64,000 nt of DNA, taken from positions 96,474,001 to 96,538,000 of the forward strand of contig NC_086107.1 in assembly GCF_963921235.1 (NCBI RefSeq), given 5' to 3'. Position numbers and translations under genes: made by a program. The notes under the pieces are model-generated. The model searched no databases, was not told the DNA's origin, and worked only from the letters and a program-made list of their open reading frames with translations. Shown piece by piece: positions 1 through 64,000 of the stretch. How positions within the stretch are numbered: position 1 is the stretch's first letter; every line of letters begins with the position of its first letter. The DNA is from Mobula hypostoma. Lineage: Eukaryota.

Positions 1-74
1 TGTAACATTAGATAACCTTCACTGACTGTCACCAATTTTAAGTGTCATCTGCAAAGAGACATTATGTTGAAACA

Positions 75-203
75 CAAACAAGAGACAAACTGCAATGCTG
101 GAAAACCAAGCAACACATACCAAATCTGGAGGAACTCAGCAGGCTAGGCAGCATCTATGGAAAAGAGTACAGTTGACATTTTGTGCTGAGGCTCTTTATC
201 AGG
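75..203 (-). mobile_element. Degenerate Penelope pLTR/tail fragment with a decayed hammerhead motif
   Basis: Reverse complement resembles the tcctga..agggtctcggcccgaaa..gactg...gatgctgcc...ctgctgagttcctccag tail seen at 1600-1738 and 17867-17965. Confidence 0.7.
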
Positions 204-494
204 ATTGTGTCGAAACTTCTGTGAACCACTCCTTTCATATTGTCCAGACATTACAGACCCCACCTATTGAGGGTTACAGATGTTCCCATGGGTGGGCTTC
301 CTTTACAACTAATGTCACTCCATTAATGATTCAGTAGAGGACACCCTGCATTCTTGTATTTTGCTGCTATTATCTGCATCTAGATCTTTGACTTCCTCAC
401 CGGGAGACCACAATTAGTGCAGATTAGAACTAATATCTTCTTGCTGACAATCAACACTGGCGCATCTCAAGGATGCTGCTTAGCCCACTGCCTT

Positions 495-718
495 ATGCAG
501 AGGGTGGTGAGTGCATGGAATAGGCTGCTGGCGACGGTGGTGGAGGCAGATACATTAGGGTCTTTTAAGAGACTCCTGGATAGGTACATGGAGCTTAGGG
601 AAAATGGAGGGCTATGGGTAACCCTAGGTAAGTTCTAAGGTAAGGACATGTTCGGCACAGCTTTGTGGGTCGAAGGGCCTGTATTGTGCTGTAGGTTTTC
701 TATGTTTCTATGTTTCTA
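495..718 (+). mobile_element. CR1 LINE 3' end
   Basis: QRVVSAWNRLLATVVEADTLGSFKRLLDRYM (CR1 ORF2 C-terminus) followed by a (ttctatgt)n tail. Confidence 0.9.
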
Positions 719-1241
719 CCAGCAGTAAATTGAAGTTAAAAGCACAGACTGCAAGACTGCATATACAAGAACCAAACATTAAAGCAATGGGGTTACGTGA
801 ATGGGTTTCATCAAAGCAGTTATTTACGTCATTGTGACTTGAGCATAAGCTGGCAGACCAGACGGATGTTGTCACTTAGCATATCAAATATGGTCATAGG
901 TGACGGCAATCAATAGCTTTTGGATACTTATGATACTTGCATGAATCCCAGAATAACTTGTGACCCAGTGATCTATCTGGACATTGAGGAAGGCTGCTGG
1001 TAAGAGCCTAACTTGCTAACGTAGGGGTGGATGCTCATGCAGATTTGGAGCGCAATGTCACACCCCTTTCCAGCAATTGTACAACACCTGAGCTCAGTCA
1101 GGGCGGCTGCAGTAACAGATCGGCAAGAGGACCGGGAATTTGAAACACAGTCAGGGTGGCAATGAGGGAAACCCCTTCATCGAGGATTACTTTCTTCGGA
1201 AGCTCCTGCTGGAATGCTATAAACTCAAGGTGAAGAACCTT

Positions 1242-1737
1242 ATTTCGTCTGGGTAGCCTCCAACCTGATGGCATGAACATTGACTTCTCTAACTTCCGCT
1301 AATGTCCCACCTCCCCCTTGTACCCCATCCGTTATTTATTTATATACACACATTCTTTCTCTCACTCTCCTTTTTCTTCCTCTGTCCCTCTCACTATACC
1401 CCCTGCCCATCCTCTGGGTTTTTCCCCCCTCCCCCTTTTCCTTCTCCCTGGGCCTCCTGTCCCATGATCCTCTCGTATCCCTTTTGCCAATCACCTGTCC
1501 AGCTCTTGGCTCCATCCCTCCCCCTCCCGTCTTCTCCTATCATTTTGGATCTCCCCCTCCCCCTCCCACTTTCATATCTCTTACTAGCTCTTCCTTCAGT
1601 TAGTCCTGACGAAGGGTCTCGGCCCGAAATGTCGACTGTCCCTCTTCCTAGAGATGCTGCCTGGCCTGCTGCGTTCACCAGCAACTTTCATGTATGTTGC
1701 TTGCATTTCCAGCATCTGCAGAATTCCTCGTGTTTGC
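1242..1737 (+). mobile_element. Penelope-like element 3' end/pLTR inserted in Tx1 copy A, 12-bp TSD GTGAAGAACCTT
   Basis: Encodes FRLGSLQPDGMNIDFSNFR* (end of the GIY-YIG ORF), then a pyrimidine-rich tract and hammerhead motif. TSD at 1230-1241 and 1738-1749. Confidence 0.9.
1602..1637 (+). ncRNA. Minimal type I hammerhead ribozyme (Penelope-associated)
   Basis: AGTC-CTGACGA-AGGGTCTCGGCCC-GAAA-TGTC-GACT: stem I AGTC/GACT, CUGAnGA core, stem II GGG/CCC, GAAA, GUC cleavage triplet. Confidence 0.8.
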
Positions 1738-3447
1738 GTGAAGAACCTTTACTGTGTCCAAAACTTCACTGCTAAGGGCTTTTTCAATGTCACCTTCAAG
1801 TATATGGTGGGATGGTTGACATTGCTGTGGAACTTTTAGGAGAAAGGGAGAACTAGGTGCCGTTGTGATTTCTGAAGGTGCAGCCACTCTTGTCTGTCCC
1901 CTCCCAGAGGACCGTGTGATTGCAGTGCACATGTTCAAACCACAGGTGCTCGTAATGGATGTCCTCACCTTCGTGACCCATTACACCGAGGGAGCAGAAA
2001 ACTGCGTAGACATCAAGGACACGTTCAGGATTTGGACAAGTAAGCGCCAGGTGATGGTCAAGCTGAGGGTGAACGTGAGTATTGCCATCATCCACCCTCT
2101 CTCATTCTTCACTGTCAGAGGGAACGACAGTTACTTGCCTCATGTCGGTCAACCCAGGCTGTGCTGTAACTGCAACTCGTCTGGACGTGTCACGGCCCAG
2201 TGCAGTGCGGCAACCTGCAAGAACTACAGAACAGGAAGGCCACAGGACAAAGGACTGCAGGGGAAGCAAAACCTGTGTGGAGAGGCAGGCCACCTCTCTA
2301 CAGTCTGGCCAAAACATGCCGGCATCTACACACAAGCAACTAGAGGGGGAGCCGGAACTGAGAACCCCCAGAGAAACGGTGACACCCCCACTAGCAGCAC
2401 AGCGGCCTTAGCCGAGACTGAACTGGGGAAAGGCCGACTGCCTCGAGCTCCCAGCCCTCAGCTTTGAGACTCCAGGCCCTTCCCCAAGTGGAGGAGGGGA
2501 AAGCAGATGAGCAAGAGAATGAATGGCCGGTGGTGAAAAGGAGAATTCCCAGAGAGACAACAGACTGCTCGGAGTAAAAGGAATGGGAAGAGAAGGGCAG
2601 GGCAGCGGAAAGATGCCAGCAACCTCTCATCGTCAGAGGGTGAAGCAACAGTGGGAAATTGATAACACAGGCAGAGGAAGTGCAGAAAGGGGAAGGCAAA
2701 GAGAAAGAGAGCCAACAGGCACAAATGGGTGAGGAACAAATTCTGCCAGCCTCTTCTTATCCACGGGAGACTGAGGGCAGCACAGGAACCATTCACCCCC
2801 CAGCTCAGTCCAGGAGACCGTGAGCAGAACGGAAACTGCCATCACCACCCCCCAGTTTAGGGCTGATGAACTAGAATTCTAATTTCAGAACACAGTTATG
2901 GAGACAAAACTGCCAGCCACTGGCCATGCACAGTGTGAAGAGTGTCAATGCCTTGCAATGCCTTACCAAGTTCAAGGCTGACGTGATAGTCTTACAGAAG
3001 TATGGGCTACCATACCTCTTCAACTACCGGAGGTGGTCACGATGGTGGTCCCACCGTCTGTCTGTGTGGTCGGGGCAATGACAGTCACACTCCTGATCTG
3101 GGGATTCTGCTGCAGGGAGGCAATTTTTCAGTCATAGGAGTCAAAGCAATGGTTGGGGTCATCTCGTGGCATAAGTTCTGTACCGTAACACTCCACTGTG
3201 GTTAATTAATATGTATACCTCACCCATGCAGAGCAAGCAACTGGCTGTTCTCCAGCAGCTCCCACTGGTGACATCCTAGCCAGTCATTCTGGCTGGTGAC
3301 TTTAACTGCACTATACTGTCGCTGGGAGATCCAGCAGACTGGACAGAACCTCCAGATTCCCGGTGGAAGTGGTTAAAAAAAGCCATATTGGGTGATCTCT
3401 TCAGCATCCCTGCAGGTGGAACACATCCACAACCCATCTGGTTCAGG

Positions 3448-3625
3448 ACACACACAAAGAGATAGAGGAACTCAGCAGATTTGATCTGGGTCCTGATGAA
3501 GGGTCTCGGCCCAAAATATCGACTGTTTATTACAATTTCCAAACATGCTATCTGACCTGCTGAGTTCCTCCAGTGTTTTGTGTGTGTTGTTCTGCATTTC
3601 CAGCATCTGTAGGATCTCTTCCTTT
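3448..3625 (+). mobile_element. Short Penelope pLTR derivative with inverted head and decayed hammerhead
   Basis: gtcctgatgaagggtctcggcccaaaatatcgactg, preceded by an inverted tail fragment (gaggaactcagcag). Confidence 0.7.
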
Positions 3626-3964
3626 CAGGACAGGTCTGTTTTGTCATTAAATATTCTGTCCAGTTTTATATTCATGGCCTATAGCTAATGAAACTAATTA
3701 ATGGCTTATTGTTATCTTAGTGTTAAAACATCGAATCAGAGTTGGAGGGGACACTCCATTTCTCTCTCATGAACGATTGCTGTGTGATTAAAGACTTTTA
3801 TATTTCCCAATTACAGTATCTGCAAGGCTCCACTTCAGCACAGAGATGGATGCAAGGGTACATGTCCCAGTTCATCACCAGCAGCTGTGATGGAGGGCTC
3901 TCTGATCTGCGGACTGTTCCCAGGTACATACACAGACAGACACACGCTCACTCTCACCTCACTC

Positions 3965-4190
3965 TCACTCACTTGTACTGTTCTTCAGTTGTCCATCGAA
4001 ATCCAATGATGATGTCCACTCCTTTAACGGTGAGATCTTTGATGACTATACAGTCCTATCCTGGACCCACAAGCTCTATTGCAGGTGGGACATGTATATG
4101 TGGTAATGGTGGCAACCATGGCTGCACTTCTCCTGGCTCTCTTCTGCTGTCTTGTGGTTGTTCTTTCCATCTCCAGAATACGAGCCCCAT
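3965..4190 (-). mobile_element. RTE-clade LINE 3' end
   Basis: C-terminal YTCPTCNRACGSRIGLYSHQRSHR* C2H2-like motif typical of RTE/BovB-like ORFs. Confidence 0.75.

Positions 4191-4191
<1 letters not shown>

Positions 4192-4240
<49 letters not shown>
4192..4240. repeat. (CA)n microsatellite
   Basis: Direct observation, about 24 CA units. Confidence 0.98.
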
Positions 4241-4241
<1 letters not shown>

Positions 4242-4615
4242 AGATACTCAATTCAGAACAATTCCCTAATTCCCTTTGGTCTTACAAGGAAAGAGTTAAG
4301 TTTTATTCCTCTTCAGTTCATGCTAAAATGTGTAAATCAAACGATGTCAGCTTGGAATGTGGCGATGGCTAACTTCCCCTCTAATTGCCCAATGTTTTGT
4401 CTCTATTTTGAATACACATCATTAAGATTAGATACTCTTGAAGAATGTTTTCCTCCTTTCACTCCAGCTGTCTCTATTTCTAATTGGGTTTGTCTTGGCC
4501 AAAGGTTGCATGAGATAGAAAATGGTCTTTAAGGGTATAAAATTGGGCAAATTCTTTATGCAAGAGGGGAATCTTCTCTTTGGCTGGAGTGTGACTAGTC
4601 CTCAGAGCTAGAGCT

Positions 4616-4655
4616 GTTGCTTCTTGGCCTTTTGGCAAAGATTGAGTCTAATATC
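4616..4655 (+). pseudogene. U2 snRNA 5' fragment (nt 1-40) fused to the 5' end of Tx1 copy B
   Basis: GTTGCTTCTTGGCCTTTTGGCAAAGATTGAGTCTAATATC vs vertebrate U2 ATCGCTTCTCGGCCTTTTGGCTAAGATCAAGTGTAGTATC, 32/40 identical with no gaps. Similarity stops at nt 40. Confidence 0.85.
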
Positions 4656-7272
4656 GTGGTGGACTTGCTTTGATCAGGAGGGTTGAGAAGAGGTTAACTG
4701 ATGCAGGGCTGGATCCTCATGGGGACTGGGTAACTGATCTAACACCCCTTTCCAGTAATCGTCACCCAGCCAGGATAGCGGCATCCAACGGAGGATCTGG
4801 GATCCAAAACGGTGTCAGGGTGGCAGTGGAGGATCTCGCTGAGGGAAACCCGTTCAACAGGAACTGCTTCACTCGGAAGGTTTTACTGGACTGCTGCAAG
4901 TTCGGGGCTGGGGTGGGGACATTTATTGTGCTCAAAACTTCCATGGCTCCTTTGACGTAACCTTCACATGCGTGTTGCGATGGCAGAAGTTCCTGCAGGA
5001 TATTCGGCACAAGAGGAACAAGGCACCACTGACGCGGCTGAAAGCACGGCCTCTCTTCACCATCGCAATCCGCAAAGATCGTGTGATAACATTGGGCATG
5101 TTCAACCCACATGTGCCCATTGTGGATGTCCTCATCTTCCTTGTCTGTTACACCGAGGGCATGGGAAACTGTGTAGATGTTAAGAACATGCATGGGATCT
5201 GAACAAGCAAACACCAAGTCAAGGTCAAGCTAAGGGTGGATTCCAATGGTTCCACCATCTTCCCTCCCTCAGTTTTCACCAGTGGGGTGAACCGTGGCTA
5301 CATGGTCTACGCTGGGCAACCCAGGGATTGCCGGAACTGCCACAGGGTGGGACACCTCGCGGCCCAGTACAAGGCCACATCTCGTAACCTGAACAGAGGC
5401 CAAGACTTGCAACCTCTGCGGACAGGCAGGCTACCTGTACAGGGCCTGTACGAGACGTCCCAGCACCTATGCACGGCTGACCAGAGGAGGTGCTGGTACT
5501 GAAAGGGCCCCGGCAGAGGTGGGTGCACCCACCACCCGTGCACAGGCAGCGCCCAGCATAGAATAAACTTCCACGACAGAGGAAGGACCAACACCTCCAC
5601 CCAGAACCCCCAGGGCCCCCCACAAGATAAGGAGGAGCCCATGGAGGAGGAAAGAGCCGAGGGAGAAGAAGGTTGGAACGTGGTGATGTGGAAATGGGAG
5701 AAGTCCCAAAAGGTTGCGCCCAAACAACGAAGGGCAGAGGAACAGAGGGGAATTCCAAGAAAAGGGTGGGGGAGCACACAGCTTCCGGCCTCCTGTCCGC
5801 GTCGGAGGAGAAAGGCATTGGAGGAGGCCAGCAGCACGGACAGAGGAAGCGGCTGGCAAAAAGAGCTGAGAGAACAGAGGGTGGCATAGGTCTACTGGCC
5901 AGCCCCCAGGTACAGGAGGAGAGCAGCAAGGAATCAGCCGATCCCTGCTCTGGGAATCGTAAAGAGGCCTCTGGCTCCTAGCTCCAGGAGACCAGGAGTA
6001 GAAAGGAAGCCAACAACCCCCCAGCTTCGGGAAACCGGGAGCAGCGAGAAGATCACCAACACCCAGGAGCAGAACTTGCGTCTGGCGCACTGCAGCCAGA
6101 AGGGGAGGCGAATCCAGCAGAGAACAACCCCCCCAGGCTCAGAACCAGAACTGCCACACCCGGGGGAGGATTACCCGCAGTACCTGAGCCCACAGAAGGT
6201 GAAGGACTTCACAAAGGCGGTGGGCATGAAGGCTCAGGACTGCGAAGGTGAGGACGGAGAGCAGCCGAAATAAAGTTTGAACTATGATGGACCTTAAACT
6301 GGCTGCACTAAATGTGCGCAGTTTGAAGTGTACTGGGCGATGCGTCAGCGCACTCCAGTACTTGAACAATGTTAAAGTAAATTTGACTTTCCTGCAGGAC
6401 TGCGTACTACCACACCTCTGCAACTACCGAAGGTGCTTGCAGTGGTGGCCCCAGGGTCTGTCGGTGTGATCAGAGGGGCAATGATTGTCATGTTTCCGGC
6501 CTGGGGATTATGCTACGGGGAGGCAACTTCTCAATCACCCAAGTTGAAGAGGTGGTTGCGGGTGCCTCACCAACAGGCACCAGGACCTCGCCTGGCTGGC
6601 GGTGAGAGGGGCCCTCCCAGTCAGAGCCCTCCTGTACACCCGGAACGTCGTCTCCGCACCCCACTGCCCACGGGAGGACTGCAGTGAGGAGGAGTCTGTG
6701 ACCCACCTCTTTGCACACTGTCAGTTCGCAAAGAGGGTGTGGAGGAGGATGGACGGGCTAGTGTCATGTTTCATCCCCAGCAGCTGCGTAACAGAGGACT
6801 CTCTGATCTACGGGCTGTTCCCAGGGACGCACACGGAGACCAACATCTGGTGCTGCTGGCAGATCATCAACTTGGTGAAAGATGCTCTTTGGTCGGCCCG
6901 TAACTTGATGATCTACCAGCACATGGAGATGTCCGTGGGAGAATGCTGCCGACTGGCACATTCTCGGCTGTAGGAGTACGTGCTGAGGGACGCACTGAAA
7001 CTCGGTGCAGCCACCGCAAGGGCCCGGTGGGGAAGGACCACAGTATTGGTTTCTCCACCCGTGGGAGTGGGAGGGGTCGGGAGGCGGAGGAACCCCCTGA
7101 ACTATGGTGTATTGTATAATATGAACCACCAGAGTGCCACGTGAGAGACAGAATTATTTTACACTGTATGGAAAGTATTGACAATGGCTGTAAAGAACGT
7201 AGAGTTATTGAATGGTTTATTGTTGTAAGTACTTTTTAAAATTGTGGATGAAGTTTATGTTTTTAAAGCAAA
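4656..7272 (+). mobile_element. Tx1-clade (Keno-like) retrotransposon copy B: ORF1, APE N-terminus, then directly the zf-RVT C-terminus and 3' UTR (RT missing)
   Basis: ORF1 pieces 4670-5502 (GQPRDCRNCHRVGHLAAQ knuckle). ORF2 start at 6284 (LAALNVRSLK..FLQD). 6602-6973 CPREDCSEEESVTHLFAHCQFAKRVW. A/T-rich 3' end. Confidence 0.85.
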
Positions 7273-7479
7273 GAGCTAATGGTAAAGCTAGAAGTAGAGC
7301 TGGAGGGAGGTGGATCACTATTCTTTTGTCTCTTTTCCTCTATAACTTGATTAAAAGTTTATTTTTGAATATCATACATGTTGATTGCTTCCTTTGTTTG
7401 TGAATGTCTCTTGCTGCTGAATCAGGAAAGGACCAGTCATGAAACTTTAAAAAATTTTCATTGTAAGTCTATCCAAAAC

Positions 7480-7868
7480 TTGTTGCTCTCGCAGCACACT
7501 GAGATGTCCGTGAGGGAATGCTCTTGCCTGGTACTTTCCACACTGCAGGGGTACGTGGCTGAGGAACACACTGAAACACAGTGCGGCCAACTCAAGGGCT
7601 TGGAGGGGAAGGACCTCTGTACCTGCGCTCTTTCCACTACCGTACACAGAGGGTCTGGGTGGGGTGGGGCAGCCCCTTCTACAGTCAAAGGATTCATCAG
7701 CCTAGGGAGTGACGGGAGCAGCAATGGAGTTGGGTTTGTTTATGTCTTCCTATCACTAAAGTTTACACCCACTGAATGAACCATCCAAGAATGTAAATGT
7801 TTCATTTGAAATTTCTTCATTTGTATGCATTTTTGATTACCAATAAAGACTATTTTGGAATTTAAAAA
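7480..7868 (+). mobile_element. Older Tx1 3' end fragment
   Basis: QHTEMSVRECSCL parallels QHMEMSVGECCRL at ~6920. Ends aataaagactattttggaatttaaaaa. Confidence 0.75.
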
Positions 7869-7875
7869 GTGGAGC

Positions 7876-7923
7876 CCTGGCAGGGGGAGTCAGTGACCAC
7901 TGTGGCCGATATCCCAGGATGGG
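7876..7923 (+). pseudogene. U1 snRNA stem-loop I-like fragment at the 5' end of Tx1 copy C
   Basis: CCTGGCAGGGG..TGACCAC..(11 nt)..TCCCAGG matches U1 CCTGGCAGGGG..TGATCAC..(11 nt)..TCCCAGG, and the stem can still pair. Confidence 0.5.
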
Positions 7924-9262
7924 AATCATGAAATTCAGGGGGGAAGACAACAAGGATTCTGTGGCCAAGTGGGCCTGACCAGAGTTTAACCTGCTGACAC
8001 AGAGGTGGATCCAAATGCTGAATGGGAAACCAGTCCAACAGCTCCTTCCAGCACATAACCTGTTATAACCAGCTCCATCGTGATGGCAGTAGTGGTAAAC
8101 ACCTCAGGGGGAGAACAAGGGATTCACAACACTGGCAGGGGGATTGTAAAGGATCTGAATGAAGGGAACCCTTGACACAGAACCTCTTCATCAGCAAGGT
8201 CTAGCAGAAAGCTGCTGATTTGAGACAAACAATATCTACAGGACTTCACAAGTCCCAGCTAGAATCATAGAGTAATACAGAAGAAACAGGCCATTCAGCC
8301 CAACTGGTCCTTGCTGACCACAACATCCTCCCTGTTAGTCACAGTTATCTGTGTTCAGCCCATGTACTGATCTAAATGGGCTGTGAATGTCATGTCAGCA
8401 TCATAGCTGCCAGAGGAAGTGGACAAGTTAGGTCATTCTCGGTGATCGATACCCTCTGTGAAAAGTTAACTCTCAGTTCCGTTAAACTGTCCCCTCTTCT
8501 CTTGTACCTGGCAGGATGGCAGAAGCTGCTGCCGGACGTCCGGGAAAGGGGAATGAAGTGCCACTGTCGCTGCTGAAATCACAGCTACTCTGCACTCTAG
8601 TCACCGAGAAAGAGCATGCAATAATGGTGCCTACAGAACTGTACAAGTCTTAGCACATATATATAACTGGGTGCCCAAGACATTTGCACAGTACTGTATT
8701 TGTCAATGGGGAGTGGAGAGCAAGTTTGTAAATCCGGCGGGAGCAAAGAGTGCTGGGAATGGCGAGGGTGGAGACGTGGGAGGGGTATGGGGGCAAGTGG
8801 CAGAGAAGGATTACCAGTGGTAGGGGGGTGGCATGGGTACAGACACACCCAGCTCTGAGACACCAGGCAAGGTCATTTGATTCTAAACAATTGATCATTA
8901 CAGAATGTCTCTCTTCCCACTCTCTCCTCTCTCCCTTCCCCTTTCCCCAACCATGATTCCCCTCTTCCTGCCCCCTTCCCACTCCCAGTCAACAATGGAG
9001 ACCCGTATCAGAATCATGTTTATCATCACTCACATATATCATGAAATTTGTTTATTTTTTTTGCAGGGGCAGTACAATGCAATACATAGAATTACTACTG
9101 TACTGTGCAAAAGTCTTAGTCCCCCTGGCTATGTACATGTATGTGCATAAGACTTTTGCTCAGAACTGTATGTTCAACCCACGTGCCCATTGTGGATTTC
9201 CTCACCTTCCTGTCTCGTTTCATCAAGGGAGCAGGAACTGCATCCACATCAAGGATCGATAA
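7924..9262 (+). mobile_element. Tx1 copy C: leader and heavily decayed ORF1, interrupted by a CR1 scrap (~8260-8500) and a Tc1-like MITE
   Basis: Leader 7981-8052 is homologous to 1003-1074 and 4689-4755. tgttcaacccacgtgcccattgtgga at 9171 matches copy B at ~5098. Confidence 0.7.
8634..9168. mobile_element. Tc1/mariner-like non-autonomous element with TA TSD; each end is a small TIR palindrome
   Basis: cagtactgtgcaaaagtctt-type TIRs occur four times (8634, ~8677-8697, ~9098-9118, ~9149-9168). Flanked by TA, and Tx1 ORF1 resumes on both sides. Confidence 0.75.
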
Positions 9263-9264
9263 GG

Positions 9265-9860
9265 CGCTGTCTGTAGCATTGAGTCTGGCTCCATGGCTCA
9301 GTAGGGAAGTTGGGGACAAGAGGAGCACAGTGGTGATTGAAGATTTAATAGTTAGGGGAGCAGACAGGAGACTCTGTGGGCTAGAAGGAGACACCTGGAT
9401 CGGGTGCCGGATTCAAGGACGTCTCAGGTTGCATGTGAGCATCCTAAATGGGGAGAAGTTGTGGCACATATTGGTACAAATGATGCAGGAGGGAAAAGGG
9501 ATGAAGTCCTGAAAAGAGAATATATGGAGCCCGGCATGAATTTGCAAAGCAAGACTTCAAGGGTAGTAATCTCTGGATTGCTGCCTGTATCAGACATCAG
9601 TAAGGGTAAGAATAAGATGATCCATTCCCCTTTCAGACCCAATCTCCTACCTTCTCCCCATATCCCTTCATGCTCTGACTAATGAAGAATTTATCAACCT
9701 CTGCTTTAATTATACCAAATGATTTGGTCTCCACAGCCGCCTATGGCAACAGGTTCCACAGATTCACCATGCTCTGCCTAAAGAAATTCCTCCTCATCTC
9801 CATTCTAAAAAGACGTCCCTCTATTCTGAGGCTGTGCCCTCTTGTCTTAGATTCCCCCAC
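9265..9860. mobile_element. CR1 ORF1 (SGNH esterase) remnant on + (9265-9620), followed by a CR1 3' fragment on -
   Basis: VVIEDLIVRGADRRLCG / VVAHIGTND / RVVISGLLPV motifs; typical reverse-strand CR1 C-terminal sequence. Confidence 0.75.
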
Positions 9861-10221
9861 TGTTGTAGCGTGGATGAAATCACTGGACAGACAGTTTCTG
9901 GTAGATACAAAGCATCTTCTTTATTCGACACAACAAGGTACAGGCGGAGACGCTTCCTGTAGAAAGGTCTGCTAGCCCAATGTGGGCTCGATATTTATAT
10001 GCTAAACTAAAAGGCAATCGCTACTTAAAAAGTTATAGACAATGCTTCCTTTTGAAGCTACGTACAAACATCACACCTTCTGACTTCATCTTTTCCTTCC
10101 AATGCCAACATGTCTGGGTTGATATCCACAGCCCCTAGGAATGCAAGTTAAATCCACAATACATTTATTTGGCATTTTACGTGCTAACATAGAAGATAAT
10201 TAATATTTATAAAGTATAGAT
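9861..10221 (-). mobile_element. Truncated LTR of the same ERV family as 19839-24051
   Basis: Diverged reverse complement of ~23685-24051. Begins tgttgtagcgtggatgaaat, the reverse complement of the LTR end atttcatccacgctacaaca. Confidence 0.9.
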
Positions 10222-11215
10222 CTGTCCTGGCTCCAATGTTGTTTGTCATATACATTAATGATCTGGATGATGGGGTGGTAAATTGGATGAGTAAGTATGC
10301 AGATGATACTAAGATAGGTGGAGTTGTGGATAATGAAGTAGGTTTTCAAAGCTTGCAGAGAGATTTAGGCCAGTTAGAAGAGTGGGCTGAAAGATGGCAG
10401 ATGGAGTTTAATGCTGATAAATGTGAGGTGCTACATTTTGGTAGGACTAATCAAAATAGCACATACATGGTAAATGGTAGGCCATTGAAGAATGCAGTAG
10501 AACAGAGGGATCTAGGAATAATGGTGCATAGTTCCCTGAAGGTGGAATCTCATGTGGATAGGGTGGTGAAGAAAGCTTTTGGTATGCTGGCCTTTATAAA
10601 TCAGAGCATTGAGTATAGGAGTTGGGATGTAATGTTGAAATTGTACAAGGCATTGGTGAGGCCAAATTTGGAGTATCGTGTACAGTTTTGGTCACCGATT
10701 ATAGGAAAGATGTCAACAAATTAAAGAGAGTACAGAGAAGATTTACTAGAATGTTACCTGGGTTTCATCACCTAAGCTACAGAGAAAGGTTGAACAAGTT
10801 GGGTCTTTATTCATTGCAGCATAGAAGGTTGAGGGGGAACTTGATAGAGGTATTTAAAATTATAAGGGGGATAGATAGAGTTGACGTGGGTAGGCTTTTT
10901 CCATTGAGAGTGGGGGAGATTCAAACAAGAGGACATGAGTTGAGAGTTAAAGGGCAAAGGTCTAGGGGTAACATGAGGGGGAACTTCTTTTCTCAGAGAG
11001 TGGGAGCTGTGTGGAATGAGCTTCCAGCAGAAGTGGTTGAAGCAGGTTCAATGTTGTCATTTAAAATTAAATTGGATAGCTATATGGACAGGAAAGAATG
11101 GAGGGTTATGGGCTGAGTGCAGGTCGGTGGGATTAGATGAGAGTAAGAGTTCAGCACGGACTAGAAGGGCCGAGATGGCCTGTTTCTGTGCTGTAATTGT
11201 TATATGGTTATATAT
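10222..11215 (+). mobile_element. 5'-truncated CR1 LINE (RT C-half)
   Basis: LFVIYINDLD..SKYADDTK..WQMEFNADKC..LVRPNLEY; one frameshift. Confidence 0.95.
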
Positions 11216-11336
11216 GAATGTGTGGCTGAGGGATAGTGCAGGGTGCAGGGTATCATTGCGATCTCTTCAGGGGAAGGTAAGATCTGTGCAAAAAAGGCAG
11301 GTTGCACCTGATCTTCACGGGGACCAATATTCTTGA

Positions 11337-13958
11337 ACATAGAACATAGAATAGTACAGCACAGTACAGGCCCTTTGGCCCACAATGTTGTGCCGACCCT
11401 CAAACCCTGCCTCCCATGTAAGCCCCTAACTTAAATTCCTCCATATACCTGTCCAGTAGTTTCTTAAACTTCACGAGTGTATCTGCCTCCACCACTGACT
11501 CAGACAGTGCATTCCACGCACCAACCACTCTCTGAGTAAAAAACCTTCTTCTAATATCCCCCTTGAACTTCCCACCCCTTACCTTAAAGCCATGTCCTCT
11601 TGTATTGAGCAGTGGTGCCCTGGGGAAGAGGCACTGGCTATCCACTCTATCTATTCCTCTTATTATCTTGTACACCTCTATCATGTCTCCTCTCATTCTC
11701 CTTCTCTCCAAAGAGTAAAGCCCTAGCTCCCTTAATCTCTGATCATAATGCATACTCTCTAAACCAGGCAGCATCCTGGTAAATCTCCTCTGTACCCTTT
11801 CCAATGCTTCCACATCCTTCCTATAGTGAGGTGACCAGAACTGGACACAGCGCTCCAAGTGTGGCCTAACCAGAGTTTTATAGAGCTGCATCATTACATC
11901 GCGACTCTTAAACTCTATCCCTCGACTTATAAAAGCTAACACCCCATAAGCTTTCTTAACTACCCTATCCACCTGTGAGGCAACTTTCAGGGATGTGTGG
12001 ACATGTACCCCCAGATCCCTCTGCTCCTCCACACTACCAAGTATCGTGCCATTTACTTTGCACTCTACCTTGGAGTTTGTCCTTTCAAAGTGTACCACCT
12101 CACACTTCTCCAGGTTGAACTCCATCTGCCACTTCTCAGCCCACTTCTGCATCCTATCAATGTCTCTCTACAATCTTTGACAATCCTCTACACTATCTAC
12201 AACACCACTAACCTTTGTGTCGTCTGCAAACTTGCCAACCCACCCTTCTACCCCCACATCCAGGTCGTTAATCGAAATCACGAAAAGTAGAGGTCCCAGA
12301 ACAGATCCTTGTGGGACACTACTAGTCACAATCCTCCAATCTGAATGTACTCCCTCCACCACGACCCTCTGCCTTCTGCAGGCAAGCCAATTCTGAATTC
12401 ACCTGGCCAAACTTCCCTGGATCCATTGCCTTCTGACTTTCTGAATAAGCCTACTATATGGAACCTTGTCAAATGCCTTACTAAAATCCATAAAGATCAC
12501 ATCCACTGCACTACCCTCATCTATATGCCTGGTCACCACCTCAAAGAACTCTATCAGGCTTGTTAGACATGATCTGCCCTTCACAAAATCATGCTGACTG
12601 TCCCTGATCAGACCATGATTCTCTAAATGCCTATAGATCCTATCTCTAAGAATCTTTTCCAACAGCTTTCCCACCACAGACGTAAGGCTCACTGGTCTAT
12701 AATTACCCGGACTATCCCTACTACCTTTTTTGAACAAGGGGACAACATTTGCCTCCCTCCAATCCTAAAGTACCATTCCCGTGGACAACGAGGACGTAAA
12801 GATCCTAGCCAGAGGCTCAGCAATCTCTTCCCTCACCTCGTGGAGCAGCCTGGGGAATATTCCGTCAGGCCCCAGGGACTTATCCGTCCTAATGTATTTT
12901 AACAACTCCAACACCTCCTCTCCCTTAATATCAACATGCTCCAAAACATCAACCTCACTCATATTGTCTTCACCATCATCAAGTTCCCTCTCATTGGGGA
13001 ATATCGAAGAGAAATATTCATTGAGGACCTCGCTCACTTCCACAGCCTCCAGGCACATCTTCCCACCTTTATCTCTAATCGGTCCTACCTTCACTCCTGT
13101 CATCCTTTTCTTCTTCACATAATTGAAGAATGCCTTGGGGTTTTCCTTTACCCTACTCGCCAAGGCCTTCTTATGCCCCCTTCTTGCTCTTCTCAGCCCC
13201 TTCTTAAGCTCCTTTCTTGCTTCCCTATATTCCTCAATAGACCCATCTGATCCTTGCTTCCTAAACCTCATGTATGTTGCCTTCTTCCACCTGACTAGAT
13301 TTTCCATCTCACTTGTCACCCATGGTTCCTTCACCCTACCATTCTTTATCTTCCTCACTGGGACAAATTTATCCCTAACATCCTGCAAGAGATCTCTAAA
13401 CATTGACCACATGTCCATAGTACATTTCGCTGCAAAAACATCATCCCAATTCACACCCGCAAGTTCTAGCCTTATAGCCTCATAATTTGCCCTTCCCCAA
13501 TTAAAAATTTTCCTGTCTTCTCTGACTCTATCCTTTTCCATGATAATGCTAAAGGCCAGGGAGCAGTGATCACTGTCCCCTAGATGCTCACCCACTGAGA
13601 GATCTGTGACCTGACCCAGTTCATTACCTAGTACTAGATCTAGTATGGCATTCCCCCTTAGTCGGCCTGTCCACATACTGTGATAGGAATCCATCCTGGA
13701 CACACTTAACAAACTCTGCCCCGTCTAAACCTTTGGAACTAATCAGGTGCCACTCAATATTAGGGAAGTTAAAGTCACCCATGATAACAACCATGTTATT
13801 TTTGCACCTTTCCAAAATCTGCCTCCCAATCTGCTCCTCTGTATCTCTGCTGCTACCAGTGAGCTTATAGAATACCCCCAATAGAGTAACTGCTCCCTTC
13901 CTGTTCCTGACTTCCACCCATACTGACTCAAAAGAGGATCCTGTTACATTACCCACCC
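11337..13958 (-). mobile_element. Young CR1 LINE, most of ORF2 (APE + RT) with few lesions
   Basis: ORFs 13624-13956, 12765-13712, 12399-12737, 12168-12362 and 11400-12152 (GDFNFP, PGNYRPVSLTS, DFSKAFDKVP, PQGSVLGP, FADDTK). (ttctatgt)n tail. Confidence 0.97.
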
Positions 13959-15965
13959 TTGCTGGCAGGTTTGCTAGGACTGTTGAGAAAGGTTTAAACT
14001 AGTTTGGCAGGAGTTGGCAGCTGGAGTGATTGGGCAGAGGATGGTGCAGTTGGCATTACTAGTAGATGCACCCCTGTAGAGAGACTGTGAGGAAGGACAG
14101 GCAGTTGAAAGGGGGAAATTGTAGTCAGTGTCTATTTTATCACAAGATGTATCAAGAACAAGGGTGATGAACTCAGAACATGGGTCAGTACATGGAACTA
14201 CGACGTTGTGGCCATTACAGAGCATTGGCTGTCACAAGGGCAGGTAGACTGCTGGATGTTCCAGGCTTAGATGTTTCAAAAGGGACAGGGAAGTTGGTTA
14301 AAGTACTGAGGGAGCGACATTGTTAATCAGGGTTATACTATCACAGCTGAAGACAGGGAGTACGTCGTGGAGGGATTGTCCACTGAGTCAGTATGGTAAG
14401 AAGTCAGAAACTGGAAGGGAGCCATCACTCTACTGGGGCAATTCTGTAGACCTCAGCACCACCCCCACCTCACCCCATAGCAACAGGGACACTGAGGAAC
14501 AAATCAGGAGGCCGGTTTTGGAAAGATGCAAATATAACAGGGATGTTGGCATGAGAAACTTCAACTTATATTGACTGGAATTGACAGAAAGGTGTAGATT
14601 GGGTGGAATTTGTTAGGTGTATCTAGGAAGGGTTCCTGACACAATATGGAGACAAGCCGGCTAAGGGAGGGGCTATAATGGATCTGGTGTTAGGCAGTGA
14701 ACTGGGTCAGGTGTCAGAGTTCTCTGGTGGGTGAGCATTTCAGAGACCAACACTCCCTGACCTTGACCACTGCCTTAGAGAGGGATAGAAGCAGATGGTG
14801 TGGGTAAGTATTTAATTGGAGAAGAGGGAATAATGATAGTATTAAGCAGGACCCTGGGAGCATAAATTGGGAACAGATATACCAAGGGAATGCACAATGA
14901 AAATGTAGACATGTTTTAGGGAGCACTTGCTTGTATGGGGTTCCAGATAGGTTTGTCCCATTATGGCAGGTAAAGGATAGTAGAGTGATCCATGGTTGAC
15001 AAGAGATGTGCAATATCTATTCAAGAGGAAGAAAGAAACTTACTTAAAGTTTAGGAAGTAAGAATCAGACAGGAATCTAGAGAGCTACTGGGTAGGCAGG
15101 AAGGAGCTGAAGAGTGGACAAAAGAGCTAGAAGGAGGCATGAAAAGGCCTTGGCAAGTGGGATTAAGGAAAACCACAAGGCATTCTACATGTATGTGAAG
15201 ACAGGAGGATGGCTAGAGAGAGAGCAGGACCCATCATGGATAGAGGAGAAAACATATGCCTGGAGTCAGAGGAGGTAGGGGAGGTCTTTAATGAATACTT
15301 TGCTTCAGTTCTACCATTGAGAGGGACGTTTATATTTATGAGGACAGTGTAAAAGAGGCTGGAATGCTAGAACGTGTCGACGTTAAGAAAAAGGATGAGA
15401 TGGACGTGTTAAAAAACATTAAGATAGATAAGTCCTCGGGACCGGAGGGATTATATCCCAGGTTACTATGGAAAGTGAGGGAAGAGATGCGTGCACCCTT
15501 ACTGATAATTTTTACATCCTCACTGACCACAGTAGTAGTCCTGATGACTGGAAGCAACTGTTACTTCTTTGTTCAAGAAAGGGAGTGGGAATTATAGATC
15601 AGTGAGCCTCACTTCAGTGGTGCGCAGATCATTGGAGAAGGTTGTAAGAGAAAGGTTTTATGAACATCTTGAGAACCATCATCAGATTAGAGATTGTCAG
15701 TATGGATTTGTGAGGGGTAGGTCATGCCTCATGAGCTGGATTGAAGGTACAGCAGCTGTGGCTGCAGTGTGTATGGATTTTAGTAAGGTGTTCGATAAGG
15801 TTCCCCATGGTAGGCTTATTCAGAAAATCAGGAGACATGAGATCCTGTAACGTGGCTGTGTGGATTCAGAACTAGCTTGCCCATAGAAGGCATAATGGTT
15901 GTAGATGGAAGGTGTTCTGCCTGGAGGTCGGTAACCAGTGGTGCTCCATAGGGATCTGTTCATGA
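13959..15965 (+). mobile_element. Old decayed CR1 (ORF1 end, APE, RT start); its 5' part is at 11220-11336
   Basis: GNYRSVSLTSVV..QYGFVRGRSCL..DFSKVFDKVPH. Sequence is continuous across the 11337-13958 insertion. Confidence 0.85.
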
Positions 15966-16224
15966 ATGTTGTAACACCAGACCAAGAGATAATCTGAAGA
16001 GCTTGAGAGAGGCAAGCCCAGCTCTTTGCTCCTGACATGTGATCCACCTGGACCAGACCTCTGCTGTATCTGGCAGGAAGATCTTCGACTGCCTGTGTTG
16101 CTCATAGATATCATGGCCCATGTGCAGGACAGGGACGTAGTTGTCTGGTCAGCTTGGATCAGTAAAGGAACATATGACAGCCCCTGCCTCCCTTTGTATA
16201 TCTACTCCCAGTGTAGTATTTTTC

Positions 16225-16700
16225 AAGTTTAAGTTCAGGTTTAATTCTCATTCAACCACACACGTATACAGCTAAATGAAACAGCATTTTTCCGGGGTCA
16301 AGGCCCAAAACACGGTATATACAGTCACACACAGCAAACAGCACATATAGTTATAGTCACAATATAATATTAGCACAAATCCCTGAGTGTCATGGCCTGA
16401 AGATTGTTGGTGCATGGGATGTTGTCCTGAAGCCATGTTTCTGCAAGAACAGGTACGTAGCAGTTCCTTATCTCGCATTGGGTCAGCCGCAGATTAGGGC
16501 AATCCAGTTTGTCTTGCGGGGAGCGAACACTGGAGACCTTCAATGATGGGAGGGCCAGGCTGCAGGGACTAGCTCCCAACCCAGCACAGATTCCAGTGCC
16601 CCCACCGCACCTCTGTTCTCTCCCACACTGCGATTAGCACCCCCTCCTCTGGGTAGCTATGACTGGCGACCCTGCAGCATGAGGGCCTGGTCCATGCAAA
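16225..16700 (-). mobile_element. Non-autonomous Rex1/L2-group LINE derivative (APE N-terminus joined to a 3' tail)
   Basis: ALPSLKVSSVRSPQDKLD..EIRNCYVPVLAETWLQD. Second copy at 24990-25405. Confidence 0.6.
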
Positions 16701-17161
16701 AACTGAGGCCACATGGCTCCCCCAAATTCGATCTCACCAATGAACCAATGGAGTGGACTTGCAGTATTTTGTATTGCCCATGTCCAACAGGGTCGTGTAC
16801 TCACAGGAAAACATTTGTACCCAGAGAGGCTGCAGTAACCAAGCTTAATTTTGCTTTTTGGGGAGACCCGGAAACAGACAGGGACCTGCATTCACACCTA
16901 TGTCATGTACTTGAGATTTGGTTGTCTCTGCCCTCACTGTGCAGGGACAACACTCACTGCAGCTACTTTGTGAGCTGTCTCCTCTCCCCCAGTCCACGTC
17001 ACCGGCCCATGATACTGTTCTGCACTGCTGGGCTGTACTATCCACAGATTTGTCAGGCATCTTGTTTTTAAACAGGACATGCATGTCTTCAGGGTGCTTC
17101 TGTTGAATTATTTCCATTTAATGGGTCAAAGCTCTGCATTCCCATATGCAGTCCAGAGCTC

Positions 17162-17965
17162 AAACAACGGGAATTCTGCAGATGCTGGAAATTCAAGCAA
17201 CAAGTGCTACACATGCCCTTACACTTCCTCCCTTACCACCATTCAGGGCCCCAGACAGTCCTTCCAAGTGAGGCGACACTTCACCTGTGAGTTGGCTGGG
17301 GTGATATACTACGTCCGGTGCTCCTGATGTGGCCTTCTATATATTGGCGAGACCCGACGCAGACTGGGTGACCGCTTTGCTGAACACCTACGCTCTGTCC
17401 GCCAGAGAAAGCAGGATCTCCCAGTGGCCACACATTTTAATTCCACATCCCATTCCCATTCTGACATGTCTATCCGTGGCCTCCTCTACTGTAAAGATGA
17501 AGCCACACTCAGGTTGGAGGAACAACACCTTATATTCCGTCTGGGTAGCCTCCAACCTGATGGCATGAACATTGACTTCTCTAACTTCCGCTAATGCCAC
17601 ACCTCCCCCTCGTACCCCATCCGTTATTTATTTTTATACACACATTCTTTCTCTCACTCTCCTTTCTCTCCCTCTGTCCCTCTGACAAGGGTCCCCCCCC
17701 CTGTCTTTCTCCCTGGGCCTCCTGTCCCATGATCCCCTCATATCCCCTTTGCCAATCACCTGTCCAGCTCTTGGCTCCATCCCTCCCCCTCCTGTCTTCT
17801 CCTATCATTTTGGATCTCCCCCTCACCCTCCCACTTTCAAATCTCTTACTAGCTCTTCCTTCAGTTAGTCCTGACGAAGGGTCTTGGCCTGAAACGTTGA
17901 CTGTACCTCTTCCTAGAGATGCTGCCTGGCCTGCTGCGTTCACCAGCAACTTTGATGTGTGTTGC
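17162..17965 (+). mobile_element. Penelope-like element: inverted pLTR piece, GIY-YIG endonuclease region and pLTR
   Basis: CYTCPYTSS..FTCELAGVIYYVRCS*CGLLYIGETRRRLGDRFAEHL..VATHFN..RLEEQHLIFRLGSLQPDGMN. 17162-17200 is an inverted copy of the tail. Confidence 0.92.
17867..17902 (+). ncRNA. Minimal hammerhead ribozyme
   Basis: AGTC-CTGACGA-AGGGTCTTGGCCT-GAAA-CGTT-GACT. Confidence 0.75.
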
Positions 17966-18109
17966 AGTCCTGAGCTGAGAGGTTTATGGATGTTTGCAGT
18001 CAGTGTCAGTGCTGGTCGGGTCTGAAAGGGAGCTGCTGTTAGGTGCCAACCTGACTTGCACTGCCAGGTGTAACCTTTCCCTCAGAACTTCGACTATTCA
18101 TTCCCATGA

Positions 18110-18800
18110 TAAGCACAATGTAGAAGGTTGTTCTGTGGCTGGAGTGAGTGGATGTGACAGAGGAAATGCAGGTGGTGAACAGCTGGCAAACCCAACTCCT
18201 TGTCTCTGACAGGTGATGCACCCGGACCAAACCCCTGCTGAGTCTGGCAGGAAGACCTGTTGCTCAGAGATATCATCACCCATGTGCAGAGCAGGAATGT
18301 GGGTGCCTGCATGGTCATCTCGGACCAGGACGGGGCCTTAGACAGAATATCACACGTGTATACAGTATGGACATGCTCTCTGAAATGGGCTTTGGGGAGG
18401 GAATCAGGAATTGGATCAACAACTGCTCTACACAGACATTTCTAGTGCAGTCCAAGTCAATGCGTGGGAAACATAGCTTCCACGTCAAATCTGGAGTCAG
18501 GCAGGGTTGCCCACTCATAAATTTTTATCTCTAGACAAGTATTGGAGTTGCCAAGATAAAGACATCTACAGCCTGTGTGCTGAAAAATGGGATGAATACG
18601 GACAGGGAATTGGTGATTGTATTGTCAGAGGGGGAAGTAGGGCTCATTTGTGTGTGGTCAGACCGTGAGTTGGTCAGCCTGGCCGATCTCCCATAATCTA
18701 ATGAGCACCATGAGTTATTGAAGCAGCACCATGGGTTGCTGGTCATTCTTACTGATGACTTCAGATTCGAGATTATTAACTGAGGTTGATAGAACTTTAA
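18110..18800 (+). mobile_element. Decayed Tx1/L1-type RT fragment (related piece at 15975-16165)
   Basis: QVMHPDQT..LLRDIITHVQSRNVGACMVISDQDGALDRISH..SGVRQGCPL. Confidence 0.7.
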
Positions 18801-19940
18801 GCTCAGTCCCTGGAGGGCAGTTCAGGTTGTCCAAAGTAATTGTGTTGTTCCTTTACCACACACACAAAATGCTGGAGGAACTCAGCAGGCCAGGCAGCAT
18901 TTTGTGAGCGATGCTTGGATTTCCAGCATCTGCAGATTTTCTCTTGTTTGTGTTGTTCCTTCAAATTGATGTGTTGCCGTTATTTAAAAAAATAATGTTG
19001 AATTGCACTGATATGGTCCAGTTGATTAATGCTGACGTTAGATTATTGACATCACACATAATTTAGGCATTCAGAAACATGTATCAATGAGGTGATAAAT
19101 ATTCTCAGGAGTGCTGAGCCTGTACCGATGTTAAAGCAGAAATGCAAGATGCAAAATTCAACATTCATTTATTACCAAAGAACGTATAAATTATACAACC
19201 TTGAGATCTGCTTGCTCTCAGAATGCTTAGAATGCAAATGGAAATATGAGGGTGTCCTTCAAAAGCAATTTCTTTCCAAAAGGAGCAGTGCTACTACCAC
19301 AGATTATAAATCACATCCTGTAAGGAAAGGGTTAATTGTGATTCCTCCATTACATGCCAAGACAAAATGGAAGCTCGAAGACAAGATGGTGTCAATTTGG
19401 AACGTTGTGATAATCTGGAGAGGTTCACTGGTTCACATCCCTGAGATCAGATAATAAATAATGTTTTCCTCCTGACAAACCGATTGTCTCTGTTTTCTTC
19501 AATTATGTGTCTGGGCTGCAGGTCGTTAGAGATAAGGGGGAGCAGCTGCTACCACCAAGGCATGGAAATGTATTGGGGTGATACGTATGTTGGGTTTCAA
19601 GGAAATCTGAAAGGGTGTAAAAAATGATCACTTTCTTTGTGCTTTGCCTTAGACGAGGTCATGACTGTACTACTGCTATGAGGTGGAGAAGGTAAGAATA
19701 AATACATCAAGGGAGTTAGAGTATGTTAAGTTAGAACGAGAGAGAAAGGGGTGTGAAAAGATTGTTGGATTTGTGACTCTCCTCCAACATTGCAAAGATC
19801 AGCTTGATTATGGATGATGCTCTTTAAGAGATGAGCTCTGTTAGAGTGGATTTCTTTTGGGTAGATGATTTGTTAACACTTAAATGACTTTGGCCACCAT
19901 GACTCTGTCTCTCCGGTAATTTCATCCACGCTACAACATT

Positions 19941-19958
19941 TGGTGTCAGGAGTGGGAT
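19941..19958 (+). promoter_or_regulatory. Primer binding site complementary to tRNA-Leu(CAG)
   Basis: TGGTGTCAGGAGTGGGAT is the exact 18-nt complement of the 3' end (ATCCCACTCCTGACACCA) of vertebrate tRNA-Leu-CAG, 2 nt after the LTR. Confidence 0.9.
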
Positions 19959-20492
19959 ACCTTCGTGACCTGTCATGTGGCCAGCATTCCTAGCAGTCTT
20001 AAGTTGGTGAGTAATTTTCTAAAATAACGTTCACACTTGGATCTGTTTGGTTGATGGACACACGGGAAAACGAGGTATCACGAACGTGGAGAAGTGACTG
20101 GTAGATATAAAAGCAGTGTGTGCATGTGCATGTGTGTTTATATAAGAGAGGAATCTTTGAATGTTAACTTGGTTAACTTGGTTAACTTGGTGAGACTTGG
20201 ACCACCAGTTGCAAAAGGTGGTAACCAATGGTACGGTTTGAGACGCCAGAGTAGGGGCGTGTATACTCGTTCGGGGAGTTGTATTTTAGTGTACGCGTGT
20301 GCAAGTGTGATGCAAAAGAATACAGCAGGCATCATGAGTTCGAGTACTCAGAAGTGGCAGACTGTGGAATACATACTCTGCGGTTTTAAGTATGTACTGT
20401 TTAACTGCTACCCATCTATGATATTTTGCGTAGAGTGGGAATTAGTATGGAGATAGCTCAGGGAGAGGTTTTACCCAGATAGATCTACCAGA

Positions 20493-21777
20493 ATGGCACC
20501 TATTGAGGTCAGGCAACGTCAGGTTGAGAACCCTGATGATCCGAGCCAGCCCTTGACCTTGATTACGACTATTCATAAGCCTTTCACCCCCGGGGAGAAA
20601 CAAAGCATTCTGTCCGAGTTGCCCTCACTTAAAGTCGCCCGTGGGAATTCACAGTTCTGGTGCAAACTCGAGGAAATGGTTGAAATTCACCAGATGCACC
20701 CTAAAGATATACATGTGTTAGTGAAAGACAAGTGCCCGAGGAATATGTGGGACAGGATGGCCCAGGGGGTGCGGGATGGTACATGGGCAACTACTGGGAG
20801 CGCCAGTAATGAAGAAAGATCTCGCTCTTTTAAAGGGGAAGTGAGGCAGTGACTGTGGGGAGGTGAGAGTAGCTGGGGAATGATAATGGCAGTGATTCAA
20901 AAAGCTGACGAGATAGCCATGGATTACGCAGAACGTAAATACCGAGTGTACAAGGAGTATTCAGGGTTGGATAACCCAGGGAGGGACGACCCAGTCTTCC
21001 TAAAAATGCTGAAGGAAGGCCTGAGCTCAGCCCACCAAGAAATTTTAGATTTAGGCATAACGGTAGGGTCCAACTACTCTGAGATAGTTTCGTGGGCCAG
21101 TGAGATAGACGAGAGAAAAGGCAAGAAAAATCGTAAAGTGGGTATAGTGGATGCAGCTGCTGTGATGTCCCGGAGGGCTTGTTTTGCTTGCTGGCAGCCG
21201 GGGCACCCAGCAAAGGACTGCCGGACCAGGTATAAGGCAGTGAAGGATTGATATGTTACAGCTGCGGCCTATCGGGACACGGCTGGAGACAGTGTCCAAA
21301 AGGGAGGTGGAAAACCCAGGCGAAGGCCACGACAGACACCCAGTCACTCACCCCATTAGCAACCAGTCTGACTGTGGATCAGATCAAAGAGTTAGTGACA
21401 GCGCCTCTTAAGGCGGAAAAGGATGTGGCAGCGGGCTCCACGGCCAGCTCTGGTGACTCACGGATGTACATAACGGCATTGTTAGGGGGACGGCAATGCA
21501 GTATGTTAGTGGACACAGGGGCATCGGTATCGATAACAGACTTACCCTTACCAACAACCGGACAGGCCAGTTATATCGGGGTGTAGGAGGGAAAACAGTA
21601 ATAGCAGAAAGAAGCGAGAAGCAAATACTGGAAATCGGGGGAGTGCAGCTTCCAGTGTATTTCTGGGTATGTCCAAATAATGCAGGCACGATCCTTGGAA
21701 TAGACATCCTAAGGGAAGCAGGAGCCGGTATAGATTCGGGAAAGGGAGAAATAATATGGACGAGTCGGGGGCAGTGA
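20493..21777 (+). pseudogene. gag-pro: ERV gag-pro pseudogene
   Basis: MHR-like IQKADEIAMDYAERK, two CCHC knuckles (CFACWQPGHPAKDC, CYSCGLSGHGWRQC), protease LVDTGASVS..ILGIDIL. In-frame stop at 20850-20852 and two frameshifts. Confidence 0.88.
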
Positions 21778-21891
21778 ACGCGCACGACCAACAGAATACA
21801 CGGCCTGGCTGGCATAGCCGCAGCTGTCCCGATCATTAGAGACTGGAGCCAGGATGGTGTCTCTGGGTTACCCTGTCAGCAGTTCCCAGCA

Positions 21892-22890
21892 GTGTGGGCT
21901 AGAGACAAGCAGGATTGTGAGCAGGTAGAGATAGACCCAGTTAAAATAGAGAAGGGTCTGTATAAACCTCCTAAGCAGGACCCTATACAAACTGACACAC
22001 TGACCGCTGTTCGGGGTATAGTGAAGGAACAAAAACACCAGGGGATACTCAGAGAGACTGCGGCCACTCCAGAACATAAAGTTTTCCCAGTTCCTCCGAG
22101 AGCAGACATTACTGCGAATAAGACAGCAGGGGAACAAGAGGCAATTGAAATTGCAAGTGTGCGGGAGGAAACAACAGAAGCCAGCTCAGTAAAATTATAT
22201 GAAGAGGTAGAGGCAGAAGGGAAGGGAAAATGGAGGAGAAAAGGAGCAAAGGAGGGACCAGGTGGGTGCTGGACACATGGGAATGTTGAGAAATTCTGCC
22301 GCCGTTGTATCATTTGTGCCCAGCATAACCCTGGTAAGGGCAGAAAGCTACAGCTGGCAAATCAGCCTCGGCCGAGGGGACCCTGGGAAAACATCCAGAT
22401 AGACCGCACAGGGGCCCTGCCAAAAAGCAGGGGGGAAAGTCACTGTCAACTTAAAGTATTAAAGGATCAAGCGAAACAGCAACAGCGTATCGCTGATCAG
22501 AAAGAGCCAGAGGGAAAGGGGATAGTTCTTCCACAGCCCGGTGACCAAGTTATGGTGAGGGTGCTGCTAGAAAGGCCAGGGTTTGCTCCCAGGTGGATAG
22601 GACCACAGACAGTACTCTTAGCCAATGATACGTGTGTCTGTGTACAGACTCGGCGAGGCAGCCTGTGGAAACACTGGACTCAAGTTAAAGCATACAACTC
22701 ACCCTCTCGTTGCTCCCACAGACGGAGTGGGGAGCCAAGTGTACCCAGTAACCATGTAATTACAGAGAACCTAAGAGAGGAACACCAGCCGGCCATGCCA
22801 GACCTGACCACAGCTGATGAAAACATACCCGCAAAAAACGCCAAGAGCGTGGCAGAAGACACTGAGAACGTGTTGGAAAACCATGAATAG
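21892..22890 (+). pseudogene. pol: Collapsed ERV pol ORF (RT N-terminal stub, integrase Zn-finger end and integrase C-terminus, in frame)
   Basis: VWARDKQDC..; FCRRCIICAQHNPGK..PRGPWENIQID; PGDQVMVR..PRWIGPQTVLL..WKHWTQVK. No YxDD, and the integrase core is missing. Confidence 0.8.
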
Positions 22891-23516
22891 CCTGCTAAAG
22901 TGTGATGACGATGGTACTCTGTAAAGAAAGCTGGTTGCTGAAGGTAGATGATTAATTTTATAGCATAGTTATTTGGGAAATAGATGGGGAGGGATTTTTG
23001 AGTTAAAGCAGAGACAGCAAGTTCCACCACTTCGATGGCATTTCAGACTGCACACGGCATCTGGAAGCAGTCACCCCGAGTCTGAGGAGCTGAGCCCTTT
23101 TCAGCAGTTGAGCCAGTGATCAACGGAACAGTTCGGAAGGGGTTGCCACTGGGGAGAGGTCCTTGCAGACATTTACGTAGGGCACCCCAACCCCTTCCTG
23201 TACATGGATGAGAGAGCCCGTGGGTGCTCCTGGAAGGAGAGTTTCAGTGACCAGAGGATAAAAGGCTGAAGACAAAGGAATATGATTAAGATGCAGTCAG
23301 CCTGCAGGCACATGAAAGGACCTGCATTCCTAAAGACTTGGAACAGCCTCTCTGCTTAACATTTGGTAGGTAATGCTAGGATAGATATTGAGGTACATAA
23401 AATTTGGGGGGGAATTCCGAGACAGGGCATTTTTGCTGCCCTATTTGAGCATATCCTCCTAGGTTGGCCTTTCCTGATACAAATTTAATTTGTCCAGGAG
23501 GGCCAAGAGGAGGGAC

Positions 23517-24051
23517 TGTTAGAGTGGATTTCTTTTTGGGTAGATGATTTGTTAACACTTAAATGACTTTGGCCACCAGACTTCTATTTTAACTGTTTGA
23601 CAAAGGACTGTGGATTGAGTCCACCACAATGGGCTTCCTAAAAGGTGTAAATACCAGATGCCGTAGTTTCGAAGACAGTCTTATCTATACATTATAAATA
23701 ATAATTGTCTTCTATGTTAGCATGTAAAATGCCAAATAGATGTATTGTGGATTGAACTAGAGGCTGTGGATACCAACACAGACATGTTGGCATCAGAAGG
23801 AAAGGGTGAAATCCGAAGGTGTGATGTTTGTATGTAACTTCAAAAGTAAGTATTGTCTGTAACTTTTTAAGTAGCGATTGCCTTTGTGTTTAGCATATAA
23901 ATATTGAGCCCACATTTTAGCTTGCAGACCTTTCTTTGGAAAGCGTCTCCATCCGTAAGATGCCTGCTGTACCTTGATGTGTCGAATAAAGAAGCTGCTT
24001 TGTATCTACCAGTGACTCTGTCTCTCCGGTAATTTCATCCACGCTACAACA
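23517..24051 (+). repeat. ERV 3' LTR (535 bp)
   Basis: TGTTAG..TACAACA, with TATAAA at ~23896 and AATAAA at ~23985. Confidence 0.92.
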
Positions 24052-24077
24052 AGCTCGGTCCCACAAAATGCTCCTAC

Positions 24078-24440
24078 AACATAGAAAACCTACAACACAA
24101 TACATAAAGCTGTGCCGAACATGTCCTTACCTTAGAACTACCCAGGGTTACCCATAACCCTCTATTTTTCCAAGCTCCATGTACCTATCCAGGAGTCTCT
24201 TAAAGGACCCTATTGTTTCTGTCTCCACCACTGTTGCCGGCAGCCCATTCCACACACTCACCACTCTCTGCGTAAAAAAACTTACCCCTGACATCTCCCA
24301 TGTATGTACTTCCAAGCACCTTAAAACTGTGCCCTCTTGTGCTAGCAATTTCAGCCCTGGGAAAAAGCCTCTGACTATCCACATGATCAATACCTTTCAT
24401 CATCTTATACACCTCTATCAGATCACCTCTCATCCTCCAT
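24078..24440 (-). mobile_element. CR1 3' end
   Basis: MRGDLIEVYKMMKG..FFTQRVVSVWNGLP. Confidence 0.9.
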
Positions 24441-25405
24441 GTTAGAGATTTCCAGTGTCGGTAGCTGTTGCTATGTGTGCTGGAAGTCTACTACAGCTCC
24501 TGCTTTTGAGATGGTGACGTGGGCTTACTGAGGACAAGATGATCTGTCTGGTTTCTTGACTCCATGAAATCTCTCTTGGTATCCCCTGCTGTTTTAATTC
24601 CTTCGCTAAACCGTAACTGGCTGCTAGTGCATCAGGCTTAATGCTAACAACAGGAATTCTGCAGATGCTGGAAGTTCAAGCAACACACATCAAAGATGCT
24701 GCCTGGCCTGCTGCGTTCATCAGTGTGTTGTCAGGCTTAATGCTGTTTCTTTTGTAAATGGGTTTTTAGCTCCTGGTCTTTGTGTTTGGCCCACACTGAG
24801 AACTGTAGACAGAGTAACCCACACATCCTGTCCTGGCTCCAGTCCCTGTTGATCAGGGTGGCTGCAACAATGCCGGCTACATTTTAAAATGGGTTGTGTG
24901 CTAACTCATCCATGTTAAATCTCACTTTCCTGAGCATATGACAGCCCCTGTCTCCTTTTGTATATCTACTCCCAGGGTAGTATTTTTCAAGTTTAAGTTC
25001 AGGTTTAATTCTCAGTCAACCACACACGTATACAGCTAAATGAAACAGTGTTTTTCCGGGGTCAAGGTCCAAAACACGGTATATACAGTCACACACAGCA
25101 AACAGCACATATAGTTACGGTAGCACATACAGTCACAATATAATATTAGCACAAGTCCCTGAGTGTTGTGACTTGAAGATTGATGGTGCAAGGACTGTTG
25201 TCCTAAAGCCACATTTCTGCAAGAACAGGTATGTAGCAGTTCCTTATCTCGCATTGTGTCAGCCGCAGATTAAGGCAATCCAGTTTGTCTTGCAGGGAGC
25301 GAACACTGGAGACCTGCAGTGATGGGAGGGCCAGGCTGTAGGGACTAGCCCCCAACCCAGCACAGATTCCAGTGCCCCCACAGCACCTCTGTTCTCTCCC
25401 ACACT

Positions 25406-26737
25406 GTTGGAAAAGATTCTTAGAGATAGGATCTCTGGGCATTTAGAGAATCATGGTCTGATCAGGGACAGTCAGCATGGCTTTGTGAAGGGCAGATCGT
25501 GTCTAACAAGCCTGATAGAGTTCTTTGAGGAGGTGACCAGGCATATAGATGAGGGTAGTGCAGTGGATATGATCTATATGGATTTTAGTAAGGCATTTGA
25601 CAAGGTTCCACATGGTAGGCTTATTCAGAAAGTCAGAAGGCATGAGATCCAGGGAAGTTTGGCCAGGTGGATTCAGAATTGGCTTGCCTGCAGAAGGCAG
25701 AGGGTGGTGGTGGAGGGAGTACATTCAGATTAGAGGATTGTGACTAGTGGTGTCCCACAAGGATCTTGTTCTGGGACCTCTACTTTTCATGATTTTGATT
25801 AACGACCTGGATGTGGGGGTAGAAGGGTGGGTTGGCAAGTTTGCAGACGACACAAAGGTTGGTGGTGTTGTAGATAGTGTAGAGGATTATCAAAGATTGC
25901 AGAGAGACATTGATAGGATGCAGAAGTGGGCTGAGAAGTGGCAGATGGAGTTCAACCAGGAGAAGTGTGAGGTGGTACACTTTGGAAGGACAAACTCCAA
26001 GGCAGAGTACAAAGTAAATGGCAGGATACTTGGTAGTGTGGAGGAGCAGAGGGATCTGGGGGTACATGTCCACAGATCCCTGAAAGTTGCCTCACAGGTG
26101 GATAGGGTAGTTAAGAAAGCTTATGGGGTGTTAGCTTTCATAAGTCGAGGGATAGAGTTTGAGTCGCGATGTAATGATGCAGCTCTATAAAACTCTGGTT
26201 AGGCCACACTTGGAGTACTGTGTCCAGTTCTGGTCACCTCACTATAGGAAGGATGTGGAAGCATTGGAAAGGGTACAGAGGAGATTTACCAGGATGCTGC
26301 CTAGTTTAGAGAGTATGCATTATGATCAGAGATTAGGGGAGCTAGGGCTTTACTCTTTGGAGAGAAGGAGGATGAGAGGAGACATGATAGAGGTGTACAA
26401 GATAATAAGAGGAATAGATAGAGTAGATAGCCAGCGCCTCTTCCCCAGGGCACCACTGCTCAATACAAGAGGACATGGCTTTAAGGTAAGGGGTGGGAAG
26501 TTCAAGGGGGATATTAGAGGAAGGTTTTTTACTCAGAGAGTGGTTCATGTGTGGAATGCACTGTCTGAGTCAGTGGTGGAGGCAGATACACTAGTGAAGT
26601 TTAAGAGACTACTGGACAGGTATATGGAGGAATTTAAGGTGGGGGGGGTTATATGGGAGGCAGGGTCTGAGGGTCAGCACAACATTGTGGGCCGAAGGGC
26701 CTGTACTGTGCTGTACTATTCTATGTTTTATGTTCTG
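25406..26737 (+). mobile_element. Young 5'-truncated CR1, nearly identical to the inverted copy at 11337-12665
   Basis: ORFs 25407-25733, 25747-26190 and 26159-26755 match the peptides of 11400-12737 almost exactly. Confidence 0.96.
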
Positions 26738-27414
26738 TGTTCATACTGCAACTAGCGCCTCTTCCTCTGGGTAGCTGTGACTGACGACCCTGCAGTATGA
26801 GGGCCTGGTCCATGCAAACGATGAGGCCAAGAGACTCACCAATGGACGATTTGCAGTACTTTATATTACCTGTGTTGGATTACAGGAAAACATTTGCACC
26901 CAGAGAGGCTGCAGCAACCAAGCACACCACCATCTTAATTTTGCAGTCAGTGTCAGGTGCTGGTTGGGTCTGAAAGGGAGCTGCTGCTGTCAGGTGTTGT
27001 TAGGTACCAACCTGACTTACACTGCCGGCTGTAACCTTTCCCTCAGAACTTCGATTATTCATTCCCAAATGTTGAATATTCCGACACTAATGGCCCTCTC
27101 GGGTCAGTTTTCAAAGGTCATGCGCGCGCACACACACACAGAGTGTGGTGTCCACACACCCTCAGAATCCCGAATGGCCCCTCCCACTCTGGGCATTCCC
27201 AGCAGCCAGACTACACTAACGCGTGTGCCCCAACCTCAGAGTCGAGCTGGTTAATTTGCACGAGTACATGTACATATTGATGCAATGCAAACTTTAATGG
27301 CAGCAGCATCACAGACACAAGTAAAATATAAACATTAATTCTACAACATTTTACAGGAAGTGCGCAATTAGAACAAATAAAACAAAGTCCATTGTCGTGC
27401 AAAGTTGGGCTTTG

Positions 27415-27700
27415 GGTGGCGTGGTACTTAGTGGCTGGCATAACGATTCACAGTGCCAGTGATTGGGGTTCCATTCCTGGTGCTGCCTGTAAGGAGTTAG
27501 TACATTCTCTCCTGTCACAACGTGGGTTTCCTCTGGGTGCTCTGGTTTCCTCCCACATTCCAAGGACGTTCGGATTAGTAAGCTGTGGACATGCTATGCT
27601 GGCATGGCAACACTTGCGGGCTGCCTCCATCACATCCTGCATCCTCGCACTGTTAGTTGTTGATTCATTGTATGTTTCGATGTACCTGTGACAAATAATG
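27415..27700 (+). mobile_element. tRNA-derived V-SINE (HE1-like); further copies at ~37668-37965(+), ~39705-40310(+), ~46760-47020(+), ~50760-50900(-)
   Basis: V-domain gtgggtttcctc(c/t)gggtgctc(c/t)ggtttcctcccaca after a decayed A/B-box head. Confidence 0.8.
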
Positions 27701-28184
27701 CTAATCAAATCTTACAGCGACGTTGGATCAGTTGGGTGTGTGACGGAAAAGCGTGGCCTCATCCTTTGTGTTCTATGCATGGGGTTTTGTCGTCAAGTCC
27801 CATGCTTGATATTTGGTCCCCAGTTAATGGTTGTTTCAGATATTAAACAGAGTTTTAAAAACAGAATAACCAAAGTAAACCTTATTTATAATAAAAATAT
27901 TCTCACAAGTGCACCAAGCAATGCCTTTTCATTCTCTACACTGATAGTCAATGCTTTCAGCCCTGTTCTATTACATTCCTACACATCCATTGCACTGATC
28001 CCACTCATGTCCCCCCCCCAGGGATAGTATACAACTGCAATAATGAATGGGCTTCCTCCCCCAACCAGGCCCCTCCCTCTCCAATAGAAGACATCCCCTA
28101 CACTGTGGTCCCTCCCCACCGAGCCCTTGCACCAAGCTTCACCGCGTCCCTCGGCAGGTACTCCTGCAGCGTGGGACTTGTTAC

Positions 28185-29579
28185 ACATTTTAATTCCACG
28201 TCCCATTCCCATTCTGATATGTCAATCCATGGCCTCCTCTACTGTAAGGATGAAGCCACACTGTTACATAACCGTCAACAATGAATATCAATTGAGATAG
28301 GTTATATAAAAACAACCAAACATTTATTAAACACGGATAAACGATAAGGTAAAAAAAACAAATGAAAACTTTAACCGGAAGTTATCCGCTATGCAGCCAT
28401 TCAACAAATCAACACTCGGCACTGATTCTTAAAGAGTTAAATGCAAAAACAGTTCTTAAAGATATAGTTCTTAAAATGGTAAATTCGAAAGTCCAACAGA
28501 TTTACACGTTCAATTGGGAGAGACTTCTCTGGAGAAGGATTTCTTCACAGACGTAACTTTCCAGCTGGTTCTGTCCACAGGATTCACGATGCCGAAAATA
28601 AGCAGTTTAAAACAACTGACCTTAAATTCTTTTAGAGAGAGAGAGCAAACCGTTGCATGAACTCCTTGCTCTTTTTGGCAAGAGTTATCCTCGATGCAGG
28701 TTGCTACTCCGCCAACGAAGACTCAATAAGGTTGATCCTTTGTTAAACTGCCAAACGATGCTGACTCCTCTCGATCCTTCGATCCTGCACTTCGATAAAT
28801 TCTTCACTCTCCCTTCTACTGTTGGAATTGAGTAAATCAACACATCTAGCCAAAAATTTCCAGTCGAATAATACCGTATTTTGCAATAGAATGCAATACT
28901 CCATTTTAAAAATGAAACTGTATCACAAGAACAAACATGCAACAGAAACGGAGACACAGCACATTCTACCTGGAAATCTACAAACTAAAAAAACCCTACT
29001 GCGTCACCTGGGTTGACCCTTATATACCCGTGGTGCACATGTCATCACGTGACCTCACATCAGCGGGAAAATCACATCAGGTGACCTCCAAGAGACCATT
29101 ACATCATTCTTGCAAAAAAACAGATCTCCTTGAGCATGTAACCACACTCAGGTTGGAGGAACAACATCTTATATTCCGTCTGGGTAGCCTCCACCCTGAT
29201 GGCATGAACATTGACTTCTCAAACTTCTGCTAACACCCCTCCTCCCCTTCTTACCCCATCCCCTATTTGAATTATTTATTCATTTATTCTGCCCCCGCCT
29301 TTTTTCTCTCTCTCTTTCCCTCTCACAATCACTCCTTGCCTGCTCGCCATCTTCCTTTGGTGCTCCCCTCTCCCTTTCTTTCTCCCGTGTCTCCAGCTTT
29401 GTTTCCCTTTTGCCAATCAACTTTCCAGCTCTTAGCTTTATCTCTCCCCCTCCTGTCTTCTCCTATCATTTTGGATCTCCCCCCCCCCACCTTTCAAATC
29501 TCTTACTATCTCTTCTTTCAGTTAGTCCTGACGAAGGGTATTGGCCCGAAACGTTGACTGTACCTCTTCCTAGAGATGC
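28185..29579 (+). mobile_element. Penelope 3' fragment split by a solo LTR; hammerhead at 29524-29559
   Basis: THFNSTSHSHSDMS..DEAT|LRLEEQHLIFRLGSLHPDGMN. AGTC-CTGACGA-AGGGTATTGGCCC-GAAA-CGTT-GACT. Confidence 0.88.
28262..29143 (-). mobile_element. Solo LTR (~880 bp) with terminal inverted repeats TGTTACAT/ATGTAAC and TSD (C)ACAC
   Basis: Cleanly interrupts the Penelope sequence gaagccacac|tcagg. Minus-strand TATATAA at ~29020 and AATAAA at ~28323. Confidence 0.8.
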
Positions 29580-30060
29580 ATTGTTCCACCAATCGTCTGG
29601 GCGGGGGTGAAGGCTATCGGCGCAAGGAGATACATTCAACCGGCCATCTCCTTCAGACCACGCAGTCAGTGCCTCCTGAGCAATGCCTCACCGGATGCCT
29701 CCCGCGTTTACCCCTCACATGCCTGCTACTTTCATTTCCCCAACCCTTCTGCTATGTCCTGATGCCCCAAATGTCGACTGCTTCTTTTTCCTTCCATGAA
29801 TGTTGCCTTACCTGCTGAGTTCCTGCTCGGAGTCTGTTGATCCAGGTTTCAGTGTGTTTTGTGTCTGCATTATCTATTATTGATTCTGCAATGTTGGTGG
29901 AAATTGGAATTCTATGTTGTGTTTAATCAGCCTGATCCGCGTGTTACGATTAATTCTATAATGAGACCGATGTTCAGTGGAACTTCTGTCACTTTTGCTT
30001 GTGTGTTAACGGCGACCTCTGCTGGTGACGAATGCCAAACCGCACCTTGTCTTCCTCTGT

Positions 30061-30465
30061 GTGATGATGGAGACATCTATTGGTGGAAATATGAACTGCA
30101 CATTGCGTTTGTCTTTGTGCTGATGGGGACATCTATTGGTGGAAATGTGAACTGCATGTTGCGTTTGTCTTCGTGATGACGGGGACATCTATTGGTGGAA
30201 ATGTGAACTGCACATTGCGATTGTCATTGTGATGACGGGGACATCTATTGGTGGAAATGTGAACTGCATGTTGCGTTTGTCTTCGTGATGACGGGGACAT
30301 CTATTGGTGGAAATTTGAACTGCACGTTGCGTTTGTCTTCGTGATGACGGGGACATCTATTGGTGGAAATTTGAACTGCACGTTGCGTTTGTCTTCGTGA
30401 TGACGGCGACATCTATTCTTTGTGATGATGGAGACACCGGTTGGTGGAATGTGCAACTGCAATTC
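30061..30465. repeat. 56-bp minisatellite, about 6.5 good copies plus degenerate flanking units
   Basis: Unit gtgatgacggggacatctattggtggaaat(g/t)tgaactgcacgttgcgtttgtcttc. Confidence 0.95.
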
Positions 30466-31611
30466 ATTCTTACTCGTGTTCACAGGGACATCTTTTGGGA
30501 TCAACTGGAAAGGCATCTTGCTGTTGATAGCATTTATCGTGATATCTGTTGGGATACAGTGAAACTATGGGTGTGTTTGACCATCACACAGGAGAATATA
30601 GAAAGTAGTCTATGCCTTTGTTTCTTCCACAAAAGTGCACGATGAAACACTTTCCCTTTAGTATTGTGACAGGGTCTTGAATTACCCCTATGAATTGTGT
30701 TCGATTACCCCTACGAACTGTGCTTTTGAAAAGAGAGAGAGAGAGTTATTTAACACCAACATGTGTTTTTGAAAAGAGAGAGTGAGAGAGACGAAGACTG
30801 CTCACAGATTGTTTATACTTTCTTCAAGGACATCGCCTGCTTGTACTCTTCCACAGACAGAGATGGGTGGAGTTATTTGAGAGACAGTTGGTGCTCAGCA
30901 TGGGAAGATAAAATAGGAGATCAGATAATATAGATGTCAGGCACATGTTTTGGACACTGAATGAGCTTTGTTGTTCCCGCAGGAAAAGTGGGTTTTTGGA
31001 GCATCGATCAGGCAGATGGATCAGTGGCTCTTGCAGTGAAAAGGAAAGGGGTTGACCGGTGGGGAGTTGTTCATGTGTCCACCCTTGCCTGGGTGATAGC
31101 TTCACCACAGAAGACTGGTCCCCTTTGTTGTGGCCACAGTCGGTGACTTTTAGAAGATTTCAGAGGACGAGAAGATTGACGGCGTCAGCTCACCTGAAGA
31201 CTCAAATCTCCCCCTCTCTCTCTCTCTCCCCATCACTACTCAACTCAATACCACGAACTGAACTGAACTGAACTTTACTCATCATCGTAAGACTGTATCT
31301 TTTTACCCGTAGACTTAAGGAAGCTTGGTTTTTCATACATTTATTTCCACACTTACTGATATACTTACTTATACATATAAAATCATTGCTAACCTGTTTG
31401 ATTTATCTACATTTATATTACTGTATTGCATAGTTACTAATAAATATTATTAGTTAATAGCAATACTGGACTCCAAAGTGTTTTCTATTTCTGCTGGTTC
31501 TTTATTCCCGTCACGAGGTATGTGACAAAATTGGGGCCTGCGTCCGTGATTGAACAAATTGTGGGAGGCTTGTTTGAATTGATTGGGGAAAATCCCTTTT
31601 GATTTGGTTGT

Positions 31612-32265
31612 GTGGAAATACAGCAGAAAAGGACGTTAGTGTTGAGGAGTTTCTGTTGGAACCAACCTGGGGAAGCGTTGGATGATGCTACGAGGGTTGT
31701 GCTGTTGGGAATTGCTCAGAAGGTAAGACTAAAGGTGACCAGTATAATGAGGAGAGCTCAGATACAGACGATAATAGCCCAGCGTTATATAGATAAGGGA
31801 ATGTTTGATGAGGAGGCGTTAGAGTTGTTTTTTGGAAGGAAACCTACTGAGGCTGAGGTTCAGTTGAAATTGCAATTGGAATTAAAACAGCTCGAGGCTG
31901 TTGAAGCAGAAAAGAGGAGGGTCCGTGAGGCTAGAGAGGCAGACAAACAGAGGGAAGAGGCAGAAAGACAGAGACAGTTTAAAAGGACGATGTGGCAGCT
32001 GAGAGGTTTAGTGTCGGACCCTGATGATTTTTACAGCTCAGAAGGGCTTGTTTTGTGTGATGAATTTAAAAGTTGTTTTCCTGATGATGTAAGGGCATAC
32101 CCAGATGCAGAGGATGCCACCACCCTGTGGCGGTCTGCTAAGAAAGCAGACAAAATTGTTTTAACCCACGAGCTCGAGTTTACTCCAGATGAGAGTTTGC
32201 CAGAGAATGGTTGGGAGGTCCGAGTGACCTTGAATGTGAAACTGGGACAAGTGATGACAGCCTAG
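31612..32265 (+). pseudogene. gag: Gmr1-like gag remnant
   Basis: Coiled-coil E/R/Q-rich region, then LVLCDEFKSCFPDDVRAY..TLWRSAKKADKIVLTH (capsid/SCAN-like). Confidence 0.7.
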
Positions 32266-33161
32266 AAGAGGCAGCTGTCCCGATTGCCTGTGTTCAGGTT
32301 GTTGAAGTACCTGTGAGTTCACAGGATTCTGAACCTTGTGTTGAGACTCAGTTAAAATCTGAGGTGTCTGACTTGGTTGAAAAGAAATGCATTTTTTTTT
32401 GTGTCAGATGATCTTGGTTCAGTGAATAAGGGGTTAACTTTGGTACCAGTGGAATGTGAGGATTCTCAGTCACTTGTATTAGACAGTGTTTTAAAAGTTA
32501 GTGCTGAGATGGAAATTGGTGATGTCAGTGTTGCTGAAAATAATGGGAAAAGTGCTGTTTCTGGACTTTTGGGTAAAATGCTGGGAAAGGTTGGATTGAT
32601 TGTGCAACCTTTGACCCTGCTTGCAGGACCGAGGCCTGCTGAGAAAGGATGTGCTACTCTGTGGAATTTTGTTTGGACACGTGGAAGTACACACCTGCAA
32701 GGTCATGCTGTTATTCAGTGTGATGTTATGGAAGCAAGTCGAAGTGAAGGTTGTAATCAGAGGGAAGGATTGTTTGGTCTCTTCCATAATGTATACATGG
32801 TTCTTATAAGCCTGGTGATGGTGCTAAGCTTAGTAAACAATGGAGGCATGTTGACACCTCTCCAAGGTAAGGTTGGTATGGCTGTTCAGCTGACGAGCAG
32901 AGCTGCTGTTGAGGCCTATGACAGCAAAACCAGAGGTTTAAATTATGATGATGTGTCACAGAATTTTCTACCTTCCAGATTTCGGCAGGACTTAGAGGGT
33001 AGTAAGGCTGATGAGAGTAAGGTGTATGAAAAAGACTTGTCCTTATTGAGGAAGGAATTTATAGAGGAACAGAAGCGAGATTCTGGAATGGTGGCTTTAA
33101 AGGAGAAAGCTCTCACGGGAGAGGAGGCTCAGAGTCAGTAGGGTATTATCTTAAAGATGGG

Positions 33162-34064
33162 ATGTTAATGAGGAATTGGAGACCAGCCACTGTGCCTGCA
33201 AGTCACGTGGTGGTTTTGAAAGTTTACAGGGCTGAAATTTTAAACATGGCTTACAGTAGGCCTTTAGGTGGACCTCATGGAGTGAGAAAGACAGTGAACA
33301 GGATTATGAAGGAATTTTACTGGCCTAGTTTAAGAAAGGATGTTGTGAATTGTTACAGGCCTGGCCATATCTGTCAAGTTGAGGGGAAATTTAATCAGGT
33401 TATTCAAGTCACACTACTTAAACCGATACCTGCTTTTAGTGAACCTTTTCCTAGGGTCATAGTGGGTTGTGTAGGCCCAATGCCAAAGACTGCAGCTGGT
33501 CATCAGTATGTGTTAACAATTGTGTGTGCTGTGTCTAGGTCCCCTGAAGCAGTGTCTTTTGAAAACACTGAGGCCAAGACTATGGTAACAGCATTCAGTA
33601 AGTTTTACACACTGGTAGGTCTGCCCAAGGAAATTCAATTTGACCAGGGCAGTAGCTTTACTTCGAGAACATTCCAGGGGATAGTTAGAGAATTGGAAGC
33701 TAGGCACATGCTTCCATCTGCATATCACCCAGAGTCCAAGGGAGCCTTGGAACGGTTCAACTCAACTCTCAAGACCACGATTAAAGCATATGGGGTGAGA
33801 AATGGGAAAAATTGGGATGAGGGGGTTCCCCTCTTCTTATTTATTGTTGGAGATTCGATTCAGAAGGCATTGGAGGGTAGTTTGTTGGAACCTATGATCA
33901 GTTACAGGCCAAAAGGACCTTTGACCCTACCCTACTCAGAGAACTATGGTCTGATTTGGAAACATGTGTCAGTGTGCTTAATTATGTTTCAGAACTCTGG
34001 AAGGGATTTAATAGGATTTATGACCTTGCCCAGGGAAGTTTACAAAATGTTTGAATTAAAATAA
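33162..34064 (+). pseudogene. int: Integrase (upstream of RT)
   Basis: GGPHGVRKTVNRIMKEFYWPSLRKDV..CHICQ-like Zn finger; GLPKEIQFDQGSSFTS; AYHPESKGALERFNSTLK. Confidence 0.9.
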
Positions 34065-34304
34065 AACACTTGTTTGCTAGAATTACAGCTGGGAGAATTG
34101 TTGCGGAACAAAATGGAGTCGTGGAATCTGATAATGGGATGGAAAAACATGTTTACCCACTGAATCTAGTCTCACCAAGATGTCAGAACTCCACGGTTTT
34201 GAAAATATTACTGATAAGGTCCATCAGTTGGACCCTACACCGCAAAAACAAGTGAAAGAACTAATGGGCAAGCATAAAGATTTATGTTCTGACATTCTGA
34301 AGCA

Positions 34305-35434
34305 GTGCACAGGTCAGTGCATCATGTCAGTATAAATTCAGCCCAGCCCATGAAACAGCATCTTCACAGAGAGAACTTTGAGAAGAGTAAAATGGTTGAA
34401 ATTAGAAACAAGAAAGAACAAGGAAAGAGAATGGATGACTGTATTGATAAAGTGGGGAAGGATAAATACCTTATAAAGATTGACTTGTTAAAAGGATACT
34501 GGAGTGTTCCTTTAACAGAGAGGGCTAAAGACATATCAGCATTTGTGACATCATCTAGACTATATGAATACAATGTTTTACCCTTCGGGGTGAAAAATGC
34601 TCCAGGGACATTTCAAAGAATGATCAATTCTGTGATTGGAGGTTTAGGAAACACAGGGGCTTATATCAATGATTTAGTGCTCTGGAATGACACGTGGGAA
34701 GAGCATATTGCAACTGTAGAAAAACAGTTTGATAGATTTTCCAAGGCCAATCTTACTGTGAACCTCGCTAAAAGTGAGTTTGGTCATGCTACTGTTATTT
34801 ACCTTGGCTATGTGGTAGGCCAGGGCCAACTGGTTCCTGTAGAGGCCAAGCTTCAAGCTATTGCTGAGGCTCCTGTTTTGGCCTGCAAGGACGCTTTGAG
34901 AAGGTTTTGAGGAATGGTTGGGTATTATCGTAAGTTTTGTAAGAACTTTACTGACGTCGCTCTCCCCCTAACAAAACTCCTGGGGAAGAGTGAAAGATTT
35001 GCACGGAATGACCTTTGCCAGGAGGCATTTGAACGTCTGAAAACCATCCTGTGCTCAAAGCATCTGAATTTTCCAAGCCATTTTCTATAGCAACAGACTC
35101 TAGTGATGAAGCTGCTGGGGCTGTACTGTTACAGAAGGGAGTGGATGACATTGAACACCCAGTAGCCTATTTCTCAAAGAAATTTAATGTGCACCAGAAA
35201 AATTATTCAACTGTTGAACAGGAATTGCTAGTACTTATTCTGGTTTTACAACATTTTAAGGTCTTTGTTCAGAGACCTCAAAATCTGTCTGTTGTCCAGA
35301 GACCACTTGTGGTTTACATGGATCATAATCTGTTGGTGTTTCTAACTAAGATGAGGGATAAGAATAGAAGGGTGTTAAATTGGAATCTGATAATGCAAGA
35401 ATGTGACTTAAGAATCAAACGTGAAAAATACTGA
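34305..35434 (+). pseudogene. pol: Reverse transcriptase and RNase H of the Gmr1-like element
   Basis: KIDLLKGYWSVPL..LPFGVKNAPGTFQR..AYINDLVL (YIDD mutated); PFSIATDSSDEAAGAVLLQ..HPVAYFSKKF. Confidence 0.92.
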
Positions 35435-36699
35435 CAATATTATAACTGATCGGTTATCCAGATATTAAGTTGGAAATTGTACACGTTTTTGCTCTATCAT
35501 TTGATGATCATACATGTATTGTTTCAAACTCTGTAATTTACATTTCAACTAAAAAAAACTTTTGCCTTCATCAAAAATTTCTTGTTCTGAAGAAAGGGGG
35601 TGTAACGGGGTCCTGAATTACCGCTATAAATTGCGCTCGATTACCCCTATGAACTGTGCTTTTGAAAGGAGAGAGAGAGAGAGTTATTTAACACCGACAC
35701 GTTTTTGAAAAGAGAGAGAGAGAGAGAGATGAAGACTGCTGACAGATTGTTTATATTTTCTTCAAGGACATCGCCTGCTTGTACTCTTCCACAGACAGAG
35801 ATGGGTGGAGTTATTTGAGAGACAATTGGTGCTCAGCACGGGAAGATAAAATAGGAGGTCAGATGATATAGACGTCAGGCACATGTTTTGGACACTGAAT
35901 GAGCTTTGTTGTGCCCGCAGGAAAAGTGGGTTTTTGGAGGATCGATCAGGCAGATGGATCAGTGGCTCTTGCAGTGAAAAGAAAAGGCAGTGACTGGTGG
36001 GGAGTTGTCCATGTGTCCACTTTTGCCTGGGTGATAGCTCCACCACAGAAAACCAGTCCTCTTTGTTGTGGTCACAGTCAGTGACTCTTAAATGATTTCG
36101 GAGGACGACGAGAAGATCGATGGCACCAGCTCACCTGAAGACTCAAATCTCTCTCTCTCTCTCCATCACTACTCAACTCAATACCACGAACTGAACTGAA
36201 CTGAACTTTACTCATCATCGTAAGACTGTATCTTTTTACCCCTAGACTTAAGGAAGCTTGGTTTTTCATACATACATTTCCACACTTACTGATATACTTA
36301 CTTATATATATAAAATCATTGCTAACCTGTTTGATTTATCTACATTTATATTACTGTATTGCATAGTTTCTAATAAATATTATTAGTTAATAGCAATACT
36401 GGACTCCAAAGTGTTTTCTATTTCTGCTAGTTCTTCCCATCATAGGGTACGTGACAAGTATATAAAGTATATTGATGGTATTTCTACAAAACCATATATA
36501 GTTTATGGAAACATATTTGTGACAATAAGAAGGTTGAGTCGATTGGGCCTTGGAAGAAGAATTCATCAGCTGGGCAGAAGTGGACAGAAGAATGGCCCTG
36601 AAGGTCAGGAAGAATGACTCAGAGTGGCCCGAAATCCCTCCTCCTAACCTCACCTTGGGATGTAGTCAGGGTCTCCGAGCCACCAGAATTATGAAGTGT

Positions 36700-37480
36700 C
36701 TCCACCAGGGCAACCAACGTCTCAATTTCAACACTCATGCCCAATTCCCTTCCAAACGTTCTGCTCTCCACTCCCTCCGCGCTAATCCTAACCTCACCAT
36801 CAAACCCGCAGATATTGGGGGGGGGTATTGTAGTAGTCTTGCTGACTGACCACCACCTTGCTGAGGCCCAGTGACAACTCTCAGACACCACCTCTTACTC
36901 ACCCCTCAAAGAGGTTCTCACTAAGGAGCACCAGGCCATTGTCTCCCACACCATCACTAACCTTGTTAACTCTGGGGATCTCCCATCCACTGCTACTAAC
37001 CTCATCACTCCCTCACCCCGCACCTCTCGTTTCTACCTCCTACCCAAGATCCACAAACCTGCCTGTCCAGGTAGACCCATTGTTTCAGCTTGTTCCTGCC
37101 CCACTGAATTCATAGCTGCAGATCTCGACTCAGTTTTATCCTCCCTGGTTCAGTCCCTTCCTACCTACAACCATGACACTTCACACGCTCTGGATCTTTT
37201 CAATGATTTCAAGTTCCCTGGACCCCACCATCCCTATACACCTCCATCCCCCACCAGGAAGGCCTCAAAGCTCCCCGTTTCTTTCTGAACACCAGACCCA
37301 ACCAGTTCCCCTCCACCAACACTCTGCTCCATCTCGCGGAACTTGTCCTCACTCTTAATAATTTTGGCACCTACCCACGCCCTTCAAACAAAAGATGTTG
37401 CCATGGGCACTCGCATGGGTCCCAGCTATGGCTGCCTTTTTGCTGGCTACGGGGGACAGTTTATGATCCAAGCCTACACT
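36700..37480 (+). mobile_element. Penelope RT fragment
   Basis: LTIKPAD, FYLLPKIHKPACPGRPIVS, SLYTSIPHQEG and AMGTRMGPSY motifs across frames. Confidence 0.85.
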
Positions 37481-38029
37481 CTCTACCACTCTACTGTGCT
37501 CATTCCACACTAGTATCACCCTCTAGAGTGAAGAAGCTCTCTCTCAGACTATCAGATCTTATAGTATACCTCTGTATGGTCTCCCCTCTTTCTTCTGTGC
37601 TCCAGGGAATAGTCATGACCTATTCAACTTTTCTTTGTAACTCAAGTCTTCAAATCCTGACAACATCTGCGGCAGCACAGGTACCAGAGTGAATGGCATA
37701 ACAATATTACAGGGCTAGGTACCCGGGCTCAATTCCCACCACTGTCTGTAAGGAGGCTGTACGTTCTCCCCGTGACCGCGTGGGTTTCCTCCGGGTGCTC
37801 TGGTTTCCTCCCACAGTCCAAAGACCGGTTGGTAGATTAATTGGTCATTGTAGACTGTCCTGTGATTAAGCCAGGGTTAAATCGGGGGATTGCCGGGCGG
37901 TGCAGCTCGAAGGGCCGGAACAGTCTATTCACGTTGTATCTGAATAAATAAAATAAAAATAAATAATTGGGTAGAAAGGGTCCACCGGGACAGAAGAGCC
38001 CATTACTTGCTGTATCTCTATATTTAAAA

Positions 38030-39315
38030 AAGAATCTGTGTAGATTTTCTGTGTTCTTTCAAGCTTATTGATACCTTCCCTGTAGATTGGTGAACTGAAC
38101 TACACACAATCCTCCAGATTTGGTCTGATCAATATCTTGTACAACTTCACCATAACATCCCAAGTCCTGAATACAGTATCCAACTCCTGTATTCATTGCG
38201 AAGGGCAATGTGCCAAAAGCTCTCTTTATGATGTTAGCTATCAGTGATGCTATTTTCAAGGAATTACGGATCTATATTCCCAGATCCCTTTGTTCTACCG
38301 CATACCTCAGTGTCCCACTATTAACTGTATAGGTCATACCCTGGTTTGTTCTCCCAAAGCGCAACACCTCACACTCGCCTACATTCGGCTGCATCAGCCA
38401 CTTTTCAGCCCAGTTTCCCAGCTGGTCTAAATCATGATGCAATCTTTGACAGCCTTCCTCACTGTCCACTGCACCACTCCTTGGTGCTATCCACAAATTT
38501 GCTGATTCAGTTTCCCACGCTATCATCTAAATCGCCAATATGGACGATGAACAATAACAGACCAGTACCAATCCTTGGAGCACACAACTAGTCACAGACC
38601 CCCAGTCAAAGACAGCTATCCACTACCACTCTCTGTGTCTCCCACTAAGCTAACTTTAAATCCAGTTTACTAGTTCATCCTAACTGGCAAGCAATTTAAC
38701 CTTTTGGACCAGTCTCTTATGTGGGACTTCGTCAAAGGCTTTGCTAAAATCCATGAGGACCTCCTCGAAAAGTTCTGTAAGATTGATTAGACATAACTTG
38801 CCAGGCACAAAGCCATGTTGGCTATCCCTAATCAGGTCCTTTATATTCAAACACTTATATATCCAGTCCCAATAGACAACAGGTGCAGGAGTAGACCATT
38901 TGGCCCTTCGAGCCAGCACCGCCATTCACTGTGATCATGGCTGATCATCCACAATCAGTATCCAGTTCCCGCCTTATCCCCATAACCTTTGATTCCGCTA
39001 TCTTTAAGAGCTCTATCCATCTCTTTCTTGAAAGCATCCAGAGACTTGGCCTCCACAGCCTCCTGGGGCAGAGCATTCCATATATCCACCACTCTCTGGT
39101 TGAAAAAGTTTTTCCTCAACTCCGTTCTAAATGGCCTACCCTTAATTCTTAAACTGTGGCCTCTGGATATGGACTCACCCATCAGCTGGAACATGCTTCC
39201 TGACTCCAGCATGTCCAATCCCTTAATATTCTTATATGTTACTTTCCAATACTTTACCTATGACTGATGTCAGGCTCACCAGCTGTTCATTTCCTGGCTT
39301 AATCTTAGAGCCATT
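38030..39315 (-). mobile_element. Old CR1 RT fragment with a younger CR1 3' end nested at ~38872-39236
   Basis: QHGFVPGKLCLINL..DFSKAFDEVPH; SRGHSLRIKGRPFRTELRKNFFNQRVV. Confidence 0.85.
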
Positions 39316-39932
39316 CTTAAATAAAATTCGACCCTGTTTCCATAGAGAAGAGGAAGTTATCATCAGCAGTTTTTGGTTGGAAGAGATGAAACCACAGTCC
39401 ATGAGCGGTATTGCAAATAGTGAAAATCTTTAGTGTAGAGGTGGGAGTTATTTGAAGAAGGCATTAGGACAAACTTAGGTATTTAAGCCAGCACTGTTAT
39501 TGCTACTTAATTGTTCCAGGAAAGGGCAAAGGTTTGACGAACTTCTCATGCTTCAGTTTTCAATTTGGCATAGAAACGCAAAATTACATCTCAATAGTTT
39601 GAGTCAAGGGCGCCTCAGAGCAGACACAAGGCATTCTGAGAGGAGTGGATAAGCAGCCTGAGTTGGTACTAACAGTACAGGCAACAACAGGAGATGATAT
39701 CCTGCTACAGTAGCGTAGTGGTAAGGGTGATGCCATTGCAGCTCGAGACGTTCCGGATTTTGCGGTTCAGTTCCGGTGCCATCTGTCAGGAGCCTCTGTA
39801 TGCCATCCCTGTGGGCTACGTGTGTTTGCCCCGGGTCCCCCGCCTTCCTCTCCCAGTCCAAAGGCATACCGGGAAGGTTTAACAGTCATTGAAAATTGTC
39901 CCGTGGTTAGGTTAGGGTTAATCGGGGTTGTG

Positions 39933-40236
39933 TCGGCTCGTGGCCAAGTGGTTAAGGCGTTCGTCTAGCATCTGAAGGTCGCTAGTTCGAGCCTTGGCTG
40001 AGGCAGCATGTTGTGTCCTTGAGCAAGGCATTTAATCACACATTGCTCTGCGACGACACTGGTGCCAAACTGTTTGGGTCCTAATGCCCTTCCCTTGGAC
40101 AACATCAGTGGCCTGGAGAGGGGAGACTTGCAGCATGGGCAACTGCCGGTCTTCCATACGACCTTGCCCAGGCCTGCACCCTGGAAACCTTCCAAGGCGC
40201 AAATCCATGGTCTCACGAGACTAACGGATGCCTATG
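39933..40236 (+). mobile_element. tRNA-headed SINE with CORE-like central domain and 13-bp TSD AATCGGGGTTGTG, inserted in a V-SINE; relatives at ~51890-52145 and ~53109-53405
   Basis: A box TGGCCAAGTGG, B box GTTCGAGCC, gtgtccttgagcaaggca. TSD at 39920-39932 and 40237-40249. Confidence 0.88.
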
Positions 40237-40329
40237 AATCGGGGTTGTGGGGTTGCGTGGCTGGAAGGACCCAATCTGCAAGCACATTGCTAAAATAAAT
40301 TCAAATAAAAACAATAGAATGAATGAAAG

Positions 40330-43300
40330 AGAATGCAGGGTGCTTGGCAGAATGTAAAAACGACCTGTAGACCTTGTGCCATGTGCTAGCAAGGCAAGAA
40401 ATAGGAGGTTGTGCTGTTCAATGCATGGCCAAGCAGCTGGTGCAGGAGACAGGGCTTCATGTACATGGATCTTTGGGCTCTTCCAGCCAGGGCAGACCTG
40501 TTCAAGAGGGAGGAACTGCACTTAAACAGGAGGAGTGCGAGTACTCTTGCAGGGAGATTCGCTGGTGTTACTCTGGAGGGTTGAAGCCAGTGCGGAAGGA
40601 GTATGGGAGCCAGAGCAACGGATCAGCAAGCAGACGGATTGAGGTGAAAGTAAAGATTAGGTCGAGTAGACCTGACAGGCAGATAAATGATGGGCTGAAG
40701 TGTGTTTGTTCCAACGCAAGGAGTAACAAGGCTAAGGTGGGTGAACTTGGATCGTGGATCAGTGCCTGGAAATATAATGTGGCCATTACCGATTCCTGGC
40801 CAAGAGGGGAACAGCTCTGTTCCAGGGGTTCGGTGTCTCTGAAGCAGCTGAGAGGGATATGAAAGCAGGGTGGAGCTGCAGAGGAACATCACTGCTGTAG
40901 AGAGGACATCCTGCAGGGCTCGTCACTGAAACAAAATTGCTGCATCTCAGGAACAAGGAAGGTGCACTCACTACAGGCCTAGAAGGAGATAGAGGATTTG
41001 GGAAGGGTGTGAAAGCAACAGGGTCACTGTAAGTGGCTGACTAATGTCCCCTATAATACATAGAACAGTCCAGGCCCTTCGGCCCACAATGTTGTGCTAC
41101 CCAAAATAAACCTACTTCATGATCAATCTGACCGTTCCCCCCCCCCACACAGCCACAACCCCCCATGTGCCCAAGGGACTTCCAAATGTTCAGTTTGTAT
41201 CTGGGTCTGCCTCCAACCCCAGCGTTGCATTCCAGGCACGCGCCACTCTCTGTGTTTAAAGAAAAGAGCCTGCCTCTGACATCTCTCCTAAACTCTCCCC
41301 CATTTGCCTTAAATTGATAATCTATGGTACTGACCATTGCCACCTGGAGACAAAGAAGCTGTACGTCTGTTTCTCTGTACTCCTCTCATAATCTTATCCA
41401 CCTCTATCGTTGCCTCTCATTTTCTATCATTTCAAAAGAGAAAAGCCCTCGCTTGCTTAGCCTTTCCTCATTAGACATGTTCTGCATTCCAGGCAGCATC
41501 CTGGTAAACCTGCCCTGCACCGTCTCTACAGCTTCCACAATCTTCCTATAATGGGTGACCAGAAATGCACGCATGCTCCAAGTGTGGTCTAATCAGAGTT
41601 TTATAGAGCTGCAACATTACCTCAACAGCCTTTAACTCAATCCCTCAACTAATGAAAGCCAGCACACCATACGCCTTCTCGACAACCCTATTAATTTGCT
41701 GGTGAACTTTGAGGTATCCATAGACTTGGGGCCCAAGATCCCTCCATTAACTATGAACCCTGCCATTAACCTTGCACCCTGCCTTCAAGTACAATCTTCC
41801 AAAGGGTATCATTTCACACTTCTCTGGACTGAGCTCCCATCTGCCACTTCTCTACCCAGATCTGCATACCGTCTATACCCAGATGTAACCTATGAGAACC
41901 TTCTACACTTCTCGCCAACCAACCAACATTTGTGTCACCTGCTTACTAGCCCACTCTTCCACTTACTCATCCAAGTTATTCATAAAAATCACAAAGAGCA
42001 GGGGTCCCACAATGGATTCCTGCGGAACTCCACTGGTTGCTGGCCTCCAGGCAGAATATATTCCATCTACTACTGTCTCATGCCTTCTGAGGGCTAGCCA
42101 ATTCTGAATCCATGCAGCCAAGTTGCTCTGGATTCCACGCCTCATGACTTTCTGGGTAAGTCTACCAAGAGGAACGTTGTCAAATACTTCACTAAAATCC
42201 ATGTCCACCACACCCACTGCTCTACGTCCATTAATTTGGCTTTCTCACTTCCCTCACAAAGCCACACTGACTCAACCTAATCAGACTTTACTTCTCCAAA
42301 TGCTCATAAATCCTGCCCCTAAAAATCCTTTCCGATCATCTGCCTGCCACTGATGTAAGACTCATTGGTCTGTAATTGTCAAGATTCTCCTGTTGGCTTT
42401 CTTGAACAGTGTTTGCCATCCTCCAATCCCACTCCTGTGGTCAGGTGGTCAGAAAGATCATTGTCAGCAACCCAGCAATCTCTTTCCTTGCTTCCATTAA
42501 TAATCAGGGTATATTCCACCTGGCCCCGAGGATTTCAAATGCTTATCAGAAGATCCAGCACTTTCTTCTTTCTTGACCTCAACGTGCTCCAGCACATCAC
42601 CCTGTTCTGCACTGACCTCACGTTCATCAAAGTCCCTCTTCCTGTTGGAATTGCATTATGGACCTCCCCTACCTTCTCCATCTCCAGGCACATTTCCCCC
42701 TTTATCCCAGAGCGGTCCCACCCTCCATTCTTTTGTGCAACACATTGGGATTTTCTTAATCTTACTCACTAAAGCCTTTTCATCGTCCTCTGGCTCTCCT
42801 AAGTCCCCTCTTCAGCTCCTTTTAACACATACTGGGCCAGCAATCCTTCCTGGACTCACCTAACAATTTCTGGCTGATCTAAGGAGGCGCCTATCGATAT
42901 TAAGGAAGTTGAAGTCACCTACAATCAAAACTCTGTTATTTTCACATTTTACCAAAATCTGTCCACTGATCTGCTCCACGGTGTGTCTGTACTACTTGGG
43001 GGAGGGTGCTGGTGCTATAGATTACACCCAGTAGAGTGATTACTCCCTTCCTGCTTCTGACTTAAGACCATTAAGACATAGGAGCAGAATTAGATCATTC
43101 TCCCTGCCTTCTCCCTGTGACCCAGCATGCCCTGACTAATCAAGAATCTATCAGCCTCTGCTCCCAATGACTTGGCCTCCACAATCACTAATGGCAACAA
43201 AGTCCACAGATTCACCATCCTCTGGCTAAAGAAATTTCTCCTCAGATCCGTTCTAAATGGATGTCCCTCTATTCTGAGGCTGTGCCCTCTGGTTCTAGAC

Positions 43301-44812
43301 TCCCTCATCAGAAGTATCCTCTCCACATCCACTCAGTCTAGGCCTTTCAACATTCGATATATTTCCATGAGATCCCCCCTCATTCTTCCAAATTCCAGCG
43401 AGTAAAGGCCCAGAGCCATCAATTGCTCCTCATATGATAAGCCTTACTATCCCGGAATCATTCTTGTGAACCTCCTCGGAACCCTCTCCGATGTCAGCAC
43501 ATCCTTTTTTAAATCAGAGGCTCAAAACTGTTCACAATACCCAAAATGAGGCCTCACCAGTGCCTTATAAAGGCTCAGCATCACATCCTTGCTTTTATGT
43601 TCTAGTCCTTTTGAAACGAACGCTAACATTGCATTTGCTTTCCTCACCACTGACTCAACCTGCAGATTAACCTTTAGGGAACCCTGCACAAGGGCTACGC
43701 AGTCCCTTTGCACCTCAGACTTTTGAATTTTCTCCCCATTTAGAAAATAATCTAAGCTTTTATTTCTTCTACCAAAGTGCATGACCACACACTTCCCAAC
43801 ACTGCATTCCACCTGCCTCTTCTTTGCTCATTCTCCTAATCTGTCTGAGTCCTTCTATACCCTCCCTGCTTTCTCAACACTACTTGCACCTCCACCTATC
43901 TTCATGTCGTCTGCAAACTTGGCCACAGAGCCATCAATCCCGTCACCCTAATTACGAACATACAGCGTAAAAAGCAGTTCCAACCGCAATCCTTGTGGAA
44001 CACCACTAGTCACCAGCAGCAAATCAAAAAGGGCTCCCTTTATTCTCACATTTGCCTCCTGCTAATCAGCCAATGCTCTATCCAGGTTAGTATCTTTCCT
44101 GTAATACCATGGGCTCTTATCTTGCTAAACAGCCTCATGTGCAGCACCTTGTCAAAGGCCTGCTGAAAATCCAAGGACACAACATCCACCTAATATCCTT
44201 TTTGTTATGTCCTCAAAGAATTATAAGAGATTTGTCCGGCAAAATTTTGCCTTAAGGAAACCATGCTGACTTTGGCCTATTTTACCACATGCTTCCAAGT
44301 ACCCTGAAACCACATCCTTAACAATCGACTCCAACATCTTCCAACCAGTGATGCCAAGCTATAAGTTCCTTTCTTCTGCCTCCCTCCCTTCTCGAAGAGT
44401 GGAGTGACATTTGCAATTTTCTAGTCCTCCAGAACCATTCCAGAGTTTAGTGATTCTTGGAAGATCATTACTAACACTTTCACAATATCTTCAGCCACCT
44501 ATTTCATCTGGTCCAGGTGACTTATCTACCTTCAGACCTTTCAGTTTCCCAAGCACCTTCTTCCTAGTAATGGCAACTGCACTCACTTCTGTCCCATGAC
44601 ACTCTCAAACTTCTGGCATGCTGTTAGTGTCTTCCACAGTGAAGACTGATGCAAAAGACTTAATTCAGTTTGTATGTCATTTCTTTGTACCTCATTACTA
44701 CCTCTCCAGCGTAATTTTCCTGCAGTTCAATATCTACTTTTGCCTCTCTTTTACTCTTTATATATCTGAAAAAACATTTGATGTCCTCTTTGATATTGTT
44801 GGCTAGCTTACC
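40330..44812. mobile_element. Stack of decayed CR1 LINEs (+ 40330-41040; - 41050-43060; - 43065-44812)
   Basis: Repeated CR1 APE/RT peptides ([44 protein letters not shown]). Confidence 0.85.
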
Positions 44813-45994
44813 TACAGACAATTCCTCCATGATATCCTCCCCTTTCTGCAACCCTGATTAGCACCTACCAGGATGATCTCTTGACACAGAATTAGAAAAT
44901 GCATTGGATTAGATAATATTTAGCAAAAAGGAGAGGTTAGACCAACTTGGACAGTTTTCGCTGGAGCATCAGAGGCTAGAGGGGTGACCTGAAAGAAATA
45001 TATAAAATTACGAGAAATAGAGATCAGGCAGGTAGTCTCTTCTCCCAGAGTGACAATACTGCGCAGACACAGGCTTTTGACCAAACAGGTCCATGCCAAC
45101 CAAGGTGCAATCAAAGTTGGTCTCATTTGCCTGAATTTGGCCCATGTCCCTCTAAACCTTTCCTATCATGTACTCTTTTAAAATGCTGCTATTTTAACTG
45201 TTTCAACCACTTCCTTGTTCCATCTGCACTCAACCCTCAGCATATAGAAATTCTATCCCCCCCCCACCCCCCCCCCAAGATTCCTTTCTCCTCTCACCTT
45301 AAACCTTTACCCTCTAGGTTTTGGTTTCCCTGGGAAAGACATTCACCTGATCTACACCCTTTATGATTTTCAACAACTCTGAGGTGACCCCCTCCCCCCC
45401 GGCAACATTCGCTGCACTCTTTCTGGCTTCACAACACCTTTCCTGTAACAGGGTGACCTGAATTAAACAAGTGTAGCCGCAACAATGTCTTGTACAACTA
45501 CAACATAACGTCCCAGCGAGCTTTATAAGGCAAGGTCTGAATGGACTTTTTTTGTTTCAACAGTGTTCTTTCTTGTGCATAGTCTATGTTTAATTGATAT
45601 TTCTCTTGTGGATGCTGCTCACATGATACAATATATCTAAGTGCCATTGTAACAAGTTTTTCATTGTACATTTGAAAATTAACTCGACTTGGAAACTCCT
45701 TTATTCAAAACCATGATGAAGGCCAGTGTGCCAAAAGTTTTTTTTTCACCATCCTGTCTACCTCCGATGCTACTTTCTGCAAACTATCTACCTATGCTTC
45801 ACGGCTCCATCTGTTCCATAACACTCCCCAGAGTCTTGACAACCATGGCATAAGCTCCACCCTGGTTTGACATCCCAAAGTACAACACCTCACTTCACAC
45901 TTTCCTTTCCTCAGCACAAGTACCTTCCTAAGTCAGCACCTTCCAGACCCACGACCACCACCATCTAGAAGGACAAGAACAGCAGATACCTGGG

Positions 45995-46240
45995 AACACC
46001 ACCGCTTGGAGATCTCTCTCCAAGTCACTCACCACCCTGACTTGCTGTTCCTTCATAGTCGCTGGGTCAAGATCTTGGAATTCCCTCCCTAACGGCGCTG
46101 TGGGTGTACCTACACCTCAGGGACAGCAGCGGTTCAAGAAGGCAGCTCATCACCACCTTCTCAAGGGTAACTAGGGATGGGCAATAAATGCTGGCTTGGT
46201 TGGCGACACCCACAACCCGTAAATCAATAAATAAAAAAAG
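45995..46240 (+). mobile_element. 3' tail of a CR1/L2-group LINE or Deu-SINE-type element
   Basis: tggaattccctccctaac..cagcggttcaagaaggcagctcatcaccaccttctcaagggtaactagggatgggcaataaatgctggc, then an A-rich tail. Confidence 0.6.
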
Positions 46241-47094
46241 TTTGTAGCTGACCTGTAATTCTTGATACCTTTCTGCACTGACTACAATTACAGCTGATAC
46301 TATTTTATCATCAATTACAAATAGAGGACATAGTTTTGAGGTGGGGTGGGGTGTTAGATTTAGCACAGCAATTTCTCCCTCTTTTGCCTGTTACGCTGGC
46401 AGCATTATTCACCTCTGGCGGTGTCCACAGCTTCCTTCATTGTGTCGGTAGCTTCCTTGCGGTTTTCGCTACTGTCATTCTCCCGGCTGGGGACTCAGGA
46501 ATAGCATGGCACTCAGATGTAGAAGGATTCTTCATTGTCATTTCTGCAACAATTTTGTTTGGCCAGTCGGGGTTGTTGGCCTTGACCTGAACCCCAAATC
46601 TGTCAGATTGGTGGACTACCCTTAGTTTGGCCTCTACCCTTTGACCTGTTTGGCATGAGTGACCGTACCAAGAGCCAAAGCCCAAAGCCCTGACTCCAGC
46701 CAACACAGCTCTCCAGGTCACTGAGATACATAAGCCTCCAAACCACAACAAGGAGCATAGCGATTGCCGCAAAGCTCCTACAGCTTGGGCCATTGGACTT
46801 GAGAGTTCAATCCCAGAGACCTCTGTAATGAGTTTGTACGTCCTCCCCATCGAACGTGTGCATTTGCTTTGGCTGCCTTGGTTTCCTCCCACAGTTCAAA
46901 GAACTACCAGTTAGTAGGTTAATTGGTCATTGTAAATTGCCACGTGATTAGGCTAGCGTTAAATCAGCAGTTGGTTGCTGGTAGCATGGCTTGAAGGGCC
47001 GATTCCCCACTGTATCTCAATCACTGAGATGTACATGGTGCATTTTTTAAAAACATAGAACGTTAAAAAAGCTCCGTTCAATACAGTTTGGCAC

Positions 47095-48075
47095 TTCCAT
47101 TAGATCCTGGATAATGGACTACCTGACTGTCAGACCACAGTGTGTGTGGCTTCAGAGCTGTGTGTCAGACCTGGCTATGAGCAGCACTGGGGCCCCACAG
47201 GAGACTGTATTGGCTCCCATCCTGTTTACCCTGTATACCTCGGACTTTAGACACAACACTGAGTCATGTCATCTGCAGAAATTCTCTGATGAATCGGCAA
47301 TAGTTGGCTGTAGAAAGGAAGGATGGGAGGATGAATATAGGACCCTGGTGGAGGACTTTGTCAAATGGTGCAAGCTGAATCATCTGCAGCTCAACATCAG
47401 TAAGACAAAGATAGTGATGGACTTTAGGAAGACTGAGCCTGTATTGTTCCCTGTTACTATTGATGGTGAGGACCTACAAGTAGCTGGGGTGCACCTGGAT
47501 GACAGACTTGGGTGGAGCACCAACACAGAAACTGTGTACAAGGGCCAGAGTCACCTCGACTTCCTGAGGAGACCCAGGTCCCTTGGAGTATGCAGACCTC
47601 CCCTTCATGTTCTACTAGTCTGTTGCCAGTACAGTCTTCTATGCGCTGGTGTGCTGGGGCAATGGGTGATGCCAACAGGCTTGAAAAAACTGATTAGAAA
47701 GGCTGGCTGTGTTATAGGAGTCAAACTGGACACACTGGAGGCTGTGGTAGAACAAAGGACCCTACAGAAAATCCTGGCAATTCTGGATAATGTTTCTCAC
47801 CTTCTTCATGCCACCTTAGCTAAACGGAGGAGCACTTTTAGTAAAAGACTAAGACAACTGTGCTGCTCCAAAGAGCGCTATATGAGGTCATTCTTACCCC
47901 CGGCCATTAGGCTCTATAATGAGTCAACCTATAGCGGGGGAAGTGATAACTCCCCCCCAGCTCCTGTTAGACTGAGGTAACATATCTTTTATTCTTTCTA
48001 CTTCTCTTCCAATATTTATATCTGCGCACTTGTAATGCTACTGTGCCTGTAATTTCCTCTGGGATCAATAAAGTA
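47095..48075 (+). mobile_element. Rex1/Babar LINE RT C-half; other 3' fragments at ~52190-52630, ~55535-55795, ~58645-58920, ~59805-59930
   Basis: WIMDYLTVRPQCV..STGAPQETVLAPILFTLYTSD..LQKFSDESAIVG..LQLNISKTK..RSFLPPAIRLYN. Confidence 0.85.
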
Positions 48076-48949
48076 TGTTAGATGCCTGGAATGCACAACT
48101 AAAAGTGGTGGGAACAGATACAACAGCAATGCCTAGGGGGTGTTTAGCTTGGCACAGACAGCAAACTGAGGGGTAAGGACCATATGCAGTTCAATTGGCA
48201 TCATGGTCAGCAGAGAAATTGTGGGCATAAGGACCCATTCCTATGTTCCCCCACAATCAAGGGGGACGTCATTGAAACCTACTGAATGTTGAAATAGAGT
48301 GGACATGCAGAGGATGTTTCCTGTGGTGAGGTGAGTCTAGGACCAGAGGCCTCAGAATGGGATGCCCATTTAGAACTGAGACGAGGAGGAATTTCTTTTG
48401 CCAGAGAGTGGTCAATCTGTGGAATTCGTTGCCACAGGCAGCTGTGGAGGCCAAGTTATTGGGTGTAGTTTAAGGCAGGAGATTGGGGCAGAGGGGAAAA
48501 TGGATTAGCCAAGATGAAATGGCAGACTCAATGGGCCAAATGGCCTAATTCTGCTCCTATTCTTTGTGGCCTTATAAAGCTGTGGAGGTGAATTCATTGA
48601 ATACATTTAAAGTGCAGATTGACAGACATTTAAGCCACAAGGGAGTAGAAGTGTATGGGGAAGAGTGGAAAATGGAGCTGAGGTAAATACCTGGGACAGT
48701 CTGATACTGAATGGTACAGCAGGCTTGAGGTGTTGAATGGCCAAGACCTGCTTTTTTTATCCTTGTGGTTAAATCGGAGGAATGGAGGGGTTTTTTAAAA
48801 AAATGGAATTACAGGGCTGGGACAGTGAAAGTGGGAACAGCTCAGACCCTGAGAGATTTAAAGACGAGAATGAAGACATTACTGCACAGGCTCCCTATGG
48901 ACCGGAGCAAATACAATCTGGATGCCGGCGACTGTGCATTACTGAAACA

Positions 48950-50400
48950 GATGCCATCCGTCATAGGGAAGAGGCTGCGTTAGAAAACCCTCTCTGTCAT
49001 AATTTTCCGTGACGAAAGCCACGGCATTAACCGCGTGTAAAAGAAAGTTAATTTTTGCTTTTCTCTCCCACATCAATTTCGTGAGAGCACATTTTAATTC
49101 CACATCGCAAAGCTTTTGGTGGTCATGTGCGAATTCACCAACGGCGAATTTCGACACGAGAGAGTCCCTTATACTGCCGGAAAGCACATGTAACTAAAGA
49201 CAAAATCGGAACGAGCGACAATGATTTCCGCGCGTACAAACATGACTTCAGGTCCCATTATTGAGGAGGCGGGGGAGATTTCAATACAGGTACGGTACAA
49301 TAGATCCCCCACATCCTGGTGACGAGTTCGGGTTCGTCCCTGATTCCACCCCGAGGCCGTGACTTTCAGGATCACTGCCGGAGCCTACAACGGCGGTGCA
49401 GAAATTCTTGTTTTCAAAGAGAATGCAAATTAACAAAAAACACCACAGCAAATCGGAGTCTTCAGTCAACAGTACTCACGAAACAAGGACTTTAATGGAA
49501 TTTCAGTGTACAGAATGAGTTGCGCTGAAGATCTGCATGCGTTATGAACGTACAGCGGAATAGGAAGTTGAAGAAATGACCTTGAGGACACCTTCAGTCG
49601 GCGTGAACACAATTTCCAAGCCAGCCGGTACTTTAATACAGAGGCGGGCACACCGAGTCCAGAGGGTCCGCGTGGGCCGGAGGGTGCGGGGCAGCCGGTC
49701 AGTGTCCCCCCTTCTGCACCATCTGCGCGAAGCGGTTGGTGATGGCCAGCGTGGTGTCCACGAAGCGCTCCACGCAGCTGACCAGGCAGCTCTCGGTCCG
49801 CGAGTCCAGCTTCGAGCCCGGCTTGTCCACGCACTTCTCCCAGCACACGTCGGTGAAACCGTGCACCCGCAGCTGGAACTGAGCCTTCTGCTGCTCGACC
49901 GCCATCATCCGCGACAGCTCCGTCTGCTCGGCGGGGCTCACCGCCGCCGCGTCCAGATCCTCCATGGCGTCCAACCGTCGATCAAAGGGCAGGGCCCACC
50001 CCCGCCGACGGTACTTCAGATCTCCTCTCCCTATTTACCTCAGGGTGACAGATAGTAAACGGCGACAGTGTTCATTACCGTCTTTCAAACAATAAGTTGG
50101 CTTTATTAGAGCCAATAATTCCATCAAAAGAGCTGTTATGTAAATTGCTCACATTTCTCGGTTAGGTTCTGTGACGGATATTTGCATATTCTACCCATTC
50201 GCCAGTCACATTGATGTTTCTATCCGTCTAGCTGAGGCTGCACGGAATTTAAAATTAAGCCGTTGATTGGCTAATGAAATAGGGGCGGTGATTCGCCTCT
50301 GGTCTTGCGAAAGAGTGGTAACTTGCTGTTCTTACTGTTTTAAATCCGTTCGTTCAGAGCCTTACAAGCTCCTGATTCCCACAGAGTCACGATAATTGTG
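48950..50400. promoter_or_regulatory. CpG island and probable promoter of TIMM8B
   Basis: CpG-dense, repeat-free stretch. CCAAT at 50112-50116 and 50266-50270 (reverse), GC box GGGGCGG at 50282-50288, octamer ATTTGCAT at 50180-50187. Confidence 0.65.
49699..49965 (-). CDS. TIMM8B: Mitochondrial import inner membrane translocase subunit Tim8 B (88 aa), single-exon CDS
   Basis: MEDLD..ELSRMMAVEQQKAQFQLRVHGFTDVCWEKCVDKPGSKLDSRTESCLVSCVERFVDTTLAITNRFAQMVQKGGH has the twin CX3C motif, and its C-terminus matches TIMM8B rather than 8A. Kozak gccATGG, intact frame, GC3-rich. ATTAAA on the minus strand at ~49633 and ~49491. Confidence 0.95.
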   Translation of the reverse strand: MEDLDAAAVSPAEQTELSRMMAVEQQKAQFQLRVHGFTDVCWEKCVDKPGSKLDSRTESCLVSCVERFVDTTLAITNRFAQMVQKGGH

Positions 50401-51093
50401 CATGCTGGAATTTCAACATGGAATATCCCTATTTTCTTTATTTCTCCTAGTTCTATTTTCCATTTATCTTTATGAAATTGGATATCATTTAGCTCATAGA
50501 CTGATATAGCCGCTACAGAAATATGTCTCAGGGATGCACAGGACTAGCAGCTGAATATTCTGGGGTGCAGGTGGAGGAAAGAGAGGAGGGGGGTTTACAT
50601 TTGTGTTTGTGGTGAAAGTCATAGCAGTAGTCAGAGGTGAAGACTACTGAATATTAACAACATCCAGGATAGCAGGTCTAGCCCACTTGCAGGGTGCTGG
50701 ACAGCGATGGAGCTGGACTTGTCATGCTCAAGATTGCAGCCTACATCAGCCACCCAGGCGGTGGGCGACCCTGCTTGTTTGTGGAAGGTGGGAGGAACCC
50801 GTGTGGTCACAGATAAGCGTGTGCACTCCACACGGACAGTCGTGGAGTTCAGGATTGAACCTGTGTCCTTAGAGCTGTGAGATAGCTGCTCTACCAACCA
50901 TGCTACTGTTTTCTTTTAGACAGAACATAGAAAATTACAGCACAGTGCAGGCCATTCAGCCCACAATAGCCCTCAATTTTTCTATTATCCATGTGCCTAA
51001 GAGTTTCTTAAATGTCCCCAGTGTATCTACCTCTGTCACCACCCCTGCCAGCGTGTTCCACACACTCAGCACTCTTTGTAAAAATAAAAGTTA

Positions 51094-51730
51094 GACCATA
51101 AGACAAAGGAGCAGAAGTCGGCCATTCGGCCTATCGAGTCTGCTCCACCATTTTATCATGAGCTGATCCATTCTCCCATTTAGTCCCATTCCCCCACCTT
51201 CTCACCATAACCCTTGATGCCCTGGCTACTCAGATAACTATCAATCTCCTCCTTGGTCTCCACTGCTGCCCGTGGCAACAAATTCCATAGATTCACCACC
51301 CTCTGGCTAAAAAAATTTCTTCGCATCTCTGTTCTGAATGGGCGCCCTTCAATCCTTAAGTCATGCCCTCTTGTACTAGACTCCCCCACCATGGGAGACA
51401 ATTTTGCCACATCCACTCTGTCCATGCCTTTCAACATTCAAAATGTTTCTATGAGGTCTTCCCTCATTCTTCTAAACTCCAAGGAATACAGTCCAAAAGC
51501 AGACAAACTTTCCTCATATGTTAACCCTCTCATTCCCAGAATCATTCCAGTGACTCTTCTCTGAACCCACTCCAACGTCAGCACATCCTTTCTTAAATAA
51601 GGAGCCCAAAACTGCCCACAGTACTCCAAGTGAGGTCTTACCAGTGCCTTATAGAGCCTCAACATCACATCCCTGCTCCTATACTCTATTCCTCTAGAAA
51701 TGAATGCCAACATTGCATTCACCTTCTTCA
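51094..51730 (-). mobile_element. CR1 3' fragment
   Basis: LYKALVRPHLEYC..LYSLEFRRMREDLIETF..RNFFSQRVVNLWN. Confidence 0.92.
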
Positions 51731-53071
51731 CCAATTGCATTTGCCTTCTTCACCTCTGACATTCCCCTATACTTCTTCCAATTACCTTGAAATTATGCCC
51801 CATAACCATTTCTACCCCAGGTAAAAGTCTCTGGCTGTCCACTTGAACTATGCCTCTCACCATCATGTTATCTCTCATCTTCCTTCGCTGAGGGCACATG
51901 GCCAAGTGGTTAAGGCATTGGACTAGCTACCTGAAGGTCGTGAGTTTGAGCCCCAGCCGAGGCAACGTGTTGTGTCCTTGAGCAAGACACTGAATCACAC
52001 AATGCTCTGCACCGGTGGCAAGCTGTATGGGTCCTAATGCCCTTCTCTTGGACAACACTGGTGTCGTGGAGAGGGGAGACTTGCAGCATGGGCAACTACT
52101 GGTCTTCTATACAACCTTGCCCAGGTCTGCGCCTGCGCCCTGGAGAGTGAAGACTGAGACTTTCCCAATGACCTCTTGCAGACTGAGCTCCTTGAGTGGT
52201 ACAGGCTGCATCACTGCCTGGTACGGGAACTGTACCTCCCTTAATCGCAGGACTCTGCAGAGAGTGGTGCCGACAGCCCAGCGCATCTGTAGTTGTGAAC
52301 TTCCCATGATTCAGGACATTTAAAGAGTCAGGTGTGAAAAAGGGCCCGAAGGATCATTGGGGACCTGAGTCACCCCAACCACAATCTATTCCAGCTGTGA
52401 CCATCTGGGAAACGGTACCGCAGCATAAAAATCAGGACCAACAGGCTCCGGGACAGCTTCTTCCACCAGGCTATCAGACTGATTAACTCACACTGATTTG
52501 AGTGGATTTCTATGTTACATTGACTGTCCTATTTATTATAAATTACTATGATTGTACATTGCACATTTAGACGGAGACATAACGTAAAGATTTTTACTCA
52601 TGTATGTGAAGGATGTAAGAAATAAAGTCAATTGAAATTCTGCCACTGATGTTGTTAGCCTGGACGATCTGCTCTTGTGGCTGTTTTAACCATACTTCTG
52701 CACTCACTATTGACCCACTGTCAAGATCATGGGGACTCCAACCTGTTCATATTCATTGTAGGCATGCTGTCTCCTCCCAACATAACACCAGTCTCCATCA
52801 CTGCCCTTCCTCATCCTCACAATATTTGCACTGTAAACTGTTGCTGCACATTCTTCACAGAGAGCTCCGCTTTTATCTTCCCTGACTATGGTGCTTTAAC
52901 TGTTACGTTACAACATGTTGTGCTCGTGTTAATAATTTTTACACTATTGTTCCAAGACAGTAATGATACTGCAACAATAAAGCACATTAAACATTTTAAA
53001 TACCTTTAAGATATTTCAGTATTTGTTTAAACGTCCTCTTACAACTCCCTGTTTTGAGGGCAAAGCATTTT

Positions 53072-53885
53072 GATACTATGCAAAAAGGCTTAGGCACATG
53101 TACGTATAGTGGTACGTGGCCAAGTGGTTAGGGCATTGGGCTCACGATCTGAAGGTCGTGGGTTCGAGTCTCAGCCAAGGCAGCGTGTTGTGTCTTTGAG
53201 CAAAGCACTTAACCACACACTGCTCCAGTCCACCCAGCTGAAAATGGGTGGGTAATGCTGGGGGTTAACCTCGCAATAGACTGGTGTCCTATCTAGGCGG
53301 GGGGGGGGGTGGGGAGTCTCGTACTCTCAGTTGCTTCACGCCAAAGAAACTGGCATAAGCACTGGCCTGATGCACAAGGCTTGGGACAGACTTTAACTTT
53401 AACTAACATATACGTATATAGCTAGGGTATCTCAGACCTTTGCACAGTACTGTAGTGATTTTATGTACTGCTGTCACAAAAAAAAATGAATTTCAAGACA
53501 TATGTGAGTGATGATAATCTTGATTCTGATATGGGTCTCTGTTGTGAGCTGAGAGTGGGAAGAGGGCAGGGAAAGGGGAATTATGTTTGGGAAGAGGGAA
53601 AGGGAAAGAGGAGGGAGTGGGAAGCACCAGAGAAGCGTTCTGTAATGATTAGCGCAGATTGTTGGAATCTAATGACCTTGCCTGGTGTCTCAGGGCTGGG
53701 TGTGTCTGCACCTGCACCCCCACCCCCCAGCCCAAGTAGTGCTCCGCCATCTGTCTCACACCCCTCCTGCGGCACTCCACCCTTGCTATTCCGAACATCC
53801 TTTGCTCCCGCCGGATTTACGGACCTGCTCTCTGTTCCACATTGACAAATACAGTACTGTGCAAAAGCCTTGGGCAACCCTCAAT
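53072..53885. mobile_element. Second, oppositely oriented copy of the Tc1-like MITE at 8634-9168, with a SINE inserted in its terminal palindrome
   Basis: Body is the reverse complement of 8700-9095; TIR pieces ttgcacagtactg and cagtactgtgcaaaag. Confidence 0.75.
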
Positions 53886-54293
53886 CCATAATGATGCAAA
53901 TCTTCAACTGTTCCTCTGCCTCCACAATTGCTACCTGAATTGCTGAGCTCCCCTAGCAATATGTTTTTTTGATTTTACATTCCTGTTTATTTCAGTTTTT
54001 TGATGTTTTCTTTTCCCAGAGAGTTCGCGCTGTGATCATCTGCGGATGTAATTTTGTATGGGCACTTTTTGTGCCACAGTGAGTTGGACCACATCTCACG
54101 TGTGAACTCCAGAAAGTTCTATGTTTCTCTGCCTAACCTTCAGGTCTCCTCCATCTGGACTGGGAGTTTGTAGAAATTCTCTCAACAAGTGGCTGTCCCC
54201 TGGCCTATTTGTGTGAGACTCACTCCATCTCAATCCAGTTCCTAATCCAAACCCAGTTCTCCACTCTTGTGATGATTTGATCAACCTAATAAA

Positions 54294-55081
54294 CAATGTT
54301 CCCTCTAATTTGTAATGACCAGTGTGTGCAAAAATCTGGTGCTGTGCAATTTTTTGCCCAGTGACAACAACATGTGCGCACTGAATTTTACATCTGGAGG
54401 TATTCACTTTAACAGCTAGCAAAACACTGTCAATAAGAAATCTGATCTCCTCTGCGTTTGATCGTTTTCACTCTCGTTCATCTGTCCTATCACAAAACAT
54501 ACATAGCAGATCTGTAGCAGGTAATGAAGGATTTTCTTGCTGGAGCTTTTGCACACCGTCCATTTGTGATTTGCTTGCTAAATGACGCTTTAAAAAGTCA
54601 AGTTTCCAAATATCACTCCACTTCTTTCCAGCTGCAAATTCTCCAGCAACTTTTGCATCACAACAATACACACAGGTAACACCAGTTTCTGCATTGGACA
54701 TGAATATTTCTCATGGCTGCACATTCCTAACCTCATGAGCTTTCAGTGTTGGAGTTTCTACTGTTTCATTAAGCCATTCCGCTTTAAATGAACTAGTAGT
54801 TCTTTTGTGCTTCACGCCCTTTTCTTCTTTGGAGCCTGAGATAGTGAATCAATAATTTCTTCAGTAACAACAGTATAAATAAGTACAGATCAATCATTGC
54901 AAACGCCACGCTGTCAACACTGTCCACATCAGAAACCGGAAAAGGAAATGTGATTGTGTACGACTGTGAAACGTATTTAACGTGCCAACAAGGTCAAGGG
55001 TGACAACCTTTTGTGCGCAGTTTAAATTCCCTTGTGCACTATTAGCAAAATATGTCATGTACATACCTTAGAGGGATGTTG
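54294..55081 (-). mobile_element. Internally deleted hAT DNA transposon (N-terminal Zn-finger region of the transposase only)
   Basis: TIRs CAATGTTCCCTCTAA / TTAGAGGGATGTTG, imperfect 8-bp TSD ctaataaa/gtgataaa. Minus-strand KRTTSSFKAEWL..VTCVYC..WKLDFLKRHLASKS. Confidence 0.75.
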
Positions 55082-56312
55082 GTGATAAATCATTATTGAT
55101 TGCCAAAGAGTTTTGGTTCTTTCTGGGTCTTGTGCTCACTTTCTTATCCTTCTAAACTCTGCCATAAATTACATTTGCGGAGACAAAACAGCATTCCTGA
55201 CCCCTTTCAAATTCTCTATTCCTCTTTGCTCCCAAATTTAATTGCCTAACTAACTTGACAATTACATCCAGTTAGTGTCCCAGTCAAACAGAACTACTGT
55301 TGGGCCTTTGCCTGGCCAGATGACTTTCCCAAAGGGTGAATTTGTGTGGGGGTAACTCTTGTAGATCTCTACATCAGGGGAGACCTGATGGAGAGATATT
55401 CATGGTAGACAGTCAGTGTCTTTTACCCAGGCTGGAAATGTCAACTTACTAAAGGGCCTAGTTTTAAGGCGAGAGGGAGAAAGTTTAAAGCAGACATGTG
55501 GGTTAAGCTTTTTTATGCAGAGAGTGGGGAATGCTCAGAATGTGGTGGAAAGTATTCTGACAAGTTGTATCTCAGCCTGGTATGGCAGCTGCTCTACTCT
55601 GGACTGCCCAGTTCTGTCACAGGCTTTGTCACTTCCTTCCATCCTCACTGTGTGTTGCTTCAGGAAGGTTAATAGTATGGTCAGAGATGCCTGCCCCTTT
55701 CTCTTTTCTAACTTCTGAGAGAAGGCACAGGAGTTTGAAAGCCCAGACAACCAGGCTCAAGAACAGCTTCTTCCCCACTGCTGCCGGATTGCTGAACTAT
55801 CCCATGGTGTCACCTCATTCTCAGTTAGTCCTACCCTTATTTGATCCCACAAAATGGATCACTTTACACTGGATTAATTTCCAGCAGTATTGCTCTGTTA
55901 ATTTACAATCTGAGCAATGTCATTCCATGGCACAACTCTACCCTCCTCACTATCAACACTACCATGAATATTCATATCACCTGCAAATGTATTAATCTTA
56001 TTGTACATCGATATTCACCTTGTTAATGCTTAGAACCAAGAATAAGGGACATGGCTCTGCTCCCAGTGGCATACTGCTGGTCATCGTCTTCAGTTACATA
56101 TATAACCTTACACATCACCCTCTATCTCATGTCACCAAACCAATTATGTGTCAAATTTTCCAACTTGCCTTAGATCCCATGGGCCTAACCTTTTGGACCA
56201 GTCTTTCCTTAGGGTGTAAACACAAAATAATCTGCAGATGCTGTGATCAAAGCAACACTTTCAGTATGCTGGATGACCTCAGCAGGTCGGGCAGCATCAG
56301 TTAGAAATGATG

Positions 56313-56348
56313 AGTCGACGTTTCAGGCCAGAACCCTTCGTCAGGACT
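56313..56348 (-). ncRNA. Minimal hammerhead ribozyme in a short Penelope tail (56218-56365)
   Basis: Reverse complement AGTC-CTGACGA-AGGGTTCTGGCCT-GAAA-CGTC-GACT, full core with GUC triplet. Confidence 0.8.
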
Positions 56349-56364
56349 GAAGAATGAAGAAGAA

Positions 56365-59300
56365 CCACCAGCCCTGGGGGTTTACCTATCCTAATGTTTT
56401 TCAGAAGTTCCAGCACATCCTCTTTCTTAATGTCAACCTGTTCCAGCCTATCAGCCTGTTTAACACTGTCCTCACAAATGTCAAGGTCCCTCACTTGCTT
56501 CAGTGTTCACTAGTAAAGACCTTTCCCACCTTCACTCGATCCAGGCACAGGTTTCCTCTTTTATCATTGATTGGTCCTACCCTCACTCTAGTCATCCTCC
56601 TGTTCTTCATGTAGGTGTAGAACACCTTGGGGTTTTCCTTAATTCTGTTTACCAAGACCTTTAGTGTCCCCTTCTAACTCTCTTAAGTCCATTCCTAAGC
56701 TCCTCCTGGCTGCCTTGTAAGTCACTGGCTCCCAGTCTGATCCTTAAACCTTAAGTAATCGTCTTTCTACCTCTTGAAAAGATTTTTCACATCACATATC
56801 AACCATGAATCCCTCACCGTACAATTCTTTCCCTGCCTCAATGGGACAAACCTAAACAGAATGCCATGCAAATGCTGCCTAGACAATCTCCATATTACCC
56901 TGAGTACATCTTTTTTCTAATTTACACTCTCAAGTTCCTGCCTAACAGAAATCACAATTTGACTTCCTCAGTTAATTAATTTCTTATACTGCCTGCTCCT
57001 ATCCCTGTCCAAGGCTACGGTAAAGGTCAGGGAATTTTGGTCACTCAGGGTTCTTTTGTAAGAACCCCATCTGATCTCTGTACTCGTGACCGGACTCCCC
57101 ATTTTTCCCTCTCAAATGCGGTTCTATCACATTTCTGCATCCAGTCCTCAATATTCCTTGATATTCAGGGTTGCCTAGACTTGCCATCCTAACCCTTTAC
57201 TCTTACCTGAACACATTGACCACAAACCCTCACTGTTTCCATTTTAAAAGGCCAGTAGATATCGATTCACTGGTAAAGAGGCCATTCTCCTCCATGTTGG
57301 AACATGGCTTGTACTCGTTGGAATTTAGAAGATTGAGGGGGGATCTGATTGAAACGTATAAAATCCTAAAGGGATTGGACAGGCTAGATGCAGGAAGATT
57401 GTTCCCGATGTTGGGGAAGTCCAGAACAAGGGGTCACAGTTTGAGGATAAAGGGGAAGCCTTTTAGGACTGAGATTAGGAAAAACTTCTTCACACAGAGA
57501 GTGATGAATCTGTGGAATTCTCTGCCACAGGAAACAGTTGAGGCCAGTTCATTGGCTATATTTAAGAGGGAGTTAGATATGGCCCTTGTGGCTACGGGGG
57601 TCAGGGGGTATGGAGGGAAGGCTGGGGCGGGGTTCTGAGTTGGATGATCAGCCATGATCATAATAAATGGCGGTGCAGGCTTGAAGGGCCGAATGGCCTA
57701 CTCCTGCACCTATTTTCTATGTTTCTATGTTTCTATGTTTGCCAGGTTTGAACTATTGATATTGAAATCAGTATTCCCAGAACTCTGGACCATCCTCACC
57801 ACTTTCCATAACTATTTTGAAATTCACCAGACCATGGTCACTACCTTCAAAATGCTCACCAACTGACACTTTATCCACTTGCTTGGCTTCCTTCCTGAGG
57901 ATTAGAATTAGGCCCCGCATTGCCCCATCTTTAGGATTACTAATGTACAGGGACAAAAAGCTTTCCAGGACGCAGCTAAAGGATTTCGACCCCATCTAAT
58001 CTGTTCACACTAAATTGATTGCAGTTAATATTGGGAAGGTTGAAATCCACGACTGCTGTATCCCTATTCATCCTGCACCTCGTTTTGATTTATCTGCATG
58101 TCTCCCATTGACTCTCGGGCTAGCCTGCAGTATAACCCCCTGGCAAAGTGATCGTCCCTTTCTTTTTCTGACCTCTGGTATCATTTGGAGGGTCCTTCCT
58201 TATCACTGTAGTGATCACCTTGATCAATAAGGCAATAAGCCCTTTTATTTAAACATCCCTGCCTATCACACCTGAAACTTAATATACCCTGAAATATTGA
58301 ATTGCAATCTGCCCTTCATTCAATCTCATCTTAATAATTGCAATAATATTATATTTCCATGTGCTGGTCAACACTCTCTTATCCACATTAATGCATTAAA
58401 ATAGATGCTGTTCAGCTTTCCTGTCTTCTCACATTTCTTATCGAGACCATGTCTATTTGCTTCAGCCTTCCTCTGTAAATGACTGAACCTCATCCCTAAG
58501 TGTCCATCCACTGTGTTCCATCCATCTTCCAAATCAGTTAAAAACTTCTCTAACAGCCATCTACGCCAGAAATAGTGCCAATGATCCAAACATCCAAACC
58601 CTGCACAATTCCTTTAGCCAAGAGATACACCTGACCTATCCTCCTCAGGGCTCACACCACCAGGCTCAGAAACAGTTATTACCCCTCAACCAACAGGCTC
58701 TTGCATCAGTGGGGATAACTTCACTCGCCCCATCACTGAACTGTTCCCACAGCCTGTGGACCCACTTTCAAGGAATCTTAATCTCATGTTCTCAATATTT
58801 ATTGCTTATTTATTATTATTATTTTTTATTTTTTTGTATTTGCACAGTTTGTTCCCTTTTGCACATTGGCTGTTTGCCTGTCCTAGTGGGTGCAGTCTTT
58901 CATTGATTCTATTGTTTCTAAATGATTCTCAGGGTTGTATACACTACAAGACCATAAGACCACAGGATATAGGAGCAGAATTAGGCCATTTGGCCTATCG
59001 AGTCTGCTCCACCATTTATTCATGGCTGATCCACTTTTTCCTCTCTGCCCCAATCTCCTGCCTTCCCCCCACTTCCCTTCACACCGTGACCATTCAAGAA
59101 TCTATCAACTTCTGCCTTAGACTTGACCTCCACAACTGCCTGCGGCAAAGAATTTCACAGATTCCCCACTCTCTGGCTAAAGAAATTCCTCCTCATCTCC
59201 ATTCTCAAAGGACACCCCTCTCCCACCATAGGAAACATTCTCTCCACATCCACTCTATCAAAGCCTTCCACCATTCGACAGGTTTCAATTAGGTTATCCC

Positions 59301-61930
59301 TCATTCTTGTGAATTCCAATGAATACAGGTCCAGAGCCATCAAATGCTCTTCATATGACAAGCTGTTCAATCCTGGAATCATTCTTGTGAACTTCCTTTG
59401 AAACCTCTCCAGTTTCAGCACATCCTTTCTAAGGGGCCCCAAACTGTTCATAATACTGCAAATGAGGCCTCACCAGTGCTTTATAAAGCCTCAACATTAC
59501 ATCCTTGCTTTTATATTCTAGTCCTCTTGAAATGAATACTAATATTGCATTTGCCTTCCTCACCACAGACTCAACCTGCAAATTAACCTTTGGGTATCCT
59601 GCACAAGAACTCCCAAGTCCCTTTGCACCTTAGATTTTTGCATTTTCTCTCCATTTAGAAAATAGTCAACCCTTTCATTTCTTCTACCAAAGTGCATGAC
59701 CATATATTTTCTGACAGTGTATTCTATCTTCCACTCTTTGTCCATTCTCTTAATTTGTCTGTCCTTCTGTAGCCTCTCTACTTCCTCAAAATTACAGACA
59801 TTTACACCACACGCTGCATCCGTAAAGCAAATAGCATTATGAAGGACTCCACGCACCCCTCATACAAACTCTTCTCCTTCCTGCCATCTGGCAAAAGGCA
59901 CTGAAGCATTTGGGCTCTCACGACCAGACTCGGAGGAAGAAACTGTTACATAGTCTGGTCGTGAGAGCCCAAAGGCTCCCTATATTCTTACTCTTGCCTC
60001 CTACCAATAAGCCACTGCTTTATTCATGCTAGAATCTTTCCTGTAATACCAGGGGCTTGCAGCTTGTCAAGTAGTTTCATGTGTGGTGTCTTGTAAAAGA
60101 CATGAAAATCCAAACACATGTCCTGTTTGATATTTCTTCCAACATATTACAATGGGAGATAGAAAATGCATGTCAAAGGGGCAGTGTTACAAAAGACATG
60201 GGGGATTTCAATATGCAAGTAAAATTCCAACAGATTTGTCAGGCAAGATTTTCCCTTGAGGAAACCATGCTTACTATGGCCTGTTTTATCATGTGCTTCC
60301 AAGTACCCCAAAACCATATTCTTAACAATCGACTCCAAGACTTTCCCCAACCACTGAGGTCAGACTAATTGGCCTATAATTTCTTTTCTTCTGCCTCTCT
60401 CTCTTCTTGAAATGAAGTGACATTTGCAACTTTCCAGTCTTCTGGAACCATTCCAGAATCTAGTGATTCTTGAAAGATCACTACTAATCCCTCTACAATC
60501 TCTTCAGCCACCTCTTTTCGCACCCTGAGATGTACACCATCTGGTTCAGCTGTCTTATCTACTTCAGACCTTTCAGATTTCCAAGAATCTTCTCTCTAGT
60601 AATGGTAACCTCACGACCCCTGACAACTGGAACTTCCACCATACTGCTAGTGTCTTTCACAGTGAAGACTGATGCAAAATATTTATTCAGTTCATCTGCC
60701 ATTTCCTTGTCCTCATTACTACCTCTCCAGTATAGTTTTTCAGCAGTCCAATATCCACTCTCTCCTCTATTTCACACTTGAAAAATATTAAGAAACTTTT
60801 GATATCCCCTTTAAAATTATTGGCTAGCTTATTTTTTATTACATCTTTACCTTATTAATGACTTTTTTAAGTTGACTTCTATTAGTATTAGAAGCTTCCC
60901 TAGCCTCTAACTTCCCACTAATTTTTGCTCTATTATATGCCCTCCCTTTGACTTTTATGTTGACTTTGACTTCTCTTGTCAGCCAAAGATTGTGTCATCT
61001 TGTCTTTAGAATACTTCTTCCTCTTTGGGATGCATATATCCTGTGCCTGCCAAATCACTTCCAGAAATTCCAACCGTTGCTGCTCTGCCATCAACCCTGT
61101 CAGTGTTCCTTTCCAATCAATTCTAGCCAACTCCACTCTCATACCTCTGTAATTCCCTTTACTTCACTGTAAAACTGATACATCTGACTTTAGCTTCTCC
61201 TTCTCATATTTCAGGGTGAATTTGATCATATTATGATCACTTTCCCCTAAGGGTTCTTTTACCTCAAGCTCTCTAATCCATTCTGTTTCATTCTACAACA
61301 CTTAATCCAGAAAAGCCGATCCCCTAGTGGGCTCAGATAAGAGTTGCTCTAAAAAAAGCCATCTCATAGGCATTCTAGAAAATTGCCTTCTTGGAATCCA
61401 GCTCCAACCTGATTTTCCCCAATCTTCCTGCTTATTGAAATCCCCCATGACTTTTGTAACATTGCCCCTTTGGCATGCATTTTCTATCTCCCATTGTAAT
61501 TCGTAGGCCACATCCTTACTACTACTGTTTGGAGGTCTGTATACAACTCCCATCAGGGTCTTTTTACCTCTTGCAGTTCCTTAGCTCTACTCACAATGAT
61601 TCAATACCTTCCAACACAATGTCTCCAATTTCTAATGATTTGGTTTAATTTATTTTTACCCCAAAGAAGTGCCACCTCCTCTGCCTTCCTGCCTGTCCAT
61701 TTGATACAATGTGTATCCTTGGACGTTAAGCTCCCAGCTATAATCTTCTTTGATTCAGTGTGCCTAAAACATCATAGATGCCAATCCATAACTGTGCTAC
61801 AAGTTCGATACTGCACATATTCAAATAAAACACCTTCAGTCCTGTATTCATCCTTCCTATTATCCAAGTCCCTAAGTTCACATTGCAAGACCTTGTCCCT
61901 TTTTCTACCAATGTTATTGGTACTGATATG
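56365..61930. mobile_element. CR1 stack: old - copy 56365-58400, young + 3' end 57305-57738, - copy 58950-61930
   Basis: GLYSLEFRRLRGDLIETYKILKG..; GVVYRPPNS..VMGDFN; HGFLKGKSCLTNLLEF. Confidence 0.85.
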
Positions 61931-62889
61931 TACCACACCATTAGCTGTTCACCCTCTCCCTTCAAAATGCCCTGGAGCTGCTCTGAGACATTCCTGACCC
62001 CGGCACCAGGGAGACAACACTCATTGTTACTGAAGCACCCATCTTCCCCTCTTACAGTTAGGTCCCTATCACAGGAGACTCACTTACGAGAATTCTTTAC
62101 GTTTAGTGTTTTTTTAAATTTGCAGTCTGTCTTCTTTTTCCACATTCTTTCAGTCTTTCTTTTTATGTATACATTTTCATAAATTTTATTGTATTTCTTT
62201 TCTCCCCAGTAAATGCCAGCAAGACAAATCTCGAAGTAAATTTGAACTAGAGGTCCTCCAATTCTTTTGCCTCCCCCTCCTTCAACTGTGGTGCCACAAA
62301 CTGGGCAGTTGGTGCTTTCCTCTGAGAGGCCATACCTGCCTGCACTACTGCTCTACCTGGTCACCTGCCCCTGTCCCACCTGTGCAGTCATTGCTCATGT
62401 TATTGGTATGCCCAGTTCACTAAACGTGTGTCTTCGGCTTGAATGGGATTAGTGCAGCTCGGCACCTTGGTTGGTATGAATCACTTGGGCTGAAGGGCCC
62501 ATTTCTGTGCAGTATCTCTCCACACTAGGCCCATCCACAGCTCCAGCTGTAGAAGATGGTCAGTCAGGAACACAAGAGATTCTACAGTTGCTGGAAATCC
62601 AGAAAGGGGAAGAGAAACAATGGTCAGCCTGGAGTTGCACTTGACACACTCGCTGCACAGGGTCTCTCACATTGCCCATAGACTGCTGGAGCAGCATTCC
62701 ATGTGGTGGGTTCTGCTACCATTTCTTTGCACTTGGCATTACTGTCCTCCCATTTTCAGCTCCTAGTTGCACTAAAAACCCTCTATTACACTAACCTTCC
62801 ATTACACTTTCAGGGTCTTTAATTTACACTAGCTACTGTAAGTTAAAGTCCCTGAAGGTGGAAAATACCCACTCCTTGCTACTCACCGT

Positions 62890-63015
62890 AAGTCCTGATG
62901 AAGGGTCTCAGCACAAAACATTGACTGTTTATTCCCTTCCATAGATGCTGCCTGATGTGAGGTTTCTCCAGCATTTTGTGTGTACTGTTTGAGATTGCCA
63001 GTATCTGCAGAATCA
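62890..63015 (+). mobile_element. Degenerate Penelope tail with decayed hammerhead
   Basis: agtcctgatgaagggtctcagcacaaaacattgactg..atagatgctgcctga. Confidence 0.7.
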
Positions 63016-64000
63016 CTTAAGTTTATGATTTAATATTCCAACACCTCTTTTACTTATTGAAACAGCCCTGGTGCAGACAGCTGGATTTAAATTTCAAGTA
63101 AAAGGTCATAATTTTCAGCACAGAGGGAAGACCTGCTCAAAGTGTCACTTACTTGAAACTGCAAACTTCAGCGAAAACACTGCCTGCAAATCACCCCTGG
63201 ATAGGTAAAGGCGAGACCATTTGGGATATTTAAAATGATAGGTAAATGTTTGAAAGATCAGAGAAACAAGGGCTGCTGAAAACTGTAAATGAAGCTTGGG
63301 GCAGACTAGTTGCGATCATATTGGATGGCAAGGCTGGTTTGATGGGCCAAGTGATTTACTCCTATTTTGTTATGTGAGTGGTTAATGCCAGAGGTGATGA
63401 CGGGTTGAGGAAGCGTAGAAAGGATATGTGCACCCCCAAGGTACAGGTGTGAGTTGTTGTAGTAAGATCAAAGGTGTAAATTGGTCGGATAATTCACATC
63501 AGATGTAAACAGGATGTAGCAAGGAGTGGGTATTTTCCACCTTCAGGATGTACCTGCTCCATGTAACCCACAGTGAAAACCTTTTCCTCTTCTTACATTA
63601 AGAGATCAACTCGTTTCCCAAAGGTACTGCATGCTCACATTGCACAAGTGTTTTTATTTGCTTATGAAAGCATTTATTAACAAGTAGTAAAGCTTTATTG
63701 AAGCATACATACATACAGAATTATACACAATGAGTAAACACATTCATTTTTATAAATCTAGCAGGTCACTCAATTCTCCAGTTAATACAAAAGTACAGAT
63801 TAAATAAAGAGCAATGCATTGTTATTTTCCCTCAGATCTTATTACATTAGTCACCTTCCTTTAACTTAAGCATATTGCTTTAAAGCTGTCACACTTGGTT
63901 TTGCGGCATCTCAGATTCAGATGGGTATATGCTCCATGGTCTTTCCTTTCAAATTTATTTTGATTAATACTTGTTCAGTTTACTGCATCAATACATGGTC

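Follow-up and report, generated by a model that had tools for sequence, protein, structure and literature searches.

A decayed Keno-group LINE that carries U2 snRNA nucleotides 1-40 at its 5' end outside a U2 gene, and its probable origin from a U2-promoter-driven RNA

How does the 5' end of a U2 small nuclear RNA come to stand directly in front of a Tx1-type retrotransposon at a place that is not a U2 gene? This question is raised by an element of 2.66 kb in total length, located in the window analyzed here, a 64-kb stretch of DNA that corresponds to positions 96,474,001-96,538,000 of contig C45 (NC_086107.1) in an assembly of 3.48 Gb. The ends given for the element in the first-pass annotation, positions 4616 and 7272, turned out to be its true ends to within 1 nt. 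The features of the element and of its surroundings are listed below in window coordinates; the young family to which they are compared is a set of closely related Keno copies from the same genome, some of which reside in U2 genes.

4268..4615, strand not assigned: 5' part of a dispersed host repeat (repeat F), of which there are 131 candidate copies in the genome
4604..4615, forward strand: upstream copy of the target-site duplication, 12 nt, matching 7272-7289 and the consensus of repeat F
4616..4655, forward strand: head corresponding to U2 snRNA nt 1-40, with 32/40 matches to the genome's own U2 (32-37/40 in relatives)
4656..6273, forward strand: leader and decayed ORF1, recognized by matches to PF23057 and PF23058 and by the tblastn path against a young copy; 60-73% nucleotide identity to the young family
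6285..6565, forward strand: start of ORF2, the first ~93 codons (N-terminus of the endonuclease), broken; 80-82% identical to young-family copies
6557..6566, forward strand: junction at which ~2.6 kb (the rest of the endonuclease and all of the reverse transcriptase) are removed in comparison with a 5.2-kb full-length form
6566..7090, forward strand: C-terminus of ORF2 with zf-RVT (E = 8.9e-10) and the first ~40 nt of the 3' UTR, of young-family type; 2.68% from the young majority
7091..7271, forward strand: 3' UTR of a different, older type with a degenerate A-rich tail at its end; 57-69% identical to the young family and 76-86% to three short old copies (L101-L103)
7272..7289, forward strand: downstream copy of the target-site duplication, with 16/18 matches to the upstream flank as kept in the relative L002
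7290..7440, strand not assigned: continuation of host repeat F, aligning with the post-insertion part of eight other F copies

The U2-derived head, the insertion site and the body of the element

The initial reading of an ungapped 32/40 match to the 5' end of U2 was reproduced when positions 4616-4655 were compared with nt 1-40 of the genome's own U2 gene (L020, 1501-1540). The runner-up among all 40-mers of the 64-kb window, both strands included, has a score of 22, and a score of 32 was attained in none of 200 block-wise shuffles, whose maximum was 27. Eight positions of the head differ from U2, and two of these are C>T changes at CpG sites. At head position 1 there is a G where U2 has an A; in the window copy, an A>G change and an added cap G are indistinguishable. 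When the element was searched with the Rfam model for whole U2, a score of 20.3 bits was obtained (cut-off 46; E = 0.49 in a 4-kb search), which is not significant by itself; the score is low because only 40 nt of U2 are present. Sub-threshold matches to SCARNA7, PVT1, snoR60 and mir-583 were also returned by Rfam, the one to SCARNA7 lying over a GT repeat. Nowhere in the window is the gathering score reached by any Rfam family, and therefore the remainder of U2 is absent; as first noted, no further U2 sequence is detectable in this search 3' of the element, nor any other U2 remnant in the window. Behind U2 nt 40, the window type of element carries a 13-nt insert and then a stretch which is possibly equivalent to a diverged U2 nt 41-52. 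The head is immediately followed by the leader and by ORF1 remnants with RNA-binding domains, in accordance with the arrangement originally described.

The element interrupts repeat F, of which the 346 bp directly 5' of the head are a part. The best 40 of the 131 candidate copies were scored; apart from the window itself and the flank of L002, which is 91% identical, they comprise 38 copies with identities of 72-84%, and in all eight other copies fetched the repeat is uninterrupted across the insertion point. The paralogous flank of L002, a related element discussed below, keeps 18 nt of the target-site duplication, 16 of which match the downstream copy in the window, and the upstream copy in the window has probably lost 6 nt. 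Since one target duplication brackets 4616-7271 and repeat F resumes behind it, the element can be considered a single retrotransposition unit within a repeat and not within a U2 gene, which supports the earlier proposal of an off-target integration. When the host repeat was inspected by eye, it showed no convincing U2-like pseudo-target in register with the nick sites.

The ORF1 remnant contains two ZCCHC3-type RNA-binding domains with E values of 1.5e-4 and 2.9e-5, both of which are below the Pfam cut-off, and two degenerate CCHC knuckles that can be read directly off the translation. Its start codon is gone, and at least three frame changes and at least three stops were counted in the tblastn alignment to a young copy. 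For the 62-aa N-terminal piece of the endonuclease in the window there was no Pfam match; at the point where this ORF2 start ends, young-family copies run on into the endonuclease. Between the ORF2 start (6285-6565) and zf-RVT, the reverse transcriptase is absent, as had been stated in the first-pass annotation. Further downstream, the position of the ORF2 stop codon (7046-7048) is mutated and a premature TAG is present at 6971. A genome-wide search with the 3' UTR (7091-7271) yielded 95 candidates, with the best non-self matches being 81-87% identical, and the old copies L101-L103 were fetched from these candidates. The observed/expected ratio of CpG in the element (0.40-0.54) is close to the value of 0.59 for young copies and far above that of the flanks (0-0.16).

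Kojima and Fujiwara are said to have described Keno in 2004 as a Tx1-clade LINE specific for U2 snRNA genes. Comparison of the window element with the U2-resident family revealed that positions 4628-6568 align to L082 with 66% identity and positions 6566-7106 to L079 with 95% identity, and the U2 head as well as leader motifs are shared with U2-resident elements. By its sequence, the assignment of the window element as a decayed copy of a Keno-group LINE, that is, of a U2-targeting element of Tx1 type, is supported.

The junction at 6557-6566 and the mosaic body

The junction that had been located at ~6565 can be placed at 6557-6566: the reading of the endonuclease ends after GGTGGTTGCGGG and the sequence resumes just before zf-RVT. 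Five nucleotides (GCCTC) are common to both parental sides of the junction, and the downstream side lacks another 12 nt. The window copy is 60% identical to the young family over 4628-5200, 71% over 5201-5900, 73% over 5901-6280 and 80% over 6281-6568; the value rises to 95-97% over 6566-7090 and is 57-69% over 7091-7272. The block 6566-7090 differs by 2.68% from the majority of 32 young copies (33 loci were given and one with a match of <480 nt was dropped), and the divergence of these copies themselves ranges from 0.39 to 3.45% with a median of 1.34%. Judged by these identities, the two sides of the junction are of different lineages.

It had been suggested that the window copy might belong to a non-autonomous family that lacks the reverse transcriptase, carries an snRNA head and keeps ORF1. 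The fact that one target duplication bounds the element means that the deleted form may be what inserted, ORF1 is already badly broken, and a neighbouring Keno remnant (1925-3936) is likewise without reverse transcriptase, all of which would suit such a family. However, the breakpoints of this neighbouring remnant are different, and the junction is crossed by none of the 39 non-self matches to positions 6400-7320 (best 40 of 3294 candidates scored), among which a sibling would score best. Several loci with the same internal structure, as in a SINEU-like family, were not present among these matches. Also, all four relatives that reach the junction point (L002, L014, L016 and L082) continue beyond it where the window departs, and what three of them (L002, L016 and L082) read past this point is endonuclease coding sequence. 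As the junction is private and relatives continue past it, the window copy is better described as a private mosaic than as a member of a deleted family, and we consider the latter improbable. The loss of the reverse transcriptase would then be a single event, private to the window copy or to its immediate source.

Most likely, the mosaic arose in one of two ways: a young copy served as the donor in repair or gene conversion, or the template was switched from one Keno RNA to another; as a third route, the source element may already have been recombinant. That the block has diverged little in comparison with the two mismatches and the 6-bp gap in the 18-bp target duplication speaks for repair or conversion after insertion, whereas the single target duplication together with the old-type UTR speaks for template switching or a recombinant source. 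A nested insertion, in which 6566-7272 would represent a young 5'-truncated copy within an old element, was rejected because the 3' UTR at 7091-7271 is not of the young type, and the single target duplication that brackets the whole of 4616-7271 argues against it as well.

Keno elements in the U2 array and elsewhere in the genome

A tandem array of U2 genes is located on the same contig and ends ~290 kb from the element (48 matches scored). It comprises 21 matches of identical score with a spacing of 2.73-2.76 kb between 96,119,303 and 96,190,218, and more diverged U2 copies are found between 96.02 and 96.24 Mb. When the genome was searched at the protein level with the ORF1 piece of the window (best 150 of 250 candidates), eight matches with open frames of 486-492 aa were obtained inside the U2 array and on the U2 strand, and the Keno elements of the array are full-length and near-identical. 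One of them was read at both ends. On its 5' side, the element is preceded by U2 nt 1-52, and these in turn by promoter sequence identical to that in front of a U2 gene without an insertion; the base just upstream of U2 nt 1 is a C. On its 3' side, U2 resumes at nt 39 behind a poly(A) stretch, so that the target duplication amounts to 14 bp (U2 nt 39-52) and the element size to ~5.16 kb. A 5'-truncated copy of the young family interrupts a U2 gene at the identical site on an unplaced contig. Members of the young family (L084, L046/L079) therefore reside in U2 genes and have a 3' flank that begins with U2 nt 39. The 3' flank of the array copy agrees with the Keno target as given in the available text of two publications (PMC6136364, which cites Kojima and Fujiwara 2004; PMC4640811, where downstream U2 begins at nt 39, as it does for Keno).

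The ORF2 of the young family is open over 660 aa in a dispersed copy and contains RVT_1 (E = 2.9e-39) and zf-RVT. Its database homologues are proteins of fishes, amphioxus and frogs with an endonuclease (PF03372), a reverse transcriptase and zf-RVT, which are listed there without clade names; the AP-type endonuclease domain was seen in these homologues only, the reverse transcriptase and zf-RVT in the young copy. On the chromosome of the U2 array, the zone of ~500 kb in which the window element lies is rich in Keno remnants. Intact Keno copies inside a U2 array are thus found for the young sister lineage, and among the 17 matches to 4560-4860 described next, none represents the lineage with U2 nt 1-40 and the 13-nt insert inside a U2 gene.

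The search with 4560-4860 resulted in 17 non-self genomic matches of 68-87% identity. Five of these reach the head, namely L002, L005, L007, L009 and L016, which agree with U2 nt 1-40 at 35, 36, 37, 32 and 32 of 40 positions, respectively. A degraded head (24/40) is present in L008, and the remaining matches are 5'-truncated. The upstream flanks are unrelated in four of the five headed relatives, and the fifth, L002, shares the host repeat of the window. In L016 and in the young family, U2 is carried to about nt 50-52. From this comparison, the U2 head is a trait of several Keno lineages in this genome and not a one-off and, as it is constant in these lineages, the window copy is one of very many off-target copies and not a rare accident.

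In order to cover the 5' ends of the young family, a query consisting of 48 nt of U2 promoter flank, head and leader was employed, and the best 40 of 171 candidates were scored. The promoter flank is present in eight of them, all located at 96.15-96.43 Mb of this contig and six of them 100% identical. The 5' ends of the other 32, of which 30 are on other contigs, all fall within the head. Sixteen of them start at most 3 nt from U2 nt 1, a further seven start at nt 5-12 and the last nine at nt 13-38; promoter sequence is reached by none of these 32 dispersed 5' ends. Seven dispersed 5' ends were read base by base; the head is complete in four and truncated within the head in three, and all four complete heads carry an extra G directly 5' of U2 nt 1, which fits the copying of a cap.

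For the 3' ends of the young family, 3294 candidates were obtained (best 40 scored) as compared to roughly a dozen copies found in the array region; such copy counts from genome searches, where the best candidates alone are scored, are lower bounds. The flanks of 29 dispersed 3'-end loci are mutually unrelated, seven of these copies are 5'-truncated within the last 0.8 kb, and target duplications of 8-14 bp can be read at some of the loci. The flanks examined gave no sign of a common secondary target. At none of the 29 loci does U2 sequence extend beyond ~5 nt past the poly(A) stretch. Right after poly(A), TCTG or TCTGT (U2 nt 39-43) is present in two of the 29, with ~0.1 expected by chance, which hints at a template RNA that ran on into the downstream part of U2. 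By these counts, off-target copies make up the overwhelming majority of the Keno family in this genome.

Origin of the window copy and comparison with known systems

Taken from the DNA copies at hand, a U2-promoter-driven chimeric RNA that was inserted off-target is probably the origin of the window element. Keno elements have their insertion site in U2 snRNA genes, at nt 38/39, and can do without a promoter of their own; an element in a U2 gene would be transcribed from the external U2 promoter, with a start that we place at U2 +1. The resulting RNA would carry a 5' fragment of U2, nt 1-40 in the window lineage and nt 1-52 in the young lineage, and the master of the window lineage, like those of its sister, would have sat in a U2 gene. 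Reverse transcription up to the capped 5' end at a site other than U2 would keep the head but leave behind the promoter and the 3' part of U2, and such an off-target daughter, being promoterless, would be dead on arrival. The window copy landed in repeat F, where up to 18 bp were duplicated. Since the dispersed 5' ends scored begin inside the head, half of them within 3 nt of U2 +1, lack the promoter and, in the complete heads read, carry an extra G, read-through from the U2 promoter followed by off-target insertion is well supported, and together with the masters in the array they lend weight to the suggestion of the first-pass annotation that the copy was reverse-transcribed from such an RNA.

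Alternatively, on reaching the end of the LINE RNA, the reverse transcriptase might have jumped onto a free U2 snRNA as a second template. Template switching of this kind was favoured for the U1 and U2 heads of crocodilian SINEU and Tx1-Mar elements by Kojima 2015 (PMC4494074, available text), and the same text describes a recurrent 5' addition which is resembled by two partial heads in tandem in L009 (U2 ~nt 8-36 and then nt 4-40). However, a jump to mature U2 should lead to copying from the 3' end of U2 and to joints at variable positions of the LINE. Chimeras of the U6-L1 type have a whole snRNA on variable 5'-truncated LINE positions, whereas only U2 nt 1-40 or 1-52 are encountered here, the end of the head always coincides with the point of Keno insertion into U2 (nt 40 or nt 52), and the head joins the same base of the element. 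As the identical head/element junction also sits behind the U2 promoter in array copies, a template switch to free U2 is quite improbable. An on-target insertion into an old U2 gene, with promoter and 3' part decayed beyond recognition, is highly improbable: the element is on the U2-array chromosome and in the zone of Keno remnants, but its upstream flank is a repeat with 131 candidate copies that resumes after the element with a duplicated junction, and a U2 remnant is not detectable in the window. Chance resemblance to U2, which the sub-threshold Rfam score might suggest, can be practically dismissed as the match score is not reached in 200 shuffles and relatives retain the match in better form.

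With origin from a U2-promoter-driven RNA as the preferred reading, the window copy can be compared with known systems. The young family inserts in U2 with the 3' flank published for Keno and the window copy is homologous over its full length; in contrast to Keno, the window copy lies outside a U2 gene and the copies in this genome are mostly dispersed, a dispersal that is not mentioned for Keno in the available text of PMC6136364, PMC4640811 and PMC4494074. According to the available text of PMC4494074, some crocodilian Tx1-Mar families, which are related to Keno, bear heads derived from U1 or U2 while being located outside snRNA genes; the same text describes SINEU, ascribes the heads to template switching, and discusses that snRNA genes are without internal promoter and the reliance on flanking promoters. 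Tx1-11_Crp and other crocodilian Tx1-Mar elements resemble the window copy in being of Tx1 type and in having a U2-derived 5' end outside U2 genes, but their target is a Mariner transposon (PMC4494074, available text), whereas in the genome studied here masters with the same head are still in U2 genes. SINEU elements similarly have an snRNA-derived 5' head and no internal promoter; they differ in being <500 bp, non-coding and multi-copy with a shared structure, whereas the window contains a single decayed LINE copy of 2.66 kb. R2 and other target-specific LINEs also depend on the promoter of a host gene and have transcripts that carry target sequence. However, in R2 a ribozyme removes the upstream rRNA, whereas here the U2 fragment would stay on the RNA and be copied into the daughters.

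In a literature search we encountered no paper on dispersed U2-headed Keno elements launched from a U2 array, although such a description may be contained in Kojima and Fujiwara 2004 or in Repbase reports. The window copy is an ordinary decayed Keno, in itself junk DNA, whose setting is instructive. To the known cases this genome adds one with masters and daughters visible together, which favours U2-promoter read-through. With masters in the U2 array, thousands of daughters elsewhere and a 5' end fixed at U2 +1, the context provides an unusually clean natural record of a target-specific LINE borrowing a Pol II snRNA promoter. It suggests a simple way in which snRNA-headed Tx1 elements and SINEs may have arisen, and it illustrates that most copies of a LINE termed site-specific can lie off target. 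As a more general proposal, which we put forward tentatively and with somewhat less than even confidence, Keno might be a 'launch-pad' LINE. Only the few array copies behind U2 promoters would be transcribed, >99% of the progeny, beginning at U2 +1, would be off-target, promoterless and dead on arrival, and persistence would rest entirely on rare on-target hits; the dispersed heads would then be relics of U2 read-through and not of template switching, and the same might apply to the heads of crocodilian Tx1-Mar and SINEU elements.

Two relatives are less easily accommodated. L002 is a headed Keno of another lineage at C45:96,028,384, within the extended U2 zone, at a distance of 450 kb from the window copy and on the other strand. 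It sits at the exact same position of its copy of the host repeat, and its head likewise begins with G in place of A. The 6565 junction is not present in L002, and no extended paralogy between the window and L002 was found upstream of 4268. In their 5' parts, L002 is 80% and the window 62% identical to the young family. The flanks of the two are 93-97% identical over 4268-4499 and 86% over 4500-4599. As the flanks are 93-97% identical versus 58-84% per 100-nt bin for the elements, a segmental duplication was rejected as the full explanation. Either one old insertion may have been followed by duplication and by later conversion of the flank or of the body of the element, or a preferred secondary site may have been hit twice independently; neither reading is satisfying. 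Because two lineages share one site, this case fits poorly with simple random off-target insertion. Possibly, secondary targets are provided by dispersed heads or by certain repeats, as the common site of the window and L002 and the tandem head of L009 would indicate. In L009, a single case, the arrangement suggests that heads may occasionally be re-targeted.

Keno insertions at the same site in two host-repeat copies

Sequence comparison paired the dispersed repeat that hosts the main element, a decayed off-target copy of the U2-targeting LINE Keno, with a further copy of this repeat at L002, a locus on the same contig (C45).

4268-4615: host repeat in the window
C45:96,028,331-96,028,615, minus strand: host repeat at L002

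Identity between the two host-repeat copies is 93-97% over positions 4268-4499 and 86% over 4500-4599, and after both copies a U2-headed Keno begins at the identical base. The Keno bodies in the window and at L002 are only 58-84% identical and represent different lineages. Candidate causes of this same-site pair are conversion of the flank, replacement of the body, or a secondary hot spot for insertion.

Keno elements of the U2 array and U2 sequence at the ends of other copies

Outside the window, a tandem U2 snRNA array with a unit of 2.74 kb (loci L020-L040, L083 and L084) occupies C45:96,119,303-96,190,218. Several of its units are split by full-length Keno elements of about 5.16 kb with an open ORF1 of 486 aa. 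When the best 40 of 171 candidates were scored, six 5' ends of array elements were 100% identical over 411 nt, and this identity suggests recent activity or homogenisation of the array elements.

In the dispersed young copies L059 and L062 (2 of the 29 dispersed young 3' ends examined), TCTG or TCTGT, corresponding to U2 nt 39-43, was found between the poly(A) and unrelated flank. These bases hint that Keno template RNAs run into the downstream part of U2 and that priming can occur from there. At the headed relative L009 (positions 1450-1540), tandem partial U2 heads, of about nt 8-36 and then nt 4-40, precede the Keno leader. The arrangement resembles that of SINEU-1, which is reported to have gained U2 sequence repeatedly at its 5' end (PMC4494074).

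Further Keno remnants in and near the window

Identities refer to the young, near-identical Keno family.

1925-2361, 2980-3314 and 3863-3936, plus strand: second, older Keno-like remnant, 65-76% identity
7473-7621, plus strand; 8511-8584, plus strand; 28097-28170, minus strand: small Keno fragments, 76-80% identity

The older remnant lies a short way upstream of the main element and comprises pieces of ORF1, the endonuclease start and part of zf-RVT. Like the main element it is devoid of RT; the breakpoints differ, and a SINE occupies the gap. The fragment at 7473-7621 is a 5'-truncated 3' piece within or beside the rest of the host repeat. The stretch of C45 that separates the window from the U2 array contains many additional Keno ORF1 matches (best 150 of 250 candidates scored), among them a minus-strand series at 96.255-96.276 Mb with a spacing of 5.16 kb.

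Other repeats in the window

29982-30485: tandem array of about nine copies of a 56-bp unit, 61-90% identity to the reference over 168-nt frames
30732-31502 and 35670-36435: direct-repeat pair (families D6 and D7), 94-98% identical, about 4.93 kb apart
1428-1700, 17693-17965, 29401-29579, 3490-3531 and 62892-62933: SINE-like repeat copies (families D11, D14, D16 and D20) with a conserved core
4190-4245: (GT)n microsatellite, directly 5' of the host repeat

The direct repeats may be the LTRs of one LTR element. The SINE-like repeat is also present next to several U2 loci, and the microsatellite accounts for a sub-threshold SCARNA7 match in the Rfam search.

Follow-up and report, generated by a model that had tools for sequence, protein, structure and literature searches.

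Site-specific LINEs such as R1 and R2 are co-transcribed with their target gene. Elements of this kind are also discussed in PMC4494074. Among non-LTR retrotransposons that target snRNA genes, a 2015 summary names only Keno and Utopia, both of which insert in U2, with the insertion site at nt 39 (PMC4640811). Keno is a U2 snRNA gene-specific, AP-endonuclease-type element of the Tx1 clade (Kojima and Fujiwara 2004, as cited in PMC4494074 and PMC4640811), and Utopia elements are of the restriction-like-endonuclease type (PMC4640811). The DNA transposons Dada-U1 and Dada-U6 are named for U1 and U6 (PMC4640811). Dada-U1 is specific to U1 genes and produces target duplications of 6–7 bp (PMC3706591, PMC8869645).

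In crocodilians, the Tx1-Mar families co-cluster with Keno and have a Mariner transposon as their target. Three of them (Tx1-2_Crp, Tx1-2B_Crp and Tx1-4_AMi) carry heads derived from U1 and one, Tx1-11_Crp, from U2; these heads have been ascribed to template switching (Kojima 2015, PMC4494074).

Here, we describe a 64-kb stretch of the Mobula hypostoma genome (hereafter the window), in which an original prediction had placed a Tx1 copy headed by U1 snRNA stem-loop I close to a U2-headed sister. That prediction treated a change of snRNA target as possibly new. U1 and U2 heads on Tx1 elements are already known from crocodilians (PMC4494074), whereas the printed literature searched, which did not include Repbase Reports, yielded no account of insertion in U1 genes by a non-LTR element. 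Like Dada-U1, the ray family has a dedicated target in U1 snRNA genes, but it is a retrotransposon and not a DNA transposon.

Results

A U1-derived head on an old LINE copy

The old, dead LINE copy E2 opens with a U1 snRNA-derived 5′ head (U1 nt 8–53) at 7876..7920 on the plus strand. With a U1 gene of the same genome as the reference (L053:1501-1664), CCTGGCAGGGG at 7876–7886 is identical to U1 nt 8–18 at 11 of 11 positions. GTGACCAC and TCCCAGGA follow in the same alignment with U1-like spacing, as had been predicted. Overall, 7876–7919 and U1 nt 8–52 are 75.6% identical over 45 columns with 1 gap. The segment 7876–7920 is the top U1 match on both strands of the window (blastn, E 0.028). When the 235 nt that precede the leader were dinucleotide-shuffled 200 times, none of the shuffles reached its Smith-Waterman score of 33. 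The segment does not amount to a full-length U1, which spans nt 1–164 and has the 5′ splice-site-pairing end, the Sm site and stem-loops II–IV: only nt 8–53 can be aligned, and nt 1–7 and nt 54–164 are missing.

The covariance model RF00003, suggested earlier as a check, returned nothing in the window, either at the gathering score or at E ≤ 10. The same model also misses 10 out of 10 clearer U1-type relatives; genuine U1 genes in this genome receive 89–159 bits. The model lacks the sensitivity to pick up decayed pieces no longer than 53 nt, so its silence does not refute a U1 origin.

The predicted RNA structure fared worse. The two stem arms can be paired by hand at 8 of 10 positions, including two G-U pairs, but RNAfold leaves this helix unused. 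The 47-mer folds at −13.5 kcal/mol (z +0.72), and 149 of 200 shuffles are as good or better. Nothing in this fold points to a stem-loop I that has been preserved in the window copy, and the likening of its loop to the U1-70K site is unsupported.

A query consisting of 7861–7985 alone retrieved only itself. Together, the alignment with the genome's own U1, the shuffles and the relatives described below show that the head at 7876–7920 is of U1 origin, and they support the reading of the window copy as U1-headed.

E2 and its neighbours in the window

The U1 part of E2 is followed by a linker and the upstream part of the leader (7921..7980, plus strand), delimited by aligning 19 U1-type heads with MAFFT and by genome matches that begin at 7934–7944. 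The linker opens at 7921 with the family junction, ...TCCCAGGA directly followed by TGGGAATCATGA. It is common to the relatives, where it also extends right up to the U1 part; in the window copy about 45 nt of it are missing. Next comes a conserved 5′ leader (7981..8259, plus strand), found in both U1-headed and U2-headed copies (24 other loci, 67–83% identity, and the leader tree). The claim that sister copies share this leader holds, but its supposed start at 7981, about 58 nt after the head, does not, as homology runs from 7934–7944 in several relatives. An abundant short repeat was later inserted in the leader (8260..8364, plus strand; 830 first-look candidates, with matches of 79–88% identity). 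The ORF1 start of E2 (ATGGCAGAAG...) lies at 8516..8600 (plus strand), is 74% identical to 4979–5060 of the U2-headed copy and is interrupted by later insertions. A further ORF1 fragment at 9170..9229 (plus strand; 86% identity to 5098–5159) probably also belongs to E2.

On the other side of the head, a 5′-truncated 3′ fragment of a related LINE occupies 7473..7870 (plus strand), as judged from 77% identity between 7477–7621 and 6902–7045, from genome matches and from its tail motif. It ends with ...AATAAAGACTATTTTGGAAT at 7870, 5 nt upstream of the U1 head. A long target duplication around this fragment was suspected from another U1-like piece, 7293–7325, but the resemblance is not significant (p 0.15 against 7840–7990, p 0.998 against U1).

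The sister copy E1 bears a U2 snRNA-derived head at 4616..4655 (plus strand; nt 4–40 aligned). Rfam U2 recognised it with 20.3 bits at model positions 1–40, blastn gave 84% identity (E 5e-6), and 0/200 shuffles matched the score. Its leader and ORF1 follow at 4656..5499 (plus strand), with the ORF1 ATG at 4980 (leader matches; first and second Pfam RBD_ZCCHC3 domains). In E0 (993..2464, plus strand; leader matches, Pfam) this 5′ part is present for a third time, with no recognisable head. E0 consists of leader at 993–1241 and 1741–1815, with a repeat between, and ORF1 at 1820–2464.

A 5′-truncated copy at 6566..7223 (plus strand; Pfam zf-RVT) is separate from E1 and comprises the zf-RVT end of ORF2 and the 3′ UTR of a similar LINE that is younger and abundant. 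A genome search with it gave 3123 candidates; the 40 scored matches were about 90% identical, and all began at query position 18–22. On the minus strand, another related LINE 3′ end (27866..28330), which has the same terminal base in most genome copies, runs directly into U2 nt 39–94 (27806..27865; blastn 78% over 60 columns, E 1e-8). Judged by the alignment, this U2 junction is the canonical Keno/Utopia insertion site.

Heads follow the leader phylogeny

We took a census of heads in 40 leader-bearing copies (38 loci and 2 copies in the window), counting a head where 0/200 shuffles reached the observed score. There were 13 U1 heads, 14 U2 heads and 13 copies with neither. Twelve leader copies other than E2 carry U1 nt 1–53 at the homologous place, with one common junction, and the U2 heads of the 14 sister copies end at about nt 40 in most cases. 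The clearer U1 heads reach nt 1, and identity is as high as 88% over U1 nt 2–34. When 19 U1-type heads were aligned with U1 (MAFFT), the majority base equalled that of U1 at 44 of 55 positions. In this alignment U1-headed copies begin at U1 nt 1–5, and agreement between the consensus and U1 ceases after nt 53. The window copy and L080 have the junction TCCCAGGATGG.AATCATG in common. Between the U1 head and the leader stands AGGAATC, readable as U2 nt 34–40 or equally as U1 nt 55–63.

Over 300 nt of 5′ flank, 18 copies with heads have nothing in common, apart from one duplicated pair. These comparisons indicate that the head belongs to the transposed unit. ORF1 homology after the leader is present in U1-headed and U2-headed copies as well as in the window; in this they differ from SINEU, which is shorter than 500 bp and has no ORF. 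As in Tx1-Mar and SINEU, the 5′ end derives from U1 or U2 from near nt 1, and heads may recur in stacks: U1+U1 in L092, U2+U2 in L041 and U1+U2 in L133X, where U1 5–53 is followed by U2 13–34 and then by the leader and ORF1. Unlike Tx1-Mar, the ray copies show neither a Mariner-type preference nor a common repeat in their 5′ flanks (18 copies, 300 nt), ray elements lie in U1 and U2 genes, and the ends of their heads fit a 14-nt staggered cut.

A U1 breakpoint at nt 52/53 was observed twice, in the old clade (...CAGGAC/AGGAATCATGG) and in L133X. The motif CCCAGGAYRGNWATCATGGAGG, allowing up to 2 mismatches, had 21 matches, among them 5 family members including the newly found L092, and none was inside a U1 array. 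The old U1-headed copies all lie outside present-day U1 arrays.

An ORF1/RT phylogeny of U1- and U2-headed copies had also been proposed; the tree built here used the leader only (369 columns). The head types separate at a split with 96/95 support. One side holds 12 U1-headed, 1 U2-headed and 12 headless copies; the other holds 13 U2-headed, 1 U1-headed and 1 headless copy. Head type changes 3 times on this tree against a mean of 9.3 when shuffled, and 0/500 shuffles gave a value as low. This supports the view that head type follows the leader phylogeny.

Young insertions in U2 and U1 genes

A young relative, L135, sits inside a U2 array in the order U2 1–52, element, A(25), U2 38/39–191. Both U2 parts are 100% identical to the U2 gene, nt 39–52 are duplicated, and the insertion is at the canonical Keno site. 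Pfam recognised Exo_endo_phos (4.6e-14), RVT_1 (2.1e-38) and zf-RVT (5.7e-10) in its ORF2. By these domain matches, the element is one with an AP-type endonuclease, a reverse transcriptase and a zf-RVT. The full ORF2 protein was nearest to unannotated amphibian RT proteins (43–48% identity). A search with an RT fragment gave one misannotated match, and a protein atlas search gave generic RVT clusters only.

The predicted domain set of the L135 family is that of a Keno-like element, and so is the U2 3′ flank from nt 38/39 in both L135 and window 27806–27865. The ray family differs from Keno in that it is also found at a fixed U1 site (10 junctions) and so is not U2-only, in its many dispersed copies in unrelated flanks, and in an old sublineage with a U1 nt 1–53 head; its placement in Tx1 is putative. 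With Utopia it shares the U2 site at nt 39 as well as variable 5′ junctions, intact genes upstream and a lost 5′ gene fragment, but the endonuclease type and clade are different, and U1 targeting is unreported for Utopia.

The search of U1 arrays for insertions, likewise proposed beforehand, was productive. In 10 of 24 U1 3′ halves (those not listed as full genes), a LINE 3′ end and poly(A) directly precede the U1 sequence. These 10 loci are on the U1-array chromosome; their U1 3′ junction is at nt 40, except in variant U1, where it is at nt 37/38. The LINE tail there reads ...AATAAAGTAT(A)TTTTG..(A)n, with two tail types and two U1 variants. L119 resembles L120, and duplication within the array may account for some of the 10 junctions.

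We read five of the U1-site elements throughout, and their extents are all different (0.4, 0.83, 1.35, 2.1 and 4.1 kb). The full-length copy has a U2 head and abuts U1 spacer DNA, while one 5′-truncated copy substitutes for U1 nt 1–39 directly after the promoter region. Downstream of the junction, U1 flanking DNA is colinear at both loci checked (2/2). None of the five insertions has U1 1–53 upstream of the element, and no locus with the complete order U1 1–53, element, U1 40–164 was found. Among 27 matches to U1 nt 23–53, LINE sequence comes next in L133 only, outside the U1 arrays.

Copies that are 93–94% identical occupy a U2 gene and U1 genes. The idea that both snRNAs serve as targets is borne out by LINE junctions in both genes, but such close copies in both do not fit a clean switch from one target to the other, and neither does the U2 head of the full-length element at the U1 site. 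The junctions support U1 as a real insertion target in the Mobula hypostoma genome.

For E2 and the other old copies with U1 heads, the searches made brought up no 3′ end and hence no 3′ flank. None was recognisable in the 7 kb downstream of L073, a mosaic; 3′-end matches pair with one head only, L048, whose tail is not followed by U2; and downstream of E2 the window holds no plus-strand U2 3′ half.

Discussion

We consider it likely that the window head is the decayed U1-derived 5′ head of a dead LINE from a Keno-like family that inserts in snRNA genes and is co-transcribed with them. The endonuclease would nick these genes at a fixed site, between nt 38/39 in U2 and between nt 39/40 in U1, and would make the second cut 14 nt downstream. 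A full-length insertion would therefore be preceded by U2 nt 1–52 or U1 nt 1–53. U1 nt 40–53 span 14 nt, equal to U2 nt 39–52, and a head that ends at nt 53 combined with a 3′ flank that begins at nt 40 suggests a 14-nt stagger in U1 as well.

A copy in an snRNA gene would be transcribed from the snRNA promoter, which for U1 we infer from the heads. Its RNA and all daughter copies, wherever they landed, would start with that piece of snRNA. The head would then record the gene of the source copy, and the 3′ flank the destination. The window copy would come from a sublineage whose source lay in a U1 gene, and its neighbour at 4616 from a sublineage of U2 genes. As with R1/R2, such an element would need no promoter of its own, with the transcript starting in the host gene, but the host gene is here a Pol II-transcribed snRNA gene, and there are two different ones.

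The family probably reads out from both U1 and U2 RNA genes. One property of the endonuclease may lie behind both the old clade with U1 heads and the young insertions in U1. Somewhat less firmly, but still on balance, we favour a single Keno-like family that shuttles between U1 and U2 arrays and accepts both sites (GTTCT in both, with a 14-nt stagger), the head recording the parent's snRNA gene. U2-headed copies would go into U1 genes, and U1-headed copies would be found beside a U2 array, as in the window.

Alternatively, on reaching the 5′ end of the RNA of a U2-headed LINE, the reverse transcriptase could have switched to a free U1 snRNA and continued as far as the 5′ end of that molecule; such a chimera would have become a source by chance, and U1 genes would not be involved in the origin of the head. 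Template switching is the published account of the U1 and U2 heads of SINEU and has been suggested for Tx1-Mar (PMC4494074). It would accommodate the stacked heads in L092, L041 and L133X, and also the lack of a junction of U1 1–53 with LINE sequence inside present-day U1 arrays. However, template switching should scatter the breaks, and two independent junction classes have the same break at U1 nt 52/53. The distance from that break to the U1 3′ junction of the 10 loci is also exactly 14 nt, which is the length of the U2 target duplication. Moreover, a switch chimera would land without a promoter or, if in a U2 gene, would be expected to leave progeny with U2 before U1, and 0 of 13 U1-headed copies have U2 upstream of the U1 head. 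We therefore regard this explanation as unlikely.

A far weaker case can be made for a U1 fragment that is separate from E2, either a piece of a retropseudogene or a target remnant of the LINE that ends at 7870. That LINE 3′ end does lie 5 nt upstream of the head, and the family does insert in U1 sequence. Yet the family's U1 3′ junction is at nt 40 and not at nt 8, the junction of the U1 part with the leader is the same as in relatives, and other U1-headed copies have no LINE tails upstream. This reading is already disfavoured, and we give it very little weight.

Chance resemblance to U1, for which the silence of Rfam even at E ≤ 10, the window-level E of just 0.028 and the unremarkable fold might speak, is highly improbable and already contradicted by sequence comparison with the 12 other copies, whose U1 5′ parts at the corresponding position are clearer, by the junction shared with L080 and by Rfam being just as silent on 10/10 clearer U1-type loci.

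If one Keno-like family does shuttle between U1 and U2 genes, no non-LTR retrotransposon before it would have been shown to have U1 genes as a target. The family would then exemplify natural specificity for two targets and would carry its own lineage tracer, the head being usable as a marker of the location of the parent copy. Site-specific LINEs are models of how an endonuclease chooses its DNA and starting points for targeted gene insertion; U1 and U2 targets with the same cut geometry would form a natural pair of substrates for learning what the endonuclease reads. For the heads of crocodilian Tx1 and SINEU elements, carriage of the upstream half of the target gene by co-transcription may offer an alternative to template switching.

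U1 head of the window copy

The snRNA-derived head of the old LINE copy at window 7876-7920 originates from U1. As references we used the genome's own U1 (L053:1501-1664) and U2 (L064:1501-1691), taken from Rfam family searches of the 3.48-Gb assembly, in which the window spans G000:C45:96474001-96538000. U1 nt 8-52 can be aligned to window 7876-7919 with 75.6% identity over 45 columns, which is the top U1 match within the window (E 0.028), and the first 11 bases are identical, as the original prediction had stated. When the 235 nt preceding the leader (the conserved 5′ stretch behind the head) were shuffled 200 times with dinucleotide content kept, no shuffle scored as high. The claim that the head preserves stem-loop I found no support: 149 of 200 shuffles fold as well as or better than the head, whose minimum free energy is -13.5 kcal/mol (z +0.72).

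A covariance-model check, proposed in the same prediction, formally speaks against U1, as Rfam reported no U1 in the window at the gathering score or at E ≤ 10; it does detect the U2 5′ end at 4616-4655 (20.3 bits). However, the check is powerless for decayed fragments of up to 53 nt, because at E ≤ 1 it also missed U1 in 10 clearer U1-type loci, including L081 (U1 nt 1-41, 80%) and L076 (nt 5-59 by Smith-Waterman; nt 5-53 at 75.5% by blastn).

In homologous copies, on the other hand, the sequence ahead of the leader clearly converges on U1, which settles the prediction's other check in its favour. When 19 U1-type heads were aligned with U1 (MAFFT), the U1 base was the majority base at 44 of 55 positions, and agreement collapsed past nt 53. 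U1-type copies start at U1 nt 1-5 with unrelated DNA in front, and in 18 head-bearing copies the 300 nt on the 5′ side hold no common sequence, save for one duplicated pair. The junction ...TCCCAGGAC|AGGAATCATGGAGGCTGATCT is common to nearly all U1-type copies; the window version is TCCCAGGATGGGAATCATGA, to which L080 is nearest.

Head types follow the leader phylogeny

A genome search with window 7861-7985 by itself returned no match besides self, and the leader (7981-8255) gave 24 further matches. Another search, with U1-type copy L002 as the seed, revealed more places, 14 of which were fetched as short loci. A head was called if its score was not reached by any of 200 shuffles. By this measure, 13 of 40 copies (38 loci and two window copies) carry the 5′ part of U1 (L002, L040, L049, L073, L074, L076, L077, L079, L080, L081, L082, L086 and the window copy), 14 carry that of U2 (L014, L032, L035, L038, L039, L041, L043, L044, L045, L047, L048, L050, L051 and the copy at 4616), and 13 have neither, two of these being borderline U1 cases (p 0.02 and 0.035). 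The U1:U2 ratio of this set is biased by the U1-type seed; the unbiased set, i.e. the 24 leader matches of the first search, comprises 3 U1, 13 U2 and 8 headless copies. In U1- and U2-headed copies alike, the leader is followed by ORF1 homology. The 67–83% identity of the old copies to the window leader, together with the lack of an intact ORF in any old locus, argues that the family is old and dead at these leader-bearing places.

For a maximum-likelihood tree, only the shared leader was used (369 columns), with heads and linkers left out. It contains a split with 96/95 support that places 12 U1-headed, 1 U2-headed (L014) and 12 headless copies on one side and 13 U2-headed, 1 U1-headed (L049) and 1 headless copy on the other. 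L049 has an insertion in its leader and was flagged for odd composition. Head type requires 3 changes on the tree, compared with a shuffled mean of 9.3, and none of 500 shuffles was as low. The U1 head is thus inherited within a clade.

Stacked heads were also seen: L092 (G000:C18:137175004-137175170) has two U1 heads in a row (about nt 5-42, then nt 7-53), and L041 (G000:C9:45134530-45137602) has two U2 heads.

A relative inside a U2 gene

A young relative is found at L135 (G000:C45:96152100-96160300), in the U2 array some 240 kb upstream of the window. The locus consists of an intact U2 gene with spacer, U2 nt 1-52, a 5.2-kb element, A(25) and U2 nt 38/39-191. Every U2 part matches the gene at 100% identity, and the target is duplicated over 14 nt (U2 nt 39-52; A38 is ambiguous). 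The insertion point coincides with the site at U2 nt 39 given for Keno and Utopia in PMC4640811. ORF1 (486 aa) encodes two ZCCHC3-type RNA-binding domains and zinc knuckles, and ORF2 (1155 aa) encodes Exo_endo_phos, RVT_1 and zf-RVT. The named proteins closest to ORF2 are unannotated amphibian reverse transcriptases (43–48% identity); the Tx1 label of this family is therefore putative. Long open frames and perfect U2 flanks suggest that the family may have been recently active.

On the minus strand of the window, U2 nt 39-94 comes after a LINE 3′ end at 27866. The segment containing both and the flank beyond (27800-28183) has a 99% identical copy at C45:96021346-96021730 (in L106, G000:C45:96021200-96021900), in opposite orientation on the proximal border of the U2 array. 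The two copies have the appearance of an inverted segmental duplication that brackets the array.

LINE insertions in U1 genes

U1 genes are a target as well, with a fixed 3′ junction. A 33-nt pattern (U1 nt 54-86, ≤3 mismatches) matched the genome 61 times, and 24 of these matches were absent from the list of 42 full-length U1 genes when the lists were compared by eye. We examined 80 nt upstream at all 24 and found a LINE 3′ end with poly(A) directly abutting U1 in 10; the remaining 14 are eleven ordinary U1 genes or pseudogenes with 5′ parts and three otherwise 5′-truncated sequences. The join lies at U1 nt 40 (GGTTCTCCCAGGAC...) in eight of the ten, including L109, whose flank matched only from nt 42, and at nt 37/38 of a variant U1 in two. 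Eight tails are of the type ...CTGAATAAAGTATTTTTGG(A)n and two of the type ...TTGAATAAAGTATATTTTGAAAT(A)n. All ten LINE-tail/U1 junctions are on contig C12, which bears the U1 arrays (at 6.60, 7.08, 7.12, 12.456, 12.467, 12.475, 31.802, 31.808, 110.0 and 118.87 Mb).

Five of these elements, traced across, extend over 0.4, 0.83, 1.35, 2.1 and 4.1 kb. Since the extents differ, most of the insertions are independent events, while L119 and L120 may be mutual duplicates. Beyond the junction, U1 and its usual 3′ spacer are colinear (two loci checked). The 2.1-kb and 4.1-kb copies are 93% and 94% identical, respectively, to the L135 element in the U2 gene. The 4.1-kb copy begins with U2 nt 2-52 at 100% and adjoins spacer about 1 kb downstream of an intact U1 gene, and one 5′-truncated copy stands in place of U1 nt 1-39, immediately downstream of the U1 promoter region. 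The 5′ junctions are therefore variable, like those of Utopia and R2 as reported in PMC4640811.

Along the border of the main U1 array (G000:C12:12.45-12.59 Mb; L056, L131, L134), LINE insertions with only U1 nt 40-164 left alternate with intact U1 genes. Several loci hold a second U1 gene type with a rewritten stem-loop I (GGGAACCGTCGGTGATCAAGACGGCCGAGGTTCC; 158 bits against Rfam U1), namely L054 (G000:C12:21167211-21170374, U1 at 1501-1664), L111, L112, L123, L125 and L126. This type has also been struck by a LINE, at nt 37/38.

The known Tx1 targets in the figure 3 legend of PMC4494074 are U2, satellites, U5, 5S, transposons and microsatellites, and the available part of PMC8869645 (2022) names no U1-targeting non-LTR element. 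Our full-text searches gave no report of a non-LTR element in U1 genes, within a scope that leaves aside Repbase Reports and subscription journals.

Other features of the window

A very abundant LINE, with 3123 first-look candidates, has a 5′-truncated copy at window 6566-7223. The 40 of these candidates that were scored are about 90% identical to this copy, which is much younger than the adjoining snRNA-headed copies. Inverted copies of another LINE (about 1.24 kb, 95–97% alike) lie at 11423-12665 and 25404-26645, with RVT_1 and Exo_endo_phos_2 on the minus strand at 12402-13998 and RVT_1 on the plus strand at 25323-26187. A tandem array of about 9 units with a 56-nt period occupies 29982-30485. 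An LTR retrotransposon lies at 30732-36435, with direct repeats at 30732-31031/35670-35969 (94%) and 31215-31502/36148-36435 (98%) and integrase domains at 33030-34061. A tRNA-like stretch at 53116-53176 (24.4 bits, under the Rfam cut-off of 29) is probably a tRNA-derived SINE head; it lies within a repeated unit that recurs at 51893-52007 and 39934-40048.

Possible source of the U1 heads

Of 27 matches to U1 nt 23-53, one (L133) has LINE sequence instead of the rest of U1. Extended (L133X), it reads U1 nt 5-53, U2 nt 13-34, leader, ORF1 and an endonuclease-region fragment; thus, U1 was added ahead of a U2-headed element. The U1 break at nt 52/53 is that of the old clade, but with a different junction partner, and the breakpoint recurs. 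U1 nt 40 to 53 measures 14 nt, equal to U2 nt 39-52, and GTTCT is present in both stretches (U1 nt 41-45, U2 nt 42-46).

U1 heads are known from the crocodilian Tx1-Mar families Tx1-2_Crp, Tx1-2B_Crp and Tx1-4_AMi, and a U2 head from Tx1-11_Crp; these families insert in a Mariner element, and template switching is favoured in that report (Kojima 2015, PMC4494074). For the family studied here, we propose that a source copy would have resided in a U1 gene, with U1 1-53 upstream, and would have been transcribed from the U1 promoter, which PMC4494074 describes as external to the gene. Its progeny, including the window copy, would then begin with U1. No U1 gene with both the 5′ and the 3′ junction was found in the genome parts examined.

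At 993, 4616 and 7876 the window contains three old 5′ parts of the family, all in one orientation and clustered within 8 kb. The 3.5-Gb genome yielded only about 50 places with the leader. The three window copies adjoin the U2 array, and the copies at 4616 and 7876 belong to different clades of the leader tree. This suggests that the U1-headed copy may have been drawn to a U2-associated site. A U1-headed copy near a U2 array is the mirror of the U2-headed copy in a U1 gene.
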